A stretch of DNA of 64,000 nucleotides from a virus: the IMG/VR virus record IMGVR_UViG_3300020281_000010; one strand, written 5' to 3'. Below, piece after piece: positions 1-64,000 of this stretch. Both the position numbers and the translations under genes were made by a program. Within the stretch, counting starts at the first letter, position 1; each line of letters opens with the position of its first letter. Under the pieces are notes generated by a model. It had not been told where the DNA came from, ran no database searches, and saw nothing but the letters and a program-made list of their open reading frames with translations.

Positions 1-10
1 TGATAGGGTA

Positions 11-877
11 ATGCCATTAAATTCTTTTTTCACACAAGGGACAAGCGGCGAGCAACAACTCGTTGAAGATCTTGTCGTAGAACAAATTAAAATGTTCGGG
101 GTAGAGGTTTATTACATCCCTAGAACATTAGTTTCTGAGGATACAGTCCTTGGAGAGGATTCATTGAACTCATTTGATTCTGCATATCAAATCGAAGCAT
201 ACCTAGAAAACGTACAAGGGTTTGGTGGAGATGGAGATCTGTTCAGTAAGTTTGGTGTGAGAATTGCTGACCAAGTTAACTTTGTTATTGCACGTAAAAG
301 ATTTCAAGATCTAGTAGATGATAATACAACACTGGTTGTAGAAGGTAGACCAAACGAAGGAGATTTGGTTTACTTCCCTCTTGCTAACAAACTATTTTCT
401 ATTCAATATGTTGAGCACGAGCAACCATTCTATCAATTAAATAAGATCCACGTATGGGGTCTCAAGTGTGAACTCTTCGAATACAGTGGAGAAGACCTCG
501 ATACTGGTGTCGAAGAAATCGATGTTATCGAGAGAAACCTTGCACAAACTATTACCGTCAACTTCGCTACTGGCGGCACTGGTACATTTACAGTTGGTGA
601 GGAAATCGCAGGTGGTACATCTAATGTTACTGCCGAAGTTAAGTCTTGGGATTCTACCAACAGACAACTACAAGTGTACAACAGGTCTGGTATTTTCACC
701 ATTCCTGAAACAGTAACTGGTCAAACTTCAGGTGCTGCCTGGACTACTGCAAGTTACAATACACTAAATAATACGAACTCAGAGTTTGATGCCAATGCTG
801 ACTTTGAGACCCTTGGGGACTCTATCATTGACTTCAGTCAAAGTAATCCCTTTGGTGAAATTGGAGGTGCTAGTTAA
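11..877 (+). CDS. gp14: Neck protein (T4 gp14-like)
   Basis: N-terminus EQQLVEDLVVEQIKMFGVEVYYIPR and RPNEGDLVYFP motif typical of gp14; directly upstream of gp15. Confidence 0.9.
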   Translation: MPLNSFFTQGTSGEQQLVEDLVVEQIKMFGVEVYYIPRTLVSEDTVLGEDSLNSFDSAYQIEAYLENVQGFGGDGDLFSKFGVRIADQVNFVIARKRFQDLVDDNTTLVVEGRPNEGDLVYFPLANKLFSIQYVEHEQPFYQLNKIHVWGLKCELFEYSGEDLDTGVEEIDVIERNLAQTITVNFATGGTGTFTVGEEIAGGTSNVTAEVKSWDSTNRQLQVYNRSGIFTIPETVTGQTSGAAWTTASYNTLNNTNSEFDANADFETLGDSIIDFSQSNPFGEIGGAS

Positions 878-1674
878 TGTTAGGAACGTATTCTTACAAC
901 GAAATCTTTAGAAAGACTGTTATTGCTTTCGGTACACTGTTCAATAATATTGAAATCAAACGTACTGAAGGTAGTAGAACCGAGGTTATGAAAGTACCCT
1001 TGGCATATGGTCCTAAAGATAAGTTCCTTGCACGTCTTAGGCAAGTAGGAGATCTGACAACTAAAGATGCTGTTCAGATTACACTACCTAGAATCTCTTT
1101 TGAGATCTCTGGATTTGCTTATGATGCTACCAGAAAGGTATCACCAACACAGGTGATTCGTTATACAGGTAGTGATAGTAAGACTAGAAAATCGTTTATG
1201 CCAGTCCCATATAATGTGGACTTTGAGTTAGCGATTATGGCAAAGAACCAAGATGATGGTTTACAGATTCTTGAACAGATCTTGCCATTCTTTCAACCGA
1301 TGTTTAACATCACCCTGAATCTTCAGGAAGCAATCGGTGAGACTAAGGATTTCCCAGTCACACTGAACTCAGTAGTTTATGAAGATGACTACGAAGGTGA
1401 TTACACCACACGTAGAACTCTGATTTATACATTATCGTTCTCTGCTAAAACATATGTTTACGGTCCTGTCTCTGACGTTACCGATAAACTTATCAAGAAA
1501 GCGATCGTGGATACCGCTGCAGACAGCAAACGTACTGCTGCACGTGAGATGAGGTACACAGTTCAACCTGATCCTCTTACTGCTGATCCTGATGATAACT
1601 TCGGATTTAATGAACTCTATAGTGAATTCTCAGATGGAAAATCAAGAAACCCAGTCACAGGAAACGACGAGTAA
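877..1674 (+). CDS. gp15: Tail sheath stabilizer / tail completion protein
   Basis: FRKTVIAFGTLFNNI, KVPLAYGPKDKFLARL and ILEQILPFFQP motifs. Confidence 0.92.
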   Translation: MLGTYSYNEIFRKTVIAFGTLFNNIEIKRTEGSRTEVMKVPLAYGPKDKFLARLRQVGDLTTKDAVQITLPRISFEISGFAYDATRKVSPTQVIRYTGSDSKTRKSFMPVPYNVDFELAIMAKNQDDGLQILEQILPFFQPMFNITLNLQEAIGETKDFPVTLNSVVYEDDYEGDYTTRRTLIYTLSFSAKTYVYGPVSDVTDKLIKKAIVDTAADSKRTAAREMRYTVQPDPLTADPDDNFGFNELYSEFSDGKSRNPVTGNDE

Positions 1675-2080
1675 ATACGACGGTATTGAAGATGCTCTTG
1701 ATGTGGAAACATCTCTGGTCAAACCAGGTGAACCACAAAAGAAATCAATCGTACCAAATGTTACTGATCAACAGATCAAAGACTATGAGTATTCTCGTGG
1801 AAACTTCTACTCACTGATCGAGAAAGGTCAAGAGGCAGTTGATGGTATTCTTGAATTAGCACAAGAGTCTGACTCACCTAGAGCATACGAAGTTGCAGGT
1901 AATTTAATTAAGAACGTTGCTGATACTGCTGATAAGTTGGCAGACCTTCACAAGAAAATGATAGAGATCGAAGAAGGTCCTAAGGGTCAGGCAGCAAAAA
2001 ACGTTACAAACAATACGATGTTTGTTGGTTCAACAGCAGAACTTGCCAAGTTCTTGAAGCAACAGAAATCTGATAAATAG
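1634..2080 (+). CDS. gp16: Terminase small subunit
   Basis: DYEYSRGNFYSLIEKGQEAVDGILELAQESDSPRAYEVA and NNTMFVGSTAEL motifs; ATG at 1634 preferred over the track start at 1592. Confidence 0.9.
   Translation: MENQETQSQETTSKYDGIEDALDVETSLVKPGEPQKKSIVPNVTDQQIKDYEYSRGNFYSLIEKGQEAVDGILELAQESDSPRAYEVAGNLIKNVADTADKLADLHKKMIEIEEGPKGQAAKNVTNNTMFVGSTAELAKFLKQQKSDK
2072..2079 (+). promoter_or_regulatory. T4-type late promoter (GATAAATA)
   Basis: NATAAATA box about 25 nt upstream of ORF 2104. Confidence 0.65.
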
Positions 2081-2103
2081 TAAAAACAAGTATTACCAAG
2101 TCG

Positions 2104-2655
2104 ATGTCTGTATTAAATGTATTAGATACTACGACAGTGAGTGGATCAGGTACCGCTTATATTGTCGTCAAAACTGGTGTTGTACGGGCATATGCTGCTA
2201 GTGCTTCTTCCATTCAGTTCGATGCGGGTCCTGCTATTACCTTGGCAGCAGGCGAAGCAATTCTTCTTTCCTGTGGAAAGTCAAAGAACGTTAGTGTCCA
2301 CGCTGCGACTAACGCGGACCCTTGTGTATTCAGCGTTGGTGGGGCGGGCGTCGGTTCAGGAGCAGGAGGAAGACATACTTTTGCTGTTGGCGATTATATT
2401 CAAACAGTTGATGGTGGAGATACAAACGGATTTGGTTCCGACTTTGTATCTGCTGCTTCAGGTGGTAAAAAAGTAACTGCTGTGACTGACCTGACTATCA
2501 CAACAGATATTGATGCCTCTGGTGCAAGTGCTGCATATACTTTGAGTGATGCAGACATCATTGCAAACACAGTTCCTCAAATCCAGAGAACTGTAAAACT
2601 CACAGCAGGTTCCGCTAACGTCATCGTCGAACAAGTACAAATTGTTGGTGGTTGA
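2104..2655 (+). CDS. Probable virion structural protein (Gly/Ala/Thr-rich beta protein)
   Basis: Small-residue-rich composition, late promoter and position next to gp16. Confidence 0.55.
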   Translation: MSVLNVLDTTTVSGSGTAYIVVKTGVVRAYAASASSIQFDAGPAITLAAGEAILLSCGKSKNVSVHAATNADPCVFSVGGAGVGSGAGGRHTFAVGDYIQTVDGGDTNGFGSDFVSAASGGKKVTAVTDLTITTDIDASGASAAYTLSDADIIANTVPQIQRTVKLTAGSANVIVEQVQIVGG

Positions 2656-2657
2656 TA

Positions 2658-3344
2658 ATGGAGAAGCAGGCACCTCAAAAAACTAAGGAGAATCCTAAGG
2701 ATCAAGCGATCAAGAAGACCAAGCAACTTCTAGACCGCAGGCAACTTATGATTAATCTTAGGAAGTTGCAACTCCAGAGAAAATCAGTTCAAAACAAGGG
2801 TACTACCGATATGACGCTACAAACACAATCATATGCTATACTAAGTTTCGGAGAGTTTATCTCTGAGGGTGGTCTCGCCCGTGCTATGCAAAAGTCCAAC
2901 ACCAAAGTGACTGGACATATCAGTGCTGACCGTGGATCTTCTGAAAAGGAGAACCGTAGTAAAAGAAAAGGACTTGAGAAAGACCTTAAGAAGCACGGTA
3001 TTGGTCACAAGAAAGGTGTCGGAGAATATAAATATGATTCAGGTGAGACAGGTCGTGAGGTTTCATACCACACTTCCAAACCCGACAAAATGTCGAAACG
3101 TAGATTCGGCAAGGTGATGCGTCGTCTTGGTCGTAAGCACGGACAAGAATCTGTGATTACTAAAGACAAGGACAAGTCTGCTAAACTTCACTATACAGAG
3201 AAGGGAAGCAAGGCGAAATCTGATAGCATCGGTAAAACAAAAGTCGGAAAACATCCTGAAGGATATGGTGAAACATCATCCACTAAGGTGCGTTCAGGCA
3301 AACTTCCCTCTAAATCTAAGGATAGAAAGTTTCATTATGGCTAG
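2658..3344 (+). CDS. Lys-rich hypothetical protein with internal FGEFISE/GG motif
   Basis: ORF track; very basic C-terminal two-thirds follows a CTS-like, gp21-like cleavage motif. Confidence 0.7.
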   Translation: MEKQAPQKTKENPKDQAIKKTKQLLDRRQLMINLRKLQLQRKSVQNKGTTDMTLQTQSYAILSFGEFISEGGLARAMQKSNTKVTGHISADRGSSEKENRSKRKGLEKDLKKHGIGHKKGVGEYKYDSGETGREVSYHTSKPDKMSKRRFGKVMRRLGRKHGQESVITKDKDKSAKLHYTEKGSKAKSDSIGKTKVGKHPEGYGETSSTKVRSGKLPSKSKDRKFHYG

Positions 3345-3480
3345 TCAAAACGACAACGGGCAGTGGGTATGTCAGTATTGCGGACTCACTTCACCTCAAG
3401 GGCATTGGCGTCCTAAAACTTGGATCGAAAAGCACGAAATGAATTGTGCATCTAACCCTAAAAACAATAAAGAGAAATGA
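3337..3480 (+). CDS. 47-aa CCHC zinc-finger-like peptide
   Basis: MASQNDNGQWVCQYCGLTSPQGHWRPKTWIEKHEMNCASNPKNNKEK; overlaps both neighbours. Confidence 0.6.
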   Translation: MASQNDNGQWVCQYCGLTSPQGHWRPKTWIEKHEMNCASNPKNNKEK

Positions 3481-4013
3481 AATCTTTCAGAGAGTTCCAC
3501 GAAACCAAAGATGATCCCATCGAAGAAGGTGTGGGACTCGCTGTAGCGCGAGCAATCGACAAGACTAATCCTCCTTTGGGTAGACCATCCAGAAGAAGAA
3601 AGATCTCTCACGCATTGAAGATGAGAGAAATCATTAGAGATACTAAGAGAAACAAACAGAAAGACGATCCTTATTCAGCAGGTAAGGTTGCTAAGGCAGC
3701 ACTTGGTGGAAAGGATAGTAAGAAGAAAAAGAAACCAGAAAAATCTCCTGTTAACTTCCTACAGGACAAGGACGTAAAAGAAAGTGCTTGGCAAAGAAAG
3801 GAAGGCAAGAATCCTAGTGGTGGACTGAACGAGAAAGGACGTAAGTCCTATGAAAGAGAGAACCCTGGTTCAGATCTTAAAGCACCACAACCAGAAGGCG
3901 GTCCTAGAAAGAGATCATTCTGTGCTCGTATGGGTGGAATGAAAGGACCAATGAAAGACGATAAAGGCAAACCTACACGTAAGGCACTCGCACTTAGAAA
4001 GTGGAAGTGCTAA
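3477..4013 (+). CDS. Basic modular hypothetical protein (C-terminal DUF6321-like module)
   Basis: MKSFREFHE N-terminus; C-terminal AWQRKEGKNPSGGLNEKGRKSY...RKRSFCARM...LRKWKC module. Confidence 0.75.
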   Translation: MKSFREFHETKDDPIEEGVGLAVARAIDKTNPPLGRPSRRRKISHALKMREIIRDTKRNKQKDDPYSAGKVAKAALGGKDSKKKKKPEKSPVNFLQDKDVKESAWQRKEGKNPSGGLNEKGRKSYERENPGSDLKAPQPEGGPRKRSFCARMGGMKGPMKDDKGKPTRKALALRKWKC

Positions 4014-4087
4014 TGGATGAAAGAAGGAAACCTATAGGTAGAGCAAAATTCCACCTCAAGGTGACTGACCATTTCGCAAAGAGTTTC

Positions 4088-4116
4088 TTGACATATATAA
4101 TATTCTACCCTAAATT
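4088..4116 (+). promoter_or_regulatory. sigma70-like promoter
   Basis: TTGACA-N17-TAAATT upstream of ORF 4144. Confidence 0.55.
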
Positions 4117-4143
4117 CTTCTAGTAACCTTTGGAGATGACTTT

Positions 4144-4401
4144 ATGCAATTCGAGCAAAAGGTCTGCGAAAAATGTGGTGCTACTTGGTTGAACGGTCAA
4201 CACCGTTGGACTGGTACAGGTGCTGAGGGGAATGAACTAGACTTAGCAGGTTTAGTGTGTAATAATATAGATACAACAGACCCAGACTACACCAAATGTA
4301 TTAACCCTATGCGAGGGCAGACAGGAGGTGATACGTGGGAATATAGACGTGGTTTTATTGACGGTGCACTTAGTCAGTTCCCTAAAAACAGGGATTCCTG
4401 A
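4144..4401 (+). CDS. Hypothetical Cys-rich protein
   Basis: CEKCGATWLNGQHRW...DLAGLVCN...CINP; probable metal binding. Confidence 0.7.
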   Translation: MQFEQKVCEKCGATWLNGQHRWTGTGAEGNELDLAGLVCNNIDTTDPDYTKCINPMRGQTGGDTWEYRRGFIDGALSQFPKNRDS

Positions 4402-4458
4402 CAGACTGTAAACACAGTTGGTGACTGGTGTAAATACCAGTAGTTGATAAAATTATTA

Positions 4459-4782
4459 ATGAAGTTCATTTTTGCATTAATTGCTACAATGTTCTTGGCA
4501 CTGCCTGTCTATGCTGTAGATGTTACAATGGGAAGTGGCGGAAACCTAGTTTTCGAACCTAGCGATATTTCTATATCCGCAGGTGATACTGTTCACTTTG
4601 TGAATGGTATGTTGCCCCCACACAATATCATTGTCGAAGGTCGTGCAGATCTATCAAGAGAGTCACTTATGTTCTCTCCTGGTGAATCTCAGGACATCAC
4701 ATTCACTGATCCTGGTGACTATGAATTCTTTTGTGGTCCACATCAAGGAGCAGGAATGACTGGAACAATTCACGTAAACTGA
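4459..4782 (+). CDS. petE: Plastocyanin with signal peptide
   Basis: Signal peptide ending PVYA; LVFEP, PPHNI, YEFFCGPHQGAGM type-1 copper ligands (H, C, H, M). Confidence 0.95.
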   Translation: MKFIFALIATMFLALPVYAVDVTMGSGGNLVFEPSDISISAGDTVHFVNGMLPPHNIIVEGRADLSRESLMFSPGESQDITFTDPGDYEFFCGPHQGAGMTGTIHVN

Positions 4783-5123
4783 TGACTCAAACACCAGAAA
4801 AACCATCTATAACAGATGTAACTAATTCCCAAAAAGATTGGGAAGATTTTTGGAACTCTGAAAATATCGACGCAGATTTTTGGATGCCCGAACTCGGAGA
4901 TGATCCTATGGCACATCGTTTCAAAGAAATTCTACCACATCATCCTACACGTGATGAAGTGGATGAAATGATCGAAGCAAAGATTCGGCGTCACAACCGT
5001 AACGCTTCGATGGTAAGTATGGTGCTCGGAATTATGTTCCTTGCAGCATTTGTAGATGGTTTTCTGAGAGTGATTGGAAAAATTGCACCTTTCTTAGGTA
5101 TAGACGTTTCTATTATGGGATGA
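4782..5123 (+). CDS. Hypothetical membrane protein
   Basis: TGATG coupling to petE; hydrophobic C-terminus after RRHNRNAS. Confidence 0.65.
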   Translation: MTQTPEKPSITDVTNSQKDWEDFWNSENIDADFWMPELGDDPMAHRFKEILPHHPTRDEVDEMIEAKIRRHNRNASMVSMVLGIMFLAAFVDGFLRVIGKIAPFLGIDVSIMG

Positions 5124-5136
5124 TCCCATATTTTAT

Positions 5137-5316
5137 ATGCAAGACACCAAGTACAATATCCTCTGCCAAGAGGATTACAAATTGATTATCGACGCTTTAT
5201 GGAAGCGTCAACGTTGCTTCATCGCAGGCGATAGAATGTACAAAGAGTACGGTAGTCTAATTAACGAGATGGAACGCAGACAAAGTTCTGCTATTCCAAG
5301 GAGAGTTTGGGAATGA
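5137..5316 (+). CDS. 59-aa hypothetical protein (not in ORF track)
   Basis: Manual translation MQDTKYNILCQEDYKLIIDALWKRQRCFIAGDRMYKEYGSLINEMERR...; fills the gap before PTOX. Confidence 0.6.
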   Translation: MQDTKYNILCQEDYKLIIDALWKRQRCFIAGDRMYKEYGSLINEMERRQSSAIPRRVWE

Positions 5317-5319
5317 CCT

Positions 5320-5829
5320 ATGAAAACTCTAAACAAAATAACGCTTGACGTTACTATCACAATTATTGACTTCCTCTACAGAGGTCGTCACTTTCCAAGA
5401 TTTTGGGTGCTTGAGGAGATCGCTCGGGCACCCTATTTTGCTTTTTTGAGCGTACTGCATTTAAGAGAATCTCTGGGACTTCGAACAGAATCCCACTTCT
5501 ATTTGATGAGAGAACACTTCGAACAGTCAGTCAATGAAACAGAACATCTTGTTTATATGGAATCTAGGGGTGGTAATTCTTATTGGATTGATCGTTTTGT
5601 TGCCCGACATCTGGTACTTATCTATTATTGGGTTAACGTGGTTTACTATTGGTTATTTCCTGTCTCTGCCTATCATCTCTCGTACCTGATTGAGAAGCAC
5701 GCTGCTGAAACTTACCGTAAGTATTTGGCATTTGTGGATGGTCAGGATACCAAGATAGAAGAGATTATGCAGGATGAAATCAATCATTCAAATGAACTAC
5801 ATAAAGCAATGGAACTGATTTTACAATGA
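5320..5829 (+). CDS. ptoX: Plastoquinol terminal oxidase (alternative oxidase family)
   Basis: RFWVLEEIARAPYFAFLSVLHLRESLG; di-iron ligands NETEH, EKHA, DEINH. Confidence 0.93.
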   Translation: MKTLNKITLDVTITIIDFLYRGRHFPRFWVLEEIARAPYFAFLSVLHLRESLGLRTESHFYLMREHFEQSVNETEHLVYMESRGGNSYWIDRFVARHLVLIYYWVNVVYYWLFPVSAYHLSYLIEKHAAETYRKYLAFVDGQDTKIEEIMQDEINHSNELHKAMELILQ

Positions 5830-6848
5830 GAGTAGGACTAATAGGTCTAGGTCGTATGGGCGAGGGTATGTCTCGTCGTATGATGAAAGATGGTATCGAG
5901 GTTTGGGGTTACAGACGTAACTACGAGAAGGCACAAGAAGCGTATGAAAAAGGATACGTGGACGGTGTTGCTGTTGACATTGATTCTCTCGTATCACAAG
6001 TAAAACAAGGTGGTTCACCTGGCATCTTTATGATGGTTGTGCCTGCCGAAACAGTTGAGGAGACACTAAATGAGTTACTACGGTTTTGTAGTGAGGGAGA
6101 TATTATTATTGATCACGGCAATAGTAATTTTAAGGACAGTCGTAAAAGAGCAGAGCGCCTTGAAAAATTGGGCATCCAATATATTGACTGTGGTACTAGT
6201 GGTGGTGTCTTTGGTTTGGAGCGTGGATACTGTCTTATGGTTGGTGGTACAACTACAGCAGTATCTGTGTGCTCCCCCATTTTCCGCGCTCTTGCACCAG
6301 GGATGTCCGCTGCGCCCAGAACAGATAAATGGTCTAAGGCAACCAGTCCTGAATTCGGGTGGTTACATTGTGGATCTTCTGGCGCAGGTCATTTCGTGAA
6401 GATGGTTCACAATGGTGTTGAGTATGCAATGATGCAAGCATACGCTGAAGGATTTAATATCCTTCACGAAGCAAACGCAGGTTCTAAGTATGTCAAGGAA
6501 GGTGATGCTGAGGTCGCTCCTATGGAGCATCCAGAAGATTATTGCTATGACATTGACGTTGCTGAAGTTGCTGAGTTATGGCGTCGTGGTAGCGTGGTTG
6601 GTTCTTGGTTGCTTGACCTTACCGCTGATGTACTACGCGGCGATCACGAACTTAGCAAATTCGATGGGGGAGTATCAGACAGTGGTGAAGGTCGTTGGAC
6701 TGTTCACGCTGCTGTGGATCTTGGGGTACCCACTCCTACGATCAGTACAGCACTCTTTGAAAGATTCTCATCAAGAAAATTGAATGATTTTGCTAACAGA
6801 TGTCTTAATGGTATGAGGTATATGTTTGGAGGTCACAATGTTAGGTAA
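5826..6848 (+). CDS. gnd: 6-phosphogluconate dehydrogenase (decarboxylating)
   Basis: GLIGLGRMG Rossmann motif; DCGTSGG; GAGHFVKMVHNGVEY. Confidence 0.96.
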   Translation: MRVGLIGLGRMGEGMSRRMMKDGIEVWGYRRNYEKAQEAYEKGYVDGVAVDIDSLVSQVKQGGSPGIFMMVVPAETVEETLNELLRFCSEGDIIIDHGNSNFKDSRKRAERLEKLGIQYIDCGTSGGVFGLERGYCLMVGGTTTAVSVCSPIFRALAPGMSAAPRTDKWSKATSPEFGWLHCGSSGAGHFVKMVHNGVEYAMMQAYAEGFNILHEANAGSKYVKEGDAEVAPMEHPEDYCYDIDVAEVAELWRRGSVVGSWLLDLTADVLRGDHELSKFDGGVSDSGEGRWTVHAAVDLGVPTPTISTALFERFSSRKLNDFANRCLNGMRYMFGGHNVR

Positions 6849-6966
6849 TGTCTTACTATGGACATCAGTACCCTTTGTATGTGCCACCCTCGCATTTGCT
6901 AGATATAGGGGTGAAATATCGTATTATGAATCATCAGACTATGAAGGAAACGGAACCGCTCACTAA
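6838..6966 (+). CDS. ndhP: NdhP-like small NDH-1 subunit (42 aa, not in ORF track)
   Basis: Manual translation MLGNVLLWTSVPFVCATLAFARYRGEISYYESSDYEGNGTAH: one TM helix plus a C-terminus matching the cyanobacterial NdhP signature (FYDTDxYxGNGSAH, from memory). Confidence 0.75.
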   Translation: MLGNVLLWTSVPFVCATLAFARYRGEISYYESSDYEGNGTAH

Positions 6967-8290
6967 AGGCATTGTAATTTTTGGTGCTACTGGTGACCTT
7001 TGTAAGAAAAAGTTAATTCCCGCACTCTACAAACTATGGGAAAAAGAATTGCTGCCAGATCACTTCGTTATCACAGGTGCAGCACGACGAGTGAGGACAA
7101 CACAACAATGGATTAAAAGTCTGGGTATGGAATATCCAGAAGAGTTCTGCAGGATGTTGGACTATCAATCGTGTGATCTGGAGCACGTCGAGTCCCTACA
7201 AAAATTACCAAATTATTTGGATGATAACACCTACTTCCTTTCTGTACCACCAGAGCGTTACGAAAGTGCGATCACTAATCTCAAAGATGCAGGTTTACTT
7301 GAAGACCCCGATCAAAGTCGATTGGTTATCGAGAAACCCTTTGGGCACGATTATAAATCTGCTGATCGTTTACAGTCTGTGGTGGAGCGATCTTTACGCG
7401 AGAAACAAGTTTATCGCATTGACCATTATCTTGGCAAAGATACTGTTAACAATATACTTGCTACTCGATTCAGTAATATACTTCTCGAACCACTTTGGAA
7501 TAGGAATTACATAGAAGAGGTACAGATCTTTGCAACTGAAACTATCGGTTGTGATGGTCGTGCACAATACTATGACACAGCAGGTGCTGTCAGAGATATG
7601 CTGCAGAATCATATGATGCAGTTACTTGCTCTGATTGCAATGGAACCTCCTTGTCGTTTGAGTTCTACAGAGATTCGTAGAGAGAAGACAAAGGTTCTTG
7701 CTGCTGCACGTCTGGGTCAGAAGTTGGTTCTTGGTCAATATATTGGATACCAAGATGAAGAGGGTGTTGCACAACACACTAAAACACCAACGTTTGCCTC
7801 TGGCGATATTTACATTGATAACTGGAGATGGCAGGGTGTTCCTTTCTACTTTATGACTGGTAAGAAGATGCCTTATCAGTGTGTAGAGATCGTTATCAAA
7901 CTCAAAGAACCACCTCAGGTTCTATTCGAAGGACATAAATTTAATGATCGTATTGTAATCAGACTACAACCAACACCACACTTGGATATTCGTATGGATA
8001 TGAAAGCACCAGGTTTGGGTGAAGAGGTTGAGACTGCTACATTGACTCATCCATATCCAACAGAGAACTCTATTGATGGATATGAGAGATTGTTGTTTGA
8101 AGCAATCAATGGCAATCAATCACACTTTGTACACGCAGAGGAGATCATTGAGTCTTGGCGTATTGTGGATGATTTGATTTGTACTGGTGAGAAATGTCCT
8201 ATCCGTACTACACCTTACATCTATCATCAGGGTTCTTGGGGTCCACAACACAAGACAGAGTTTATTACTAACTGGGATTATCCACAATGA
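6941..8290 (+). CDS. zwf: Glucose-6-phosphate 1-dehydrogenase
   Basis: IVIFGATGDL, IEKPFGHD, YRIDHYLGK, DMLQNH; start moved from 6848 to 6941 (6926 also possible). Confidence 0.96.
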   Translation: MKETEPLTKGIVIFGATGDLCKKKLIPALYKLWEKELLPDHFVITGAARRVRTTQQWIKSLGMEYPEEFCRMLDYQSCDLEHVESLQKLPNYLDDNTYFLSVPPERYESAITNLKDAGLLEDPDQSRLVIEKPFGHDYKSADRLQSVVERSLREKQVYRIDHYLGKDTVNNILATRFSNILLEPLWNRNYIEEVQIFATETIGCDGRAQYYDTAGAVRDMLQNHMMQLLALIAMEPPCRLSSTEIRREKTKVLAAARLGQKLVLGQYIGYQDEEGVAQHTKTPTFASGDIYIDNWRWQGVPFYFMTGKKMPYQCVEIVIKLKEPPQVLFEGHKFNDRIVIRLQPTPHLDIRMDMKAPGLGEEVETATLTHPYPTENSIDGYERLLFEAINGNQSHFVHAEEIIESWRIVDDLICTGEKCPIRTTPYIYHQGSWGPQHKTEFITNWDYPQ

Positions 8291-8502
8291 ATCTAGTTCT
8301 CAGGACTCACGAAGACTACGGTGATCCTGTATGGGGAGTTATTATTATGCTTCTAATACTCCTCATAATCGTCACTTGGTATATCGTCTATATACTAAAA
8401 GAATCATTCAAGGAACTGGAAGATGATCCCCCCGAGTCGGAAGAGTTGCTACAACTTCAGAGTAGTAGAGATCAACAGAGTTCTGGACGGAGACACGATT
8501 GA
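8287..8502 (+). CDS. Small membrane hypothetical protein
   Basis: One long hydrophobic segment; ATGA overlap with zwf. Confidence 0.55.
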   Translation: MNLVLRTHEDYGDPVWGVIIMLLILLIIVTWYIVYILKESFKELEDDPPESEELLQLQSSRDQQSSGRRHD

Positions 8503-8875
8503 TGTAACAATCGATCTCGGTTTTGATCTATATAAAAAAGAGCGAGTAAGAATCGCGGGTGTTGACACCCCTGAGAAGAGGACTCGTAACTTAGAAGAGA
8601 AAGCACTTGGAATTGACGCAACAAACTGGCTCAAAGAAAAACTGGAGTCAACTCTCTCTGGTGATGATCAGTTGTCTATTAGGACTGAACTTGTTGGTGG
8701 TGTCGGTAAGTATGGTCGCTTACTCGGTTGGTTATATGTCGGGGATGAAGATGTGTCCCTTAATGAGCAAATGATTACTGAAGGATATGCTTGGGCATAT
8801 GACGGAGGTACAAAACAAAAGGATTTCGAAGAACTCAGAGAAATCCGTAGATCTTATGGAACTTTAACAGAATGA
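8423..8875 (+). CDS. Thermonuclease (SNase-like) endonuclease
   Basis: RVLDGDTIDV, RVRIAGVDTPE and GKYGRLLG motifs. Confidence 0.85.
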   Translation: MIPPSRKSCYNFRVVEINRVLDGDTIDVTIDLGFDLYKKERVRIAGVDTPEKRTRNLEEKALGIDATNWLKEKLESTLSGDDQLSIRTELVGGVGKYGRLLGWLYVGDEDVSLNEQMITEGYAWAYDGGTKQKDFEELREIRRSYGTLTE

Positions 8876-9075
8876 GAAAGGAACTTATCGAGGCAGTTAA
8901 ACTACACGCCTTAGGAAACATTGAAAAACATAAGATGAACGTAGAGGTTTATCTTGCTAACCCTGTCGGTATCGGAGAGCATCCTGATATTATGGCAGCA
9001 ATCGAAAGTGAGTTGGATCAGATCTCACACTACCACGATCAACTAGAGGTACTAGAAAAATACATCGAAAAATAA
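8872..9075 (+). CDS. Hypothetical protein
   Basis: VYLANPVGIGEHPDI motif; coupled to the upstream gene. Confidence 0.7.
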   Translation: MRKELIEAVKLHALGNIEKHKMNVEVYLANPVGIGEHPDIMAAIESELDQISHYHDQLEVLEKYIEK

Positions 9076-9351
9076 ATGGAACCATACCCACTCCCAGTAG
9101 AATTTTGGTTTGTTCTACTGGGAATTGCTGTCTCTTTAGGACTACAAGCAATGCTTATACTCAAAGAGTATGGCGGTTACTCAAAAAGACCTAAGACAGG
9201 ACACCCTGAGATAGATGAACTCAAGGGTGGAGAGAAACTGATGTCTGTAAAATTCAGGGAGATAGAGGTTAGTAACGAGGAGTATGAAGGGTATCAAGAA
9301 TTAAAAGAACGTATAGATAGTTTGAAACGGAAAGAAGCAGATGAGTCTTGA
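9076..9351 (+). CDS. Membrane hypothetical protein (possibly DUF2973-like)
   Basis: N-terminal TM segment followed by GHPEIDEL. Confidence 0.5.
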   Translation: MEPYPLPVEFWFVLLGIAVSLGLQAMLILKEYGGYSKRPKTGHPEIDELKGGEKLMSVKFREIEVSNEEYEGYQELKERIDSLKRKEADES

Positions 9352-10987
9352 TGCGTATCTAGGCAATCCCAATCTAAAAAAAGCAAACGTACCCACTAAC
9401 TTCACACCTAAACAGGTCAAAGAGTTTATCAAGTGTGCGGAGGATCCTATTTACTTTATCAAGAAGTACATTAAGATCGTGTCTCTGGATGAGGGTGTCA
9501 TTCCATTTAACTTGTATGACTTTCAGGAAACGATGGTCAACAGGTTTCACAATAATAGATTTAATATTGCAAAACTACCAAGACAGTCTGGTAAGTCTAC
9601 CGTGGTTACAGCGTACCTTTTGTGGTACGTGATTTTTAACGATAACGTCAATGTCGCAATCCTCGCAAACAAAGCAGCGACTGCCCGAGAGATGTTGGGA
9701 CGTTTACAACTCAGTTACGAGAACCTTCCTAAATGGATGCAGCAAGGTATTATTGGCTGGAACAAAGGGTCAGTGGAACTGGAGAACGGAAGTAAACTCC
9801 TTGCTGCATCTACTAGTGCTAGTGCTGTCAGGGGTATGTCTTTTAACGTCATATTTCTGGACGAATTCGCGTTCGTTCCGAACAACATTGCAGATCAGTT
9901 TTTTAGTTCTGTTTATCCTACTATCTCATCTGGTAAGTCTACCAAAGTTATTATCATCTCTACTCCACACGGGATGAATATGTACTACAAACTCTGGCAC
10001 GATGCAGAGCGTGGTACGAATGAGTATGTCCCAACAGAGGTACATTGGTCTGAGGTTCCAGGAAGAGATGCTGAATGGAAAGCACAGACTATCCGTAACA
10101 CAAGTGAACAACAATTCCGTGTTGAGTTCGAATGTGAGTTCCTGGGCTCTGTTGATACTTTGATCTCTCCAAGTAAGTTGAGAGTGATGACCTATGAGGA
10201 TCCCATTGAAAGACAGAATGGTCTCGATGTATTTCAGAAACCAGAAGAAGGACATAATTATACTATGACAGTGGACGTAGCGAGAGGTATTGATGGAGAC
10301 TACTCAGCATTTACCGTATTTGATACGACAACCGTACCATATAAATTAGTAGCAAAGTATAGAAATAATGAAATTAAACCCCTACTCTTCCCTGATATTA
10401 TTTGTCAGGTTGGAAGAGCATATAACCACGCTTACGTTCTTGTAGAAGTAAATGACATCGGTGGTCAAGTTGCAGATATTATACAATATGACCTTGAGTA
10501 TGACAATCTACTGATGGCAGCAATGCGTGGTAGAGCAGGACAGGTTGTCGGTCAAGGATTCTCTGGTGGTAAGGTACAACTTGGTGTCAAGATGTCAACC
10601 GCAGTTAAGAAGGTTGGTTGCTCTAATATGAAAGCACTGATTGAGGATGACAAACTATTGTTGTCTGACTATGACATCATTGCAGAACTAACTACATTCA
10701 TTCAGAAGGGTCAGTCTTGGCAGGCAGAAGAAGGTTGCCACGATGACCTTGCTATGTGTCTGGTAATGTTCTCGTGGTTGGCAGTTCAAGATTATTTTAA
10801 GGAACTCCACGATAACGATATTCGTGCTAGAATGTATCAGGAACAACGCGAAGCGATTGAAGCGGATATGGCACCGTTCGGATTTATGGATGATGGTCTC
10901 AGTGATGAGGCATTCGTAGATCCAGAAGGACAGGTCTGGCATACCGATGAATATGGCGATCGCTCTTATATGTGGGAGTACCGATGA
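9341..10987 (+). CDS. gp17: Terminase large subunit
   Basis: YLGNPNLKKAN, PRQSGKST (Walker A), IFLDEFAF (Walker B), HDDLAM nuclease motif. Confidence 0.97.
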   Translation: MSLDAYLGNPNLKKANVPTNFTPKQVKEFIKCAEDPIYFIKKYIKIVSLDEGVIPFNLYDFQETMVNRFHNNRFNIAKLPRQSGKSTVVTAYLLWYVIFNDNVNVAILANKAATAREMLGRLQLSYENLPKWMQQGIIGWNKGSVELENGSKLLAASTSASAVRGMSFNVIFLDEFAFVPNNIADQFFSSVYPTISSGKSTKVIIISTPHGMNMYYKLWHDAERGTNEYVPTEVHWSEVPGRDAEWKAQTIRNTSEQQFRVEFECEFLGSVDTLISPSKLRVMTYEDPIERQNGLDVFQKPEEGHNYTMTVDVARGIDGDYSAFTVFDTTTVPYKLVAKYRNNEIKPLLFPDIICQVGRAYNHAYVLVEVNDIGGQVADIIQYDLEYDNLLMAAMRGRAGQVVGQGFSGGKVQLGVKMSTAVKKVGCSNMKALIEDDKLLLSDYDIIAELTTFIQKGQSWQAEEGCHDDLAMCLVMFSWLAVQDYFKELHDNDIRARMYQEQREAIEADMAPFGFMDDGLSDEAFVDPEGQVWHTDEYGDRSYMWEYR

Positions 10988-11094
10988 GTGTAGAAACAAT
11001 GATGGGGTCCCTAGCGACGACACTATTCATCTTAGTGTTATTTTCGTTTGGATTCGTAATGGGTTATGCAGCGAGGAAAAGTGAAGAAGAGTGA
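10984..11094 (+). CDS. 36-aa single-TM peptide (not in ORF track)
   Basis: MSVETMMGSLATTLFILVLFSFGFVMGYAARKSEEE; ATGA overlap with gp17. Confidence 0.45.
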   Translation: MSVETMMGSLATTLFILVLFSFGFVMGYAARKSEEE

Positions 11095-11251
11095 ACTAAT
11101 TCATTATCGCCTCCAAGCAATGCTCAGAGAAAATACCTTCAGCGATCTAGCATACTTAGGTGTTAGGGAAGGAGAGCATTGGTATAGTGTCGGTGGACAC
11201 GAGGTACCAGTCAATGCAATAGAAGAACTGGAACGAGCAGATGAGTCTTGA
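11081..11251 (+). CDS. Hypothetical protein
   Basis: GTG start; KKSELIHYRLQAMLRE...HWYSVGGHEVPVNAIEELE. Confidence 0.6.
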   Translation: MKKSELIHYRLQAMLRENTFSDLAYLGVREGEHWYSVGGHEVPVNAIEELERADES

Positions 11252-11474
11252 AGATGAACTGAGTCTAGAAGCATTCCTATTCGTAGATAGACAGTGTAGG
11301 AAATGCTTGAGAACTCTGTCCCTGACTGATAATTTTTATAAGACACGTAAAGACAGAGGACAGAATCCCTCTGCATATTCGTATGAGTGCAAATACTGTA
11401 CTAAGAAAAGAGTAAGTAAGACAAGAAAGCAAAAACCTAAACTACGAAAGGAGTCTGACTATCCTGACTGGTAA
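11241..11474 (+). CDS. Zinc-ribbon protein (CxxC...CxxC)
   Basis: CRKC...FYKTRKDR...YSYECKYC, like the N-terminal Zn domain of HNH/EndoVII proteins. Confidence 0.6.
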   Translation: MSLEDELSLEAFLFVDRQCRKCLRTLSLTDNFYKTRKDRGQNPSAYSYECKYCTKKRVSKTRKQKPKLRKESDYPDW

Positions 11475-11513
11475 TGTTCACGTTCCGTTTCCCCGCTTGA
11501 ACAGTAGGTTTAT

Positions 11514-11520
11514 CTAAATA
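11514..11520 (+). promoter_or_regulatory. Late promoter variant (CTAAATA) for gp18
   Basis: Intergenic, about 40 nt upstream of gp18. Confidence 0.6.
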
Positions 11521-11558
11521 ATATCAGCAATAGATTGAGATTTTCAAGGAGCTAACCA

Positions 11559-14339
11559 ATGGCATCTACCCAACTTTCACCAGGGGTCGTTGTTCTTGAA
11601 AAGGATCTGACTACGGTTGCTAACGCGACTCTAGATAATGTTGCAGTGATAGTCGGTTCCTTTGAAAAGGGTCCCGTTAATAAGATTGTAGACGTAACTA
11701 GCGAGAAAGAACTTCTTGCAGTCTTCGGTCGCCCTAACGATTACAACTACGAATACTGGTATTCAGCAGCACAATTCCTGTTGTACGGTGGTACACTTAA
11801 AATTGTCCGTACAAACAGTTCTTCACTTAAGAACGCTATTGACACAGCACAGACTGTTGTCACTACTTTCTCTGGTGCAGACACAACTCTTACAGTTACA
11901 TCAGCGACAGACTTCGCGACAAGCGATTTGATCTTGATCGACGCTGAAATTCTAAGAGTGACTAACGTCTCAGGTAACGACCTTACTGTTCAACGTGGTC
12001 AACTTGCAACTGCAGCAACTTCACACGCAGCAGGCGCATCTATCACTCTGATCGAAGAATCAGGTAATAGCACAACGATGAACCAAGGCGGTACTCTTGC
12101 TGCAGGTGGTACAACACTGACGGTTACTTCTGTTGCTTCTCTTGCTGTTGCACTAAACGATCACATCTTGATCTCTGACGAGATTCTCAAGGTGACTGCT
12201 ATTAGCGGTAACGATCTGACTGTTGAGCGTGGTAAGTTGGAAACAACTGCTGCTGCACAGACTGATGGTCAGACTATCAAGCGTTTGGTGGTTACTGCAG
12301 GTAAGACAACAATCAACGAACAAACATCAACTGGTGTTAGTGCTCCTCTTGTTAGAAATCTCGAAGAGTATGAAGGTAATGTTGAAGGCGCTTCTAACTC
12401 TTGGAAGTATGCTGCTAGACACCCTGGTCTCTATGGTAACTCACTTAGAGTTGTTATCACAGACGCGGGTGCTGACCAGATCCTTTCACTTGCACAACCT
12501 ACCACTGCTGAGTGGGAATTCTCAACTACAACTGACGTAAGTTATAGCGGTGCTAACGCAGGCGCTAAGATCTTCGGTTACAGAATCGTAGTTACAATGG
12601 ATTCCGCATCCATCGCAGGTGACTTTGAAAACGGACAATACTGGAGAGCAGAAACAGATGCTTCATCTCCTGTAAGTATTCCTGTTCAAGGTCAAGTCGT
12701 TGCTTACGATCCTCTTACAAGAAAGATCGAGATTGATGTTAACTACTCACTCTCATCTGACGTTCTTGAAGTTGGTGACGTAATCGCACTTTGGAGTGCA
12801 GAGACTGGTGGATCTAGAACTGGTGACAAGGGTACTGTTGAAGCAGTTGAAAGACAACTTCTTACAATTACTAACGCATCACAAGAAAGATTCGAAGCAA
12901 ACTACACTGTATCTGATGACAACGCATCAGGTTCACCTAACATTAACATTGCTTCTGTAAGATCAGAATACGACGAAAGATATTTTGGCGGCAATCAGAA
13001 GTGGGCAAACGTTGCTCCTAGACCTGGCACATCACCTTGGGTTCAAGACCGTGGTGGTTCTAAGGACCAAATGCACATCCTCGTCCTTGATGGAGATGGC
13101 AAACTCACTGGTACACCTGGTGCGGTTCTTGAGAAGTTCCTCTTCGTGTCTAAGTCAATGGATGCCAAAGGCGTTCAGGGCGAGACCATCTTCTACAGAG
13201 ACGTTATTAAGAACATCTCACAATACATCTACTGGGGTGCACACGAGACTTCAAGCATCTTTGATGTTGATTCTGGTGCTAACGGTGACTTCGGTTCATC
13301 TGGTGTTTCAAGACACTTTGACTTGATCAAGCAAACTGCTGCTATCAAGACTACTGAAACTGCACTCGGTCGCGAGATCATCGGAACTTCAAACGGTTCT
13401 ACTGCTAGATACCACCTCCAAGGCGGTACTGACGGTTACACTCTTTCAAGATCTGAGATCCTCGGTTCATACGACCTCATCGCTGACAAAGAAACCATTG
13501 ATGTTGATTACATCTTGATGGGTCCTTCGATGGCAGACACTAGCGACACAATCGCTAAAGCACAGAAGATCATTGACATCGCTGCAACCCGTAAGGATTG
13601 CTTGGCATTCGTTTCACCTCCACGTAATGACGTGATTGGTCTTAGCGATACCAACATCATTGTTAACAGAACTATCGATTACTTCGATAAACTGTCTAGC
13701 ACATCATACGCTGTCTTTGATAACAACTACAAGTACATCTACGACAAGTACAACGATAAGTATCGTTACATTCCTTGTAACGCTGACCTTGCAGGTCTAA
13801 CACTTAGCGCAACTCTGAATTCAGAAGCGTGGTTCTCTCCTGCAGGATTCAACAGAGGACAGTTGAGAAACGCAATCAAACTTGCTTACTCACCTCTGAA
13901 GGATCACAGAGATAGATTGTACGCAGCAAGAATCAACCCTGTGGTTGCATTCCCTGGACAAGGTATTGTCCTCTTCGGAGACAAGACTGCACTTTCATAC
14001 CAATCTGCATTCGACAGAATCAACGTTCGTCGCTTGTTCTTGGTACTTGAGGATGCAATCTCAGAAGCAGCAAAGACTCAACTGTTCGAATTGAACGATG
14101 AGTTCACTCGCGCTTCCTTCAAGAACATCGTGGAACCGTTCCTCCGTTCGGTTCAGTCACGTCGTGGCATCATCGATTTCTTGGTTGTCTGCGACAGCAG
14201 CAACAACCCACCTGAGGCGATTGACAGAGGCGAGTTCTTCGCGGAGATCTTCGTGAAACCAACACGCTCTATCAACTACATCACTCTTACATTCACCGCT
14301 ACTAGAACTGGTTCTAGTTTCGCTGAAGTTACTTCCTGA
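11559..14339 (+). CDS. gp18: Tail sheath protein (elongated, 926 aa)
   Basis: LSPGVVVLEKDLT N-terminus; WFSPAGFNRG, FDRINVRRLFL and PTRSINYITLTF C-terminus. Confidence 0.96.
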   Translation: MASTQLSPGVVVLEKDLTTVANATLDNVAVIVGSFEKGPVNKIVDVTSEKELLAVFGRPNDYNYEYWYSAAQFLLYGGTLKIVRTNSSSLKNAIDTAQTVVTTFSGADTTLTVTSATDFATSDLILIDAEILRVTNVSGNDLTVQRGQLATAATSHAAGASITLIEESGNSTTMNQGGTLAAGGTTLTVTSVASLAVALNDHILISDEILKVTAISGNDLTVERGKLETTAAAQTDGQTIKRLVVTAGKTTINEQTSTGVSAPLVRNLEEYEGNVEGASNSWKYAARHPGLYGNSLRVVITDAGADQILSLAQPTTAEWEFSTTTDVSYSGANAGAKIFGYRIVVTMDSASIAGDFENGQYWRAETDASSPVSIPVQGQVVAYDPLTRKIEIDVNYSLSSDVLEVGDVIALWSAETGGSRTGDKGTVEAVERQLLTITNASQERFEANYTVSDDNASGSPNINIASVRSEYDERYFGGNQKWANVAPRPGTSPWVQDRGGSKDQMHILVLDGDGKLTGTPGAVLEKFLFVSKSMDAKGVQGETIFYRDVIKNISQYIYWGAHETSSIFDVDSGANGDFGSSGVSRHFDLIKQTAAIKTTETALGREIIGTSNGSTARYHLQGGTDGYTLSRSEILGSYDLIADKETIDVDYILMGPSMADTSDTIAKAQKIIDIAATRKDCLAFVSPPRNDVIGLSDTNIIVNRTIDYFDKLSSTSYAVFDNNYKYIYDKYNDKYRYIPCNADLAGLTLSATLNSEAWFSPAGFNRGQLRNAIKLAYSPLKDHRDRLYAARINPVVAFPGQGIVLFGDKTALSYQSAFDRINVRRLFLVLEDAISEAAKTQLFELNDEFTRASFKNIVEPFLRSVQSRRGIIDFLVVCDSSNNPPEAIDRGEFFAEIFVKPTRSINYITLTFTATRTGSSFAEVTS

Positions 14340-14367
14340 TTCAAGAGACTAACCTAGGAGACAAACA

Positions 14368-15042
14368 ATGGCAGAATCACAACCAGGACAGGTGGAACAG
14401 AGCGCAATACGCGCTCCCATCTTTTCCTTCCGAGATCAAGTAAAGGACTTTGCACGTCCCAATCTATTCCAAGTAGAAATCTATGCACCTCCAATCCTTC
14501 AGGATGGAGTATCACCCCAATCTGGTGGTGTTGCAGGATCATCAGCAGATGCTTCCGAGAACTCTGCAGGTGGATCTCAACTCAACGCATCCGAAGCATC
14601 CGCTTTCGGTACCTTCCTTGTGAAGGCAGCAAACATCCCTGCATCTACAGTGGGTGTTGTTGAAGTACCTTACAGAGGAAGAATCCTCAAGGTAGCAGGC
14701 GACAGAACCTTTGAACCTTGGACAGTTACTGTTCTTAATGACCAGTCCTTCAAGTTCAGAGCATTCTTCGAATCTTGGTCAACCAACATTCAAGCACTGC
14801 AGCAGAACTTCCAGAACGCTAACACTATCGCTGATTATCAAGCGACAGCAAAGGTTAGACAGATGGATAGAAAAGGTAAGATCATTCGTACTTACAAGTT
14901 CGAAGGCATCTGGCCATCTAACATTTCTGCAATCGACCTTGACTGGGGAACCAACGATACTCCTGAGGAGTACACTGTTGAATTCCAAGTACAATACTGG
15001 ACCTACGACACAGACATCAACACTGGAAACGCGGGCGGTTAA
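14368..15042 (+). CDS. gp19: Tail tube protein
   Basis: FARPNLFQV, YRGRILKVAGDRTFEPWTVTVLND, EYTVEFQVQYW. Confidence 0.95.
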   Translation: MAESQPGQVEQSAIRAPIFSFRDQVKDFARPNLFQVEIYAPPILQDGVSPQSGGVAGSSADASENSAGGSQLNASEASAFGTFLVKAANIPASTVGVVEVPYRGRILKVAGDRTFEPWTVTVLNDQSFKFRAFFESWSTNIQALQQNFQNANTIADYQATAKVRQMDRKGKIIRTYKFEGIWPSNISAIDLDWGTNDTPEEYTVEFQVQYWTYDTDINTGNAGG

Positions 15043-15061
15043 ATAGGTTAAATTGAAACCG

Positions 15062-15069
15062 TATAAATA
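15062..15069 (+). promoter_or_regulatory. T4 late promoter TATAAATA (gp20)
   Basis: Perfect consensus upstream of the portal gene. Confidence 0.8.
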
Positions 15070-15095
15070 GTTGGGAAGAAAATTCTAATAATTAG

Positions 15096-16721
15096 ATGTC
15101 CCAACTTTTTGGTTATTCTCTTGAACGTGCCAAGAAGGACTCTGCAAAGGGTCCTTCTTTCGTGCGTAAAGAGTCAGATGATGCAGCGACCCCCGTTGCA
15201 GGTGGTGGTTATTTTGGTACCGCCATCGATCTTGATGGAACATACAAAGATGAAAACGACCTGATTCGTCGATACCGCGCAATGTCGATCCACCCTGAGT
15301 GTGATCGTGCTATCGATGATGTGGTTAATGAAGCAATCGCAGGTGAGTTAGATGACACTCCTGTGGATGTTGAGTTGTCAAATCTCAAGGTCAGTGCAGG
15401 TATCAAGAAGAAGATTAGAGAAGAGTTTCATAACGTTCTCCGTCTTCTTGACTTTGATAAGAAAGCATATGACATCTTCCGTCGTTGGTATATTGACGGA
15501 AAGATCTATTACCACAAGATGATTGACCCCAAGAATCCTAGGGGTGGTATTACAGAACTCAGATACATTGATCCTAGAAAGATCAGAAAGGTAGTTGAAC
15601 TAGAGCGTCCTAAAGATAAGACATTTGTTGATCCAAGGACAATGGAAGCACAGATTGCTCCTAAGTCCGCAGAGTATTACGTTTACAACCCTAAGGGTCT
15701 CCGAGGAATGGAGACTGCAGGTATCAAGGTTGCCCCTGATGCAATCTCTTTCGCCCACAGTGGTTTGAAAGATATGAATAAGAATGTGATTATGTCACAT
15801 CTTCATAAAGCAATCAAGGCGCTCAACCAACTGAGGATGATCGAAGATAGTCTTGTTATTTACAGACTGTCAAGAGCACCTGAGCGTCGTATTTTCTATA
15901 TTGATGTTGGTAATCTTCCTAAGCAAAAGGCAGAACAATATCTCCGCGAGGTTATGTCTCGTTATAGAAACAAGTTGGTTTACAACGCAGACACAGGAGA
16001 GATCAGAGATGACAGAAAATTTATGTCGATGCTCGAAGATTTCTGGTTACCCAGAAGAGAAGGCGGGCGAGGAACTGAGATCACTACGCTCCCAGGTGGA
16101 CAAAATCTTGGAGAACTTGAGGATGTCAAATACTTCCAGAAGAAACTCTATCGTGCATTAAATGTACCTGAGTCACGTCTGGAATCTGAATCCACTTTCA
16201 ACTTAGGTCGCGCAGCAGAGATCACACGTGACGAGATTAAGTTCCAAAAGTTCGTAACTCGTCTGCGTAAGAAGTTCTCTGAACTACTTCACGATCTACT
16301 CAAGACACAACTCATTCTGAAAGGTGTTATCAGCATTGAAGAGTGGGATGATATGGCAGAGCATATTCAGTATGACTATGTTGCTGACAACTATTTCTCT
16401 GAACTCAAAGAGAAAGAGATCCTTACAGAGCGTCTAAACCTAGTTCAGACAATGGATCCTTTCGTTGGTAGATACTTCTCTGCTGAATATATTCGTCGTC
16501 AAATTCTTAAGCATACTGATGCGGAAATCAATGAGATCGATGATCAGATTGAGAAAGAAATTGAGGAGGGCAAGATCCCTGATCCTGCCGCTGTTGATCC
16601 TATGACAGGTGAACCTATGGCACCTGGAGCAGAAGGAATGGAGGGAGAAGAGATGGAAGAAGAGGGTCCAACAGGTGTTGAGTCTATTCCTCCTGCAGAC
16701 TATAAACGCGGAGAATTCTAA
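15096..16721 (+). CDS. gp20: Portal vertex protein
   Basis: RRWYIDG, MIEDSLVIYRLSRAPERRIFYIDVGNLPK, EDFWLPRREGGRGTEI. Confidence 0.97.
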   Translation: MSQLFGYSLERAKKDSAKGPSFVRKESDDAATPVAGGGYFGTAIDLDGTYKDENDLIRRYRAMSIHPECDRAIDDVVNEAIAGELDDTPVDVELSNLKVSAGIKKKIREEFHNVLRLLDFDKKAYDIFRRWYIDGKIYYHKMIDPKNPRGGITELRYIDPRKIRKVVELERPKDKTFVDPRTMEAQIAPKSAEYYVYNPKGLRGMETAGIKVAPDAISFAHSGLKDMNKNVIMSHLHKAIKALNQLRMIEDSLVIYRLSRAPERRIFYIDVGNLPKQKAEQYLREVMSRYRNKLVYNADTGEIRDDRKFMSMLEDFWLPRREGGRGTEITTLPGGQNLGELEDVKYFQKKLYRALNVPESRLESESTFNLGRAAEITRDEIKFQKFVTRLRKKFSELLHDLLKTQLILKGVISIEEWDDMAEHIQYDYVADNYFSELKEKEILTERLNLVQTMDPFVGRYFSAEYIRRQILKHTDAEINEIDDQIEKEIEEGKIPDPAAVDPMTGEPMAPGAEGMEGEEMEEEGPTGVESIPPADYKRGEF

Positions 16722-16745
16722 ATATTAAGTACGAGGACATTTATT

Positions 16746-16940
16746 ATGCCATCAATTCAAGCGAAAGAAATCGTCAACAAAATCTTTTCAGGATCGAAAG
16801 ATCTCAGTAGTGAAGTTGATGATGCGATGAAAGCAATTACCGCTGATGCTCTAGAAGCAAAGAAAAAGGAAATTGCAGGTGACTGGATGCAACCTGAAAC
16901 TCAAGAGGAACCAAATGAAACTGATCACGGAACAGATTGA
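16746..16940 (+). CDS. Small prohead core protein (gp67/gp68 position)
   Basis: Located between gp20 and gp21; CTAAATA late box at 16718-16724. Confidence 0.55.
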   Translation: MPSIQAKEIVNKIFSGSKDLSSEVDDAMKAITADALEAKKKEIAGDWMQPETQEEPNETDHGTD

Positions 16941-17565
16941 AGACGTTCAAATCCTTTCTGAGGAGAAGAACGGTAAGAAAAATCTATACATAGAAGGAAC
17001 ATTCCTACAAGGCGAGATTAAAAATCGCAACGGAAGAATGTACCCTATCAACACACTCCGTAGAGAAGTTGATAAATACAATGAATCTTTTGTTAAAAAT
17101 GGTCGCGCCCTTGGCGAACTGGGACATCCTGACGGACCAACAGTTAACCTCGACCGTGTATCACATTTGATCACATCGCTAGTCCAAGAAGGTAATAACT
17201 TCAGAGGAAGAGCAAGAATCCTAGATACTCCTATGGGTAACATCGCTAAGAACCTTTTGGGTGAAGGCGTGAAACTAGGTGTTTCATCACGTGGAATTGG
17301 TTCACTCCAAGAGACTCGTGACGGAGCAAAAGTAGTTGCTGATGATTTTATGTTGGCAACCGCAGCAGACATTGTTGCTGATCCCTCAGCACCAGATGCT
17401 TTTGTAAATGGAATTATGGAAGGCAAAGAATGGGTCTGGAATAACGGAATCATTCAAGAGTCTGAAATTAACCAGATGAAGAAGCAAATTGACAATGCTG
17501 CTAGTCGCAAGATTCTTGAAGAGCGGAAGATTTCCGCGTTTTCAAAATTCTTAAACTCCCTGTGA
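16915..17565 (+). CDS. gp21: Prohead protease
   Basis: MKLITE start; NRNGRMYP, ALGELGHP, LGVSSRG (His/Ser catalytic motifs). Confidence 0.96.
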   Translation: MKLITEQIEDVQILSEEKNGKKNLYIEGTFLQGEIKNRNGRMYPINTLRREVDKYNESFVKNGRALGELGHPDGPTVNLDRVSHLITSLVQEGNNFRGRARILDTPMGNIAKNLLGEGVKLGVSSRGIGSLQETRDGAKVVADDFMLATAADIVADPSAPDAFVNGIMEGKEWVWNNGIIQESEINQMKKQIDNAASRKILEERKISAFSKFLNSL

Positions 17566-17566
17566 G

Positions 17567-17574
17567 TATAAATA
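17567..17574 (+). promoter_or_regulatory. T4 late promoter TATAAATA (gp22-gp23)
   Basis: Perfect consensus. Confidence 0.8.
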
Positions 17575-17613
17575 TTTTTACGAATAGCAAAGACTACTAA
17601 GGAGACAACTCTA

Positions 17614-18606
17614 ATGTCACAAGAGAATGAAGTAATGGCATCCGAAGAAAAGCAGGAAGTCACCGAAGCAAAATTCGACGGTGCTGTTGCTGACGGTTCT
17701 TCTTTGGGTGGCGTTGAGAATCTCGGAGGTCCTACACCTCAGAACTCAAAACCTGATGATGAGTCAAACAAACTGAAGACTCCATCACAAACACAGGCAG
17801 CATCACCAAAGACAAAACCTTCCGATGCTTCACCTAAGAAGCACGAATCAGTTGAAGCAGAAAATGCTGAAGGCGATGATCTTATTGAGATCGACCTTTC
17901 TGCTGATGTTGCTGCTCTTACAGAAGGCGAAGACCTTTCTGAGGAGTTCAAAACTAAAGCAGCAACTATCTTTGAAGCTGCTGTCGTATCAAGACTGAAT
18001 GAAGAACTAGAGCGCGTTCACACTGAATACGCTGCTACTCTTTCAGAGGAAGTCGAAAGTATTAAGTCTTCCCTTGCTGAGCAGGTAGATGAGTATCTTA
18101 CATATGCTTGTCAGCAATGGATCGATGCTAACCAACTCGCTGTTGAAACTGGTCTCAAAGCAGAGATCGCAGAGAGCGTAGTTAGCGGACTTAAAAAAGT
18201 TTTCGTCGAGAACCACATTGAGGTTCCCGAGGAGAAAGCAGACATCATTACCGATATGGTGACTGAACTAGATGAGATGGAAGCAAAACTCAACGAACAA
18301 ATTGATAAGAACATTGCACTTACAAATGAAGTTGCATCGTTCGCTAAGAATGGGATCGTGAGCGAGGTCGCAGAAGGTCTTGCATCTACCGAGAAAGAGA
18401 AACTTCAAGGTCTCTCTGAAGGTGTTGAGTTTGAAGATGAAGAGTCATTCCGCAGCAAAATCGAGACTCTTAGAGAGTCGTACTTCTCTAGCAAGCCTCA
18501 GGCAGCAGCAGAGACGATCGCTGAGGATGTACAACCTGTTGTGGATACAGAAATGACGGATTCAATGTCTAAGTACGTTGATGCACTCCGTCGTTGGACT
18601 AAGTGA
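17614..18606 (+). CDS. gp22: Prohead core scaffold protein
   Basis: FKTKAATIFEAAV, QVDEYLTY; acidic coiled coil. Confidence 0.93.
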   Translation: MSQENEVMASEEKQEVTEAKFDGAVADGSSLGGVENLGGPTPQNSKPDDESNKLKTPSQTQAASPKTKPSDASPKKHESVEAENAEGDDLIEIDLSADVAALTEGEDLSEEFKTKAATIFEAAVVSRLNEELERVHTEYAATLSEEVESIKSSLAEQVDEYLTYACQQWIDANQLAVETGLKAEIAESVVSGLKKVFVENHIEVPEEKADIITDMVTELDEMEAKLNEQIDKNIALTNEVASFAKNGIVSEVAEGLASTEKEKLQGLSEGVEFEDEESFRSKIETLRESYFSSKPQAAAETIAEDVQPVVDTEMTDSMSKYVDALRRWTK

Positions 18607-18657
18607 TTTAGTCATTAAAACTATTTTTCCCTATAAACCCAAAGAGGTATAAAGCAA

Positions 18658-20025
18658 ATGTTCAAATCCGAGCATCTGCAGGAGAAGTGGTCACCCGTTC
18701 TTAATTGTGAGGGTCTTGATTCCATCAAGGACAACTACAAAAAGGCGGTCACCGCAATCCTGCTCGAAAACCAAGAATCATTCCTGAAGGAAGAAAGAGG
18801 CATCCTCACCGAGGCAGCACCTACTAACTCTACAGGTTCTTCAAGCAGTGCAGCAGGTTTCTCTGCTGACGCTACAGCAACTGGTCCTGTTGCAGGTTTC
18901 GACCCTGTTCTGATCTCCTTGATCAGACGTTCAATGCCTAAGCTTATTGCTTATGACATTGCAGGCGTTCAACCTATGACTGGTCCTACTGGTCTGATCT
19001 TCGCAATGAGATCTAGATACGGTACTGACAGAGCATCTGGTACAGAAGCATTCTTCAACGAAGCAGATTCACAATTCACAGGTACTGACGCCGCAGGTAC
19101 TAGCGGTTTCGGTTCTGCAGGTTCTGCTCAGGCAGGATCAAACCCAGGTCTTCTTAATGACTCTGGTACATACACCAACGGTACAGGAATGAGAACTGAT
19201 GAGTCTGAGACTCTCGGTACTGGTTCTAATGCCTTCGCTGAAATGAACTTCAGCATTGAGAAAGTTACTGTGACTGCGAAGTCCAGAGCACTCAAGGCAG
19301 AGTACAGTTTGGAACTTGCTCAAGATCTTAAGGCAGTTCACGGTCTGGACGCTGAATCTGAGTTGGCAAACATCTTGTCTACTGAGGTTCTTGCTGAGAT
19401 CAACCGTGAAGTTGTTAGAACTGTGTACAAGGTTGCAAGACCTGGTTCTCAGTCAAACACAGCAACTGCAGGTATCTTCGATCTTGACGTTGACTCCAAT
19501 GGTAGATGGTCTGTTGAGAAGTTCAAAGGTCTTCTCTTCAACATCGAAAGAGATATGAATGCCATCGGGCACGAGACAAGACGCGGTAAGGGTAACATCC
19601 TGATCTGTTCTGCTGACGTTGCATCTGCATTGTCAATGGCAGGCGTTCTTGACTACACACCCGCACTTTCAGGCAACAGCAACCTTCTTCCTGACGATAA
19701 CAGCAGCACCCTTGCAGGTACTCTTAACGGTAGAATCAAGGTTTACGTTGATCCTTACTCTGCTAACGTTAGTGACAGACACTTCTACGTTGCAGGTTAC
19801 AAAGGTAGTTCTGCATATGATGCAGGTCTGTTCTACTGTCCTTATGTTCCTCTCCAAATGGTTAGAGCCGTTGGTCAGGACACCTTCCAACCAAAAATTG
19901 GATTTAAGACAAGATACGGTCTTGTTGCAAACCCATTTGCTGAAGGTACAACTCAGGGTAGTGGCGCTCTTACTGCTAACGCTAACCGTTACTACAGACG
20001 TAGTTTGGTTGACAACCTTATGTAA
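18658..20025 (+). CDS. gp23: Major capsid protein
   Basis: LIRRSMPKLIAYDIAGVQPMTGPTGLIFAM, RALKAEYSLELAQDLKAVHGLDAE, QPKIGFKTRYG. Confidence 0.98.
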   Translation: MFKSEHLQEKWSPVLNCEGLDSIKDNYKKAVTAILLENQESFLKEERGILTEAAPTNSTGSSSSAAGFSADATATGPVAGFDPVLISLIRRSMPKLIAYDIAGVQPMTGPTGLIFAMRSRYGTDRASGTEAFFNEADSQFTGTDAAGTSGFGSAGSAQAGSNPGLLNDSGTYTNGTGMRTDESETLGTGSNAFAEMNFSIEKVTVTAKSRALKAEYSLELAQDLKAVHGLDAESELANILSTEVLAEINREVVRTVYKVARPGSQSNTATAGIFDLDVDSNGRWSVEKFKGLLFNIERDMNAIGHETRRGKGNILICSADVASALSMAGVLDYTPALSGNSNLLPDDNSSTLAGTLNGRIKVYVDPYSANVSDRHFYVAGYKGSSAYDAGLFYCPYVPLQMVRAVGQDTFQPKIGFKTRYGLVANPFAEGTTQGSGALTANANRYYRRSLVDNLM

Positions 20026-20052
20026 GCAATCGCTTATATTCAAACAACAAAA

Positions 20053-20076
20053 GGGACCCTTCGGGGTCCTTTTTTT
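20053..20076 (+). terminator. Rho-independent terminator after gp23
   Basis: GGGACCC-UUCG-GGGUCCU hairpin followed by a U-tract. Confidence 0.88.
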
Positions 20077-20109
20077 ATTAAATACTGTATAATTAAGATA
20101 CACTATCAT

Positions 20110-20277
20110 ATGTCAGGACGTAACTACGTGACTAAAGATGAGATGAACGTCAAAGTTCTAAAACTAAAAACCGAACTCTTCAACGGAACCTATCACGGAG
20201 CATCTAAAGACTGGGAGGATGGTGCACACTTTATGCTTAATCGTGTTCTCCATTTACTCCAAGAGTATCGTGCATAA
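20110..20277 (+). CDS. 55-aa hypothetical protein (not in ORF track)
   Basis: MSGRNYVTKDEMNVKVLKLKTELFNGTYHGASKDWEDGAHFMLNRVLHLLQEYRA. Confidence 0.6.
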   Translation: MSGRNYVTKDEMNVKVLKLKTELFNGTYHGASKDWEDGAHFMLNRVLHLLQEYRA

Positions 20278-20280
20278 ATA
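20273..20280 (+). promoter_or_regulatory. Late promoter (CATAAATA) for gp3
   Basis: NATAAATA upstream of gp3. Confidence 0.65.
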
Positions 20281-20308
20281 AAAATGGCGAAACACCACAA
20301 GATAGATA

Positions 20309-20872
20309 ATGTCTTTTCAAACGCAAATAAGCAACAGGAATTTCCTCTCACCAGGTGGGTTTCGCTTTACACTTGCTAAGTATCCTAAGGTTAGTTACTT
20401 AACGCAAATGGCAAACATACCAAACATCTCTTTAAGTTTGGTAGAACAACCTACTCCATACAGAGATACCTACATTGAGGGTACTCTGGACTACGGTCGT
20501 TTCAATCTACAGTTTCTTGTAGATGAAGATATGGAGAACTATCTGATCCTACATAACTGGATGCGTGGTCTCGGTGTTCCCGAAACCTTTGGCGAACGTC
20601 AAGAGTTCATTGATTCAAACGAATCAGTCAATACCGCAAAAGCATTAGGAGAAGATCTAATCTTCGCAGACGGTACACTGACTGTCTTGAATTCTAATTT
20701 CCAACCAATATACAATGTTCTCTTCAAGAACTTGAAACCTGTAGAACTTAGCACATTAGAATTTGATGGCACTCTCAGTGACCAAGAATATTTCCAAGCA
20801 ATAGCATCATTTGATTACCTATCATATGAGATCCAAAGTCTCTCTGGTGATAGGAAGAAAAACTTAAAGTAA
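20309..20872 (+). CDS. gp3: Tail tube terminator / tail completion protein
   Basis: NRNFLSPGGFRFTL, FLVDEDMENY...HNWM motifs. Confidence 0.88.
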   Translation: MSFQTQISNRNFLSPGGFRFTLAKYPKVSYLTQMANIPNISLSLVEQPTPYRDTYIEGTLDYGRFNLQFLVDEDMENYLILHNWMRGLGVPETFGERQEFIDSNESVNTAKALGEDLIFADGTLTVLNSNFQPIYNVLFKNLKPVELSTLEFDGTLSDQEYFQAIASFDYLSYEIQSLSGDRKKNLK

Positions 20873-20875
20873 ATT

Positions 20876-21298
20876 ATGGCACTACTTGAAGAGTTGCAGG
20901 AGTCCTGGTCTAAGGACTCTATTTTTAATGAGGCAGATTTGGGCAACGAGTCATTAATTATACCAAGTCTACATCAAAAGTATCACATCTACTACAACAA
21001 ATACAAACTAATCCTTGAGGATGAGAAACTCAAACTCAAGAGGATTTACCGTGAGCAGTGGTTATGGTATAGCGGTAAGAAGACAGATGATAAGGGACAG
21101 GTCTTTGACCTTAAGGTACTCAAGGGAGATCTAAACACCTTCCTAGATTCTGATGAAGAGATTCAGAAGCAATCACTCAGGGTAACTTATTTTGAAACCT
21201 GTATAAATTATATTGAGAACATCTTAAAGATGATTAACAATCGCGGATTCCAAGTGAAGAATGCGATTGATGCAAAGCGGTTTGAATTCCCTGTCTAA
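20876..21298 (+). CDS. uvsY: Recombination mediator
   Basis: WSKDSIFN...IPSLHQKY...RGFQVKNAID; upstream of uvsW. Confidence 0.85.
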   Translation: MALLEELQESWSKDSIFNEADLGNESLIIPSLHQKYHIYYNKYKLILEDEKLKLKRIYREQWLWYSGKKTDDKGQVFDLKVLKGDLNTFLDSDEEIQKQSLRVTYFETCINYIENILKMINNRGFQVKNAIDAKRFEFPV

Positions 21299-22758
21299 TG
21301 GTAACCATTGAAAAGAAGAATGAAGCGTTCCTGAAAATCAGGGCGGAACTCAGTGTACATAAGGAGTTATCTGACTACTTTACATTTGAGGTCCCTGATG
21401 CAAAGTTCCTTAAAACCCAAAAGAGATACAAGTATTGGGATGGAAGAATCCGTCTTTACTCTCCTGGGACTGGGGAACTACCTTTAGGTCTCTTTCATTA
21501 TCTTGAAGAATGGTTACAGAAAAAGCAATACGAATATAAAATAGAAGACAACAAATATTGTGGTATCCCAGGTGAAGTCAACACACTTATCACACCCGAG
21601 GCAGTTAATGGTTTTGTTAGATCTCTGGGTACTCCTTTCAAGGCGAGAGATTACCAACTCCAAAGTGTTTATTCAGCACTTCGGCACAACCGTAGATTAC
21701 TACTCTCTCCCACTGGATCTGGAAAATCTTTCATAATCTATTGTCTTCTCAGGTGGCACCTGCAGTACAAGAGAGAGATATTGATTATTGTACCCACAAC
21801 CTCACTGGTTGAACAACTTTATAAGGACATTGAACAGTATGGATTCTACGCTCGCGACACCATTTACAAGATCTACGGAGGAAGAGAACGTTATACAGAG
21901 AGTCCTGTCGTCATATCTACGTGGCAATCTATCTACAAGGAGTCTAAAAATTACTTTAATAGGTTTGATGTTGTTATCGGCGATGAAGCGCACCTCTACA
22001 AAGCAAAGTCGCTAACAGGAATCCTCAACAAATGCCACAATGCCAAGTACAGAATTGGATTGACTGGCACCCTTGACGGTATGCAGTGTCATCAACTGCA
22101 ACTGGAAGGTATGTTTGGCAAGGTAAATAATGCTATACGCACAAAGGATCTGCAGAAGAAAGGTCATCTGACTGAACTGAAGATAAACATCCTGCTGTGT
22201 AAACATAATTATACTCGCTTCGCTGACTATCAAGATGAGATTAATTATATCATAACTCACGAGAAAAGAAATAAAATTATTACTGGTCTTGCGCGAGACT
22301 TACCTGGGAATACACTGATTCTATTCAACTACGTGGAGAAGCACGGAGAACCTCTTTACGAAATGATAAATAGTAAAGGAGGAGACAAACGTATCTTCTT
22401 TATACACGGAAAAGTTCCGACTGACGAACGAGAAGAAGCACGCCAGATTTGTGAGAACACAGACAATGCAATCATCCTTGCATCGTACGGGACGTTCTCA
22501 ACTGGTATCAATATAAAAAACTTACATAATGTAATATTTGCATCTCCATCAAAGTCTAGGATTCGCAATCTTCAGTCTATTGGTAGAGCATTACGGAAGC
22601 ACGACTCGAAAGGTCAAGCAACCCTATATGATTTTGCTGATGATATAAGCAATGGTCATTTTAATAATGCAACTTTGAACCATTTAGTTGAACGTATTCG
22701 TACTTACAAGGATGAGAAGTTCGACTATTCAATCACAAAGATCAAACTAGGAGAATAG
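21298..22758 (+). CDS. uvsW: SF2 DNA helicase
   Basis: LSPTGSGKS, IGDEAH, GLTGT, SRIRNLQSIGRALR. Confidence 0.95.
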   Translation: MVTIEKKNEAFLKIRAELSVHKELSDYFTFEVPDAKFLKTQKRYKYWDGRIRLYSPGTGELPLGLFHYLEEWLQKKQYEYKIEDNKYCGIPGEVNTLITPEAVNGFVRSLGTPFKARDYQLQSVYSALRHNRRLLLSPTGSGKSFIIYCLLRWHLQYKREILIIVPTTSLVEQLYKDIEQYGFYARDTIYKIYGGRERYTESPVVISTWQSIYKESKNYFNRFDVVIGDEAHLYKAKSLTGILNKCHNAKYRIGLTGTLDGMQCHQLQLEGMFGKVNNAIRTKDLQKKGHLTELKINILLCKHNYTRFADYQDEINYIITHEKRNKIITGLARDLPGNTLILFNYVEKHGEPLYEMINSKGGDKRIFFIHGKVPTDEREEARQICENTDNAIILASYGTFSTGINIKNLHNVIFASPSKSRIRNLQSIGRALRKHDSKGQATLYDFADDISNGHFNNATLNHLVERIRTYKDEKFDYSITKIKLGE

Positions 22759-22759
22759 T

Positions 22760-23203
22760 ATGTCTCTAAATTACATCAAACCAGACGAGGAATTCTTTGG
22801 ATGTATGAAACTTACATCTGGAGAGGAACTGCTTGGACGTATTGTTGTTGTGGAAGAGCATAAAGGTTTCTACTGTGCTTTCATTCAAGACCCCGCCAAG
22901 GTGCATTCTCAGGATAAAATTATCGACGACAAGCGGGCGGTGGCAGTAGGTCTCAAGAGATGGATGGTTTTCTCTGATGAAGATTTCTTTATCATTCCTG
23001 AAGAGAGAATCATAACGATCGCGCCGATGTCGCAGGACGCGGTAATGATGTATAAGTTTTTCGTTAAGCAAGAATTAAAAAGATCACCCAACCCCGACAA
23101 TATCCCTGATTCGAGTATTGAACTCACTCAAGAAATGGGACTGCTCGGTACATTAGAAGAAGCAAGAAAAAGACTTGAACAACTGTTTAATGGTAATAGC
23201 TAA
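22760..23203 (+). CDS. Hypothetical protein (possible Sm-like fold)
   Basis: MKLTSGEELLG motif; conserved position between uvsW and gp55. Confidence 0.65.
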   Translation: MSLNYIKPDEEFFGCMKLTSGEELLGRIVVVEEHKGFYCAFIQDPAKVHSQDKIIDDKRAVAVGLKRWMVFSDEDFFIIPEERIITIAPMSQDAVMMYKFFVKQELKRSPNPDNIPDSSIELTQEMGLLGTLEEARKRLEQLFNGNS

Positions 23204-23232
23204 GAATATCCTTTGCAACCCTGACAGTGTTG

Positions 23233-23261
23233 ATCATAATTGTTTCAGAGGGTGTTGTCAA
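23233..23261 (-). promoter_or_regulatory. Antisense sigma70-like promoter
   Basis: Minus strand reads TTGACA-N17-TATGAT. Confidence 0.65.
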
Positions 23262-23276
23262 GGGTATCAATATCCA

Positions 23277-23305
23277 TTGACGAAAACCCTGTTGTCTGTT
23301 ATGAT
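23277..23305 (+). promoter_or_regulatory. sigma70-like promoter for gp55
   Basis: TTGACG-N17-TATGAT. Confidence 0.75.
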
Positions 23306-23328
23306 TTCAATATGAATTAAACCTACCG

Positions 23329-23811
23329 ATGGCATTAATGGCAGCACGGAGAACTAAAAATCAGCACTATGTAGATAACCAGAAGTTCCTTGCTGCTATC
23401 GTGGATTATCGTGACCGTGTAGAGATTGCTAAAGTTCGTAATAAACCCAAACCTAGGATCAATGAATACATTGGAGAGTGTTTCCTAAAGATCGCAACCC
23501 ACCTTTCATATAGACCTAACTTCATCAACTATATGTACAAGGAGGATATGATCAGTGATGGCATTGAGAATTGTGTTCAGTATATTGACAATTTCGATCC
23601 TGCTAAAAGCAGGAATCCTTTTGCATATTTTACTCAAATCGTTTACTATGCATTCCTAAGAAGGATTGCTAAAGAGAAGAGACAGATGGATATTAAAGAT
23701 AAGATTATTGAGAAGTCAGGTTTTGATCAGGTCTTCCACTCTGATGGTGATGGAGATACTGCACAACTGAATAGTATCAAGTCCCGTATTGAGATGAACA
23801 ATCGTTACTAA
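23329..23811 (+). CDS. gp55: Late-transcription sigma factor
   Basis: HYVDNQKF, YRPNFINY, MISDGIENC, NPFAYFTQI. Confidence 0.96.
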   Translation: MALMAARRTKNQHYVDNQKFLAAIVDYRDRVEIAKVRNKPKPRINEYIGECFLKIATHLSYRPNFINYMYKEDMISDGIENCVQYIDNFDPAKSRNPFAYFTQIVYYAFLRRIAKEKRQMDIKDKIIEKSGFDQVFHSDGDGDTAQLNSIKSRIEMNNRY

Positions 23812-24482
23812 TGATTATCGATCAACTTGCATCTGTCATTCGCTTTGCGATTGAAGATCTAGATGCTGTACAAGTTGAAACAGATTATGAAGAAATTATC
23901 AAAGATGATCTTGTCATAAAGAATGAGATCTACAAGTGTGAAGGTCTTCGTAAGTTACACCTTGAAATAGCAAAGACAGATAAACTAGATGTACTCCACT
24001 GTGTATTCTTCCCAGACTTCGAGTACCCTATACCTATTTTTGGTGCAGACATTATTGCAACTAGGAATACAGTCACTGCTGCTATTGTAGATGTTTCTCC
24101 TGTACATAATACTGGTAACATTTACTACAGTATAGCACCACTAGCAAACTCATATCATTTTACGCACAAGAGACCACTACCACTATGGGGTGAGATCTTC
24201 TCTCCATTCTGTAAGTTTCAGAGATTACATCTTCAGAATGAGCAACAGGATTTTATTAACTTGGTCAATAACATTCTTCTGATATATTGTGACTGGGTGA
24301 AGAGATCTAAAAAGGATGACAAGTGGGTGAATAATATGTTAAGATTGGATGACCAGATCTGGTACTGTAAATCCCAGAAACAAAACAAGAAGACTCTTGC
24401 AGTTCTGACCCAATGGTTTGGTAAAGAGTTTGCAGAGAAATACATCGATAAGATGCTCTTCGATACACCTAGACTCAAATGA
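23811..24482 (+). CDS. pcyA: Phycocyanobilin:ferredoxin oxidoreductase
   Basis: LRKLHLEIA (Glu76 equivalent), VLHCVFFP (His88), IFGADII (Asp105), LPLWGEIFSPFC. Confidence 0.85.
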   Translation: MIIDQLASVIRFAIEDLDAVQVETDYEEIIKDDLVIKNEIYKCEGLRKLHLEIAKTDKLDVLHCVFFPDFEYPIPIFGADIIATRNTVTAAIVDVSPVHNTGNIYYSIAPLANSYHFTHKRPLPLWGEIFSPFCKFQRLHLQNEQQDFINLVNNILLIYCDWVKRSKKDDKWVNNMLRLDDQIWYCKSQKQNKKTLAVLTQWFGKEFAEKYIDKMLFDTPRLK

Positions 24483-24673
24483 ATCTATCTTTTGATGATG
24501 AAGAACTTCAGTGTCTTCGCGTCTGTGTAGGCAATGCACCTGCACCTTACAACATTACTAAGAAGGAGATTCTTAAACGTGTTGTAGAAAAGGTTGGAGA
24601 ACCAATCAAAGAACACCACGAAGGTCTCACACTTGCAGAATACGATCTAACACCCTATGGAATTGACCCCTGA
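24479..24673 (+). CDS. Hypothetical protein
   Basis: ORF track; coupled overlaps with neighbours. Confidence 0.55.
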   Translation: MNLSFDDEELQCLRVCVGNAPAPYNITKKEILKRVVEKVGEPIKEHHEGLTLAEYDLTPYGIDP

Positions 24674-24884
24674 AATTATTGAAAAGATCCAAGAGGCAAT
24701 GCGTCACACAAAAAAGGATGGCACTGTCAACTGGAAGGATGGAGATGAGATTGAGGTAAATCTAGCAGGTACATTTGCTGCTGATAGATTCATTGTGATT
24801 AAGAACAAAACAAAAGATCCAGTAATCTCTGCTCAACCTCATCCTGACTATGATTATGAAAAGAAGGAGTGGAAGAAAAAATGA
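24657..24884 (+). CDS. Hypothetical protein
   Basis: HTKKDGTVNWKDGDEIEVNLAGTFAADRFIVIKN. Confidence 0.65.
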   Translation: MELTPEIIEKIQEAMRHTKKDGTVNWKDGDEIEVNLAGTFAADRFIVIKNKTKDPVISAQPHPDYDYEKKEWKKK

Positions 24885-25927
24885 AGGTTCTCTTGATTAC
24901 TGATCAACACTTCGGTGTTCGTAATGATCATCCTGTCTTCCTAGAGAAGTACAGAGAGTTCTATACGAATACTGTAATTCCTTATATTAAGAAGCATAAA
25001 ATCAAGCAAGTATTTTGTCTTGGTGATACATTCGACAAACGTAAGTCTATCAACTTTGCATCTCTAGATGCTGCAAAGGAGATGTGGTTTGACCCGCTCA
25101 AAGAGATGGGTGTACAGATGGTTATGCTTATCGGTAATCACGACATCTATTATAAGAATACTCTACGTGTGAATGCACCCAATCATCTACTGGGTGAGTA
25201 TGATAATGTTACTGTCATTGAGACACCAACAGAACTGACGTTTGATGATAAGAAAATTCTATTCCTACCTTGGATCTGTCCTGACAATAAGGACACTAGT
25301 GATGCAATCATCGATAACTCTAAGGCAGACATTGTTCTTGGACACTTAGAACTCAATGGATTTGAAGCAGTTCCAGGGCACGTGATGGAACACGGTGAGG
25401 ATCCTGCAAGGTATGAGAGGTTCCCTCTAGTCTGTACTGGTCACTATCATATGAAATCTAGGAGAGGTAATATTCAATACCTCGGTAATCCGTACCAACT
25501 CTACTGGAATGATTACGGTCAGAAGCGTGGGTTTCATATCCTAAATACTGATACATTAAAGTTAACGTTTGTTAAAAATCCATACGACATATTCTGCAAA
25601 TTATATTATGACGATTCTAGAAATGATTACGATGATATTCCAGACTTGTCTCCACTCAAAGGAGCATTCGTCAAACTAATCGTTCAGAATCGATCTAATC
25701 AAAAGTGGTTTGATCGTATGATTAAAGCAATTCAACAGGCAGATGTAGCAGATCTAAAAATTATTGAGGATCTGACACTAGATGCACCCGAGGTTAATGA
25801 AGACGTGAAGATGGAAGATACGATGAGTATCTTAGAGACTTACGTTATGGACTTGGAAGAATCTGTTGATAAGAAAAACGTCGTTAACATTCTGAAGTCC
25901 TTATACGTGGAGTCTCTCAACCTATAA
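24881..25927 (+). CDS. gp47: Recombination nuclease subunit (Mre11/SbcD-like)
   Basis: ITDQHFG, LGDTFD, GNHD, GHLE, GHYH phosphoesterase motifs. Confidence 0.95.
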   Translation: MKVLLITDQHFGVRNDHPVFLEKYREFYTNTVIPYIKKHKIKQVFCLGDTFDKRKSINFASLDAAKEMWFDPLKEMGVQMVMLIGNHDIYYKNTLRVNAPNHLLGEYDNVTVIETPTELTFDDKKILFLPWICPDNKDTSDAIIDNSKADIVLGHLELNGFEAVPGHVMEHGEDPARYERFPLVCTGHYHMKSRRGNIQYLGNPYQLYWNDYGQKRGFHILNTDTLKLTFVKNPYDIFCKLYYDDSRNDYDDIPDLSPLKGAFVKLIVQNRSNQKWFDRMIKAIQQADVADLKIIEDLTLDAPEVNEDVKMEDTMSILETYVMDLEESVDKKNVVNILKSLYVESLNL

Positions 25928-26199
25928 TGTTCATTCTCACAGACGAAAAAACTGGCGGTGTGTATGCTGTAACTCCTAAAGGGAAAGAGAATCCTAAGGG
26001 TCCAAAAGCAGTGCAGATCTTTGTTGACAAGGATGATGCAGTACGTTATAATTTAATGCTAGAGGCAAACGATTATGCCCGTAAGTTAGATGTGCTTGAG
26101 GTTGACTTCGATCTCGTGGTACAGAACTGTCTTGCACATCGTTATGACTATGTTATTGTAAAACCAAATCAGGTAGTGGTACCACCCGAAGACGATTAA
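25927..26199 (+). CDS. Hypothetical protein
   Basis: TAATG coupling; located between gp47 and gp46. Confidence 0.65.
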   Translation: MFILTDEKTGGVYAVTPKGKENPKGPKAVQIFVDKDDAVRYNLMLEANDYARKLDVLEVDFDLVVQNCLAHRYDYVIVKPNQVVVPPEDD

Positions 26200-26201
26200 C
26201 T

Positions 26202-27920
26202 ATGATTGTATTTGAGAAACTTCGATGGCGAAATTTTTTATCAACTGGAAATAATTTTACTGAACTAGATCTCATCGATACTTCCTCAACTCTTGTTGTT
26301 GGTCCTAACGGTGCAGGTAAGTCAACGATGTTGGATGCCCTGTGTTTTGGATTGTTCAATAGACCTTTTCGTAAGGTGTCCAAATCACAGTTGGTAAATA
26401 CTATCAACGAAAGAGATACCCTCGTTGAGATAGACTTTAGTATTGGATCTGTTTCGTACAAAGTCGTACGAGGGATGAAACCTAATGTATTTGAGATTTG
26501 GAGAAATGGTTCCCTCGTGGATCAAGACGCTGCCAATCGAGACTATCAAAAATACCTTGAACAATCAATACTTAAACTTAACTTCAAGTCTTTCACTCAA
26601 GTTGTTATACTTGGAAGTTCAACTTTTGTTCCTTTTATGCAGTTGTCTGCACCGCATCGAAGGGAGGTTATCGAAGATCTACTGGACATTCAGATCTTCT
26701 CGCAAATGAATATGCTCCTCAAGGAGCGGATGAAAGATAATAGAGAACAACTGAAAGAGTGTGAACATCAGTTGCAACTTGCAGAACAAGCAATCAACGC
26801 TCAAAAGAAAACTGTTGATAAGTTGTCAGCAGTAAATGATGAGCGTATTACTAGACAGCAAGAAAAATTCAAAGAGAATGAAGATAGAATGATGGAGATC
26901 AAAGGAGAGATCTCTCTCATTGAAACTCGTGTGGTCGGACTCAAGTCTATGCAAGAGGAGTTGCTGAAGCACGAAGGTATGCTGATGAAGCAAAATAAAA
27001 TCAAATCTAAACTGGAAGACAAAGGTAAGAAGTCTCTCAAAGATAAAGCATTCTTTGAAAAGAATACAACCTGTCCTACCTGCTCTCAGGACATTGAAGA
27101 ATCATTTAGAAATATGAAGGTTTCTATCTATTCAGAGAAATACGAAGAGATGCGTAAGGCAGTGTCTGAACTTGACACACAGATTGCAGATACTATGTCA
27201 CTTTGTACAAGCATTCGGAAAGAGACAGATCAACTCACTGAAGATCAATTTGAGATCCGCCGTTTGTATAACGAAGAAAAGAATTTGATGAAGGAGAACA
27301 GTGAGATCTTATCTCACGTTCAACGTCTAAATACATTGCCTGACATCAAGAAGGAGAGAGATCAACTAGTTGTACTCCAACAAACTTATGACGAGAAGGA
27401 AGAATCTTGTTCTAAAGTTACAAAGGAAACCTTGGATTACAAACTGGTTGGTAACCTCCTCAAGGACGGTGGTATCAAGGCAAAGATTATCTCAAAATAT
27501 ATTCCTATCATCAACCAAAGGATCAATAAGTACCTAGGTGATATGGATACCTTCGTGAATTTTACCCTTGACGAAGAGTTCAGTGAGGTGATAAAGTCTC
27601 GACATCGCGACAAGTTCTCCTATGCCTCATTCTCTGAAGGCGAAAAGCAGAAGATTGATCTGTCACTCCTATTCACTTGGAGATACGTTGCGAAACTAAA
27701 AAACTCTGTTGCCACTAATCTCCTCATCCTAGATGAGGTATTTGATTCATCACTAGATAATCAAGCAACTGATGAACTCTTAAAAATTCTTAAGAGTCTA
27801 GGTAGTGAAACAAACTTCTTTGTTATCTCACATAAAGGTGAGGTTCTTCAAGATAAGTTTGAAAAACAAATCCGTTTTGAAAAGATCAACGGTTTTAGTA
27901 AATCATTCAGTTACGAATAA
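26202..27920 (+). CDS. gp46: Recombination ATPase (Rad50/SbcC-like)
   Basis: GPNGAGKST, CPTC zinc hook, FSEGEK signature, LILDEVFD. Confidence 0.96.
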   Translation: MIVFEKLRWRNFLSTGNNFTELDLIDTSSTLVVGPNGAGKSTMLDALCFGLFNRPFRKVSKSQLVNTINERDTLVEIDFSIGSVSYKVVRGMKPNVFEIWRNGSLVDQDAANRDYQKYLEQSILKLNFKSFTQVVILGSSTFVPFMQLSAPHRREVIEDLLDIQIFSQMNMLLKERMKDNREQLKECEHQLQLAEQAINAQKKTVDKLSAVNDERITRQQEKFKENEDRMMEIKGEISLIETRVVGLKSMQEELLKHEGMLMKQNKIKSKLEDKGKKSLKDKAFFEKNTTCPTCSQDIEESFRNMKVSIYSEKYEEMRKAVSELDTQIADTMSLCTSIRKETDQLTEDQFEIRRLYNEEKNLMKENSEILSHVQRLNTLPDIKKERDQLVVLQQTYDEKEESCSKVTKETLDYKLVGNLLKDGGIKAKIISKYIPIINQRINKYLGDMDTFVNFTLDEEFSEVIKSRHRDKFSYASFSEGEKQKIDLSLLFTWRYVAKLKNSVATNLLILDEVFDSSLDNQATDELLKILKSLGSETNFFVISHKGEVLQDKFEKQIRFEKINGFSKSFSYE

Positions 27921-28498
27921 TGTTTAGTCATCCATTTTTTACTAGTAACAATGGGTATGCCAAGCACGATGAGTTGAAGTTTGATCTTCTAGAAAATCGT
28001 GACAAGATCTGTCAAGATTACAATATTTTCTATGGCACTGGGTACTCAACTGTTCATACTAACCCTGAATATCATCTATTGTATCCAGACTTTGCAGATT
28101 GGGTACTCCAGAATATTCACCCTTTTGATGAAGAACTCCAGATTGAGCAGATGTGGGTCAACGTCAATCCTAAAGGTGGGTTCCAAATGCGTCACAACCA
28201 CGCAGATGCAGATATGGCAGGGACTTACTATGTCAAGGTACCACCAGGCGACACTGGAGACATATATTTCTATCATCCCAACCATACTGTCGAAACGTTA
28301 AATAGAATACAACCTTATTGGGCATACACACATTGTCAGATCCCAAGAGAGCGTGATCTATACTTCTGGCCAGGTTATAATGACCACGAAGTCAGGCAAA
28401 ATTATGAGAACCAAGAACGATGGTCAATCAGTTTTACTTTGAAAATACCCCAGAAAGTCCGAGAAGTAAGATTTCCAAATTTACCCAAGACTTCCTAA
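27920..28498 (+). CDS. 2OG-Fe(II) oxygenase (TIGR02466-like)
   Basis: WVNVN...RHNH...AGTYY...FWPGYNDHEV...RWSISF. Confidence 0.8.
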   Translation: MFSHPFFTSNNGYAKHDELKFDLLENRDKICQDYNIFYGTGYSTVHTNPEYHLLYPDFADWVLQNIHPFDEELQIEQMWVNVNPKGGFQMRHNHADADMAGTYYVKVPPGDTGDIYFYHPNHTVETLNRIQPYWAYTHCQIPRERDLYFWPGYNDHEVRQNYENQERWSISFTLKIPQKVREVRFPNLPKTS

Positions 28499-29055
28499 CT
28501 CCCTTGCAACATTGTAAGACGGAGTTATTTCCTACAACTCTGTATGTTTTTTCACATAATAATGACTCGATTATTAAAGAGATTGAGTCAATACCTGACG
28601 ATCCTGAGGTTCTATCCCACCTCTCACCAGGTGCAAAACCAAGTATTATCGAAGGATCCCACAACGGGATGTATGGTCTTCAACTATTCAAAAGATATGA
28701 ACTACCAACCTTCAGTCAGTTCGTACACGACTGTCTGGAAAAAGTATATCCAGAGTCACAAATTTTCCAGTCGTGGATAAATAGATTACCTAAGGGGTCT
28801 AAGCAAGCAGTTCATACTCACGCGAACTCGGTTGTATCTGGAGTCTATTATCACGAGACCACATCCGATATGGGTGGTATCGTTTTTATGAATCCAAATC
28901 CATTCTCCAAGATGGCAATGTGGGGTACTGAAGAAGGCAGGTTCTTTCCTGCTACACCCAATACTCTAGTTTTGTTTCCATCTTGGTTGGAACATAAAAC
29001 ATCTGAGAACAGATCTAATATGCCACGAGTATCCATAGCATTCAACGCGAAGTAG
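28420..29055 (+). CDS. 2OG-Fe(II) oxygenase (TIGR02466-like); true start may be TTG at 28504
   Basis: SWIN...HTHANSVVSGVYY...FPSWLEHKT...RVSIAFN. Confidence 0.8.
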   Translation: MVNQFYFENTPESPRSKISKFTQDFLTPLQHCKTELFPTTLYVFSHNNDSIIKEIESIPDDPEVLSHLSPGAKPSIIEGSHNGMYGLQLFKRYELPTFSQFVHDCLEKVYPESQIFQSWINRLPKGSKQAVHTHANSVVSGVYYHETTSDMGGIVFMNPNPFSKMAMWGTEEGRFFPATPNTLVLFPSWLEHKTSENRSNMPRVSIAFNAK

Positions 29056-29110
29056 ACAGTTAATAAAGTGTCCACTCAACCCTTACGCAACCACGTAGGG
29101 GTTTTATAAT
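29055..29110 (+). promoter_or_regulatory. Promoter with upstream palindromic box
   Basis: GACAGTT-N4-AAGTGTCCAC, an inverted repeat, then TATAAT at 29105-29110. Confidence 0.6.
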
Positions 29111-29132
29111 GTGTACATAGACAAGGAAACAA

Positions 29133-31313
29133 ATGACCGTAAACACAGGAGTCAAAGGTACACTCGCTAAGTTGCTCGCAACTGAAGACCTTATCATTGA
29201 GCACAAGAACTGCCAGACAGCATCATTCGATGTCAAGCGTCGTGTTCTTACACTTCCTATCTGGGACAAAGCAAGTGAGACTGTATATGACTTGCTCGTA
29301 TCTCACGAGGTAGGTCACGCTCTATTCACTCCTTCTGAGTGGACAGAGAATCAGTTCAAGTGCCCTCAGTCCTACGTCAACGTTACTGAAGATGCTCGCA
29401 TCGAGAAGTTGATGAAGCGTAAGTATGCAGGTCTTCCAAAAACTTTCTACAGAGGTTACGCTGAACTAGATGCTCAAGATTTCTTCCAAGCATCTGACTC
29501 ACACAAACTAAACCTTATCGATCGTATCAATCTTCACTTCAAGATCGGTAACTACAGAGACATTCCTTTCTCTGCAGAAGAGCAAGTATTCGTAAAGAAG
29601 ACTGGTAACGCTGAGACCTTCCAAGAAGCGTGTGACGTTGCTAACGAGATCTTCGAGTTTATGAAGGAGAAGCAAGAGCAGATGGAAACAGTTGCTGCTC
29701 CTGCTCCTAAGGAAGGTGCTGAGTCAGGTGCACCTGCAGGTGACTTCATCCCTGCTGATTCATCTAACAATGATCAGGAAAAGTTCCAAGAAGAAATCAA
29801 TCCTGAGGCAGACATCGATTCTCCTCAAGAAGAATCTGAGGTAAAGCAAGGTGAATCACAAACACCACAGCAACCAACTGGTGCTTCAAACGAAGGTTCT
29901 AATGAGAACTACAAACCAGATCCTATGGAAGCATTGACTGACAAAGCATTCCAAGAAGCAGTCAAGGAACTTGTAGACAGCACATACGACTCTGAGTACA
30001 TTCAGATTCCTGTTGTTGACCACAAAAAACTTGTTGTTGGTTGGGAAGACGTTGTTCAAAAGTCTGAAGATTTCTGGAATGCTACTGAGTGTGAGCACGA
30101 GAAAGCAGATCTTGCTAAGTCTGTGACTGAGTACAATGACTTTATCAAAAAGTCTCAGAAAGAAATCAACTTCCTGATCAAAGAGTTTGAGTGCAGAAAA
30201 GCAGCAGACTCCTATGCACGTTCACTTACATCTAAGACTGGTGTTCTCAACACTACTGTGTTGCACCAGTACAAGTACAACGATGACATCTTCAAGCGTG
30301 TGACTGTTGTACCTGATGGTAAGAACCACGGTATGATCTTTCTTCTTGACTGGTCAGGTTCTATGGCAGGTTGTTTGTTCGATACTGCCAAGCAAGTCCT
30401 ACAACTTGCACACTTCTGCAGGAAGATCAACATCCCATTCCGTTGCTATGCTTTCAACTATGCTTGGAATGCATTCCACAATCAGGATCTACCTCAGTCA
30501 GAGCGTTTCATCCCACAGTACGGTGACATCTCTTACGCTAACGGATTCTGCCTTGTAGAAATGCTTTCCTCTGAAGCAAAGAAGAAGAAAGACTTCGAGC
30601 GTTCTTGCTTGACATTCTGGAGAAACGTTGCATCTAACTGCAGCGGTAACGGTCACTGGTATGGTCGTCACTACAACTTCCAACACTGCCCTGGTCTTGG
30701 TCTTAGTGGCACTCCACTCCTTGAGGCAATCTCTGCAATGCATACTGTCATCCCTCAGTTCAAGAAAGAGACTGGTGCTCAGAAAGTATCTCTCTCAGTC
30801 TTGACTGACGGTGAGTCTGGTCCTGCATCCTACTTTGCTGAGCGTACAAACCTCTTCTCTGGAAGGTTGTTTGAGAATACATACGGACGTAGGTGCCAAC
30901 TTCGTGACCGTAAGATCGGCAAGATCTATGAGAAAGAAGATCATCCTTCTTACCAACTCAACGTCTTCCTTGAGAACCTCAAGGATAGGTTCCCTGAGGT
31001 AACTACTATCGGGTTCCGTCTCATCTCTCCTCGCGACACAGCATCTTACCTTCGTCAACTTGGTTATATGGGTTGCCTTAAGAGAGTTGATATTGCTCAC
31101 GATAAGTTCAAGAAGGAGAAGTTCGTAGAGATCACTGAGTCTAAGTACGATGTACTCTATGTTCTTCCTACAAACAATCTTGAAGAGTCTGAGTCTATCG
31201 ATGTTGCTGACGGTGCAGAACTCAAGCAGATCCGTGCCGCCTTCAAGAAACTTTACAAAGGCAAGAACAGCAACAAGAAAATGCTTTCTTCTCTTAGTAA
31301 GACAATCGCATAA
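29133..31313 (+). CDS. HExxH metallopeptidase-like plus VWA domain protein (CobT-like partner)
   Basis: SHEVGHAL, NVTEDARIE; MIDAS motif FLLDWSGSM, GTPL, LTDGE. Confidence 0.8.
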   Translation: MTVNTGVKGTLAKLLATEDLIIEHKNCQTASFDVKRRVLTLPIWDKASETVYDLLVSHEVGHALFTPSEWTENQFKCPQSYVNVTEDARIEKLMKRKYAGLPKTFYRGYAELDAQDFFQASDSHKLNLIDRINLHFKIGNYRDIPFSAEEQVFVKKTGNAETFQEACDVANEIFEFMKEKQEQMETVAAPAPKEGAESGAPAGDFIPADSSNNDQEKFQEEINPEADIDSPQEESEVKQGESQTPQQPTGASNEGSNENYKPDPMEALTDKAFQEAVKELVDSTYDSEYIQIPVVDHKKLVVGWEDVVQKSEDFWNATECEHEKADLAKSVTEYNDFIKKSQKEINFLIKEFECRKAADSYARSLTSKTGVLNTTVLHQYKYNDDIFKRVTVVPDGKNHGMIFLLDWSGSMAGCLFDTAKQVLQLAHFCRKINIPFRCYAFNYAWNAFHNQDLPQSERFIPQYGDISYANGFCLVEMLSSEAKKKKDFERSCLTFWRNVASNCSGNGHWYGRHYNFQHCPGLGLSGTPLLEAISAMHTVIPQFKKETGAQKVSLSVLTDGESGPASYFAERTNLFSGRLFENTYGRRCQLRDRKIGKIYEKEDHPSYQLNVFLENLKDRFPEVTTIGFRLISPRDTASYLRQLGYMGCLKRVDIAHDKFKKEKFVEITESKYDVLYVLPTNNLEESESIDVADGAELKQIRAAFKKLYKGKNSNKKMLSSLSKTIA

Positions 31314-31356
31314 GTGGCACACTGACCTACCATCTGTGCCACAGATGCCCTATACT
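31301..31356 (+). promoter_or_regulatory. Promoter with the same upstream box
   Basis: GACAATC-N4-AAGTGGCAC, perfect inverted repeat CATCTGTG-C-CACAGATG, TATACT at 31351-31356. Confidence 0.55.
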
Positions 31357-31385
31357 TAATTCATACAAACAAACACACTAAACAA

Positions 31386-32477
31386 ATGCCTTTCGATCCC
31401 ATCCCTTACACAACCGAAGACTTCTTCAACTATCTTGTAGAGAACTTCGGACCAGAAGTTTCTGTTCCTAATCTTCTCGCTGCTTCCGATCACTTCGGAT
31501 GTTCTCTTGCTACTGTCAAGAAACGTATGAAGCAGTACAAAACTGGATACAACAAGTGGCAACTCACAGTTGCTGAGGCACGTAAGCAATTCGAGGCAGC
31601 AGTTGCACCACAAGTATCTCTTGTTCCTGCAGCAGACCCTAACTACGTTCCTTTCGGTAACTACAGCACAATCAAAAAAGTTATCAAGAGCAAAGCGTTC
31701 TACCCTACCTACATCCAAGGTCTGTCAGGAAACGGTAAAACTCTTGGTGTTGAGCAAGCGTGTGCTTCTCTAAATAGGGAGTTGATTCGCGTTAACATCA
31801 CGATTGAAACCGACGAAGATGATCTTATTGGTGGGTTTCGTCTTGTTGATGGTAATACTGTCTGGCACAATGGACCAGTCATCGATGCTCTGGAGAAAGG
31901 AACTGTGCTGCTTCTAGACGAAGTAGACCTTGCATCAAACAAGATTCTCTGTCTCCAGTCTGTTCTTGAAGGCAAAGGTGTATTCCTTAAGAAGATTGGT
32001 CGCTATGTAAAACCCGCCCCTGGATTCAATGTTATTGCAACTGCAAATACTAAAGGTAAAGGCAGCGATGACGGTCGCTTTGTTGGAACCAATGTTCTCA
32101 ATGAAGCATTCCTAGAGCGTTTTGCTATTACCCTCGAACAGGACTACCCATCTGTAGTTACTGAAACTAAAATCCTTAAAGGTATCTGTGATGATGCTGA
32201 CTTCTGTAAGCGTCTTGCTGACTGGGCATCCATCATCCGCAGGACTTTTGCTGAGGGTGGTATCGATGAGTTGATCTCAACTCGTAGGTTGGTTCACATT
32301 GCCAAGGCATTCAACATCTTTGGTTCTAAGGAAGATGCTATCAAGTTCTCCATCAATCGTTTCGATGAGGAAACTAAGCAAGCATTCTTTGAACTCTATG
32401 ATAAGATTGACGCGGACTTCGCACCCGAAGGTGACAAGGTTGTACCTCTAAACGGAACTGATGTTGACTTGGGGTGA
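31386..32477 (+). CDS. cobS: MoxR/CobS-like AAA+ ATPase
   Basis: GLSGNGKT, LLLDEVD, ATANTKGKG, NEAFLERF; the cobS label is conventional and function is unproven. Confidence 0.85.
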   Translation: MPFDPIPYTTEDFFNYLVENFGPEVSVPNLLAASDHFGCSLATVKKRMKQYKTGYNKWQLTVAEARKQFEAAVAPQVSLVPAADPNYVPFGNYSTIKKVIKSKAFYPTYIQGLSGNGKTLGVEQACASLNRELIRVNITIETDEDDLIGGFRLVDGNTVWHNGPVIDALEKGTVLLLDEVDLASNKILCLQSVLEGKGVFLKKIGRYVKPAPGFNVIATANTKGKGSDDGRFVGTNVLNEAFLERFAITLEQDYPSVVTETKILKGICDDADFCKRLADWASIIRRTFAEGGIDELISTRRLVHIAKAFNIFGSKEDAIKFSINRFDEETKQAFFELYDKIDADFAPEGDKVVPLNGTDVDLG

Positions 32478-32492
32478 TTACTCTGTTAAACT
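32464..32492 (+). promoter_or_regulatory. sigma70-like promoter
   Basis: TTGACT-N17-TAAACT upstream of ORF 32504. Confidence 0.55.
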
Positions 32493-32503
32493 AATAGCAT
32501 CCT

Positions 32504-32668
32504 ATGGATCTCCCAATTAATGATGAGGAACTCCTCACTGTAGTCGCTGCCCTTAAACTGGGTGGCGACACTGCCCTTCATAACAAACTCAAACTTGTTA
32601 CTGAACTAAGAGCACTGGGAAAACCTTACAAAAAAATCCTTCGAGAACAGTACGGTTATGTCGTGTAA
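32504..32668 (+). CDS. 54-aa hypothetical protein (not in ORF track)
   Basis: MDLPINDEELLTVVAALKLGGDTALHNKLKLVTELRALGKPYKKILREQYGYVV. Confidence 0.6.
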   Translation: MDLPINDEELLTVVAALKLGGDTALHNKLKLVTELRALGKPYKKILREQYGYVV

Positions 32669-32945
32669 GTATGATGAAGTGGCAACACTTCAAACATTGA
32701 AAGACTACATCACAGGAACATATCAAGGTCACTATTCAGCAGGCAATGATCAGATTCAAACACTTGATCTAATTGAAGCGTGTGGTGATGCCGAGGCATT
32801 CTGTAGGAGTAACATCCTAAAGTATGCCTCTCGTTATGATAAGAAGGGGTCCTCTAAAATGGATCTCCTCAAGGTGATGCATTACGCAGTCCTTCTATAT
32901 CACTTCTCTCAAAAAGAAAAAATCACTGAACAGTATCCTCAATGA
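32658..32945 (+). CDS. DUF3310-like protein (possible nucleotide kinase)
   Basis: GHYS...IQTLDLI...FCRSNILKYASRYDKKG...DLLKVMHY. Confidence 0.65.
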   Translation: MSCKYDEVATLQTLKDYITGTYQGHYSAGNDQIQTLDLIEACGDAEAFCRSNILKYASRYDKKGSSKMDLLKVMHYAVLLYHFSQKEKITEQYPQ

Positions 32946-33625
32946 GCACAGTCAAGATCTCCAAAAAAACACAATCAATCCTCAAAAACTTTGCTACTAT
33001 CAATAAGTCGATCGTTATCGATCCTGGCAGTAGGATCCGTACGATCTCTGTCAACCGCAACATTTATGCTTCTGTCGAAGTTGCTGAAAAGTTCCCTCAG
33101 CAAGTCCCGATTTATGACTTGGGTCTTTTCCTCTCTGGTCTCTCGCTGTTTGAGAGTCCAATTTTTGACTTCAGTGACCCTCAGAAACTTGAGATCAAAG
33201 ACGAGATCCACCAAGCAAGGACGCAGTATTATTACTCGGACCCCGACATCATCACGAAACCTCCGTCCAAGGAACTGGACATCCCTGGGGTAGATGTTGA
33301 ATTTAATCTTCGTACTGATACTCTTGCTGACCTTCTCCGCGCTGCTTCCGTCTACCAAGTGCCTGATCTATGTCTGTACAATGGTGGTGGGAACATTAAC
33401 CTGATGGTATGCGACAAGAAGAATGAGACTAGCAACACGTTCAGTGTTCCTGTAGGTACTCTCAAAGATCCTGACGATGAGTTCTGTTATTGTTTCAAGG
33501 TTGAGAACCTCAGACTCCTCCCAGGTGATTACAAAGTTCGTATCGCCAAGAACAAGATCGGACACTTCCAGTCTACTGGAACTCCACTTGAATATTACAT
33601 TGCTCTAGAACCCAAAGGCAAATGA
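32942..33625 (+). CDS. gp45: Sliding clamp
   Basis: ILKNFATINKSI, IYDLGLFL, CFKVENLRLLPGDY. Confidence 0.93.
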   Translation: MSTVKISKKTQSILKNFATINKSIVIDPGSRIRTISVNRNIYASVEVAEKFPQQVPIYDLGLFLSGLSLFESPIFDFSDPQKLEIKDEIHQARTQYYYSDPDIITKPPSKELDIPGVDVEFNLRTDTLADLLRAASVYQVPDLCLYNGGGNINLMVCDKKNETSNTFSVPVGTLKDPDDEFCYCFKVENLRLLPGDYKVRIAKNKIGHFQSTGTPLEYYIALEPKGK

Positions 33626-34194
33626 AGCAAACTGACCTCTTCAAAGTTCCAGTTTATATCCACTCAGTTCGTGACTGGGAAACTATCAAGATGTATTTCT
33701 TGAACAAGATTGACTGGAACGATCCAGAGTGTCAGGATTTGATGCAAGATGATTATCTCAATGGTGGGTATAGCGATTTCCACAAGTATTATGCTCAAGG
33801 ACGCAACCCAGAATACTATGAAGAATTGATGACAATCTTGCACGAACCGCTTCAAGATTTTGCTAGTATGAATCCTGGGGCATTTGTGTCTAATGCGTGG
33901 TGCCAAAAGTATCCCGCTAACACCTGTCACGCTGCACACAATCACGGTGCAGTTGGATACTCCGCTGTGTTCTATGCTCAACTGGGCAGAGCACACAAAC
34001 CCACATCATTCTTCTCACCGTTGATTGATCCGTGGACTGGACAAATCGAATCGATTGAACCAGAATGTAGGGAAGGTGATATAATTTTCTTCCCATCCTA
34101 TCTTATCCACCAGTCACAACCACATCGTGCATATGAGGATAAGATTATCTTTTCATTTAATCTACATCTCTCTGGAGATACTATTTCATTATGA
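33622..34194 (+). CDS. 2OG-Fe(II) oxygenase (TIGR02466-like)
   Basis: AWCQKY...HNHG...YSAVFY...FPSYLIHQS. Confidence 0.8.
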   Translation: MKQTDLFKVPVYIHSVRDWETIKMYFLNKIDWNDPECQDLMQDDYLNGGYSDFHKYYAQGRNPEYYEELMTILHEPLQDFASMNPGAFVSNAWCQKYPANTCHAAHNHGAVGYSAVFYAQLGRAHKPTSFFSPLIDPWTGQIESIEPECREGDIIFFPSYLIHQSQPHRAYEDKIIFSFNLHLSGDTISL

Positions 34195-35132
34195 GTGATT
34201 TTCTTTGGTGCGAACAATATCGTCCTCGTAAGATTGACGATTGCATCCTGCCTGAGAATATCAAGAGTGTACTAAACAAATTTGTGGAGAAGGGTGAGAT
34301 TCCCAATCTGCTGCTGTCTGGACCTCCTGGTATTGGCAAGACAACAGTAGCAAAAGCATTGTGTGAACAACTAGAAGCAGACTACTATGTCATCAACGGA
34401 TCAGACGAAGGACGATTTCTCGATACAGTCAGAAACAATGCGAAGAATTTCGCTTCGACCGTATCGCTTACTGCAACTGCTAAACACAAAGTCATCATCA
34501 TTGACGAGGCAGATAACACAACCCCTGATGTTCAACTCCTCCTACGGGCAAGCATTGAGGAGTTTAGTGGCAACTGTAGATTCATCTTCACCTGCAACTA
34601 CAAAAACAAAATCATCGCGCCCCTCCATTCTCGTTGCTCAGTTGTTGACTTCTCCATCACAGGAAAAGAAAAGCAACAACTCGCAGCAGAGTTTTTCAAG
34701 CGTGTCCAGTCCATCCTTGACGAAAACAAAGTCGATGCTGAACCTCGCATTCTGGCGGCGCTAGTACAAAAATATTTCCCTGACTTTAGACGTACTCTCA
34801 ATGAACTCCAACGTTATTCTTCCATTGGTAAGATTGACAACGGTGTTCTTGCTGCTGTATCTGATACTAAACTTGACGACCTAGTAAAGTTTCTCAAAGA
34901 GAAAGAGTTTACTAAGATGAAGAAGTGGGTTGTTCAGAATCTGGACAATGAACCTACACAGATCATTAGGAATGTTTACGACAGTCTCTATACATATCTG
35001 TCACCTCAGTCTATTCCTGAGGCAGTCCTCCTGATTGGTGAGTATCAATACAAGGCAGCATTTGTTGCCGACCAAGAGATTAACTTGGTTGCTTTCCTTA
35101 CTGAACTTATGATGAGGTGTCAGTTCAAATGA
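34191..35132 (+). CDS. gp44: Clamp loader large subunit
   Basis: LWCEQYRP, GPPGIGKTT, IIIDEAD, PLHSRC, FPDFRR. Confidence 0.96.
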   Translation: MSDFLWCEQYRPRKIDDCILPENIKSVLNKFVEKGEIPNLLLSGPPGIGKTTVAKALCEQLEADYYVINGSDEGRFLDTVRNNAKNFASTVSLTATAKHKVIIIDEADNTTPDVQLLLRASIEEFSGNCRFIFTCNYKNKIIAPLHSRCSVVDFSITGKEKQQLAAEFFKRVQSILDENKVDAEPRILAALVQKYFPDFRRTLNELQRYSSIGKIDNGVLAAVSDTKLDDLVKFLKEKEFTKMKKWVVQNLDNEPTQIIRNVYDSLYTYLSPQSIPEAVLLIGEYQYKAAFVADQEINLVAFLTELMMRCQFK

Positions 35133-35716
35133 AACTCCGTTATCCAAAAGAGTACAACTTCGTAGATGCTCTGACAGATATTAGATCAGCAGTCTTGTTG
35201 ATCGGACTCCACGGTAAAGATCTTATTGGTCTAGAACTTGGAGTCTTTCGTGCAGAAAGTCACCTGACTATTTTGCAGAACTGTCCTAACGTCAAGAAGT
35301 TGTATGGTATTGATAACTGGGAACCATACACAGACTGGATGAATCCTGATGGTGATGGTCCTTTGAACTCTACCTCTCCTGCACAGATGGAGACACACGA
35401 ATGGATCGCTAAGCACCATATCAAATGGTCTGGTTGCTCTGACCGTTCAGAACTTTGGAAGGGTAATACAGAGACTCTTCATTTGAGTTGTGACGATGAG
35501 ACATTCGACTTTATTTTCTTTGATGCTTGGTTGGATTACGAACAAGTAAAACGTGAACTGAATGATTGGTATCCTAAACTTAAAAAGGGTGGTCTATGCA
35601 TCGGTCACGATTACAATGCTGAACCAGTGAATGTTGGTGTAGCAGAGTTCAGAGATATAAATGAAATTAACAGTCATATGGCAACGTATGATTCTATGTT
35701 CGCTTGGAGAAAATGA
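35129..35716 (+). CDS. Class I SAM-dependent methyltransferase (Methyltransf_24-like)
   Basis: LELGVFRAES, GIDNW, FDFIFFDA, KLKKGGLCIGHDY. Confidence 0.8.
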   Translation: MKLRYPKEYNFVDALTDIRSAVLLIGLHGKDLIGLELGVFRAESHLTILQNCPNVKKLYGIDNWEPYTDWMNPDGDGPLNSTSPAQMETHEWIAKHHIKWSGCSDRSELWKGNTETLHLSCDDETFDFIFFDAWLDYEQVKRELNDWYPKLKKGGLCIGHDYNAEPVNVGVAEFRDINEINSHMATYDSMFAWRK

Positions 35717-35796
35717 ATCACATTGGATTAGAAATTGTTTTTTGGACAACACTTACAGTCTATCTGTTCGCTAGACTCGGAGTCTTCAAGAAATGA
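35713..35796 (+). CDS. 27-aa single-TM peptide (not in ORF track)
   Basis: MNHIGLEIVFWTTLTVYLFARLGVFKK; ATGA overlaps on both sides. Confidence 0.5.
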   Translation: MNHIGLEIVFWTTLTVYLFARLGVFKK

Positions 35797-36443
35797 AAAA
35801 ACACGAGATCTTTCCTGTTGAGATCTTTACCTTTGAAAGACCTGATCTTGTAGATCCTATCTTGGATGCTCTTGATCCTATTGAACGTGGTATGTTTAAC
35901 TTCCCACATCCTGTACAGTCTACTAAAGGTAACCTTCAAAACCTTCCTGCATTTCGACCACTTACAACTTGGATCGAAGAATGTCTAGAAGAGATCAAGA
36001 AGGATCAGGAGTTTGAGATGTGGGGTAAGTTTGAAATCTCTATGATGTGGGGCAACGTATCAATGCCACACTCTGAAGGGATGCATCAACCACACAGACA
36101 TCCTCTTTCATACTGGTCAGGTATCTTCAATCTTACTGAAGGTCACCCTACACAGTTCCAAGACCCCTGTTGGGTCCGTTCTTTCAATCAGATGGAAGTA
36201 GTCTCATCAGCATATAAGAACGCTTGTAGCGCCCCTGAGTGGCGTCCTGGGACACTAGTAGTCTGGCCAAGTTGGTTAATTCACTTCTCAACACCTCACG
36301 TGGGTGATAAATACCGTGCAAACATTGCGTGGAATGCACTTCCAACTGGTCCTATTAACTTCGGACCCTTTGGACAAAATATGACCAACATCAAGTTGGT
36401 TCAAGATGACCCTGTTATGCAACCAAATCCAGATGAAAGTTGA
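35793..36443 (+). CDS. 2OG-Fe(II) oxygenase (TIGR02466-like)
   Basis: MWGN...HQPHRHPLSYWSGI...WPSWLIHFS...RANIAWN. Confidence 0.8.
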   Translation: MKKHEIFPVEIFTFERPDLVDPILDALDPIERGMFNFPHPVQSTKGNLQNLPAFRPLTTWIEECLEEIKKDQEFEMWGKFEISMMWGNVSMPHSEGMHQPHRHPLSYWSGIFNLTEGHPTQFQDPCWVRSFNQMEVVSSAYKNACSAPEWRPGTLVVWPSWLIHFSTPHVGDKYRANIAWNALPTGPINFGPFGQNMTNIKLVQDDPVMQPNPDES

Positions 36444-36603
36444 CAGATTTTATGATCCATACGAAGATCTTGAAAAGGAAATCCTTGCAGATCTAGAGTA
36501 TGCAGCACAGCGAATCGGTGGTAAAATGACTAGAAGTCGTAAAGTTGAATCCAACGGACGGTCTTCTAAAGTAATTACTATTGAATATGATGTCACCCAG
36601 TAG
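36433..36603 (+). CDS. Hypothetical protein
   Basis: ORF track; ATG at 36433. Confidence 0.55.
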   Translation: MKVDRFYDPYEDLEKEILADLEYAAQRIGGKMTRSRKVESNGRSSKVITIEYDVTQ

Positions 36604-36604
36604 T

Positions 36605-37444
36605 ATGAAATCATACAAAACACCACTGCGTTACCCTGGTGGTAAGTCACGTGCTGCTGCGAAACTGTATCCTAAGTTTCCTGACCATATCAAAGAGTTT
36701 CGTGAACCATTCCTCGGTGGTGGTTCTATGGCAATTCATTTCTCTAAGTGTAATCCAGACACACCTGTATGGGTGAATGATACTTACTATTATCTGTATA
36801 ACTTCTGGGTTGTACTACAAGATCGTGGATATGATTTGAGTAATACTCTGATGGGTATCAAGAATATGCACGATACAGAAGAGAAAGCGAAAGATCTATT
36901 CCTCAAATGTAGAGAGGACATCGACAAAGTATCTGAGTATCAACAAGCAGTTTACTTTTACATTCTTAATAAGTGTTCATTCTCTGGACTGACAGAGAAC
37001 AGTTCATTTTCTAAGCAGGCATCAGTATCAAACTTCAGCAAGAAAGGTATCAAGAAACTGGCACACTATGGTCAGATCATTGAGCACTGGGAGATCACTA
37101 ACGATGACTACTCAGAACTGATGACTGATGATCGTGATGTATTCTGTTTCCTAGATCCTCCATACGACATCAAAGATTTCCTGTATGGAACCAAAGGTTC
37201 TATGCACAAAGGATTCGATCATAAACGTTTCGCACGTATATGTGATGAGTCCACTTGTAACTGGATGATCACGTACAACTCAAACGAGAACACTCGTGGT
37301 CTATTCACAGGTTATAATCAAACAGAATGGGATCTCACATATACAATGAGATCTACAGGCAACTACAACAAAGAACAATCTAAACGTAAAGAACTTCTCA
37401 TCACCAACTATGTCAAAGCACCACAAGGACTACCCTTTAACTGA
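36605..37444 (+). CDS. dam: DNA adenine methyltransferase (Dam/D12 class)
   Basis: PLRYPGGKS, EPFLGGGS (motif I), FLDPPY (motif IV). Confidence 0.92.
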   Translation: MKSYKTPLRYPGGKSRAAAKLYPKFPDHIKEFREPFLGGGSMAIHFSKCNPDTPVWVNDTYYYLYNFWVVLQDRGYDLSNTLMGIKNMHDTEEKAKDLFLKCREDIDKVSEYQQAVYFYILNKCSFSGLTENSSFSKQASVSNFSKKGIKKLAHYGQIIEHWEITNDDYSELMTDDRDVFCFLDPPYDIKDFLYGTKGSMHKGFDHKRFARICDESTCNWMITYNSNENTRGLFTGYNQTEWDLTYTMRSTGNYNKEQSKRKELLITNYVKAPQGLPFN

Positions 37445-37820
37445 TTACCTCAATAGTATTAACCATACTAAAGAGGATCTTCGTGAGCGTGGTGACGATT
37501 GGATGAAGAAGTATCCTCCATTCATTGTCAACAAATGTTTTAGTGGATTCAAAGAGACAGTTCTATATGCCAATGCTCTCAATGAGTTTCACCAACTTGA
37601 TAACGATCTTCAATATTCATTTTATCTAAATAGTCTGAGAAAGAAACGTCGTTTCTCTCCCTGGCAACGTAAGGACAAGATTGAAAACCTTGACCTCATC
37701 AAAAAATACTTCAAGTATTCAGATGAAAAAGCACGGGATGCACTTAGGATTCTGACTAAGGATCAGATTGAATTGATTAAATTAAAAATGAATACTGGAG
37801 GTAAAACCAATGGCAGGTGA
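37410..37820 (+). CDS. gp62: Clamp loader small subunit
   Basis: DYLNSIN, YPPFIVNKC, RKKRRFSPW, KYSDEKA. Confidence 0.9.
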   Translation: MSKHHKDYPLTDYLNSINHTKEDLRERGDDWMKKYPPFIVNKCFSGFKETVLYANALNEFHQLDNDLQYSFYLNSLRKKRRFSPWQRKDKIENLDLIKKYFKYSDEKARDALRILTKDQIELIKLKMNTGGKTNGR

Positions 37821-38232
37821 GATCGAGATTTCTTGGTCCCCCGATATGATGGTAGAGGTTAGTCTCAAGCAACCTGATGACTTCTTGAAAGTCAGAGAGA
37901 CACTTACCAGAATCGGTGTAGCATCGAGAAAAGAAAAGAAATTATTTCAGAGTTGTCATATTCTTCATAAGAAGGGTAAGTATTATATCGTACACTTTAA
38001 GGAGTTGTTTGCGTTGGATGGAAAGCACGCGAACCTAACTTCTAATGACGTAGAACGTCGCAACAGAATTACTAAACTACTATCCGACTGGGGACTTGTA
38101 GATATTGTTGAAGAAGAGATCGGTGAACTTGCACCACTGAATCAAATCAAGGTAATCTCTTACAAAGACAAGGGTGAATGGATCCTAGAGTCGAAGTATA
38201 ATATCGGGAAGAAACGTACAGTCGCTGAGTAG
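37810..38232 (+). CDS. regA: Translational repressor
   Basis: PDDFLKVRETLTRIGVAS, QSCHILHKKGKYYIVHFKELFALDG. Confidence 0.97.
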   Translation: MAGEIEISWSPDMMVEVSLKQPDDFLKVRETLTRIGVASRKEKKLFQSCHILHKKGKYYIVHFKELFALDGKHANLTSNDVERRNRITKLLSDWGLVDIVEEEIGELAPLNQIKVISYKDKGEWILESKYNIGKKRTVAE

Positions 38233-38260
38233 ATATATATAGTAGTCCTATAGAGTGACT

Positions 38261-38698
38261 ATGGCAGAAGATCCAAAGAAAAAACAACCAGAGAAACCAA
38301 AAGGTTTTTTTGGTCGCCTAAAGGAGGCATCAGAAGATAAGGAAGAACAACTCGCGATCCTATCTACGTTCGTGAGACTTGGTATTCTTGTCTGGTCTGG
38401 TGGTATCCTGACTTTAGCGTACGTTGATCTGCCGAAGGCACTCAACTTTCCCGAACAGGATCTCGATCCAACCTTCATAGCCAGCGTGTTTACTGGGGTT
38501 TTAGCGACGTTCGGGGTTCAAACCGCCAAAAAGAACAATGGCGGTGGTAATGCTGCAGGTGGTGGCAGTATCACAAAGGCAGATATGGAAAGACTAATTC
38601 AGGCAGCGTCACAGACTGCTCCTGCACAGATCATCCGTGTCGAACAAGCACCTTTGAAAATCACTACCGAAACTGACCCTAAAAAGTATGAGATGTAA
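38261..38698 (+). CDS. Two-TM membrane protein
   Basis: RLGILVWSGGILTLAY and DPTFIASVFTGVLATFGV helices. Confidence 0.75.
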   Translation: MAEDPKKKQPEKPKGFFGRLKEASEDKEEQLAILSTFVRLGILVWSGGILTLAYVDLPKALNFPEQDLDPTFIASVFTGVLATFGVQTAKKNNGGGNAAGGGSITKADMERLIQAASQTAPAQIIRVEQAPLKITTETDPKKYEM

Positions 38699-38700
38699 TT

Positions 38701-38955
38701 ATGTTCCAAAAAGTAATTAACACATTTGTTGTGTTCAACTTTATTTTTGCAGGTACTATCACTGGTGCAAGTGTTTACACTTGGGTGAATAGAGAAGCAC
38801 TTGCAGAAAAATCAAGAGAAAGACTTGCAGGTTTTGTTGCAGAGGCAGTTGGTAGTATGGTCCCTGGTCTTGTGGATTCTAAAATGCCAGACGTTTCTGG
38901 TCCTGCTATTCCTCCTGTTAGTCTACCCGTTCCTTCTAGTCCTCTAGGAAAATGA
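38701..38955 (+). CDS. Membrane-anchored hypothetical protein
   Basis: N-terminal TM segment; Pro-rich tail. Confidence 0.7.
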   Translation: MFQKVINTFVVFNFIFAGTITGASVYTWVNREALAEKSRERLAGFVAEAVGSMVPGLVDSKMPDVSGPAIPPVSLPVPSSPLGK

Positions 38956-39491
38956 AATGGTTTTATGCTAGTGCAGGTGTAATCCTAGGTATTTCACATC
39001 TAGGAATGATCGGTATCATAGCAAACAAATCAACTCTTCCAACTCTTAACCCACCTGTAGGTCCATATAGTTCCTACAGTGCTGAGGTTGGGAAGGATGG
39101 TTATCGCATTACCTACAAAGGAAATGATCCAAAGGTTATGGCAGAGAATCAGTTCATTGACAAGACCAATGGATTCTTTGGTATCGGTGGTAAGTCTGTA
39201 GTCAGAAAAGAAAACCAGTACACAATGGATGGTGCACGTCATCTAGGAGGTGGTGGTCTGGGAAAGTTGTCTGCCAAAAAGATCGAGTGTATCAAGGCGG
39301 CAGGTGGTGGAGAACAGACAGGTGCAGTGATCGGCGCTAGTATCGGAACTGCTGCTGCTCCCGCTGTGGCAGGTGTCCCATTCGTGGGTCCAGTCTTAGC
39401 AGGTGGTATTGCTCTCTTTGCAGGTGACCAAGGTAAACAGATTGGTGGAGAAATTGCACAACAACTAGCAGACTGCGAAGGGGTTGAATGA
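38952..39491 (+). CDS. Membrane protein with glycine zipper
   Basis: N-terminal hydrophobic anchor; GAVIGASIGTAAAPAVAGVPFVGPVLAGGIAL. Confidence 0.7.
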   Translation: MKWFYASAGVILGISHLGMIGIIANKSTLPTLNPPVGPYSSYSAEVGKDGYRITYKGNDPKVMAENQFIDKTNGFFGIGGKSVVRKENQYTMDGARHLGGGGLGKLSAKKIECIKAAGGGEQTGAVIGASIGTAAAPAVAGVPFVGPVLAGGIALFAGDQGKQIGGEIAQQLADCEGVE

Positions 39492-39748
39492 TCGGTCCCT
39501 TCCTCAAAAAGTTAATTAAGTATTACCTTGAGAAACTTTTGATGTGGTTGAGAATGCTAAAATTTAATTATGAACTTGACTCAGAGATCGACGAGTATCA
39601 TAAAGCACTAGATAAAAGAGATAAAGAACGTAACTTACCCAAAGTAATTGAGGAAGGAGTCTTCGGTGAAGATGGGTGGTCTATTTCAATAGGTTCAGAT
39701 TATGACAGAGATTCCAGAGATCGGGGTGAGGAACCTACAGATACCTGA
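39488..39748 (+). CDS. Hypothetical protein
   Basis: ORF track; ATGA coupling. Confidence 0.6.
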   Translation: MIGPFLKKLIKYYLEKLLMWLRMLKFNYELDSEIDEYHKALDKRDKERNLPKVIEEGVFGEDGWSISIGSDYDRDSRDRGEEPTDT

Positions 39749-40472
39749 CATCCAGAGTTACGACTGGATCAATAGTATCCCTGCAGCAATTCCTATCTAC
39801 CCACCTGTTACTACACAGGTTGGTGTACCTATTATCAACATCCCAGGATGTGTAGAGGCACACGAACTGGATGAAGGTAAGAATGAAAATTTAACAAAGG
39901 ACGATCCTAAAGGAGCGAAGGTTTATTGTGATGCACAGACTCCTTCGTTTACTCCTATTGACTATGCTCCTGAAGGGTTGACATTCTCTGGACCACCAGT
40001 AGAACCACCTAAGTTTGAGAACCAACAACCAGACTTAAAGGTTCCCGAAACAAAAATCCCTAAGACAGAGACTCCTAAATGTCCTACTAGGGCACAAGAA
40101 TTAAAAAACCCCATAGGAAAAATCCTAGAGGGTAATAAAAAGATTGTTGCTTACGAACTCGTAGGCAAAGAATGTATTGAAGTAACAGAGAAACTTAATC
40201 TTCAACAACAGATTGTAGAAAACATCCCTTCAGCAGGGTTGGTAGTTACTACAGGATCTATCGCCGCAGTTGCTGCCACCTCTGCACTGCTCGCAAAACC
40301 GCTTGCTGATCTTCTTTTGAGAGTGGTGAAACCTGCTGTGAAGAAGACTGTTCAGAAGATTGGGATTGCTCTTGGGAAGGTTCCAAAACTTCAGTCTCTA
40401 CGGGACCGCCAAGATCATCAGCGGATGAGGACTCGGGCACTGAGAGAACTTCGGAGGATGAAGAAGAGGTAG
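39702..40472 (+). CDS. Pro-rich membrane-associated hypothetical protein
   Basis: IINIPGCVEAH, YCDAQTPSF; hydrophobic helix TTGSIAAVAATSALLA. Confidence 0.7.
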   Translation: MTEIPEIGVRNLQIPDIQSYDWINSIPAAIPIYPPVTTQVGVPIINIPGCVEAHELDEGKNENLTKDDPKGAKVYCDAQTPSFTPIDYAPEGLTFSGPPVEPPKFENQQPDLKVPETKIPKTETPKCPTRAQELKNPIGKILEGNKKIVAYELVGKECIEVTEKLNLQQQIVENIPSAGLVVTTGSIAAVAATSALLAKPLADLLLRVVKPAVKKTVQKIGIALGKVPKLQSLRDRQDHQRMRTRALRELRRMKKR

Positions 40473-41277
40473 GTAATTTCGGGAAAGTGTGGTTATGTTG
40501 TGGTATATGATTCACATTCATAACCAATACATCGGAGCATACAGCATAATATTTTGACCCAGGTTTGAACATAATTCCTGCCTTCATCAATTCACCACAA
40601 TTCTTGAGTCTCGCGATCTCAAAATCTAATCGCTTGTTAGCAATTAGTTGTCTCTGCATATCATTCTGTGTATTCGCTGCTCTCTTACAATCCTCTTGTG
40701 CTTTCTTATCAAGTGGAATAGACCACGTAGCACTTACACCAAGAGATAGGTTATATGTATCCTTCTGTCCTGTTCTTACAGGAACTTGATATAACACTGA
40801 ACCAGGATTGTCTGGTGCTCCATCATCATTTAGATCTCGCATATCATATACATTATCCCACCATTCATCTTCCCAAGGTTTCTGTCCAGATGCACTACCA
40901 GTGACAAATGGTGTGATGTTAAGTGTACTACCTTGACACTGAATACCATTACCATAAGTGTTGGTAATATATGGTCCTTGTAAAACCTGAATTGCCTGAT
41001 TGGTCACTGAGCCACTGCTATTTGCGATGGGCGCTGCAGTAGCAGATACACCACCAACAGTCTCTGCACGCAGTGGTGTTGACAATAAAGATAGAGCAAC
41101 TGCTCCTACTGTTGGAAGATAGAAGTTGTGTCGGTTACGCTTGTAACCTCGGTTACCCTTTGAATAATAGTTTGGTTTTGCAAACCAGGACCTGAATAGG
41201 TCTCTGTAAACTGGAATGCCTGTCCTACATTGTTCTGAGTCCAGTTTGGTTTTTGATTTACATTTAGTCCTGTCCAT
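40258..41277 (-). CDS. Probable secreted protein (start uncertain)
   Basis: Signal-like VGAVALSLLSTPLRA/E, then SATAAPIANSSGSVTNQAIQV; four Cys. Confidence 0.65.
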   Translation of the reverse strand: MDRTKCKSKTKLDSEQCRTGIPVYRDLFRSWFAKPNYYSKGNRGYKRNRHNFYLPTVGAVALSLLSTPLRAETVGGVSATAAPIANSSGSVTNQAIQVLQGPYITNTYGNGIQCQGSTLNITPFVTGSASGQKPWEDEWWDNVYDMRDLNDDGAPDNPGSVLYQVPVRTGQKDTYNLSLGVSATWSIPLDKKAQEDCKRAANTQNDMQRQLIANKRLDFEIARLKNCGELMKAGIMFKPGSKYYAVCSDVLVMNVNHIPQHNHTFPKLPTSSSSSEVLSVPESSSADDLGGPVETEVLEPSQEQSQSSEQSSSQQVSPLSKEDQQAVLRAVQRWQQLRR

Positions 41278-41540
41278 TTTGAAGTCACACCATCAATAGT
41301 TTGAGTTTCACTTGTAACACCTGGTGTCATAGATGCACCATCGTGTTTTACGTTTGTACCACTGACTGAGTAAACCCACCCTGTAGCATAATCCATCGAG
41401 TTGATTGTCTCAGTCACCTTAGAAGTAGTCTCAGTATGAGACGTCATCGAGCCTTGAGTAAAATTAGGCACCACAGGCACTGCTATCACTGGAGTTCCAG
41501 CGAATGTAAACAGTGCCAAGATGACTAGTTTTAGTCTCAT
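41106..41540 (-). CDS. Secreted Thr-rich protein
   Basis: Sec signal MRLKLVILALFTFAGTPVIA; VPVVPNFTQGSMTS. Confidence 0.75.
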   Translation of the reverse strand: MRLKLVILALFTFAGTPVIAVPVVPNFTQGSMTSHTETTSKVTETINSMDYATGWVYSVSGTNVKHDGASMTPGVTSETQTIDGVTSKWTGLNVNQKPNWTQNNVGQAFQFTETYSGPGLQNQTIIQRVTEVTSVTDTTSIFQQ

Positions 41541-41545
41541 CAGTC

Positions 41546-42049
41546 TTACTGTCCGATAGTAATCTCGGAGACGAACTGACCTACAGCACTAGTACCCGCT
41601 CCGCCTGCGGTTAGTGCCATCGTTCCTGAGGTATCGATTGTACCTGCTAATGTGTCTTTTGTACCTGCAGCAGTTGAGGTCACATTGGAGTAGTTAGGCA
41701 CAGCACCTGCAGAAACTGCACTACTTTCTAATGCGTCCCCTTGATAGAATGACTGAGTAAAGCTGAAACTTTCCCCTGCAGTTGCTTGGGTCGCTGACAA
41801 CGTAGGGATCGCTCCAACGCCTGAACTGATGGTAAGAGAACCAATAGATGACGTAGCAGATCCACCACTAGGTGTGTATTGTGTAGTCACATTATTACCA
41901 CTTACACTGTAAGTAGTACCGACACGCTGTACATTTGTTGCTGCCGCGTCCACAGTAAGTTGTACTGAAGAAGATAATTTATGTGTAACATCGGCATATG
42001 CAGGTGCCGTCATCAAACTCATAACAAAAAGCATCGCTGCTCTTTTCAT
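41546..42049 (-). CDS. Secreted Ser/Thr/Gly-rich protein
   Basis: Sec signal ending APAYA/D; beta-strand-like composition. Confidence 0.75.
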   Translation of the reverse strand: MKRAAMLFVMSLMTAPAYADVTHKLSSSVQLTVDAAATNVQRVGTTYSVSGNNVTTQYTPSGGSATSSIGSLTISSGVGAIPTLSATQATAGESFSFTQSFYQGDALESSAVSAGAVPNYSNVTSTAAGTKDTLAGTIDTSGTMALTAGGAGTSAVGQFVSEITIGQ

Positions 42050-42080
42050 TTTGCTCTAAAATACGAGGTCTATGTAAGCC

Positions 42081-42087
42081 TATTTAG
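42081..42087 (-). promoter_or_regulatory. Late promoter (CTAAATA) for the minus-strand trio
   Basis: tatttag on the plus strand, about 32 nt upstream of the 42049 ATG. Confidence 0.55.
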
Positions 42088-42147
42088 CGTCGTATAAACT
42101 GTACATATGATACCGTTTTAACCGAACCCCAAATCCATTGCTATCAT

Positions 42148-42155
42148 TATAAATA
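42148..42155 (+). promoter_or_regulatory. Late promoter TATAAATA (hsp20)
   Basis: Perfect consensus. Confidence 0.75.
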
Positions 42156-42210
42156 TTGATGTCGCCTTCGGGGACAACACATAAACTCTCGCTTTTAAGG
42201 AGCAGTACAA

Positions 42211-42651
42211 ATGAACCATTTCACATCAAGTGATCTAGATAAAATCCTACAGGCATCTAGGTCATACTCAGTCGGACTCGACAACATCTTCAACAGACTA
42301 GAGGCACGAGCACTAGCGGATCACGAGAAAACATCCTATCCTCCATACAATCTGATCAAAGAATCAGAAACTAAATGGAAGATCGAAGTAGCACTAGCAG
42401 GATTCAAGAAGGAAGAGTTCGAGGTCGCAACAGAAACTAACGTCCTATCAATCAGGACAGTCAAAGAGAAGAACGATGACCACAGAGGATACCTACACAA
42501 AGGTGTAGCGAAACGTACCTTTGCTAGGACATTCACACTCTCAGATGACGTAGAGGTTGGCAGTGTTAATTACCAAGATGGTCTTTTGACCATAGAACTT
42601 AACAAAATCGTACCTGACAGTCACAAGAGAAAGGTATATAATATTGAGTAG
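42211..42651 (+). CDS. hsp20: Small heat shock protein
   Basis: YPPYNL, IEVALAGF, YLHKGVAKRTFARTFTL, DGLLTIEL. Confidence 0.95.
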   Translation: MNHFTSSDLDKILQASRSYSVGLDNIFNRLEARALADHEKTSYPPYNLIKESETKWKIEVALAGFKKEEFEVATETNVLSIRTVKEKNDDHRGYLHKGVAKRTFARTFTLSDDVEVGSVNYQDGLLTIELNKIVPDSHKRKVYNIE

Positions 42652-42663
42652 TCGCTATGACGA

Positions 42664-42840
42664 ATGAAAAAATTGCTATCGAACCCAGTAGTACACCTGA
42701 TTCTAATCTTCGGTGGAACATTGGCACTTATTGAGTTTGTTCATACAAAAGCACATTTTCATTACGAAGTTGATGTTCACGGTTACGTGAAACAATACTG
42801 TGCTAAGAATGACTGCTCACAATTTGTTGATGACTGGTAG
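42664..42840 (+). CDS. 58-aa membrane-anchored peptide (not in ORF track)
   Basis: MKKLLSNPVVHLILIFGGTLALIEFVHTKAHFHYEVDVHGYVKQYC... Confidence 0.55.
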   Translation: MKKLLSNPVVHLILIFGGTLALIEFVHTKAHFHYEVDVHGYVKQYCAKNDCSQFVDDW

Positions 42841-42859
42841 CATATATAATGTACAACTG

Positions 42860-42885
42860 AAGAGACCCTCGGGTCTCTTTTTTTT
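42860..42885 (+). terminator. Rho-independent terminator
   Basis: AAGAGACC-CUCG-GGUCUCUU hairpin plus U-tract. Confidence 0.85.
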
Positions 42886-42899
42886 ATGGAGTTTTTTTA

Positions 42900-43139
42900 A
42901 TGAATCACTATGTGAACTGTGCTCCAAGGGGGAGCACTGACTATGAATCGATCACACTAGATGTCGCTTCCCAAAATGTCGATGAGGTGCTACAATACGC
43001 TAGGACCCTTGCCGATGAACATAACGTGAGTGCAAGAAGAGCATTCGCAGACATCGTTCGTGGTGTTTACAATAACCTAACAGAAAATTATGACCGTAAA
43101 AATCGTAAGAATGATCAACGGAGAAGACGTAATCGCTGA
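42900..43139 (+). CDS. Hypothetical protein
   Basis: ORF track; follows the terminator. Confidence 0.55.
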   Translation: MNHYVNCAPRGSTDYESITLDVASQNVDEVLQYARTLADEHNVSARRAFADIVRGVYNNLTENYDRKNRKNDQRRRRNR

Positions 43140-43440
43140 TGTGCAAGAAGCGTATCCTGAGAAAGATTCTTACTCTCCTATTGGATATTTTATGAAGGAT
43201 CCCTATCAGGTAAACCTGCACGCTGCAGCAGAAATGCTATTCGAAGGGACACAGGAGACACCACAAAAGATCAACGATCTAAACTTGGAACTATTCCCTT
43301 GGATCCCATTGTCTTCGAATAATGCTACACTAGTAGTATTGAGCAACGTCGCTACAATCTACAATCCACACCCTGAGGTGGAATCAAAATGGAAAACTTG
43401 TATCAAAGGTAATGACACCACTAAAGATAATCCTTCTTAA
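43090..43440 (+). CDS. Hypothetical protein (possible Sm-like fold)
   Basis: VKIVRMINGEDVIADV...PWIPLS. Confidence 0.65.
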   Translation: MTVKIVRMINGEDVIADVQEAYPEKDSYSPIGYFMKDPYQVNLHAAAEMLFEGTQETPQKINDLNLELFPWIPLSSNNATLVVLSNVATIYNPHPEVESKWKTCIKGNDTTKDNPS

Positions 43441-43648
43441 GGATCATACGCACCTAATGGGTGCAGTCACAGAACTAGATGAGGAACCCTCTTACCTTAT
43501 CTCTGACTGTATGAAAATCGAAGAAGGAGAATACAAGAGGTATCCCTTCTACACGAACCAACGTGACATCTTCTTGACTTCTGACGTGGTTTTGACTATA
43601 GTTGAACCGTCTGAAGAGACCGTAACCAACTACAAGAAGGCACTTTGA
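43412..43648 (+). CDS. Hypothetical protein
   Basis: ORF track; directly upstream of gp43. Confidence 0.6.
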   Translation: MTPLKIILLKDHTHLMGAVTELDEEPSYLISDCMKIEEGEYKRYPFYTNQRDIFLTSDVVLTIVEPSEETVTNYKKAL

Positions 43649-46125
43649 GTTCAGTCTATACAAACGTAACACTGCTAGGTGATGCTATCCTCTGTCGTGG
43701 ATATGAGGATGGTGTCCCTATTTCCTATAAGGAGATCATCAAACCTACACTCTATGTTCCATCACCGAAAGGTAAGTGGAAGACTCTTGATGGCGAGAAG
43801 ATGGCACCTGTCAAACAAGACGGTGCTAAACGTGCTCGTGAGTTCATCGAGAAGTACAAAGGTGTTGAAGGGTTTGAGGTGCACGGTTACGAGAGATTTG
43901 TATATCAATGGATCTCAGAGAAATACCCTCACGATATGAGGGCAAACCTAGAACAGATGAAGATCTATACGATTGACATCGAGGTTGCCTGTGAGAACGG
44001 TTTCCCTGACACTGAAGCGTGTCAAGAAGAGATGCTGCTGATCACTATTAAAGATCTTAGTAGTGGCAAGTACATCACTTGGGGTACACGTGAGGCAAAG
44101 ATTGACACAGAGTATCGTGTCTTCTTTACTGAACAGGAGATGTTGTCTAACTTCCACACTTGGTGGGTAGAGAACACTCCAGATGTGGTGACTGGTTGGA
44201 ACTGTAATCTGTACGACATCCCCTATATCTGTCGTCGTATTGAACGTGTGCTAGGTGAGAAGTGGCAGAAATCACTATCACCTTGGAACAAGGTCAATAT
44301 GCGTGAGGTATTCATCAAGGGACGTAAGAATCTTTCTTACAATATCCTTGGAGTTAGCATTCTGGATTACCTTGATCTATACCGTAAGTTTACATATACC
44401 AATCAGGAATCATATCGTCTTGACCACATTGCGTTTGTCGAACTAGATGAACGTAAGTTAGATCATAGCGAGTTTGAAAACTTCAAAGCGTTCTATACTG
44501 AGGACTGGCAGAAGTTTGTTGAATACAACATCCACGACGTTGAACTAGTAGATCGTCTTGAGCACAAGATGAAACTACTAGAACTCGCTGTGGTTATGGC
44601 ATACGATGCCAAGGTAAACTTCGAGGATGTTTACTCTCAGGTTCGTATGTGGGATACACTCATCTACAACTATCTGAAGGAGCGTAAAATCTGTGTCCCT
44701 CCAAGACAAGAGAGCAACAAGAACGATAAGTACGCAGGAGCATACGTCAAAGAACCTGTACCAGGTCTATACGATTGGGTGGTTTCGTTTGACCTTAACT
44801 CTCTGTATCCTCATCTCATTATGCAGTATAATATTTCGCCTGAGACCCTCCTCGACAAGCGTCACCCCACCGCCTCTGTTGATGGATTGCTCAATCAAGA
44901 AGTATCCATCGGGAGTGGAGATTACTGTGTGTGTGCCAACGGAGCACAATACAGGAAAGACATCCAAGGATTCCTCCCTGAGATGATGCAAAAGATCTAC
45001 GATGAACGTGTGATCTATAAGAAGAAGATGATCAAGGCGAAGAAAGAATTTGAGAAGACTGGTAACAAAAAGTTACAAGATGATATTTCTGCCTTCAATA
45101 ATATACAGATGGCGCGAAAGATCCAGTTGAACTCTGCATATGGTGCCATCGGTAACCAATACTTTAGGTATTATAACCTAGCGAATGCTGAAGCAATCAC
45201 TCTTTCTGGGCAGGTTTCTATCCGTTGGATTGAAAACCGTATGAACGACTACCTAAATAACTTACTCAACACGGAAAAGGAGGATTATGTCATTGCATCT
45301 GACACTGACTCAATCTATCTTAACCTTGGACCTCTTGTTGATAAATTTTTTAATAGTAAGTCTGGCGATAAAGCAGCAGTTGTGGGGATACTTGACAAGA
45401 TCTGCCAAGAAAAGATTGAACCCTACATTGATAAGTCTTACGCGGACCTCGCGACGTATGTATCGGCGTATGACCAAAAAATGAAAATGAAGAGGGAGAC
45501 CATTGCCAACAAAGGTATATGGACTGCCAAGAAAAGATACATTCTCAATGCCTATGACATCGAAGGAGTCAGGTTTGCTGACCCTAAACTTAAGATGATG
45601 GGTATTGAGGCAGTTAAATCATCCACACCTGCTGCCTGCAGGACAGCAATTAAGGATGCTATGAAGGTGATTATGAATGGTACCGAAGAGGATACACAAG
45701 AATTCATTTCAAACTTCAGAGACAAGTTCGAGAAACTATCAGCAGAAGAGATTGCATTCCCACGTGGATGCAATGGTCTGTCAAAGTTCTCAAATCCTGC
45801 TACAATATACTCAAAGGGAACTCCTATCCACGTGAGAGGAGCACTCCTATACAATTTCTATATCAAGAAGAACAAACTATCTCACAAGTTTCCTCTGATT
45901 CAAGAGGGTGAGAAGGTCAAGTTCCTCTACTTGAAGACCCCAAACAAAATCCAAGAGAACGTTGTAAGTTTCTTTCAGACTCTGCCGAAAGAATTTGGTC
46001 TTGACAAGTCCATAGATTATGACCTACAATTCCAGAAGAGTTTCCTTGACCCACTACAGGTTATTATGGATACTATCAACTGGAAAGCAGAGAAGATTGC
46101 TAACCTAGACGAATTTTTCCTATGA
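43645..46125 (+). CDS. gp43: Family B DNA polymerase
   Basis: TIDIE (ExoI), [30 protein letters not shown]. Confidence 0.97.
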
Positions 46126-47144
46126 CTACATCCTTTCTAAAAGACATTATTAAAGACATCGGCAATGACTACGCTTCAGTTGTTAGCGACGGGGTTGCTG
46201 CAGGTGATGTGTCTTCTTTTGTTGACACTGGGTCTTATATTTTCAATGCCCTTGTTAGTGGTTCGATTTATGGAGGTTTGCCTTCAAACAAGATCACCGC
46301 TATTGCAGGAGAGAGCAGCACTGGGAAAACTTTTTTTACTCTTAGTGTCGTTCGCAGTTTCTTGGAGTCTAATCCTGACGGTATTGTACTATACTTTGAA
46401 TCTGAATCTGCTGTCTCCAAAGATATGCTAGAGAGCAGAGGCATCGATGCTAATCGTGTTGCTGTTGTACCTGTCACGACTGTGCAGGAGTTCAGAACAC
46501 AGGCACTCAAGACTCTGAAGAACTATTCTAAGATGGATGAGTCAGAGCGTAAACCTATGATGTTCTGTCTTGACTCACTTGGTATGCTTTCCACTAGTAA
46601 AGAAGTATCTGATAGTGAGGAAGGTAAAGAGACTAGAGATATGACACGTGCACAGGTTGTTAAAGCAATCTTCCGTGTGCTGACTCTGGAACTTGGTCGC
46701 TGTAATGTACCTCTGATCGTCACCAACCATACATATGATGTAGTAGGTGCGTATGTTCCAACCAAAGAAATGGGTGGAGGATCAGGTCTTAAGTATGCTG
46801 CAAGCACAATTATTTTCCTGAGTAAATCTAAGGAACGTGACTCCAAGAAGGAGATCGTTGGTAATATTATTAAGTGTACGACTGCAAAGTCACGCTTCAC
46901 AAAAGAAAATTCAAAAGTAGAAACGAGGTTATTCTATGACGCAAGGGGATTGGACAAATATTATGGACTATTGGAACTGGGTGAGAAGTATGGAGTCTTC
47001 GAACGGAGGGGGAATAGGGTTGTGGTTGGTGAATCTACCGCTTTTCCTTCTGTGGTTCTTGCCTCTCCTGAGAAATATTTCACAGAAGAAATAATGGCAA
47101 AACTTGAGGAGGCAGCGAAGCAGGAGTTCGCATATGGATCCTAA
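46122..47144 (+). CDS. uvsX: RecA-like recombinase
   Basis: [29 protein letters not shown]. Confidence 0.95.
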
Positions 47145-47691
47145 TAATTTTATTAAGGTCTATGATAATGCCTTACCCAAGGAAGTCTGTACTAATGCAA
47201 TCAGATTATTCGAGGAAGAAGAACTCGATGTCTGGGATAGAGACGGTCGTCCTACGTTTGCACAGTTCAACATCACTGAGTGCATAGAAAAAACTGAGAA
47301 CAAAGACTGGGATATTATCCAGTCAGAATTCATCAAGTCTGCACACGATTACATCCAAAAATATATGGATGACTGTGACTGCAGGCAATACTTTCCACAA
47401 AGGACATCACTTGAACAGTTTAGAATCAAGAGATACAAACCAGATACAGATGATCAATTCAAATGGCACGTTGATGTGGGTGACCACGAGTCTGCTAAGA
47501 GAATGCTCGTACTGTTCTGGTATCTAAATGATGTGGAAGAGGGTGGAGAAACTGAATTCAAACATATGAAAGTTACTCCTAAGTGTGGTAGACTATTGGT
47601 GTTCCCTCCCACGTGGACTTACCCTCACGCAGGATTACCTGCAATCTCTAACGCAAAATACATCGCGGGAACTTACATTCATTATGTCTAA
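47134..47691 (+). CDS. 2OG-Fe(II) oxygenase (prolyl-4-hydroxylase-like)
   Basis: WHVD (HxD), [24 protein letters not shown]. Confidence 0.85.
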
Positions 47692-49060
47692 TTCTGTAGA
47701 AGATCTAGTTGTTGCATCTTTGCTGCATAATACAGACTTCACTAGGAAAACTCTTCCTCATATCAAAAGAGATTACTTTGAAAACTATAATAATAAGGTA
47801 ATCTTTGAGGAACTCTCTTCATATTTTACTCAGTATGATAATCTTCCTACAAAGGAAGCATTGCGTATTGAGATTGAGTCACGTAGTGATCTAAATGAAA
47901 CTACATTCACTGAAGTAAAACAAACACTCGATCTTGCTACTGAAGAACCACACGAAATTGACTGGTTGGTACACACCTCAGAGAAGTGGTGTCGTGATCG
48001 TGCTATCTACAATGCACTCCTAGAGTCTATCCAGATTGCTGACGGTAATTCTGAGACAATGGGACGTGATGCTATCCCTTCTATTCTCTCAAATGCTTTA
48101 TCCGTTAGTTTTGATAATTCTGTTGGGCACGACTACCTTGATGATGCTGATCAACGGTATCAGTTCTACCATAGGGTAGAAGAAAAGATTCCTTTTGATA
48201 TTGAATTACTCAATAAAGTTACCAAGGGTGGTCTATCTAAGAAGACATTGAACGTAGCACTTGCAGGTACAGGTGTTGGTAAGAGTTTGTTTATGTGTCA
48301 CTGTGCTGCTGCTAATCTTGCTGCAGGATATAACGTGCTATACATCACGTTGGAGATGGCAGAAGAAAAGATTGCTGAGCGTATTGATGCTAACTTGATG
48401 AACATTCCAGTTCAGAAACTAGAGACACTACCTAAACCAATGTTCGATTCTAAGATCGAAAAGGTTCAAAACAAAACACAGGGTCGTCTCTTGATCAAGG
48501 AATATCCTACTGCATCAGCACACGTAGGACACTTCAAGGCATTGTTGCAAGAACTTTCTATCAAGAAAGCATTTGTACCAGACATCATTTATGTTGACTA
48601 CCTTAACATTTGCAGTTCGTCACGATACAAAGGTGCTATAGTTAACTCATACACATTTGTTAAATCCATTGCTGAAGAACTACGTGGACTTGCAGGTGAA
48701 CATAATGTCCCTATCGTATCCGCTACTCAAACTACTCGTAGTGGTTATGGCAATTCTGATGTTGACCTGACAGATACTTCGGAGTCATTTGGACTCCCTG
48801 CTACTGCAGACTTTATGGTTGCTCTAATCTCTACTGAGGAGATGGAAGAGTTGAATCAAATTATGGTGAAGCAACTCAAGAATAGATACAATGATCCCAC
48901 AGTAAACAAACGATTTGTTGTGGGTATTGACAGAGCGAAGATGCGTCTGTATGATTGTGAAGAACAAAAGAAGATCGTGGACTCTGGACAAGAGGAAACG
49001 ATTGATGCATCTGACATCCTAACTTTCTCTAAACAAAACTTTAACGATTTCAAAATTTAA
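47684..49060 (+). CDS. gp41: Replicative DNA helicase
   Basis: EKWCRDRAIY, AGTGVGKS, SESFGLPATAD, KQLKNRY. Confidence 0.96.
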   Translation: MSNSVEDLVVASLLHNTDFTRKTLPHIKRDYFENYNNKVIFEELSSYFTQYDNLPTKEALRIEIESRSDLNETTFTEVKQTLDLATEEPHEIDWLVHTSEKWCRDRAIYNALLESIQIADGNSETMGRDAIPSILSNALSVSFDNSVGHDYLDDADQRYQFYHRVEEKIPFDIELLNKVTKGGLSKKTLNVALAGTGVGKSLFMCHCAAANLAAGYNVLYITLEMAEEKIAERIDANLMNIPVQKLETLPKPMFDSKIEKVQNKTQGRLLIKEYPTASAHVGHFKALLQELSIKKAFVPDIIYVDYLNICSSSRYKGAIVNSYTFVKSIAEELRGLAGEHNVPIVSATQTTRSGYGNSDVDLTDTSESFGLPATADFMVALISTEEMEELNQIMVKQLKNRYNDPTVNKRFVVGIDRAKMRLYDCEEQKKIVDSGQEETIDASDILTFSKQNFNDFKI

Positions 49061-49062
49061 TT

Positions 49063-49629
49063 ATGACTGAGGAAAAAGCAGAGTTTCGGGAATCTGTGAA
49101 CACAGAACCCGAATCTATGGACAACCCTGCTGATCGTATCCCTAAAGAATTTAAGGGACCACAGGGATTCAAAGGCAAAGAAGTTTACGAAAAGCGTAAC
49201 AAGAATGCCAAGAAGAAAGAACCATTCACAGTCGATCTTGCCAACTATCTGAAGTTTGTAAATCAAACTACTAGCAAAGAGTCAAAAGATTTTGACACAC
49301 TGATGGAACGCTATGAAACTCTCAAGGGAGAGGGATGTGACATCGAACGTCTTGACACTGCTGCCTCTGGTCTTGTTGCTGAGGGTGGTGAGTTTATGGA
49401 GATTGTCAAGAAACTTAAGTTCCAAGGCAAACCCTGGAATGATGACAACAAAGAGCATCTCATCATTGAACTTGGTGATGTTATGTGGTATGTCGCCCAA
49501 GCGTGTATGGCACTTGGTGTAGGAATCGATGAAGTTATCTTCCGTAACACAGTTAAACTGACCACACGTTATCCTGAGGGTGAGTTTACTGTTGTCAGGT
49601 CTGAAAAACGTAAGAAGGGGGACAGGTAA
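49063..49629 (+). CDS. mazG: MazG-like nucleotide pyrophosphohydrolase
   Basis: GLVAEGGEFMEIVKK, ELGDVMWY. Confidence 0.9.
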   Translation: MTEEKAEFRESVNTEPESMDNPADRIPKEFKGPQGFKGKEVYEKRNKNAKKKEPFTVDLANYLKFVNQTTSKESKDFDTLMERYETLKGEGCDIERLDTAASGLVAEGGEFMEIVKKLKFQGKPWNDDNKEHLIIELGDVMWYVAQACMALGVGIDEVIFRNTVKLTTRYPEGEFTVVRSEKRKKGDR

Positions 49630-49802
49630 TGGGTACAGAAATGCTTGCAGCAAAGACAACACTTGCTATGCTCGGTGGAGCAGTCAGTGCTTGGAACTCT
49701 ATGTCATATGGAGAGGGATTTCTCTTCTCTCTATGGATTCTTGGGATGTATTATCTCAAACTAAAAATGGATAAGAGATTCGGGGTTGACAAAAGAAAGT
49801 AA
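49629..49802 (+). CDS. 57-aa membrane peptide (not in ORF track)
   Basis: MGTEMLAAK...AWNSMSYGEGFLFSLWILGMYYLKLKMDKRF. Confidence 0.55.
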   Translation: MGTEMLAAKTTLAMLGGAVSAWNSMSYGEGFLFSLWILGMYYLKLKMDKRFGVDKRK

Positions 49803-49814
49803 GTCGGTTATATT
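49786..49814 (+). promoter_or_regulatory. sigma70-like promoter for the structured RNA
   Basis: TTGACA-N17-TATATT. Confidence 0.7.
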
Positions 49815-49841
49815 ATAGGAGTCGGACCGATCAACCGACAC

Positions 49842-50007
49842 GGGAGTGACTGAATAACCCTGTTGGAATTAGGCGGGGTAATGTAAACAGTCAGGGGTGG
49901 TGCCCGCTCTTCGGAGAAGTCCTTACCAGGATGACTGTTGTTGTTATGTACTAATTTTCGCACTAGCGATTCCCATAACTTGTAGGTATAATGTATTCCT
50001 ACCTCCC
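49842..50007 (+). ncRNA. Structured RNA, manA-motif-like
   Basis: Terminal GGGAG/CUCCC stem, 5' GGGAGUGACUGAAUAA, internal GGUGGUGC and CUUACCAG, 3' GUAGG...CCUAC hairpin; resembles the cyanophage manA motif as I recall it. Confidence 0.6.
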
Positions 50008-50031
50008 ACACACCATTACATAATCAGGTTT

Positions 50032-50562
50032 ATGAATATCTTCGTTACTGATCCTGATCCAATAGCATCTGCCAGAGTTCTACCTGACAAGCACATTGTC
50101 AAAATGCCACTTGAAACCTGTCAGATGCTTTCTATTGTTGCATCAGAAAAGTGGGGTCACGGTTTCGGTGACCTACCAAAACTTGACGGTACTCCTTACA
50201 AAACAGACAAGGGTGCCTTTCGTAATCATCCCTGTACAGTATGGGCAAACAGTTTTGTGCTCAACTGGCGATGGTTAATCACTCACGGTCTTGCACTGTG
50301 CAACGAATACACATTACGCTATGGCAAAATCCACTCTTGTCAATCCACCATTGAACACGCTAGTAAAATCTTTCCTACAGGTGATCCTACGGGTCGTAGT
50401 GGGAAACATCCTACTCCATTCGTCAGAGCAATGTTCGACGAGTTCAAACACGACCAGTCGATAGACACATTCACAGCATATAAAAGGTATATCGCTTCAA
50501 AACCTTGGGTCAAAGATAACTATCTCCGTTTGCCAGAACGTAAACCAGATTGGGTTTCATAA
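50032..50562 (+). CDS. Pyrimidine-dimer DNA glycosylase-like (DenV superfamily) protein
   Basis: MNIFVTDPDP...DKHIVKMPLETCQML...HPCTVWA...TAYKRY. Confidence 0.75.
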   Translation: MNIFVTDPDPIASARVLPDKHIVKMPLETCQMLSIVASEKWGHGFGDLPKLDGTPYKTDKGAFRNHPCTVWANSFVLNWRWLITHGLALCNEYTLRYGKIHSCQSTIEHASKIFPTGDPTGRSGKHPTPFVRAMFDEFKHDQSIDTFTAYKRYIASKPWVKDNYLRLPERKPDWVS

Positions 50563-50565
50563 ATA
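50558..50565 (+). promoter_or_regulatory. Late promoter CATAAATA
   Basis: Upstream of ORF 50584. Confidence 0.6.
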
Positions 50566-50583
50566 CTTAAAAAGTATAGCGCA

Positions 50584-51417
50584 ATGGCAAACAAGGGATT
50601 GCAATTTGAACACGCTGTGATGTACTCGGCAACGAGTCGTATTATTAATAAGAGTTCTCAGAATCAGAAAGATTTTGAGGATGCCTCAGGACGTATTAGT
50701 GGCATCCCAAATGACATAAGATCTGCTGCGGATAGAATTGTTGAGTCTATGGCACCTACTGGTAATAATATAGAAGCAAGACAGAAATATTATCAATCAT
50801 TCCAAAAGATGTCTGGTGGTGGAGAAGAACCAAAGACAGACATTATGTTTAAGTCGGGTGGTAAGACATACAAATGCTCTATGAAATGGGGCAAGTCATA
50901 TCAGTTGACATCTGCAGGCATTGATAAGTCTGTAGCAGTGTTCCAAAAAGTATTATCAAAGACTGCTAAACAATGTGGCGGTGGATCTACTAACGCACAG
51001 ACACTTGGTTACTTGCAGTTGATTCTTGAGCAGATTGGAAATAAATGTGAGAACGCAAAGGGAACTGTTGATCAACCAACAGCAAAAAGAATCCTTTCAG
51101 ATATTAAAAAGTCAGGTGGATTGAATGAACAGTTGCAAGAAGTGCTAGGTTCAAAAGCAAAACCTGATGGTGCTGCTGCATATGATTGCTTCAAGTATAA
51201 TCTTACACACGAGTGTATGACAGGTGCTATGTTATTCAACAATGATGACAGGGCAGCGTCTCATATCCTCACTGAGGATGGTGTGAAAGAAATTGATGAG
51301 AAAGTGGTCAGAGGTGTGATGAAACAGGCAGGTGTCAGGATGGCACTGAAGGGCAGGGGTAAGGACAAAGTTACAGGTGTCCGTCAAAATGCCATTGTGA
51401 TCCGATACGAGGTATAA
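50584..51417 (+). CDS. Putative PD-(D/E)xK endonuclease-like protein
   Basis: FE...PKTDIMF...YKCSMK pattern. Confidence 0.5.
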   Translation: MANKGLQFEHAVMYSATSRIINKSSQNQKDFEDASGRISGIPNDIRSAADRIVESMAPTGNNIEARQKYYQSFQKMSGGGEEPKTDIMFKSGGKTYKCSMKWGKSYQLTSAGIDKSVAVFQKVLSKTAKQCGGGSTNAQTLGYLQLILEQIGNKCENAKGTVDQPTAKRILSDIKKSGGLNEQLQEVLGSKAKPDGAAAYDCFKYNLTHECMTGAMLFNNDDRAASHILTEDGVKEIDEKVVRGVMKQAGVRMALKGRGKDKVTGVRQNAIVIRYEV

Positions 51418-51424
51418 TAAAGGT

Positions 51425-52618
51425 ATGGCAAAGCAAAATACCCACCTCGAACACCTTGAAGATGACATCCTAAATCAAGGTTCGAACGGAGGACGAAACG
51501 CTATCGCATTCCTCAGAGAACTTGGCAAGATGCTCACCGAACCTGTATCAGGTGTCGGTGTTACTACCAAATGGGACGGTGCTCCTGCTGTTATTTGTGG
51601 CAAGCACCCTACAACTGGTAGGTTTTTTGTTGGTACGAAGGGTGTCTTTGCTAAGATGCCAAAAATTTGTATGAATGATGAGGATGTAGATAGATTCTAC
51701 AGTGGAGAACTGGCAAAAAAACTAAAGATGTGCTTGCGTCTCCTCCCTCAGGTACCTATGAAAGGTGTACTGCAGGGTGATTTGTTGTTCACCAAAGGTG
51801 ATGTGTCAACAAGGAAGATGAATGGTCAGAAGTGTCATACTTTTATGCCAAACACCATCACATATGCTGTACCTGTTAACACACCGATGGGTAAGAAGGT
51901 AGCGACAAGTCAACTTGGTATTGTATTTCATACCACATATACTGGTGGTCCTACACTCAGGGATATGAAACCTGGGTTTGGTGTTGATGCAAAAAGAATG
52001 CAAGCATCACCCAACGTTGCAGTGTTTAGTTCAGAGTTTACAGATGCCACAGATGCATCTAGGTTTAATGCTGCAGAGAGAGGTAAGTATGATCTGCTAG
52101 TCAACCGTGCTGAAGGTTCTCTCAAGCAAGCATCTAGATTCTTGGACATCCTACAGGATCAAGGAGAGGGTAAGTTTATGCTCTCTGCTATGTTCAAAGT
52201 TTATTTCAACTCATTTATTCGTACTGGTAAACCTATTGTCAATGCACAGAAAGTTGCAGCAGGATTCGCTGCATTCTATTCAGCAGCACTAGACAAAGAG
52301 ATTCAGTCTAAGAAACAAGAAGCAACTAAGAAAAAATATCAGACCATCAAAGCAAACGGTCTGAAGTTTCTAAAGTCAAACGGACGTGCTGTGTATATGA
52401 CTGTCGCATCCTATATGAATTTGATCGCTGCTAAGACTGTAGTTGTCAAACAACTAGGAAAAGTCCAAGACATCGGTACATATATTAAGACACCCAATGG
52501 TTACAGAGTCACTGCACCAGAGGGTTTTGTAGCGATCAAGTCAGGTTCTGCCCTCAAACTTGTCGATCGTTTGGAGTTCTCTAGAGCGAACTTCACAGTA
52601 GAAAAAAATTGGGGGTGA
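51425..52618 (+). CDS. Ligase-fold nucleotidyltransferase-like protein (DUF6267-like)
   Basis: TKWDG (motif I), LQGDLLF (III), PEGFV (IV), LKLVD (V). Confidence 0.6.
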   Translation: MAKQNTHLEHLEDDILNQGSNGGRNAIAFLRELGKMLTEPVSGVGVTTKWDGAPAVICGKHPTTGRFFVGTKGVFAKMPKICMNDEDVDRFYSGELAKKLKMCLRLLPQVPMKGVLQGDLLFTKGDVSTRKMNGQKCHTFMPNTITYAVPVNTPMGKKVATSQLGIVFHTTYTGGPTLRDMKPGFGVDAKRMQASPNVAVFSSEFTDATDASRFNAAERGKYDLLVNRAEGSLKQASRFLDILQDQGEGKFMLSAMFKVYFNSFIRTGKPIVNAQKVAAGFAAFYSAALDKEIQSKKQEATKKKYQTIKANGLKFLKSNGRAVYMTVASYMNLIAAKTVVVKQLGKVQDIGTYIKTPNGYRVTAPEGFVAIKSGSALKLVDRLEFSRANFTVEKNWG

Positions 52619-52624
52619 TAAATA
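52617..52624 (+). promoter_or_regulatory. Late promoter GATAAATA
   Basis: Upstream of the cytidylyltransferase-like gene. Confidence 0.65.
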
Positions 52625-52648
52625 GATATGGAAAACACCAGTATATCA

Positions 52649-53806
52649 ATGAAGTTCAGTCAGTTTATAACTGAAGCACGCACCGCTGCAGGTGAGGTTG
52701 CTGCTAAGAGAGGTCTCCAACACGCAGGTCACGGTTACTATGCCGATAGGCAGGGTAACATTGTTGCTAAGTCTGAGGGAGGTAATCGTCTGGTGCCTGT
52801 CGATGGTAAAGAGGCAGAGCAAGCAAAGATAAATTCCGATCAAGGAGCAGCAGAAGACGAGCATATCAATAGTGGTGAAGGTCTGGGTACTATCGCTCTA
52901 ACCTTTGGACGTTTTAATCCTCCTACTGTTGGTCACGAGAAACTACTGAACACTGTATCTGAACAGGGTGCTGACAACTATAGAATCTATCCATCACGTA
53001 CTGTGGATCCTAAAAAGAACCCACTAGAACCTGATGTTAAGATTGATTTTATGACAAGGATGTTCCCTAATCACGCTGACGCTATCGTCAACGATGGTGA
53101 TATGTCTAACATCTTCAATGTACTTTCCAACCTCAATCAGGAAGGTTACTCAGGTGTAACAATGGTTGTTGGTTCTGACAGAGTATCAGAATTCAAATCA
53201 TTGCTTGAGAAATATAATGGTCAGGCATATGACTTTGAAGAACTCAATGTGATCAGTGCAGGAGAAAGAGATCCTGATGCTGAAGGTGTAGAAGGTATGA
53301 GTGCATCCAAGTTGCGAGCAATGGCAGCAGCGGGTGACTTAGAAGGTTTTACCCAAGGTGTCCCTGGTGGGGATGTCAAACTTGCTGAACAACTAATGAT
53401 GGAAGTTCGTGCAGGTATGGGTATCGTTGAACAGGAACAGGAAGAGGTTGCTGAACTTTGGGACATCGCTCCTAAACTTGACGCAGAGAATCTTCGTGAA
53501 GCGTTCTTCGAAGATAAAGTATTCCCTATGGGTTGTATTGTCGAACACCTAGACACAGGTATTAGAGGTACAGTCATTAGGAGAGGAACTAATTATGTAA
53601 TCTTTGAAACACCAGAGCATTTCAAATTCAATGTCTGGTTAACTTCTATTATGGAAGTAAAAGAACTGCATAAGTCAGCAGACGATGGCAGTGGAAATAC
53701 CTGGAAGGTCGGCACTGATACATATAGACACGCAGTCCAAGCGATGACACCTGGACAGTTGGTCAAAAAGTTCAGTGACTTCAGAAAAACAGGGTCAACT
53801 AAATAG
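52649..53806 (+). CDS. HxGH (cytidylyltransferase-like) nucleotidyltransferase
   Basis: FGRFNPPTVGH, VVGSDR, MSASKLR; start at 52649 (MKFSQFITEA) preferred. Confidence 0.85.
   Translation: MKFSQFITEARTAAGEVAAKRGLQHAGHGYYADRQGNIVAKSEGGNRLVPVDGKEAEQAKINSDQGAAEDEHINSGEGLGTIALTFGRFNPPTVGHEKLLNTVSEQGADNYRIYPSRTVDPKKNPLEPDVKIDFMTRMFPNHADAIVNDGDMSNIFNVLSNLNQEGYSGVTMVVGSDRVSEFKSLLEKYNGQAYDFEELNVISAGERDPDAEGVEGMSASKLRAMAAAGDLEGFTQGVPGGDVKLAEQLMMEVRAGMGIVEQEQEEVAELWDIAPKLDAENLREAFFEDKVFPMGCIVEHLDTGIRGTVIRRGTNYVIFETPEHFKFNVWLTSIMEVKELHKSADDGSGNTWKVGTDTYRHAVQAMTPGQLVKKFSDFRKTGSTK
53799..53805 (+). promoter_or_regulatory. Late promoter variant CTAAATA
   Basis: Upstream of ORF 53828. Confidence 0.55.
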
Positions 53807-53827
53807 TATTACGCAAATTTTCGACAG

Positions 53828-55921
53828 ATGGATTTAGAAACTACTTCGAAACTTCTGAAGTATTCACCTTCGGACGTACAATCAGTTACCTACGTTATTG
53901 AATACGCAGAGCATAACTTCACTGGTGAAGCACGCTATGCTTATCTTGAGGAGCGTCTTGTCACTCCAACAGAGAAGGCAATCGCTGAAGTTATTATCGA
54001 AGGTAAGAAAGGTTTATGGGATAACATTCACGCTAAGAGAAAGCGTGGAGAAGCACCTGCAAAACCTGGGGACAAAGACTATCCTAAAACACTCAACGTT
54101 GAGCATCACGAGAAGGATGAGAACGGTAAAGTTATTGAGCACGATGTCGAAGATGATGTCACCGAAGGTAGTGCCTATGGTATCTACAAAGGTGATGGTG
54201 TAGATAAGATTAGAGCACCTCGTAAACAAAAAGGTGCAATGGCATATGATGGTCCTAACAAGGCAGCATCTGAAGCACGCGATAGAATCCTTGCCAAGAC
54301 AAAGGCAAAGCGTGCAAAGATCAAGGAGGAAACTTCTAATGCAGCAACACTGAACAACAAACCAAGTGCTGCATCTCCTAAAATTGATACACCTAAGGAA
54401 AAGCAGTCAACCGTTGATCCTCAATGCGAGAATCAAAGATCAATCAAAGCAAAAGGTTCGACTCCTAAGACTCAGGTTGAAGAAGGACTTAAACAGGCAC
54501 GTAAGAACGTCGGCGCTAGTAAGTGTTGGGACGGTTACGTTGCTAAAGGTACCAAGAAAAAGAACGGTAAGGACGTTCCTAACTGTGTACCCGCTAACGA
54601 GGAATGGGTATGGGATGTTGTAGACGAACTCGGTGAAGAGTTTGACATCCTTACAGATCAGGATCTACAAGATGTTGTTGTAGAGGCACTGTTAGATTTC
54701 GAGACAGAAGAGTATCTAACTGAAGCACTTGACATCTTGGATGGATTCGAACTACTTGTTGAATCAGATAAGTATTACGACTCTGCAGTCAAATCATCTA
54801 AGGATGCTGCAGCACGTATTAACAGAGGCAAAAGAGCAGAGCGTTTGAAAGGCGCTGCATCTAAAGCAGGTTCTATCGTCAAGAAAGGACTTGGAATGGC
54901 AGGACGTGCTGCTAAAGCAGGTGCCAAAGCAGGTGCTAAAGGTGCAGTTCGTGGTGCAGGTTATGCATCAGGTCTTGCACAACGTGCAGCATCTTCTGCT
55001 AAGAGAGAATTCTCTCAAGGCAGAGAACGTGGACTTGGTGGTTCATCAGGTGGTTCATCAGGTGGTGGATCTTCTTCCTCAAACAATAGACCAGTACAAA
55101 CCTCAGGTAAAATCGATCGCAGACCACAACCTCAGTCTGGTGGCGGTTCTGCTCCTAAAAAGAAGGCAGGTCCAGGTCTTCTCAGTCGTGCTGCAGGTGC
55201 AGTCGGCAGAGGACTTAGAAAGGCAGTCGGAGCAGGTGCTAAGGCAGCAGGTAAAGTGGCAGTCGGTGGAGCAAAACTTGCAGGTAAGGCAGCAGTTGGT
55301 ACTGCAAAGGTCGCAGGTAAGACTGCGGTCGGTGCCGCCAAACTTGGTGGTAAGGCAGTAGCAGGTACCGCTAAAGTTGCAGGTAAAACTGCAGTTGGTG
55401 GTGCTAAACTTGCAGGCAAAGCGGTTGGTAAAACTGCACAGGCAGCAGGTTCTGTCGCTAAGGCAGGTGGTAAAGCAGCAGTAGGCACTGCTAAGGCAGC
55501 AGGTAGTGCTGTCAAGAAGACAGGTGCTGCTGTTGGTGGTGCTGTCAAGAAGACTGGTCAAGCAGCGGGTAATCTTGGTAAAAAAGTTATTGGTAAAACC
55601 TCAAGAGCAATCTCTAAAGGGTCTGATAAACTAGCAAGAAAACTCGGAGAAGAACAAATGCACGAATCAAGAGTGGACAAGGTAAGACGCCTTGCACTAG
55701 CACAAGAAACTTTCGAACACGACATCGCACAGGCACGCAATCCTGATGCTGATTCTTGGAGAGAGCGTCTTGCATACAGCAAGTACATTGCTGAACAACC
55801 AACCCCAGAGCAGTTGAAAAAGCGTGAAGTTCTAAAACAAACTAAGGAACTCACCAACAAAGGAAAGCACAAGGAAGCATCTGAATTATTCAAGAAGAAC
55901 TTCCCGAACTTTGGTAAATAG
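53828..55921 (+). CDS. Large modular Lys/Ala/Gly-rich protein (probable internal head polyprotein)
   Basis: Basic modules delimited by hydrophobic-x-E sites; 11-aa repeats. Confidence 0.7.
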   Translation: MDLETTSKLLKYSPSDVQSVTYVIEYAEHNFTGEARYAYLEERLVTPTEKAIAEVIIEGKKGLWDNIHAKRKRGEAPAKPGDKDYPKTLNVEHHEKDENGKVIEHDVEDDVTEGSAYGIYKGDGVDKIRAPRKQKGAMAYDGPNKAASEARDRILAKTKAKRAKIKEETSNAATLNNKPSAASPKIDTPKEKQSTVDPQCENQRSIKAKGSTPKTQVEEGLKQARKNVGASKCWDGYVAKGTKKKNGKDVPNCVPANEEWVWDVVDELGEEFDILTDQDLQDVVVEALLDFETEEYLTEALDILDGFELLVESDKYYDSAVKSSKDAAARINRGKRAERLKGAASKAGSIVKKGLGMAGRAAKAGAKAGAKGAVRGAGYASGLAQRAASSAKREFSQGRERGLGGSSGGSSGGGSSSSNNRPVQTSGKIDRRPQPQSGGGSAPKKKAGPGLLSRAAGAVGRGLRKAVGAGAKAAGKVAVGGAKLAGKAAVGTAKVAGKTAVGAAKLGGKAVAGTAKVAGKTAVGGAKLAGKAVGKTAQAAGSVAKAGGKAAVGTAKAAGSAVKKTGAAVGGAVKKTGQAAGNLGKKVIGKTSRAISKGSDKLARKLGEEQMHESRVDKVRRLALAQETFEHDIAQARNPDADSWRERLAYSKYIAEQPTPEQLKKREVLKQTKELTNKGKHKEASELFKKNFPNFGK
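55238..55435 (+). repeat. Degenerate 33-bp (11-aa) tandem repeat, about 6 copies
   Basis: AKAAGKVAVGG/AKLAGKAAVGT/AKVAGKTAVGA/AKLGGKAVAGT/AKVAGKTAVGG/AKLAGKAVGKT. Confidence 0.85.
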
Positions 55922-55922
55922 T

Positions 55923-56369
55923 ATGGGCAAAAAAACAAAAATTATTATCAACCCTAAGAAGGAAGATCTAATGAAGGAATCCATCCGCGCACTTCTTCAG
56001 GCAGAACTCGCTGATCTGAAAGAAGCATCTAAAAAGAAACTTGACCCTGTAGGTAAGGAAGACAAGGACATCGACAACGACGGTGACCACGATAAGTCTG
56101 ACAAGTACCTGATCAATCGCAGAAAAACTGTTGCGAAAGCGATGGGAAAGAAAACCCATCTATGTGCTAAGTATGTTGAGCACGCTGAGTATGGTTTGTG
56201 CTATACAATTCCTGAGGCACATACCTTGGTAGAGATGGCAGAACCTGATGAGTTCGGTCACACTCACGAGGTTACTCACTACGACATCGTAGATGAGGCA
56301 GAACAAATGTACAGTCAAGTTCCTGCTAGTGAACTCGATATGGTTATTGTTGAATCGCACAAGCACTAA
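55923..56369 (+). CDS. Modular hypothetical protein with EF-hand-like loop
   Basis: LKE/ASKKKLDPVGKEDKDIDNDGDHDKSD. Confidence 0.7.
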   Translation: MGKKTKIIINPKKEDLMKESIRALLQAELADLKEASKKKLDPVGKEDKDIDNDGDHDKSDKYLINRRKTVAKAMGKKTHLCAKYVEHAEYGLCYTIPEAHTLVEMAEPDEFGHTHEVTHYDIVDEAEQMYSQVPASELDMVIVESHKH

Positions 56370-56776
56370 TGAAATCTTTCGGAGAATACCTCAACGAATT
56401 GAATCGGTACGAAAAAGAAACTGGTAAGTCCACTGGCAAAGTTACTGGTCGTACTGGTCTCAATACTCCTGCCGCAGGCACACCTACTCAAAAAGGTGGT
56501 GCAGGTAAGGACTCTGCTGTTGCTAACGTCAAGCGGATGGTACGCAGTATGCAGGGTGGCAAAGAGGTAGGTCAGATCAAGAAACAGAAAGGTGCTAAGT
56601 CTACTGCAGGTACTAACAAGTACGGAAAGATGGCATCGCATCGTGCTTCAGTCAAGGCACAGACTGAAAAGGATATGAAGAAACGTGGTTTCAAGACCAC
56701 TAAAGACTATACAAATACTATGGCACGCTACGGTGGTAAAGATAACTACGACAAAGGACGTGGTTTAGGATCATAA
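56369..56776 (+). CDS. Basic protein with CTS-like N-terminus
   Basis: MKSFGEYLNE, then Lys/Gly-rich sequence. Confidence 0.7.
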   Translation: MKSFGEYLNELNRYEKETGKSTGKVTGRTGLNTPAAGTPTQKGGAGKDSAVANVKRMVRSMQGGKEVGQIKKQKGAKSTAGTNKYGKMASHRASVKAQTEKDMKKRGFKTTKDYTNTMARYGGKDNYDKGRGLGS

Positions 56777-56812
56777 CGGTGCCTATATAGAGTAGGTTTC
56801 TCTCTATTAATT

Positions 56813-57007
56813 ATGGTAAAATTCCTTCTTCCATTTGCAATCAAAGTTATCGACGCAGCAGTCGATAAGATTCCAGATAATCTAGATGATGTAATCAAGA
56901 AATTGCTCATCTCTCTAGCAAAAAAAGCAGTCTCAAGAACTGACAATACCGTTGACGATCAACTGGTCGCAGCACTTGAGAAGGCACTATTCCCTGTAGA
57001 GGGTTAG
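56813..57007 (+). CDS. Small amphipathic protein (holin-like candidate)
   Basis: TDNTVDDQLV motif after amphipathic helices. Confidence 0.5.
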   Translation: MVKFLLPFAIKVIDAAVDKIPDNLDDVIKKLLISLAKKAVSRTDNTVDDQLVAALEKALFPVEG

Positions 57008-57021
57008 TCTCACAGACACTG

Positions 57022-57040
57022 GGGACCTTCGGGTCCCTTT
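57022..57040 (+). terminator. Rho-independent terminator
   Basis: GGGACC-UUCG-GGUCCC plus UUU. Confidence 0.75.
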
Positions 57041-57048
57041 CGTGTTTG

Positions 57049-57056
57049 TATAAATA
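57049..57056 (+). promoter_or_regulatory. Late promoter TATAAATA
   Basis: Perfect consensus upstream of ORF 57087. Confidence 0.8.
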
Positions 57057-57086
57057 AAATATAGGAAACATTCGGAGTAAATCAAG

Positions 57087-57872
57087 ATGGCCATTCTGGG
57101 CAAAATCGACGCAGCAACGTTCTCCAATAATGTCGCGGTCACTAATGGTGACGCAACTGTTACTAAGAATGCCGCCGACACCGTTGTTGTCGGAGATGTT
57201 CTAGAATTGGGTAATGTCGCTTACATCGTCAAGCAAGTTAACAGCACAACTTCAATCGAGTTGCACAAGAACTATGCAGGCAGCACAAACTCAGGTTTGT
57301 CTGGTGCTGTAAGGAGAACTCCTCCTAAGGCAGTTGCTGAGTATGTAGTTAAAGGTGGCGACAGTATCTCAGACTATCAACTTATCTTCGTTGATACTAC
57401 TGAAGATGGTATTGCATCCAACAAGTCCCGTGGTATTGACGGACCTGGATGGTGGTTGTACAGAACATACAACACAGCAGGTGGAACTACACGTCACAAG
57501 GCAGAAAAACTTGCAGCACTTAGAGTTGCAGCAGGTACATCTGGTGACGATGCTGATGATACAGTGGCAGCAGACGTGCTTGAGACCATTACTATTGGTA
57601 CTCAACCTGCTGATCAAAACACATCTTCTGGTGCAGCAACATTCACTGTCGCAGCAACTGTGGATCAGTCAGGTACTATCACTTATCAGTGGCAGAAGAG
57701 AACATCTTCCTCTGGAAGATTCTCTAACGTGTCTGGTGCAACCAGTGCATCTCTTGCATTGACAGGTCAGACCTCTGCTAATACAGGCAACCAGTACAGA
57801 GTTAAAGTTAACTCAAGCAAGGGTGCCGCTGAAGTTGTAAGTAGTATCGCTACTCTAACTTTCGTTAGTTAA
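57087..57872 (+). CDS. Virion structural protein with C-terminal Ig-like domain
   Basis: ITIGTQPAD...TFTVAA...TYQWQK...YRVKVNS Ig pattern; late promoter. Confidence 0.7.
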   Translation: MAILGKIDAATFSNNVAVTNGDATVTKNAADTVVVGDVLELGNVAYIVKQVNSTTSIELHKNYAGSTNSGLSGAVRRTPPKAVAEYVVKGGDSISDYQLIFVDTTEDGIASNKSRGIDGPGWWLYRTYNTAGGTTRHKAEKLAALRVAAGTSGDDADDTVAADVLETITIGTQPADQNTSSGAATFTVAATVDQSGTITYQWQKRTSSSGRFSNVSGATSASLALTGQTSANTGNQYRVKVNSSKGAAEVVSSIATLTFVS

Positions 57873-57889
57873 TTAAACCTTCCTTTGTA

Positions 57890-58261
57890 ATGCAATTTGA
57901 TATTCTCACAGCGGACAACTTTATGATGTTCGCTATGAAACACTACGATAACCCCCAGTCAGTTACATATGATGACTTCCTTGAAGATATGATGCGTTTC
58001 AAATATTTGAAGCGTCTCTTTGGGAGGTACATCAAGACTGGGGTTCTTCGTAATCATTTGATACTGAATCATTTGATCGTATTATTCAATGTGTTTGGTG
58101 ATGCTGCCATACCTTTGTTAGTCTTTAAGGTTGACAAACAGTATTGGGACATCCTTAAAACATATTTACTTTATCTGAACAGATACCCCGAGACAGGATG
58201 CGGGACCTTAGATTATGTTGAGATTGATGCATCCGTAAGTAAACAGTTGAGTGACCTCTGA
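57890..58261 (+). CDS. Conserved T4-like hypothetical protein
   Basis: FAMKHYDNPQ...RFKYLKRL...LILNHLIVLFNVFG. Confidence 0.75.
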   Translation: MQFDILTADNFMMFAMKHYDNPQSVTYDDFLEDMMRFKYLKRLFGRYIKTGVLRNHLILNHLIVLFNVFGDAAIPLLVFKVDKQYWDILKTYLLYLNRYPETGCGTLDYVEIDASVSKQLSDL

Positions 58262-59868
58262 TGCCTGCAAAATCCGTAGCACAAAGAAGATTTATGGGAA
58301 TGGTACGTGCCACCCAGAAGGGAGAGATGAAGAATCCATCGCCCGAGTTGAAACGTGCTGCAGGTGATATGTCTGCTAAGGCAGTCAACAAGTTTGCTAA
58401 AACAAAAGAAAAGAATTTACCTGATACTGTACATAAGATGCCTGATGGTACACTGATGCCAGGCAAAACACATAAGGAAGCATACGCAGTACAAGCAATG
58501 ACTGTGGTTCCAGGTGGTGCAGATCATAGCAATACCAGACAGGGAAGTATTGGTAAGAAGAAAAAGAAAGAAGAGATTAAAGAGTTTGTAGGTGCAGCAG
58601 CGGCAGGTACTGCAGGAGCACTGACTGCAAAGAAAGGTAACAGAGTTAAGAAGGCAGTTGGTTCAGGTGCAGGATACGCAGTAGGTTCTACAGTCGGTAG
58701 GAAAGTTGGTGGTGCAGTTGGACAGGCAGTGGGTCAGGGAACTGTTCCTCTTGTTGGTGGTGCCATTGGTAAACAGGTTGGTAAAGCAATCGGTCACGGT
58801 GTAGGTGGTGCAGCAGGTGCTATCGCAGGTGGCAAGTTAGCAACAAAGATTGGTAAGAAGAAAGAGAAGAAAGAAACAAACGAAGAGATGCAACTGGAGA
58901 AGTTCAGTGCTATCACTAAGAAGCGCATCAATAAGATGGCAGCAGATAAGAAGGTAGGTAAGGGTGAGAAGATTGGTTCTGTCGTAGGTGGTATCGGTGG
59001 AGCACTTGCTCTTGGTGCTGTTGATGGTCCTCTACCTGTAGGTGATGTGGTAGGTGGTGTTGTTGGATCTAAGATTGGTGGTAAGATCGGCAAACAATTT
59101 GATAAGAAGAAGGTAAAGAAAGAAGAGTATATGGATGAAGCAAAGTATGAGGCAGGTGCTTCAACTTATGGTAAAGCATCTATCAGAAACAAAAGAAAGT
59201 TTGGTAAGGGTGGTAACGCTGCTCCTCCAGAGGAGAGAGGTGAGATGATCGCCAAGCGAAGAGCAGAGCACAAAGCATCACGTGGTGTAAAGAAAGAAGA
59301 GATTGATAGACCATACACAGGACCTGACAAGAAAGACAGAGCAGTTATCAAGAAGATGGATAACAAAAAGTTTGCTGCCAAACTAGCAGACTATGAAAAG
59401 AATATGGATCCTAAGAAACGTCAGGCACTTAAGGACAAAGCAACTAAGGGTATGAAGTTTGTGCACGAAGAAGGTGCACCTACTATGAATACAGGATCTA
59501 ATGCTAGTGCAGCAGGATTCTCCTCTGATGCTGATGAGAACGGACCAACCGCAGGTATGGATCAACCGTTAGGTGGTACTGCCAAGTTGAAAGGTAAGGG
59601 TCCTAAACTGACAAAGAAGAAAGCAAAGTGTAAGAAGTCTCCCGATGGTATAAATAAGGTATGTGAATCTACCGAGGCAAGATACTTATCTTTCCTTGTG
59701 CAGATGGACGACGTTGAGTTTATATTTCAGGGTAAATCACCTGCTGATGTAAAGATAAGACTTCGTAAAATTTATAGACCAGAAAGATTGAAGGGTATTA
59801 AGATTACTCGGATGCTTCCTGCTCAAGTGATGCACTATTATTGGGAGAAACGCCAGGCAGCGATGTAA
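58261..59868 (+). CDS. Modular basic polyprotein with glycine zippers
   Basis: MPAKSVAQRRFMGMV start; GxxxG runs; KKEE-delimited modules. Confidence 0.7.
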   Translation: MPAKSVAQRRFMGMVRATQKGEMKNPSPELKRAAGDMSAKAVNKFAKTKEKNLPDTVHKMPDGTLMPGKTHKEAYAVQAMTVVPGGADHSNTRQGSIGKKKKKEEIKEFVGAAAAGTAGALTAKKGNRVKKAVGSGAGYAVGSTVGRKVGGAVGQAVGQGTVPLVGGAIGKQVGKAIGHGVGGAAGAIAGGKLATKIGKKKEKKETNEEMQLEKFSAITKKRINKMAADKKVGKGEKIGSVVGGIGGALALGAVDGPLPVGDVVGGVVGSKIGGKIGKQFDKKKVKKEEYMDEAKYEAGASTYGKASIRNKRKFGKGGNAAPPEERGEMIAKRRAEHKASRGVKKEEIDRPYTGPDKKDRAVIKKMDNKKFAAKLADYEKNMDPKKRQALKDKATKGMKFVHEEGAPTMNTGSNASAAGFSSDADENGPTAGMDQPLGGTAKLKGKGPKLTKKKAKCKKSPDGINKVCESTEARYLSFLVQMDDVEFIFQGKSPADVKIRLRKIYRPERLKGIKITRMLPAQVMHYYWEKRQAAM

Positions 59869-60248
59869 TGTCTGATATAAACACCGCCATAATCGAAAGA
59901 CTCGAACGAGTAGTTGATTCATTGCAGGAGAACTCTGTAAAGATGGGTCAACTTCTTGCTGTACATAATGAAAAACTAACCAAGCAAGACGAGATCGATC
60001 AGGTTTTGTTTGAAAAGGTTGACAGAATTCATCAAGACATCACCAGAGAAACGAATGCAATCAAGAAAGGATGTGAGAGAGACATCCGTCTGGTAGATGA
60101 TAGACTCCGTATGATAGAGAAAAAAATGTGGACCATTGCAGGTGCACTTACAGTAATTAGTTTCCTCCTATCTCCTATAGGTCAGAGAGTTATGGGACCT
60201 ATATTGACAGGAACGAATCAATCGAGTATCATAAGAAGCGTCGAATAA
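59868..60248 (+). CDS. Coiled-coil protein with C-terminal TM segment
   Basis: Heptad pattern, then MWTIAGALTVISFLL. Confidence 0.7.
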   Translation: MSDINTAIIERLERVVDSLQENSVKMGQLLAVHNEKLTKQDEIDQVLFEKVDRIHQDITRETNAIKKGCERDIRLVDDRLRMIEKKMWTIAGALTVISFLLSPIGQRVMGPILTGTNQSSIIRSVE

Positions 60249-60256
60249 AAAGTTGA

Positions 60257-61255
60257 ATGAGTTTCATTGATATTAAGTATGCTCGCATTGTTGGGAGCAG
60301 ACTTGATAAGTTCAAGGAAAAAAAATCTACCCTCTACAACTTTAGATGTCCCTACTGTGGAGACTCCCAGAAACAGGCATCGAAGGCGAGAGGGTATTTC
60401 TTTACCAAACAGAATGACATCATCTTTAAGTGTCATAACTGTGGCGTAGGGAGGACTCTTGGCAACTTCTTAAAAGACCACGCACGAGACATATATGATC
60501 AGTACGTTTTAGAGAGATACAAGGATGGTTTGACAGGCAAAAGGACAAGGGTTGCTAACCCAAAACCTGATGTGTTCAAAGCAAAACCAGTATTTAATAC
60601 AGGGACTAACCTCCCAAGTATTTCTAGTCTAAATACAGAACATCCCGCAAGACAATACCTTGAACAACGTGGCATTACAGGATCAAAACTTGATCTCATT
60701 TTCTATGCAGAAAAGTTCAAGGAGTATGTCAATTCGCAGAAACATACATTTGACAACCTCCAGAATGATCGACCCCGTATCATCATTCCTCTGATTGATA
60801 AAGACGGAAAATGGTTTGGTGTGCAGGGTAGATCCCTAATGCAAAATTCCAGACTCCGTTACATTACTATTCTATACGATGAAACTAAGACAAAAGTATT
60901 CGGGCAAGACAGACTGGACCCTACAAAACGAGTCTACCTCGTGGAAGGACCGTTTGATTCCCTCTTCTTGGAAAACGGTGCTGCTATGTGCGGGTCCGAT
61001 CTTGATCCTAGGTCGCTTGGTTGGAGCGATTGTGTTTATGTTTTTGATAACGAACCAAGGAATAAAGAGATTACCGACAGGATCGCCGACACCATCGGTA
61101 GAGGTTACAAAGTAGTAATCTTTCCGTCAGGAATACAACAAAAGGACCTTAATGATATGGTTCTTGCAGGACACAACGTACAAAATCTGGTAGAATCAAA
61201 CACCTACTCAGGATTAGAAGCAAAACTAAAACTATCTCAATGGAAGAAAGTATGA
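60257..61255 (+). CDS. gp61: DNA primase
   Basis: RCPYCGDS...CHNC Zn finger; VEGPFDSLF TOPRIM; KDLND. Confidence 0.95.
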   Translation: MSFIDIKYARIVGSRLDKFKEKKSTLYNFRCPYCGDSQKQASKARGYFFTKQNDIIFKCHNCGVGRTLGNFLKDHARDIYDQYVLERYKDGLTGKRTRVANPKPDVFKAKPVFNTGTNLPSISSLNTEHPARQYLEQRGITGSKLDLIFYAEKFKEYVNSQKHTFDNLQNDRPRIIIPLIDKDGKWFGVQGRSLMQNSRLRYITILYDETKTKVFGQDRLDPTKRVYLVEGPFDSLFLENGAAMCGSDLDPRSLGWSDCVYVFDNEPRNKEITDRIADTIGRGYKVVIFPSGIQQKDLNDMVLAGHNVQNLVESNTYSGLEAKLKLSQWKKV

Positions 61256-63555
61256 ACGTAATTAAAAGAGACGGTACTCCCGTCCCTCTCAACCTTGATA
61301 AGGTACATAAAATGGTTGAGTTAGCGTGTGAAGGACTCACTGGTGTGAGTGAGTCACAAGTAGAAATGAATGCCAACATCCAATTCTTTGATGGCATTAA
61401 GACTAAAGAAATTCAAGAGATCCTGATCAGGTCTGCTAGTGATCTGATTGATATGGACTCACCTAATTATCAGTACGTTGCTGCTCGTCTTCTTCTGTTT
61501 GATGTGAGGAAGCAGGTGTTCCCTGAGTGGGCAGACGAAGTTGGTTACCCACATCTTCAAGACCACGTACAACGTTGCGTAGAAGCAGGTGTGTACGATG
61601 GTGACATTCTAAATAAGTACAGTCCTGTAGAGTGGGATTGCCTTAACAGTTATATTGATCACGAACGTTGTATGGGTTTCACCTATGCAGGGTTGAGACA
61701 GATTGTAGATAAGTATCTGGTACAGGATAGAAGCACTGGGACTCTCTATGAGACTCCTCAGTATATGTACATTATGGTTGCGGCAACACTCTTCCAAGAC
61801 TACCCTAAAAACTCTCGGTTAGAGTATGTACAACGCTACTACACAGCAACCTCCAAAGGAAAAATCAACCTCCCAACGCCAGTGCTCGCAGGGGTTCGGA
61901 CGCCAATGCGTCAATTTGCATCTTGCGTTCTCGTTGATGTTGATGACACCCTCGATGGTATCTTTAGCAGTGATATGGCTATTGGTAAATACGTCGCACA
62001 AAGGGCTGGTATCGGTATTAACGCAGGCAGAATCCGTGGGATCAACTCTAAAATCAGAGGTGGAGAGGTACAACACACAGGTGTTGTCCCCTTCCTCAAA
62101 AAGTTTGAAGCAACTGTCAGATGCTGTACGCAAAACGGTATCAGAGGTGGTTCTGCTACAGTTCACTTTCCTATCTGGCACCAAGAAATAGAAGATATTC
62201 TTGTTCTTAAAAACAACAAGGGTACCGAAGATAACCGTGTAAGAAAACTGGATTACAGTATTCAGATTAGTAAACTATTCTACGAAAGGTTTATTCAAGG
62301 TGAAACAATCTCTCTCTTCTCGCCTCACGACGTTCCTGGTCTTTATGATGCCTTTGGCACTGATGATTTTGACGCTCTGTACACCAAGTACGAACAGGAC
62401 GAGAAAATTGCTAGACGGACTGTCTCCGCCAACCAAATCATTCTCTCACTACTGAAGGAGCGTGCAGAGACTGGTCGTATTTACATTATGAATATCGATC
62501 ACTGTAACTCTCACTCCTCATTCAAAGACAAGGTTAATATGTCTAACCTCTGTCAAGAGATCACTCTTCCTACAGATCCTATCTCTCACATTGATGATGA
62601 AGGTGGTGAGATTGCATTGTGTATTCTCTCTGCCATCAACGTAGGTAAACTTCGTAACCTCAATGAGATGGAGGAACTATGTGACCTTGCAGTCCGTGGT
62701 CTGGAAGAACTGATTGACTATCAGAAGTATCCTGTGAAGGCAGCAGAACGTTCTACTCTTGCACGTCGTTCACTTGGTATTGGTTACATTGGTCTTGCAC
62801 ATTACCTTGCTAAGAATGGTTACAAGTATGATGATCAGGGTGCATATGACATCGTTCATCAACTAACTGAGTCATTCCAATTCAACTTGCTCAAGGCATC
62901 AAATGCTCTGGCAATGGAGAAGGGTCCTTGTGATGGATTCCAACACACAAAGTATGCTGATGGAATTCTTCCCATCGATACATATAAGAGTGAGGTAGAT
63001 GAAATTACAAACGTAGATCTTGCTTATGATTGGTCATCTCTTAGGGATTCTATCAAGCAATACGGACTCAGGCACAGCACTCTGTCCGCACAAATGCCAT
63101 CGGAATCTAGTTCCGTTGTGTCAAATGCAACCAATGGAATCGAACCACCTAGAGACTACCTGTCCATTAAGAAATCAAAGAAAGGACCTCTTAAGCAGAT
63201 TGTTCCAGGTTTTCCATACTTAAAAAATAAATACACCCTCCTATGGGATATGCCTTCCAATGAAGGTTACATTAAAATTGTCGCTGTGATGCAAAAGTTC
63301 TTCGACCAAGCAATCAGTGGCAACTGGAGTTATAATCCAGGCAATTATGAAAACAACGAAGTCCCCTCTTCCGTTATGGCAATGGACCTATTGACAACTT
63401 ACAAGTACGGTTGGAAGACAAGTTACTATCATAACACTTATGACAATAAGAAAGATGGTGAAGAAGAACCAACCGTACAACTAACGCAAAGCGTTGATCA
63501 ACTAGTAAACGAACTTTTGGAGGCAGAGGAAGACTGTGACAGTTGCAAAGTTTAA
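61252..63555 (+). CDS. nrdA: Ribonucleotide reductase class Ia, alpha subunit
   Basis: ATP cone VIKRDG; FASCVL; SNLCQEI; QMPSESSS; C-terminal CDSC. Confidence 0.97.
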   Translation: MNVIKRDGTPVPLNLDKVHKMVELACEGLTGVSESQVEMNANIQFFDGIKTKEIQEILIRSASDLIDMDSPNYQYVAARLLLFDVRKQVFPEWADEVGYPHLQDHVQRCVEAGVYDGDILNKYSPVEWDCLNSYIDHERCMGFTYAGLRQIVDKYLVQDRSTGTLYETPQYMYIMVAATLFQDYPKNSRLEYVQRYYTATSKGKINLPTPVLAGVRTPMRQFASCVLVDVDDTLDGIFSSDMAIGKYVAQRAGIGINAGRIRGINSKIRGGEVQHTGVVPFLKKFEATVRCCTQNGIRGGSATVHFPIWHQEIEDILVLKNNKGTEDNRVRKLDYSIQISKLFYERFIQGETISLFSPHDVPGLYDAFGTDDFDALYTKYEQDEKIARRTVSANQIILSLLKERAETGRIYIMNIDHCNSHSSFKDKVNMSNLCQEITLPTDPISHIDDEGGEIALCILSAINVGKLRNLNEMEELCDLAVRGLEELIDYQKYPVKAAERSTLARRSLGIGYIGLAHYLAKNGYKYDDQGAYDIVHQLTESFQFNLLKASNALAMEKGPCDGFQHTKYADGILPIDTYKSEVDEITNVDLAYDWSSLRDSIKQYGLRHSTLSAQMPSESSSVVSNATNGIEPPRDYLSIKKSKKGPLKQIVPGFPYLKNKYTLLWDMPSNEGYIKIVAVMQKFFDQAISGNWSYNPGNYENNEVPSSVMAMDLLTTYKYGWKTSYYHNTYDNKKDGEEEPTVQLTQSVDQLVNELLEAEEDCDSCKV

Positions 63556-63556
63556 G

Positions 63557-64000
63557 ATGTCATCCGACGACAATACTAAAACAGGCATTGATAAAATTAC
63601 AGTATTTAATAAGGGACAACACGATACTAAGAAACAACCTATGTTCTTTGGACAACCACTCGGTGTTCAAAGATACGATGGTTTTAAGTATCCTGTCTTT
63701 GATAGACTAACCAATTCACAATTAGGATTCTTCTGGAGACCCGAAGAGGTGTCACTTCAAAAGGATCGTTCTGACTTTCAAGAATTAACTGATGCACAAA
63801 AGCACATCTTTACGAGCAATCTACGGTACCAGATCCTCCTTGACTCTGTACAAGGTCGTGGTCCTGGGATGGCATTCATTCCATATTGCTCACTACCTGA
63901 ACTTGAGTCTGCGATGATCGCGTGGGAGTTTATGGAGATGATCCATAGTCGCTCTTACACATACATCATCAAGAATGTTTACTCAAATCCAGAGGAAGTT
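63557..64000 (+). CDS. nrdB: Ribonucleotide reductase beta subunit (5' part, truncated by window edge)
   Basis: Manual translation: MFFGQPLGVQRYD...FFWRPEEVSLQKDR...QILLDSVQGRGP...EMIHSRSYTYII. Confidence 0.93.
   Translation, partial: MSSDDNTKTGIDKITVFNKGQHDTKKQPMFFGQPLGVQRYDGFKYPVFDRLTNSQLGFFWRPEEVSLQKDRSDFQELTDAQKHIFTSNLRYQILLDSVQGRGPGMAFIPYCSLPELESAMIAWEFMEMIHSRSYTYIIKNVYSNPEEV

Follow-up and report, generated by a model that had tools for sequence, protein, structure and literature searches.

A candidate set of head-packaged, protease-processed modular proteins in a T4-like cyanomyovirus

In bacteriophage T4, the N-terminal capsid-targeting sequence of internal proteins uses positions 4 and 7 for targeting and positions 8 and 10 for processing (PMC9026906). 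The N-termini of T4 IPII and IPIII, which were checked here, read MKTYQEFIAE/A (a slash marks a known or predicted cut throughout). In the giant phages phiKZ, 201phi2-1 and SPN3US, the prohead protease cleaves numerous head and ejection proteins after the Glu of a short A/S-x-Glu motif, and extra sites chop propeptides into small fragments (PMC5694885). Polyvalent proteins of phages and conjugative elements are a further described group (PMC7824862).

T4-like cyanophages rank among the most abundant ocean viruses, and several of their virion proteomes include 'non-structural' proteins without a mechanism for their presence, such as NMNAT/cytidylyltransferase-like enzymes, a SAM hydrolase and many unknowns. 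Here we analyse a window of 64,000 nucleotides, the whole stretch of DNA under study (IMG/VR record IMGVR_UViG_3300020281_000010), which is from a T4-like cyanomyovirus. In this window and its relatives we find a T4-like leader, a junction motif with its statistics, co-occurrence with an S77 protease, synteny and homology to proteins detected in virions. [quoted passage not shown] A literature search on cyanophage capsid targeting, prohead protease and internal proteins and on DUF6321, DUF3008 and DUF7207, with the Syn9 and S-PM2 proteome papers outside its scope, returned no description of such a system.

Head machinery and leader-bearing genes

The window encodes gp21, gp22 and gp23 (Table 1), and the cut sites claimed for its head proteins, ILTE/AA in gp23 and VTE/A in gp22, were both read in the sequence. 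At the position equivalent to ILTE/AA, T4 gp23 has SFLTE/AE, so that the T4-type cut site is kept here. The cargo-candidate genes are positioned between gp41 and gp61, and after gp15/gp16. Late-promoter-like motifs, the sole basis for the presumed late timing of these genes, lie 26 nt upstream of 50584 (CATAAATA), 32 nt upstream of 52649 (GATAAATA) and before 57087, and a weaker TAAATA precedes 53828. Within the span 52649-59868, which the earlier note had treated as one system, 52649, 53828, 55923, 56369 and 58261 are retained as members, but 56813, 57087 and 57890 fall outside it.

Table 1. Positions of head genes, candidate cargo genes, leaders and modules in the window
Feature	Coordinates	Strand	Remarks
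228-aa basic protein, S-AdoMet-lyase family	2658..3344	+	PF23780, 34.6 bits vs cut-off 28
ILSFGEFISE/G leader-like motif	nt 2838, internal to ORF 2658-3344	+	not N-terminal
178-aa basic protein, leader MKSFREFHE/T	3477..4013	+	C-terminal DUF6321 module after DVKE/S
MKSFREFHE leader	ORF 3477-4013 start	+	Glu at position 9
gp21 prohead protease	16915..17565	+	Peptidase_S77 (Pfam), E 3e-35; proposed processing enzyme
gp22 scaffold	17614-18606	+	T4_CASP Pfam match
gp23 major capsid protein	18658-20025	+	Gp23 Pfam match; ILTE/AA after E52
277-aa protein, first gene of late-promoter-marked virion block	50584..51417	+	orthologue of virion protein S-SM1_188
Cytidylyltransferase/NMNAT-like enzyme (T4-GC190)	52649..53806	+	phrog_395, E 9e-89
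MKFSQFITE/A leader	52649, second ATG of ORF 52628-53806	+	one residue shorter than T4 leader
697-aa candidate polyprotein	53828..55921	+	9 PHROG families matched piecewise; net charge +43
GLWDNIH module of ORF 53828	nt 54002-54103	+	after conserved N-terminal domain
CWDGY..PNCV module of ORF 53828	nt 54485-54613	+	after acidic spacer and basic piece
148-aa modular protein	55923..56369	+	junctions LMKE/S, LKE/A, then LDPVGKED module
135-aa protein	56369..56776	+	leader MKSFGEYLNE/L and 125-residue basic body, net +20
MKSFGEYLNE leader	ORF 56369-56776 start	+	exact fit to T4-type pattern
Non-member in span	56813		phrog_402
Non-member in span	57087		head protein related to Syn9 gp188
Non-member in span	57890		DUF7207
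535-aa basic protein	58261..59868	+	Pfam/PHROG matches; DUF3008-like start, glycine-zipper stretches, Lys/Glu linkers
C-terminal 132 aa of ORF 58261	nt 59470-59868	+	after KFVHE/; equals stand-alone virion protein T4-GC426

Leaders were judged against a pattern of about ten residues with an aromatic residue at positions 4 and 7, Leu or Ile at position 8 and Glu at position 10. All motifs named beforehand are present in their places, and a leader matching the T4 capsid-targeting sequence occurs in four ORFs of the window. The strict DNA pattern M-K-x-[FY]-x-x-[FY]-x-x-E gave nine matches in seven cyanomyovirus genomes and none in a reversed control, the chance expectation being about 0.02 per genome by a back-of-envelope estimate from base frequencies. 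In S-CREM2 (175 kb) it picks out only two genes, both encoding 'non-structural' virion proteins that puzzled the authors of that study. Agreement with T4 was counted at positions left free by the search pattern: among 38 distinct cyanophage leaders, position 3 is S/T/N in 36, position 6 is E/Q in 30, and positions 8 and 10 are L/I/V/M and E, respectively, in 31 each, the consensus being M-K-[S/T/N]-[F/Y]-x-[E/Q]-[F/Y]-[L/I/V]-x-E. At least ten unrelated protein families on related viral contigs begin with this leader. Pfam and PHROG scans of all ORFs gave no match to the T4 internal-protein families; the mature parts thus show no such homology, and the likeness to T4 is confined to the leader.

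Enzyme-like cargo candidates are found at 52649 and 2658. For the 52649 enzyme, tblastn alignments to cyanomyovirus records mostly begin at residue 9, and it is at the Met of MKFSQFITE that orthologue alignments begin. The corresponding leaders are MKKFSAFLSE/A in Syn9, MKKFSAFLNE/A in S-SM1 and MKNFSSFLTE/A in S-CREM2, and the 52649 product is predicted to be a head-targeted enzyme. It scores 18.3 bits against CTP_transf_like (PF01467), under the gathering cut-off of 21, and ORF 58261 scores 16.9 bits against DUF3008 (PF11450), under the cut-off of 24; the enzyme assignment was drawn from phrog_395 (E 9e-89) and the motifs PPTVGH and MSASKLR read in the sequence. The 2658 product is 40% identical to S-CREM2 gp6, a SAM hydrolase starting MKDFDSFLE/E, and one of its IMG/VR relatives begins MKTYKEFMLE/C.

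ORF 3477 matches DUF6321 (PF19846) with 89.4 bits (gathering cut-off 28.5), and the same module stands at the C-terminal end of S-SCSM1_29, an annotated virion protein. Relatives of the 56369 product start MKSFKEYITE/L or MKNFEEFLTE/L. Syn9 and S-SM1 have the C-terminal domain of ORF 58261 as a gene of its own. Of the 34 residues that follow the KFVHE/ Glu in ORF 58261, 21 are identical to those of gp23 after ILTE/.

Modules and their junctions

In ORF 53828 the N-terminal domain is followed by the GLWDNIH module; an acidic spacer and then a basic piece lead to the CWDGY..PNCV module, after which come an acidic block, an Ala/Gly/Lys-rich region containing 11-residue repeats, and a C-terminus that is conserved. 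Against the cargo reading, this ORF and its orthologues are without the N-terminal leader and have a different conserved 45-residue start instead. Pfam scans of ORFs 53828, 55923 and 56369 gave no match, and querying the ESM Atlas with the module region was uninformative, all hits being unnamed viral clusters that scored no higher than 0.85; the pieces, which are short and basic, are probably disordered. The sites listed in the earlier note for ORF 53828 (IIE/G, VTE/G, VEE/G, LVE/S and MHE/S) were all found, as was LKE/A in ORF 55923, and MDE/A and VHE/E are present in ORF 58261. Small cationic peptides, as expected in the earlier note, are not the only predicted products: there are also acidic spacers, a 301-residue Ala/Gly/Lys-rich piece, an enzyme of net charge -19 and an acidic 114-residue piece. 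A shuffled library exists between phages: the small modules of ORF 53828 recur across hundreds of viral contigs in shuffled contexts, and its orthologue alignment shows cassettes gained or lost at Glu sites between close relatives. Within the window, however, all-against-all BLAST found only low-complexity Ala/Gly/Lys similarity.

Raw BLAST HSP ends, tried as module borders, gave only 2-3.5x enrichment, being too fuzzy because the acidic linkers are half-conserved themselves, and were replaced by coverage steps and anchor-based counts. With P1 as the residue before the cut and P3 as the third residue before it, the 55 unique contexts of the GLWDNIH module have Glu at P1 in 54 and L/V/I/F/M at P3 in 52, with variable P2 and P4; a hydrophobic P3 also precedes ARKNVGA (48/56), LDPVGKED (14/15) and DUF6321 (15/21), against a background of 0.30 given Glu. 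That orthologues do not count as independent weighs against the cargo reading. At coverage-defined borders hydrophobic-x-Glu is found in 39-43% of cases against 12% expected, and control motifs with Asp or Lys replacing Glu are at or below expectation. Any Glu occurs there in 65-84% against 36% expected; the linkers are acidic overall, so that part of this border Glu is expected anyway, which counts against the cargo reading. Enrichment of hydrophobic-x-Glu at module borders, as earlier proposed, is thus seen at the borders and in ORFs 53828 and 55923, but it fails in ORF 58261, whose sites are not enriched (z -1.2), and at LNVE, where the GLWDNIH module has its C-terminal edge and P3 is Asn, not a hydrophobic residue. 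The other composition-corrected values are z 3.3 for ORF 3477, 2.7 for ORF 53828 and 1.9 for ORF 55923 (5.9 when A/G/S follows the motif), and known substrates are likewise enriched (gp21, z 2.7; gp22, z 2.5). Furthermore, small ORFs fuse a leader directly to a module via the same junction, for instance MKTYTQFIEE/GKKGLWDN, and one 171-aa ORF consists of a leader and three modules, nothing else.

Podoviruses provide a natural control. Peptidase_S77 gave no match in five of them (S-RIP2, P-SCSP1b, HTVC115P, Greip and MEP402), and was found in all five myovirus records tested. DUF6321 is a stand-alone gene of 83-101 aa in every one of these podoviruses, beginning in four at the module (e.g. MAKSPAWQRKEGKN), the same point as the myovirus junction. 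The GLWDNIH-type module is also a small separate gene in two T7-like cyanopodoviruses among the five (P-SCSP1b start, MAKKKGLYANIHAKRKR), and module genes lie inside the structural module in S-RIP2, P-SCSP1b and HTVC115P. Across 112 DUF6321 matches from 160 IMG/VR loci, Glu-bounded junctions are associated with a T4-like context and direct starts with its absence (odds ratio 61, p 7e-14).

These data suggest a route in which the N-terminal ten-residue leader would bring a protein into the gp22 scaffold core, like the T4 capsid-targeting sequence, and the gp21 serine protease would cleave after the leader Glu. Hydrophobic-x-Glu joints would likewise be cut between the small conserved modules of larger proteins (53828, 55923, and probably 58261 and 2658). 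Since the cut signal is repeated at the module joints, one translation product would give several pieces, predicted to be basic mini-proteins with acidic spacers between them (examples are the GLWDNIHAKRKRGE module, the CWDGY..PNCV module and DUF6321). Cytidylyltransferase/NMNAT-like and SAM-lyase-like enzymes may be loaded by the same route, and possible roles of the released pieces are charge neutralisation of the DNA or, after injection, early effector activity. Leader targeting, cleavage at each site, retention in the head and the function of the pieces are what we infer from the sequence.

It is also conceivable, although we consider it unlikely, that the modular virion proteins stay whole or lose only the leader, the joints being helix caps or flexible, acidic linkers that connect mini-domains which fold on their own. 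Cleavage at the joints is a prediction from sequence, the linkers are generally Glu-rich, and both the missing enrichment in ORF 58261 and the non-canonical LNVE border would fit such linkers. They would not account for a hydrophobic P3 in 86-95% of the contexts of three modules, against 0.30, while P2 and P4 vary, nor for a leader-module joint identical to the module-module joint; moreover, in phages without the protease the modules are encoded separately, by genes beginning at the joint and lacking the motif.

Virion proteomes of related phages

Packaging of these proteins, proposed from the outset, is predicted for this phage; orthologues of 52649, 53828/55923, 3477, 2658 and the 58261 C-terminus are present in purified S-SM1, S-CREM2 or S-SCSM1 virions, as published from tryptic searches in which whole proteins and pieces, or head and tail, are indistinguishable. 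Mass spectrometry of S-SM1 virions detected T4-GC190, 1453, 1454, 1455, 426 and 119. The T4-GC190 enzyme, orthologue of 52649, was present in S-SM1 (25 counts) and S-CREM2 and as the NMNAT-like protein of S-SCSM1, and S-CREM2 gp6, the relative of 2658, was represented by 19 peptides. The 50584 product is 56% identical to S-SM1_188 (T4-GC1453, 12 virion counts), that of 3477 shares 60% identity with the C-terminal end of S-SM1_115 (T4-GC119, 13 counts), and S-SM1_197 (17 counts) and Syn9 gp190 are homologues of the C-terminal domain of ORF 58261. The virion proteins S-SM1_191 and Syn9 gp185 are single genes joining homologues of ORFs 53828 and 55923; ORF 53828 is partly homologous to both, and the 55923 product is identical to them at 74% over 39 aa and 57% over 114 aa, respectively. 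Two observations weigh against the cargo reading: the T4-GC190 enzyme went undetected in the Syn9 and S-PM2 proteomes, and S-SCSM1_30, a small leader-bearing ORF, is without a virion-protein flag.

The same virion data bear on a still less probable explanation, namely that the genes encode scaffold or core components like T4 gp22, gp67 and gp68; these products would be cut up in the prohead, would mostly leave before DNA packaging, and would have a role in assembly and not be retained or injected. Indeed gp22 and gp21 show the same site enrichment, the acidic blocks of ORF 53828 resemble scaffold segments, and the core proteins of T4 undergo cleavage at many positions (PMC5694885). Yet peptides of the orthologues were recovered from CsCl-purified mature virions with counts similar to those of portal and scaffold remnants, and enzymes as well as strongly basic modules are part of the cargo, the latter encoded by podoviruses as small genes in or beside their structural modules.

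That the junction is a recombination footprint, in which short conserved DNA at module edges aids cassette shuffling and the protein motif is a by-product, seems very improbable: close relatives do gain or lose cassettes exactly at the joints and the modules occur in hundreds of different arrangements, but phages without the protease also lack the motif, and a P3 varying among L/V/I/F/M with a free P2 is in keeping with selection acting on the peptide rather than on one fixed DNA word. A RiPP-like precursor (leader plus repeated cores) was rejected, with no modification enzymes nearby, modules of 30-110 residues and orthologues that are virion proteins.

Significance and comparison with known systems

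Beyond packaging and gp21 processing of these genes, one may speculate, with considerable doubt, that leader and hydrophobic-x-Glu joints form a general two-part address code that loads and releases any head cargo. The cargo would be a fast-shuffling combinatorial set of podovirus-shared basic mini-proteins and ready-made enzymes, among them an NMNAT-like transferase, injected with the DNA, with SAM lyase acting against restriction-modification and the whole serving host takeover and anti-defence before phage expression. If true, a leader and protease-site code would explain the entry of 'non-structural' proteins into cyanophage particles and make the head cargo of any such phage predictable from sequence alone. 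It would also give a probable role to a very large unnamed module set (DUF6321, DUF3008-like start, GLWDNIH, CWDGY) and provide a means of tagging foreign proteins for packaging into the heads of cyanophages, as done with T4.

In adenoviruses, the viral maturation protease releases basic, genome-bound peptides from the core precursors pVII and pX/mu inside the capsid; this is an analogy only, as virus, protease and sequences are unrelated to the phage system. Polyvalent proteins, as reportedly described by Iyer and colleagues, are multi-domain proteins thought to travel with DNA and to be processed into several effectors. They have large enzymatic domains and often their own peptidase, whereas here mostly tiny basic modules are combined with the head-maturation protease. 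The giant phages differ in having Ala/Ser at P3, against L/I/V here, and the proteins cut there are large and shed propeptides, unlike the chains of reusable 30-70-residue modules seen here. In marine podoviruses, the DUF6321 and GLYANIHAKRKR genes are the same modules as in the myovirus ORFs; unlike the myovirus chains, they are separate and come without leader, junction motif or S77.

The system of T4 IPI, IPII, IPIII and Alt is like the one described here in that nearly the same ten-residue leader, ending in hydrophobic-x-Glu, is placed on unrelated, mostly basic proteins. In both, an S77 protease, a gp22 scaffold and a gp23 with an LTE/A site are present; for the genes described here, orthologues have been detected in virions. 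There is no sequence similarity past the leader, and the loci differ from the T4 ip loci. Unlike in T4, the cargo here includes a nucleotidyltransferase and a SAM-lyase-like protein, and many members string several modules together and contain internal sites, so that a single gene may give several products.

Genomic setting

By its sequence the window is a T4-like cyanomyovirus, and only Synechococcus and Prochlorococcus myoviruses were matched when it was searched as DNA and as protein. In addition to the gp21 prohead protease it contains gp15, the gp22 scaffold and the major capsid protein gp23, while gp43, UvsX and gp41 are taken to be what their place in the gene order suggests. The gp23 of this phage retains LTE/A at the T4 position (a slash marks the predicted cut), so that the cut specificity of gp21 is probably conserved relative to T4. 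The main gene block lies between gp41 and gp61, and its order is that of Syn9 gp182-gp191 and S-SM1 genes 188-198. The SAM-lyase-like ORF 2658 and the DUF6321 protein ORF 3477 are outliers, downstream of gp15 and a DUF7243 gene, where S-SM1 has a single 1488-nt gene, T4-GC119. S-SM1 T4-GC403, the orthologue of the DUF7243 protein, has no assigned function, and its 60 peptide counts are among the highest in the S-SM1 virion proteome table.

Two further genes were noted. A 64-aa acidic ORF in the gp20/gp21 interval, the position of T4 gp67/gp68, is preceded by TAAATA 27 nt upstream and matches DUF7216 weakly, just below the cut-off (26.4 bits vs 27). An exact TATAAATA stands 38 nt before the head protein gene at 57087 (phrog_613, 55% identical to Syn9 gp188), and the conserved C-terminal part of the gene product, about 100 residues (TITI..QWQK..YRVKV..), looks like a putative Ig-like decoration domain.

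Coordinates of the features discussed (in the window unless another genome is named)
Feature	Coordinates	Remark
DUF7243 protein	2104-2655	T4-GC403 orthologue
Acidic ORF	16746-16940	gp20/gp21 interval
gp21 prohead protease	16915-17565	Peptidase_S77 match
gp23, region compared	18811-18912	N-arm
Region covered by phrog_455	51425-53806	two proteins
Ala/Gly/Lys repeats	55217-55597	inside ORF 53828
Head protein	57087-57872	phrog_613
ORF 58261, region compared	59470-59868	C-terminus
gp61 primase	60257	
T4 58-codon frame	19011-19127	NC_000866
Mini-protein genes, P-SCSP1b	11941-12359	
Mini-protein genes, S-RIP2	22548-23363	

The leader and its carriers

The sequence feature is real and statistically strong. 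All four leader-like motifs (about 10 N-terminal residues ending in Glu) and every junction (a hydrophobic-x-Glu site between modules) listed in the earlier note are present where it had placed them. Within the span that it gives, 52649-59868, the genes 56813, 57087 and 57890 are unrelated to the system. The cytidylyltransferase/NMNAT-like enzyme gene starts at 52649, the Met that opens most tblastn alignments, with a GATAAATA motif 32 nt upstream.

In the T4 record, IPII and IPIII begin with MKTYQEFIAE/A; positions 4 and 7 of the T4 leader are involved in targeting, and 8 and 10 in processing (T4 head assembly review, PMC9026906). A strict DNA pattern of the leader has nine matches in seven cyanomyovirus genomes, and the reversed pattern, used as a control, has none. 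A census of about 350 IMG/VR loci yielded 38 distinct leaders, which agree with T4 at positions that the search pattern left free: S/T/N at position 3 (36/38), E/Q at position 6 (30/38), L/I/V/M at position 8 and Glu at position 10 (31/38 each). Judged by its distribution, the leader is a tag common to otherwise unrelated proteins, including the nucleotidyltransferase family, those of the 135-aa ORF 56369 and of ORF 3477, short DUF6321 proteins, a family of about 103 aa, a 'DVELTDAYG' family, SAM-lyase-like proteins and a 131-aa protein copying the gp23 N-arm, as well as others. No leader is found at the N-terminus of ORF 53828, a modular candidate polyprotein.

The 764-position profile phrog_455 combines a DUF6267 ligase-like part (23-340) with a cytidylyltransferase-like part (344-719); since it spans both proteins, some phages probably encode them as one fused chain with the leader mid-chain.

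Following KFVHE/, the basic 535-aa ORF 58261 shares 21 of 34 residues with gp23 after its cut site ILTE/. The corresponding C-terminus, T4-GC426, is a stand-alone virion protein in Syn9 and S-SM1, encoded immediately upstream of the primase gene. Adjoining the T4 primase region is a 58-codon frame, presumably gene 61.1. It starts with MKTFKEFIKE/D, a leader nearly identical to the cyanophage consensus, and the rest copies the N-arm of gp23 (44% identity, E 9e-6). Because such copies occur in both the T4 frame and cyanophages, a head-targeted mimic of the gp23 N-arm looks ancestral to T4-like phages.

Module borders and a natural control

In sequence terms, the module borders bear a signal of protease type. 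Two modules of ORF 53828, GLWDNIH and CWDGY..PNCV, are each present in over 450 viral stretches, and isolates carrying them are cyanomyoviruses in 70 of 71 records. Among 55 unique contexts upstream of GLWDNIH, Glu occupies P1 (the residue before the cut) in 54 and a hydrophobic residue P3 (two further upstream) in 52, with P2 and P4 unconstrained. The corresponding counts are 56 (Glu within 8 aa) and 48 of 57 for ARKNVGA, 15 and 14 of 15 for LDPVGKED, and 21 and 15 of 21 for DUF6321; the background rate of hydrophobic P3 given Glu is 0.30. When borders were set solely by steps in homology coverage, hydrophobic-x-Glu was present at 39-43% of them vs 12% expected, and replacing Glu by Asp or Lys in the motif gave no excess over expectation. 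The sites are not enriched in ORF 58261, and the LNVE border is non-canonical. Small ORFs were found in which the leader is fused directly onto a module through the identical joint, and one 171-aa ORF consists of a leader followed by three modules. Aligned ORF 53828 orthologues have conserved ends and gain or lose cassettes at Glu sites.

ORF 53828 also contains 11-residue Ala/Gly/Lys repeats (AKxAGKxAVGx), which this phage shares with its nearest relative alone and which are missing from orthologues whose adjoining enzyme is 86-88% identical; they look like a recent expansion.

DUF6321 is also present in the T7-like cyanopodoviruses S-RIP2 and P-SCSP1b, in Pelagibacter podophages and in one Methylophilales phage. 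The podovirus form is a separate gene (83-101 aa), beginning at the module itself in four of five podoviruses, e.g. MAKSPAWQRKEGKN. The GLWDNIH-type module is likewise a small gene of its own in both cyanopodoviruses, in P-SCSP1b a 58-aa ORF beginning MAKKKGLYANIHAKRKR. In S-RIP2, P-SCSP1b and HTVC115P, these stand-alone genes lie inside the structural module and have neither leader nor junction motif. Peptidase_S77 is matched in none of the five podovirus genomes with DUF6321 and in all five myovirus records tested. In a set of 160 IMG/VR loci with 112 matches to DUF6321, a Glu-bounded junction was associated with T4-like neighbours and a direct start with their absence (odds ratio 61, p 7e-14). 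Leader and junction motif thus track the protease, not the modules.

DUF6321 and GLYANIHAKRKR mini-proteins are adjacent small genes in T7-like cyanopodoviruses. In P-SCSP1b they immediately follow the major capsid gene; in S-RIP2 they lie between a scaffold-position gene and psbA. In these phages, too, their products may be small proteins of the virion.

Virion proteomes and the proposed system

The list of proteins in purified S-SM1 particles (Table S8, Sullivan et al. 2010, PMC3037559) was paired with GenBank notes. It includes the cytidylyltransferase-like T4-GC190 (25 peptide counts), T4-GC426 (17), T4-GC119, a polyprotein with a DUF6321 end (13), T4-GC1453, orthologue of window ORF 50584 (12), the modular T4-GC1454, related to ORFs 53828 and 55923 (10), and T4-GC1455 (7). 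The enzyme T4-GC190 is undetected in the Syn9 and S-PM2 proteomes. In S-CREM2 the strict leader pattern occurs in two genes only, encoding a cytidylyltransferase and a SAM hydrolase (40% identical to ORF 2658); PMC10665884 reports the two among the virion proteins, as 'non-structural' and unexplained. An NMNAT-like orthologue is present in the S-SCSM1 virion (PMC9602691), and a 517-aa annotated virion protein of that phage has DUF6321 at its C-terminal end. Neither targeting sequence nor processing is mentioned in the three proteome papers (PMC3037559, PMC10665884, PMC9602691) or in a review of T4-like cyanophages, and the system is apparently undescribed in the literature searched.

The predicted products are not all small cationic peptides: the proteins are strongly basic overall (net charges +43, +57, +25, +19, +32), but acidic spacers separate the predicted pieces, two of which are a 301-residue stretch rich in Ala/Gly/Lys and an enzyme of net charge -19. 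As the simplest reading we infer a T4-type system in which the leader would direct a protein to the scaffold core, gp21 would then cleave after Glu and at least some of the products would remain inside the head. The pieces may serve to neutralise DNA charge or may be injected. The best explanation of the feature is that it represents a variant, in cassette style, of the T4 internal-protein system, and the window leaders resemble those of IPII and IPIII at the positions that serve targeting and processing.
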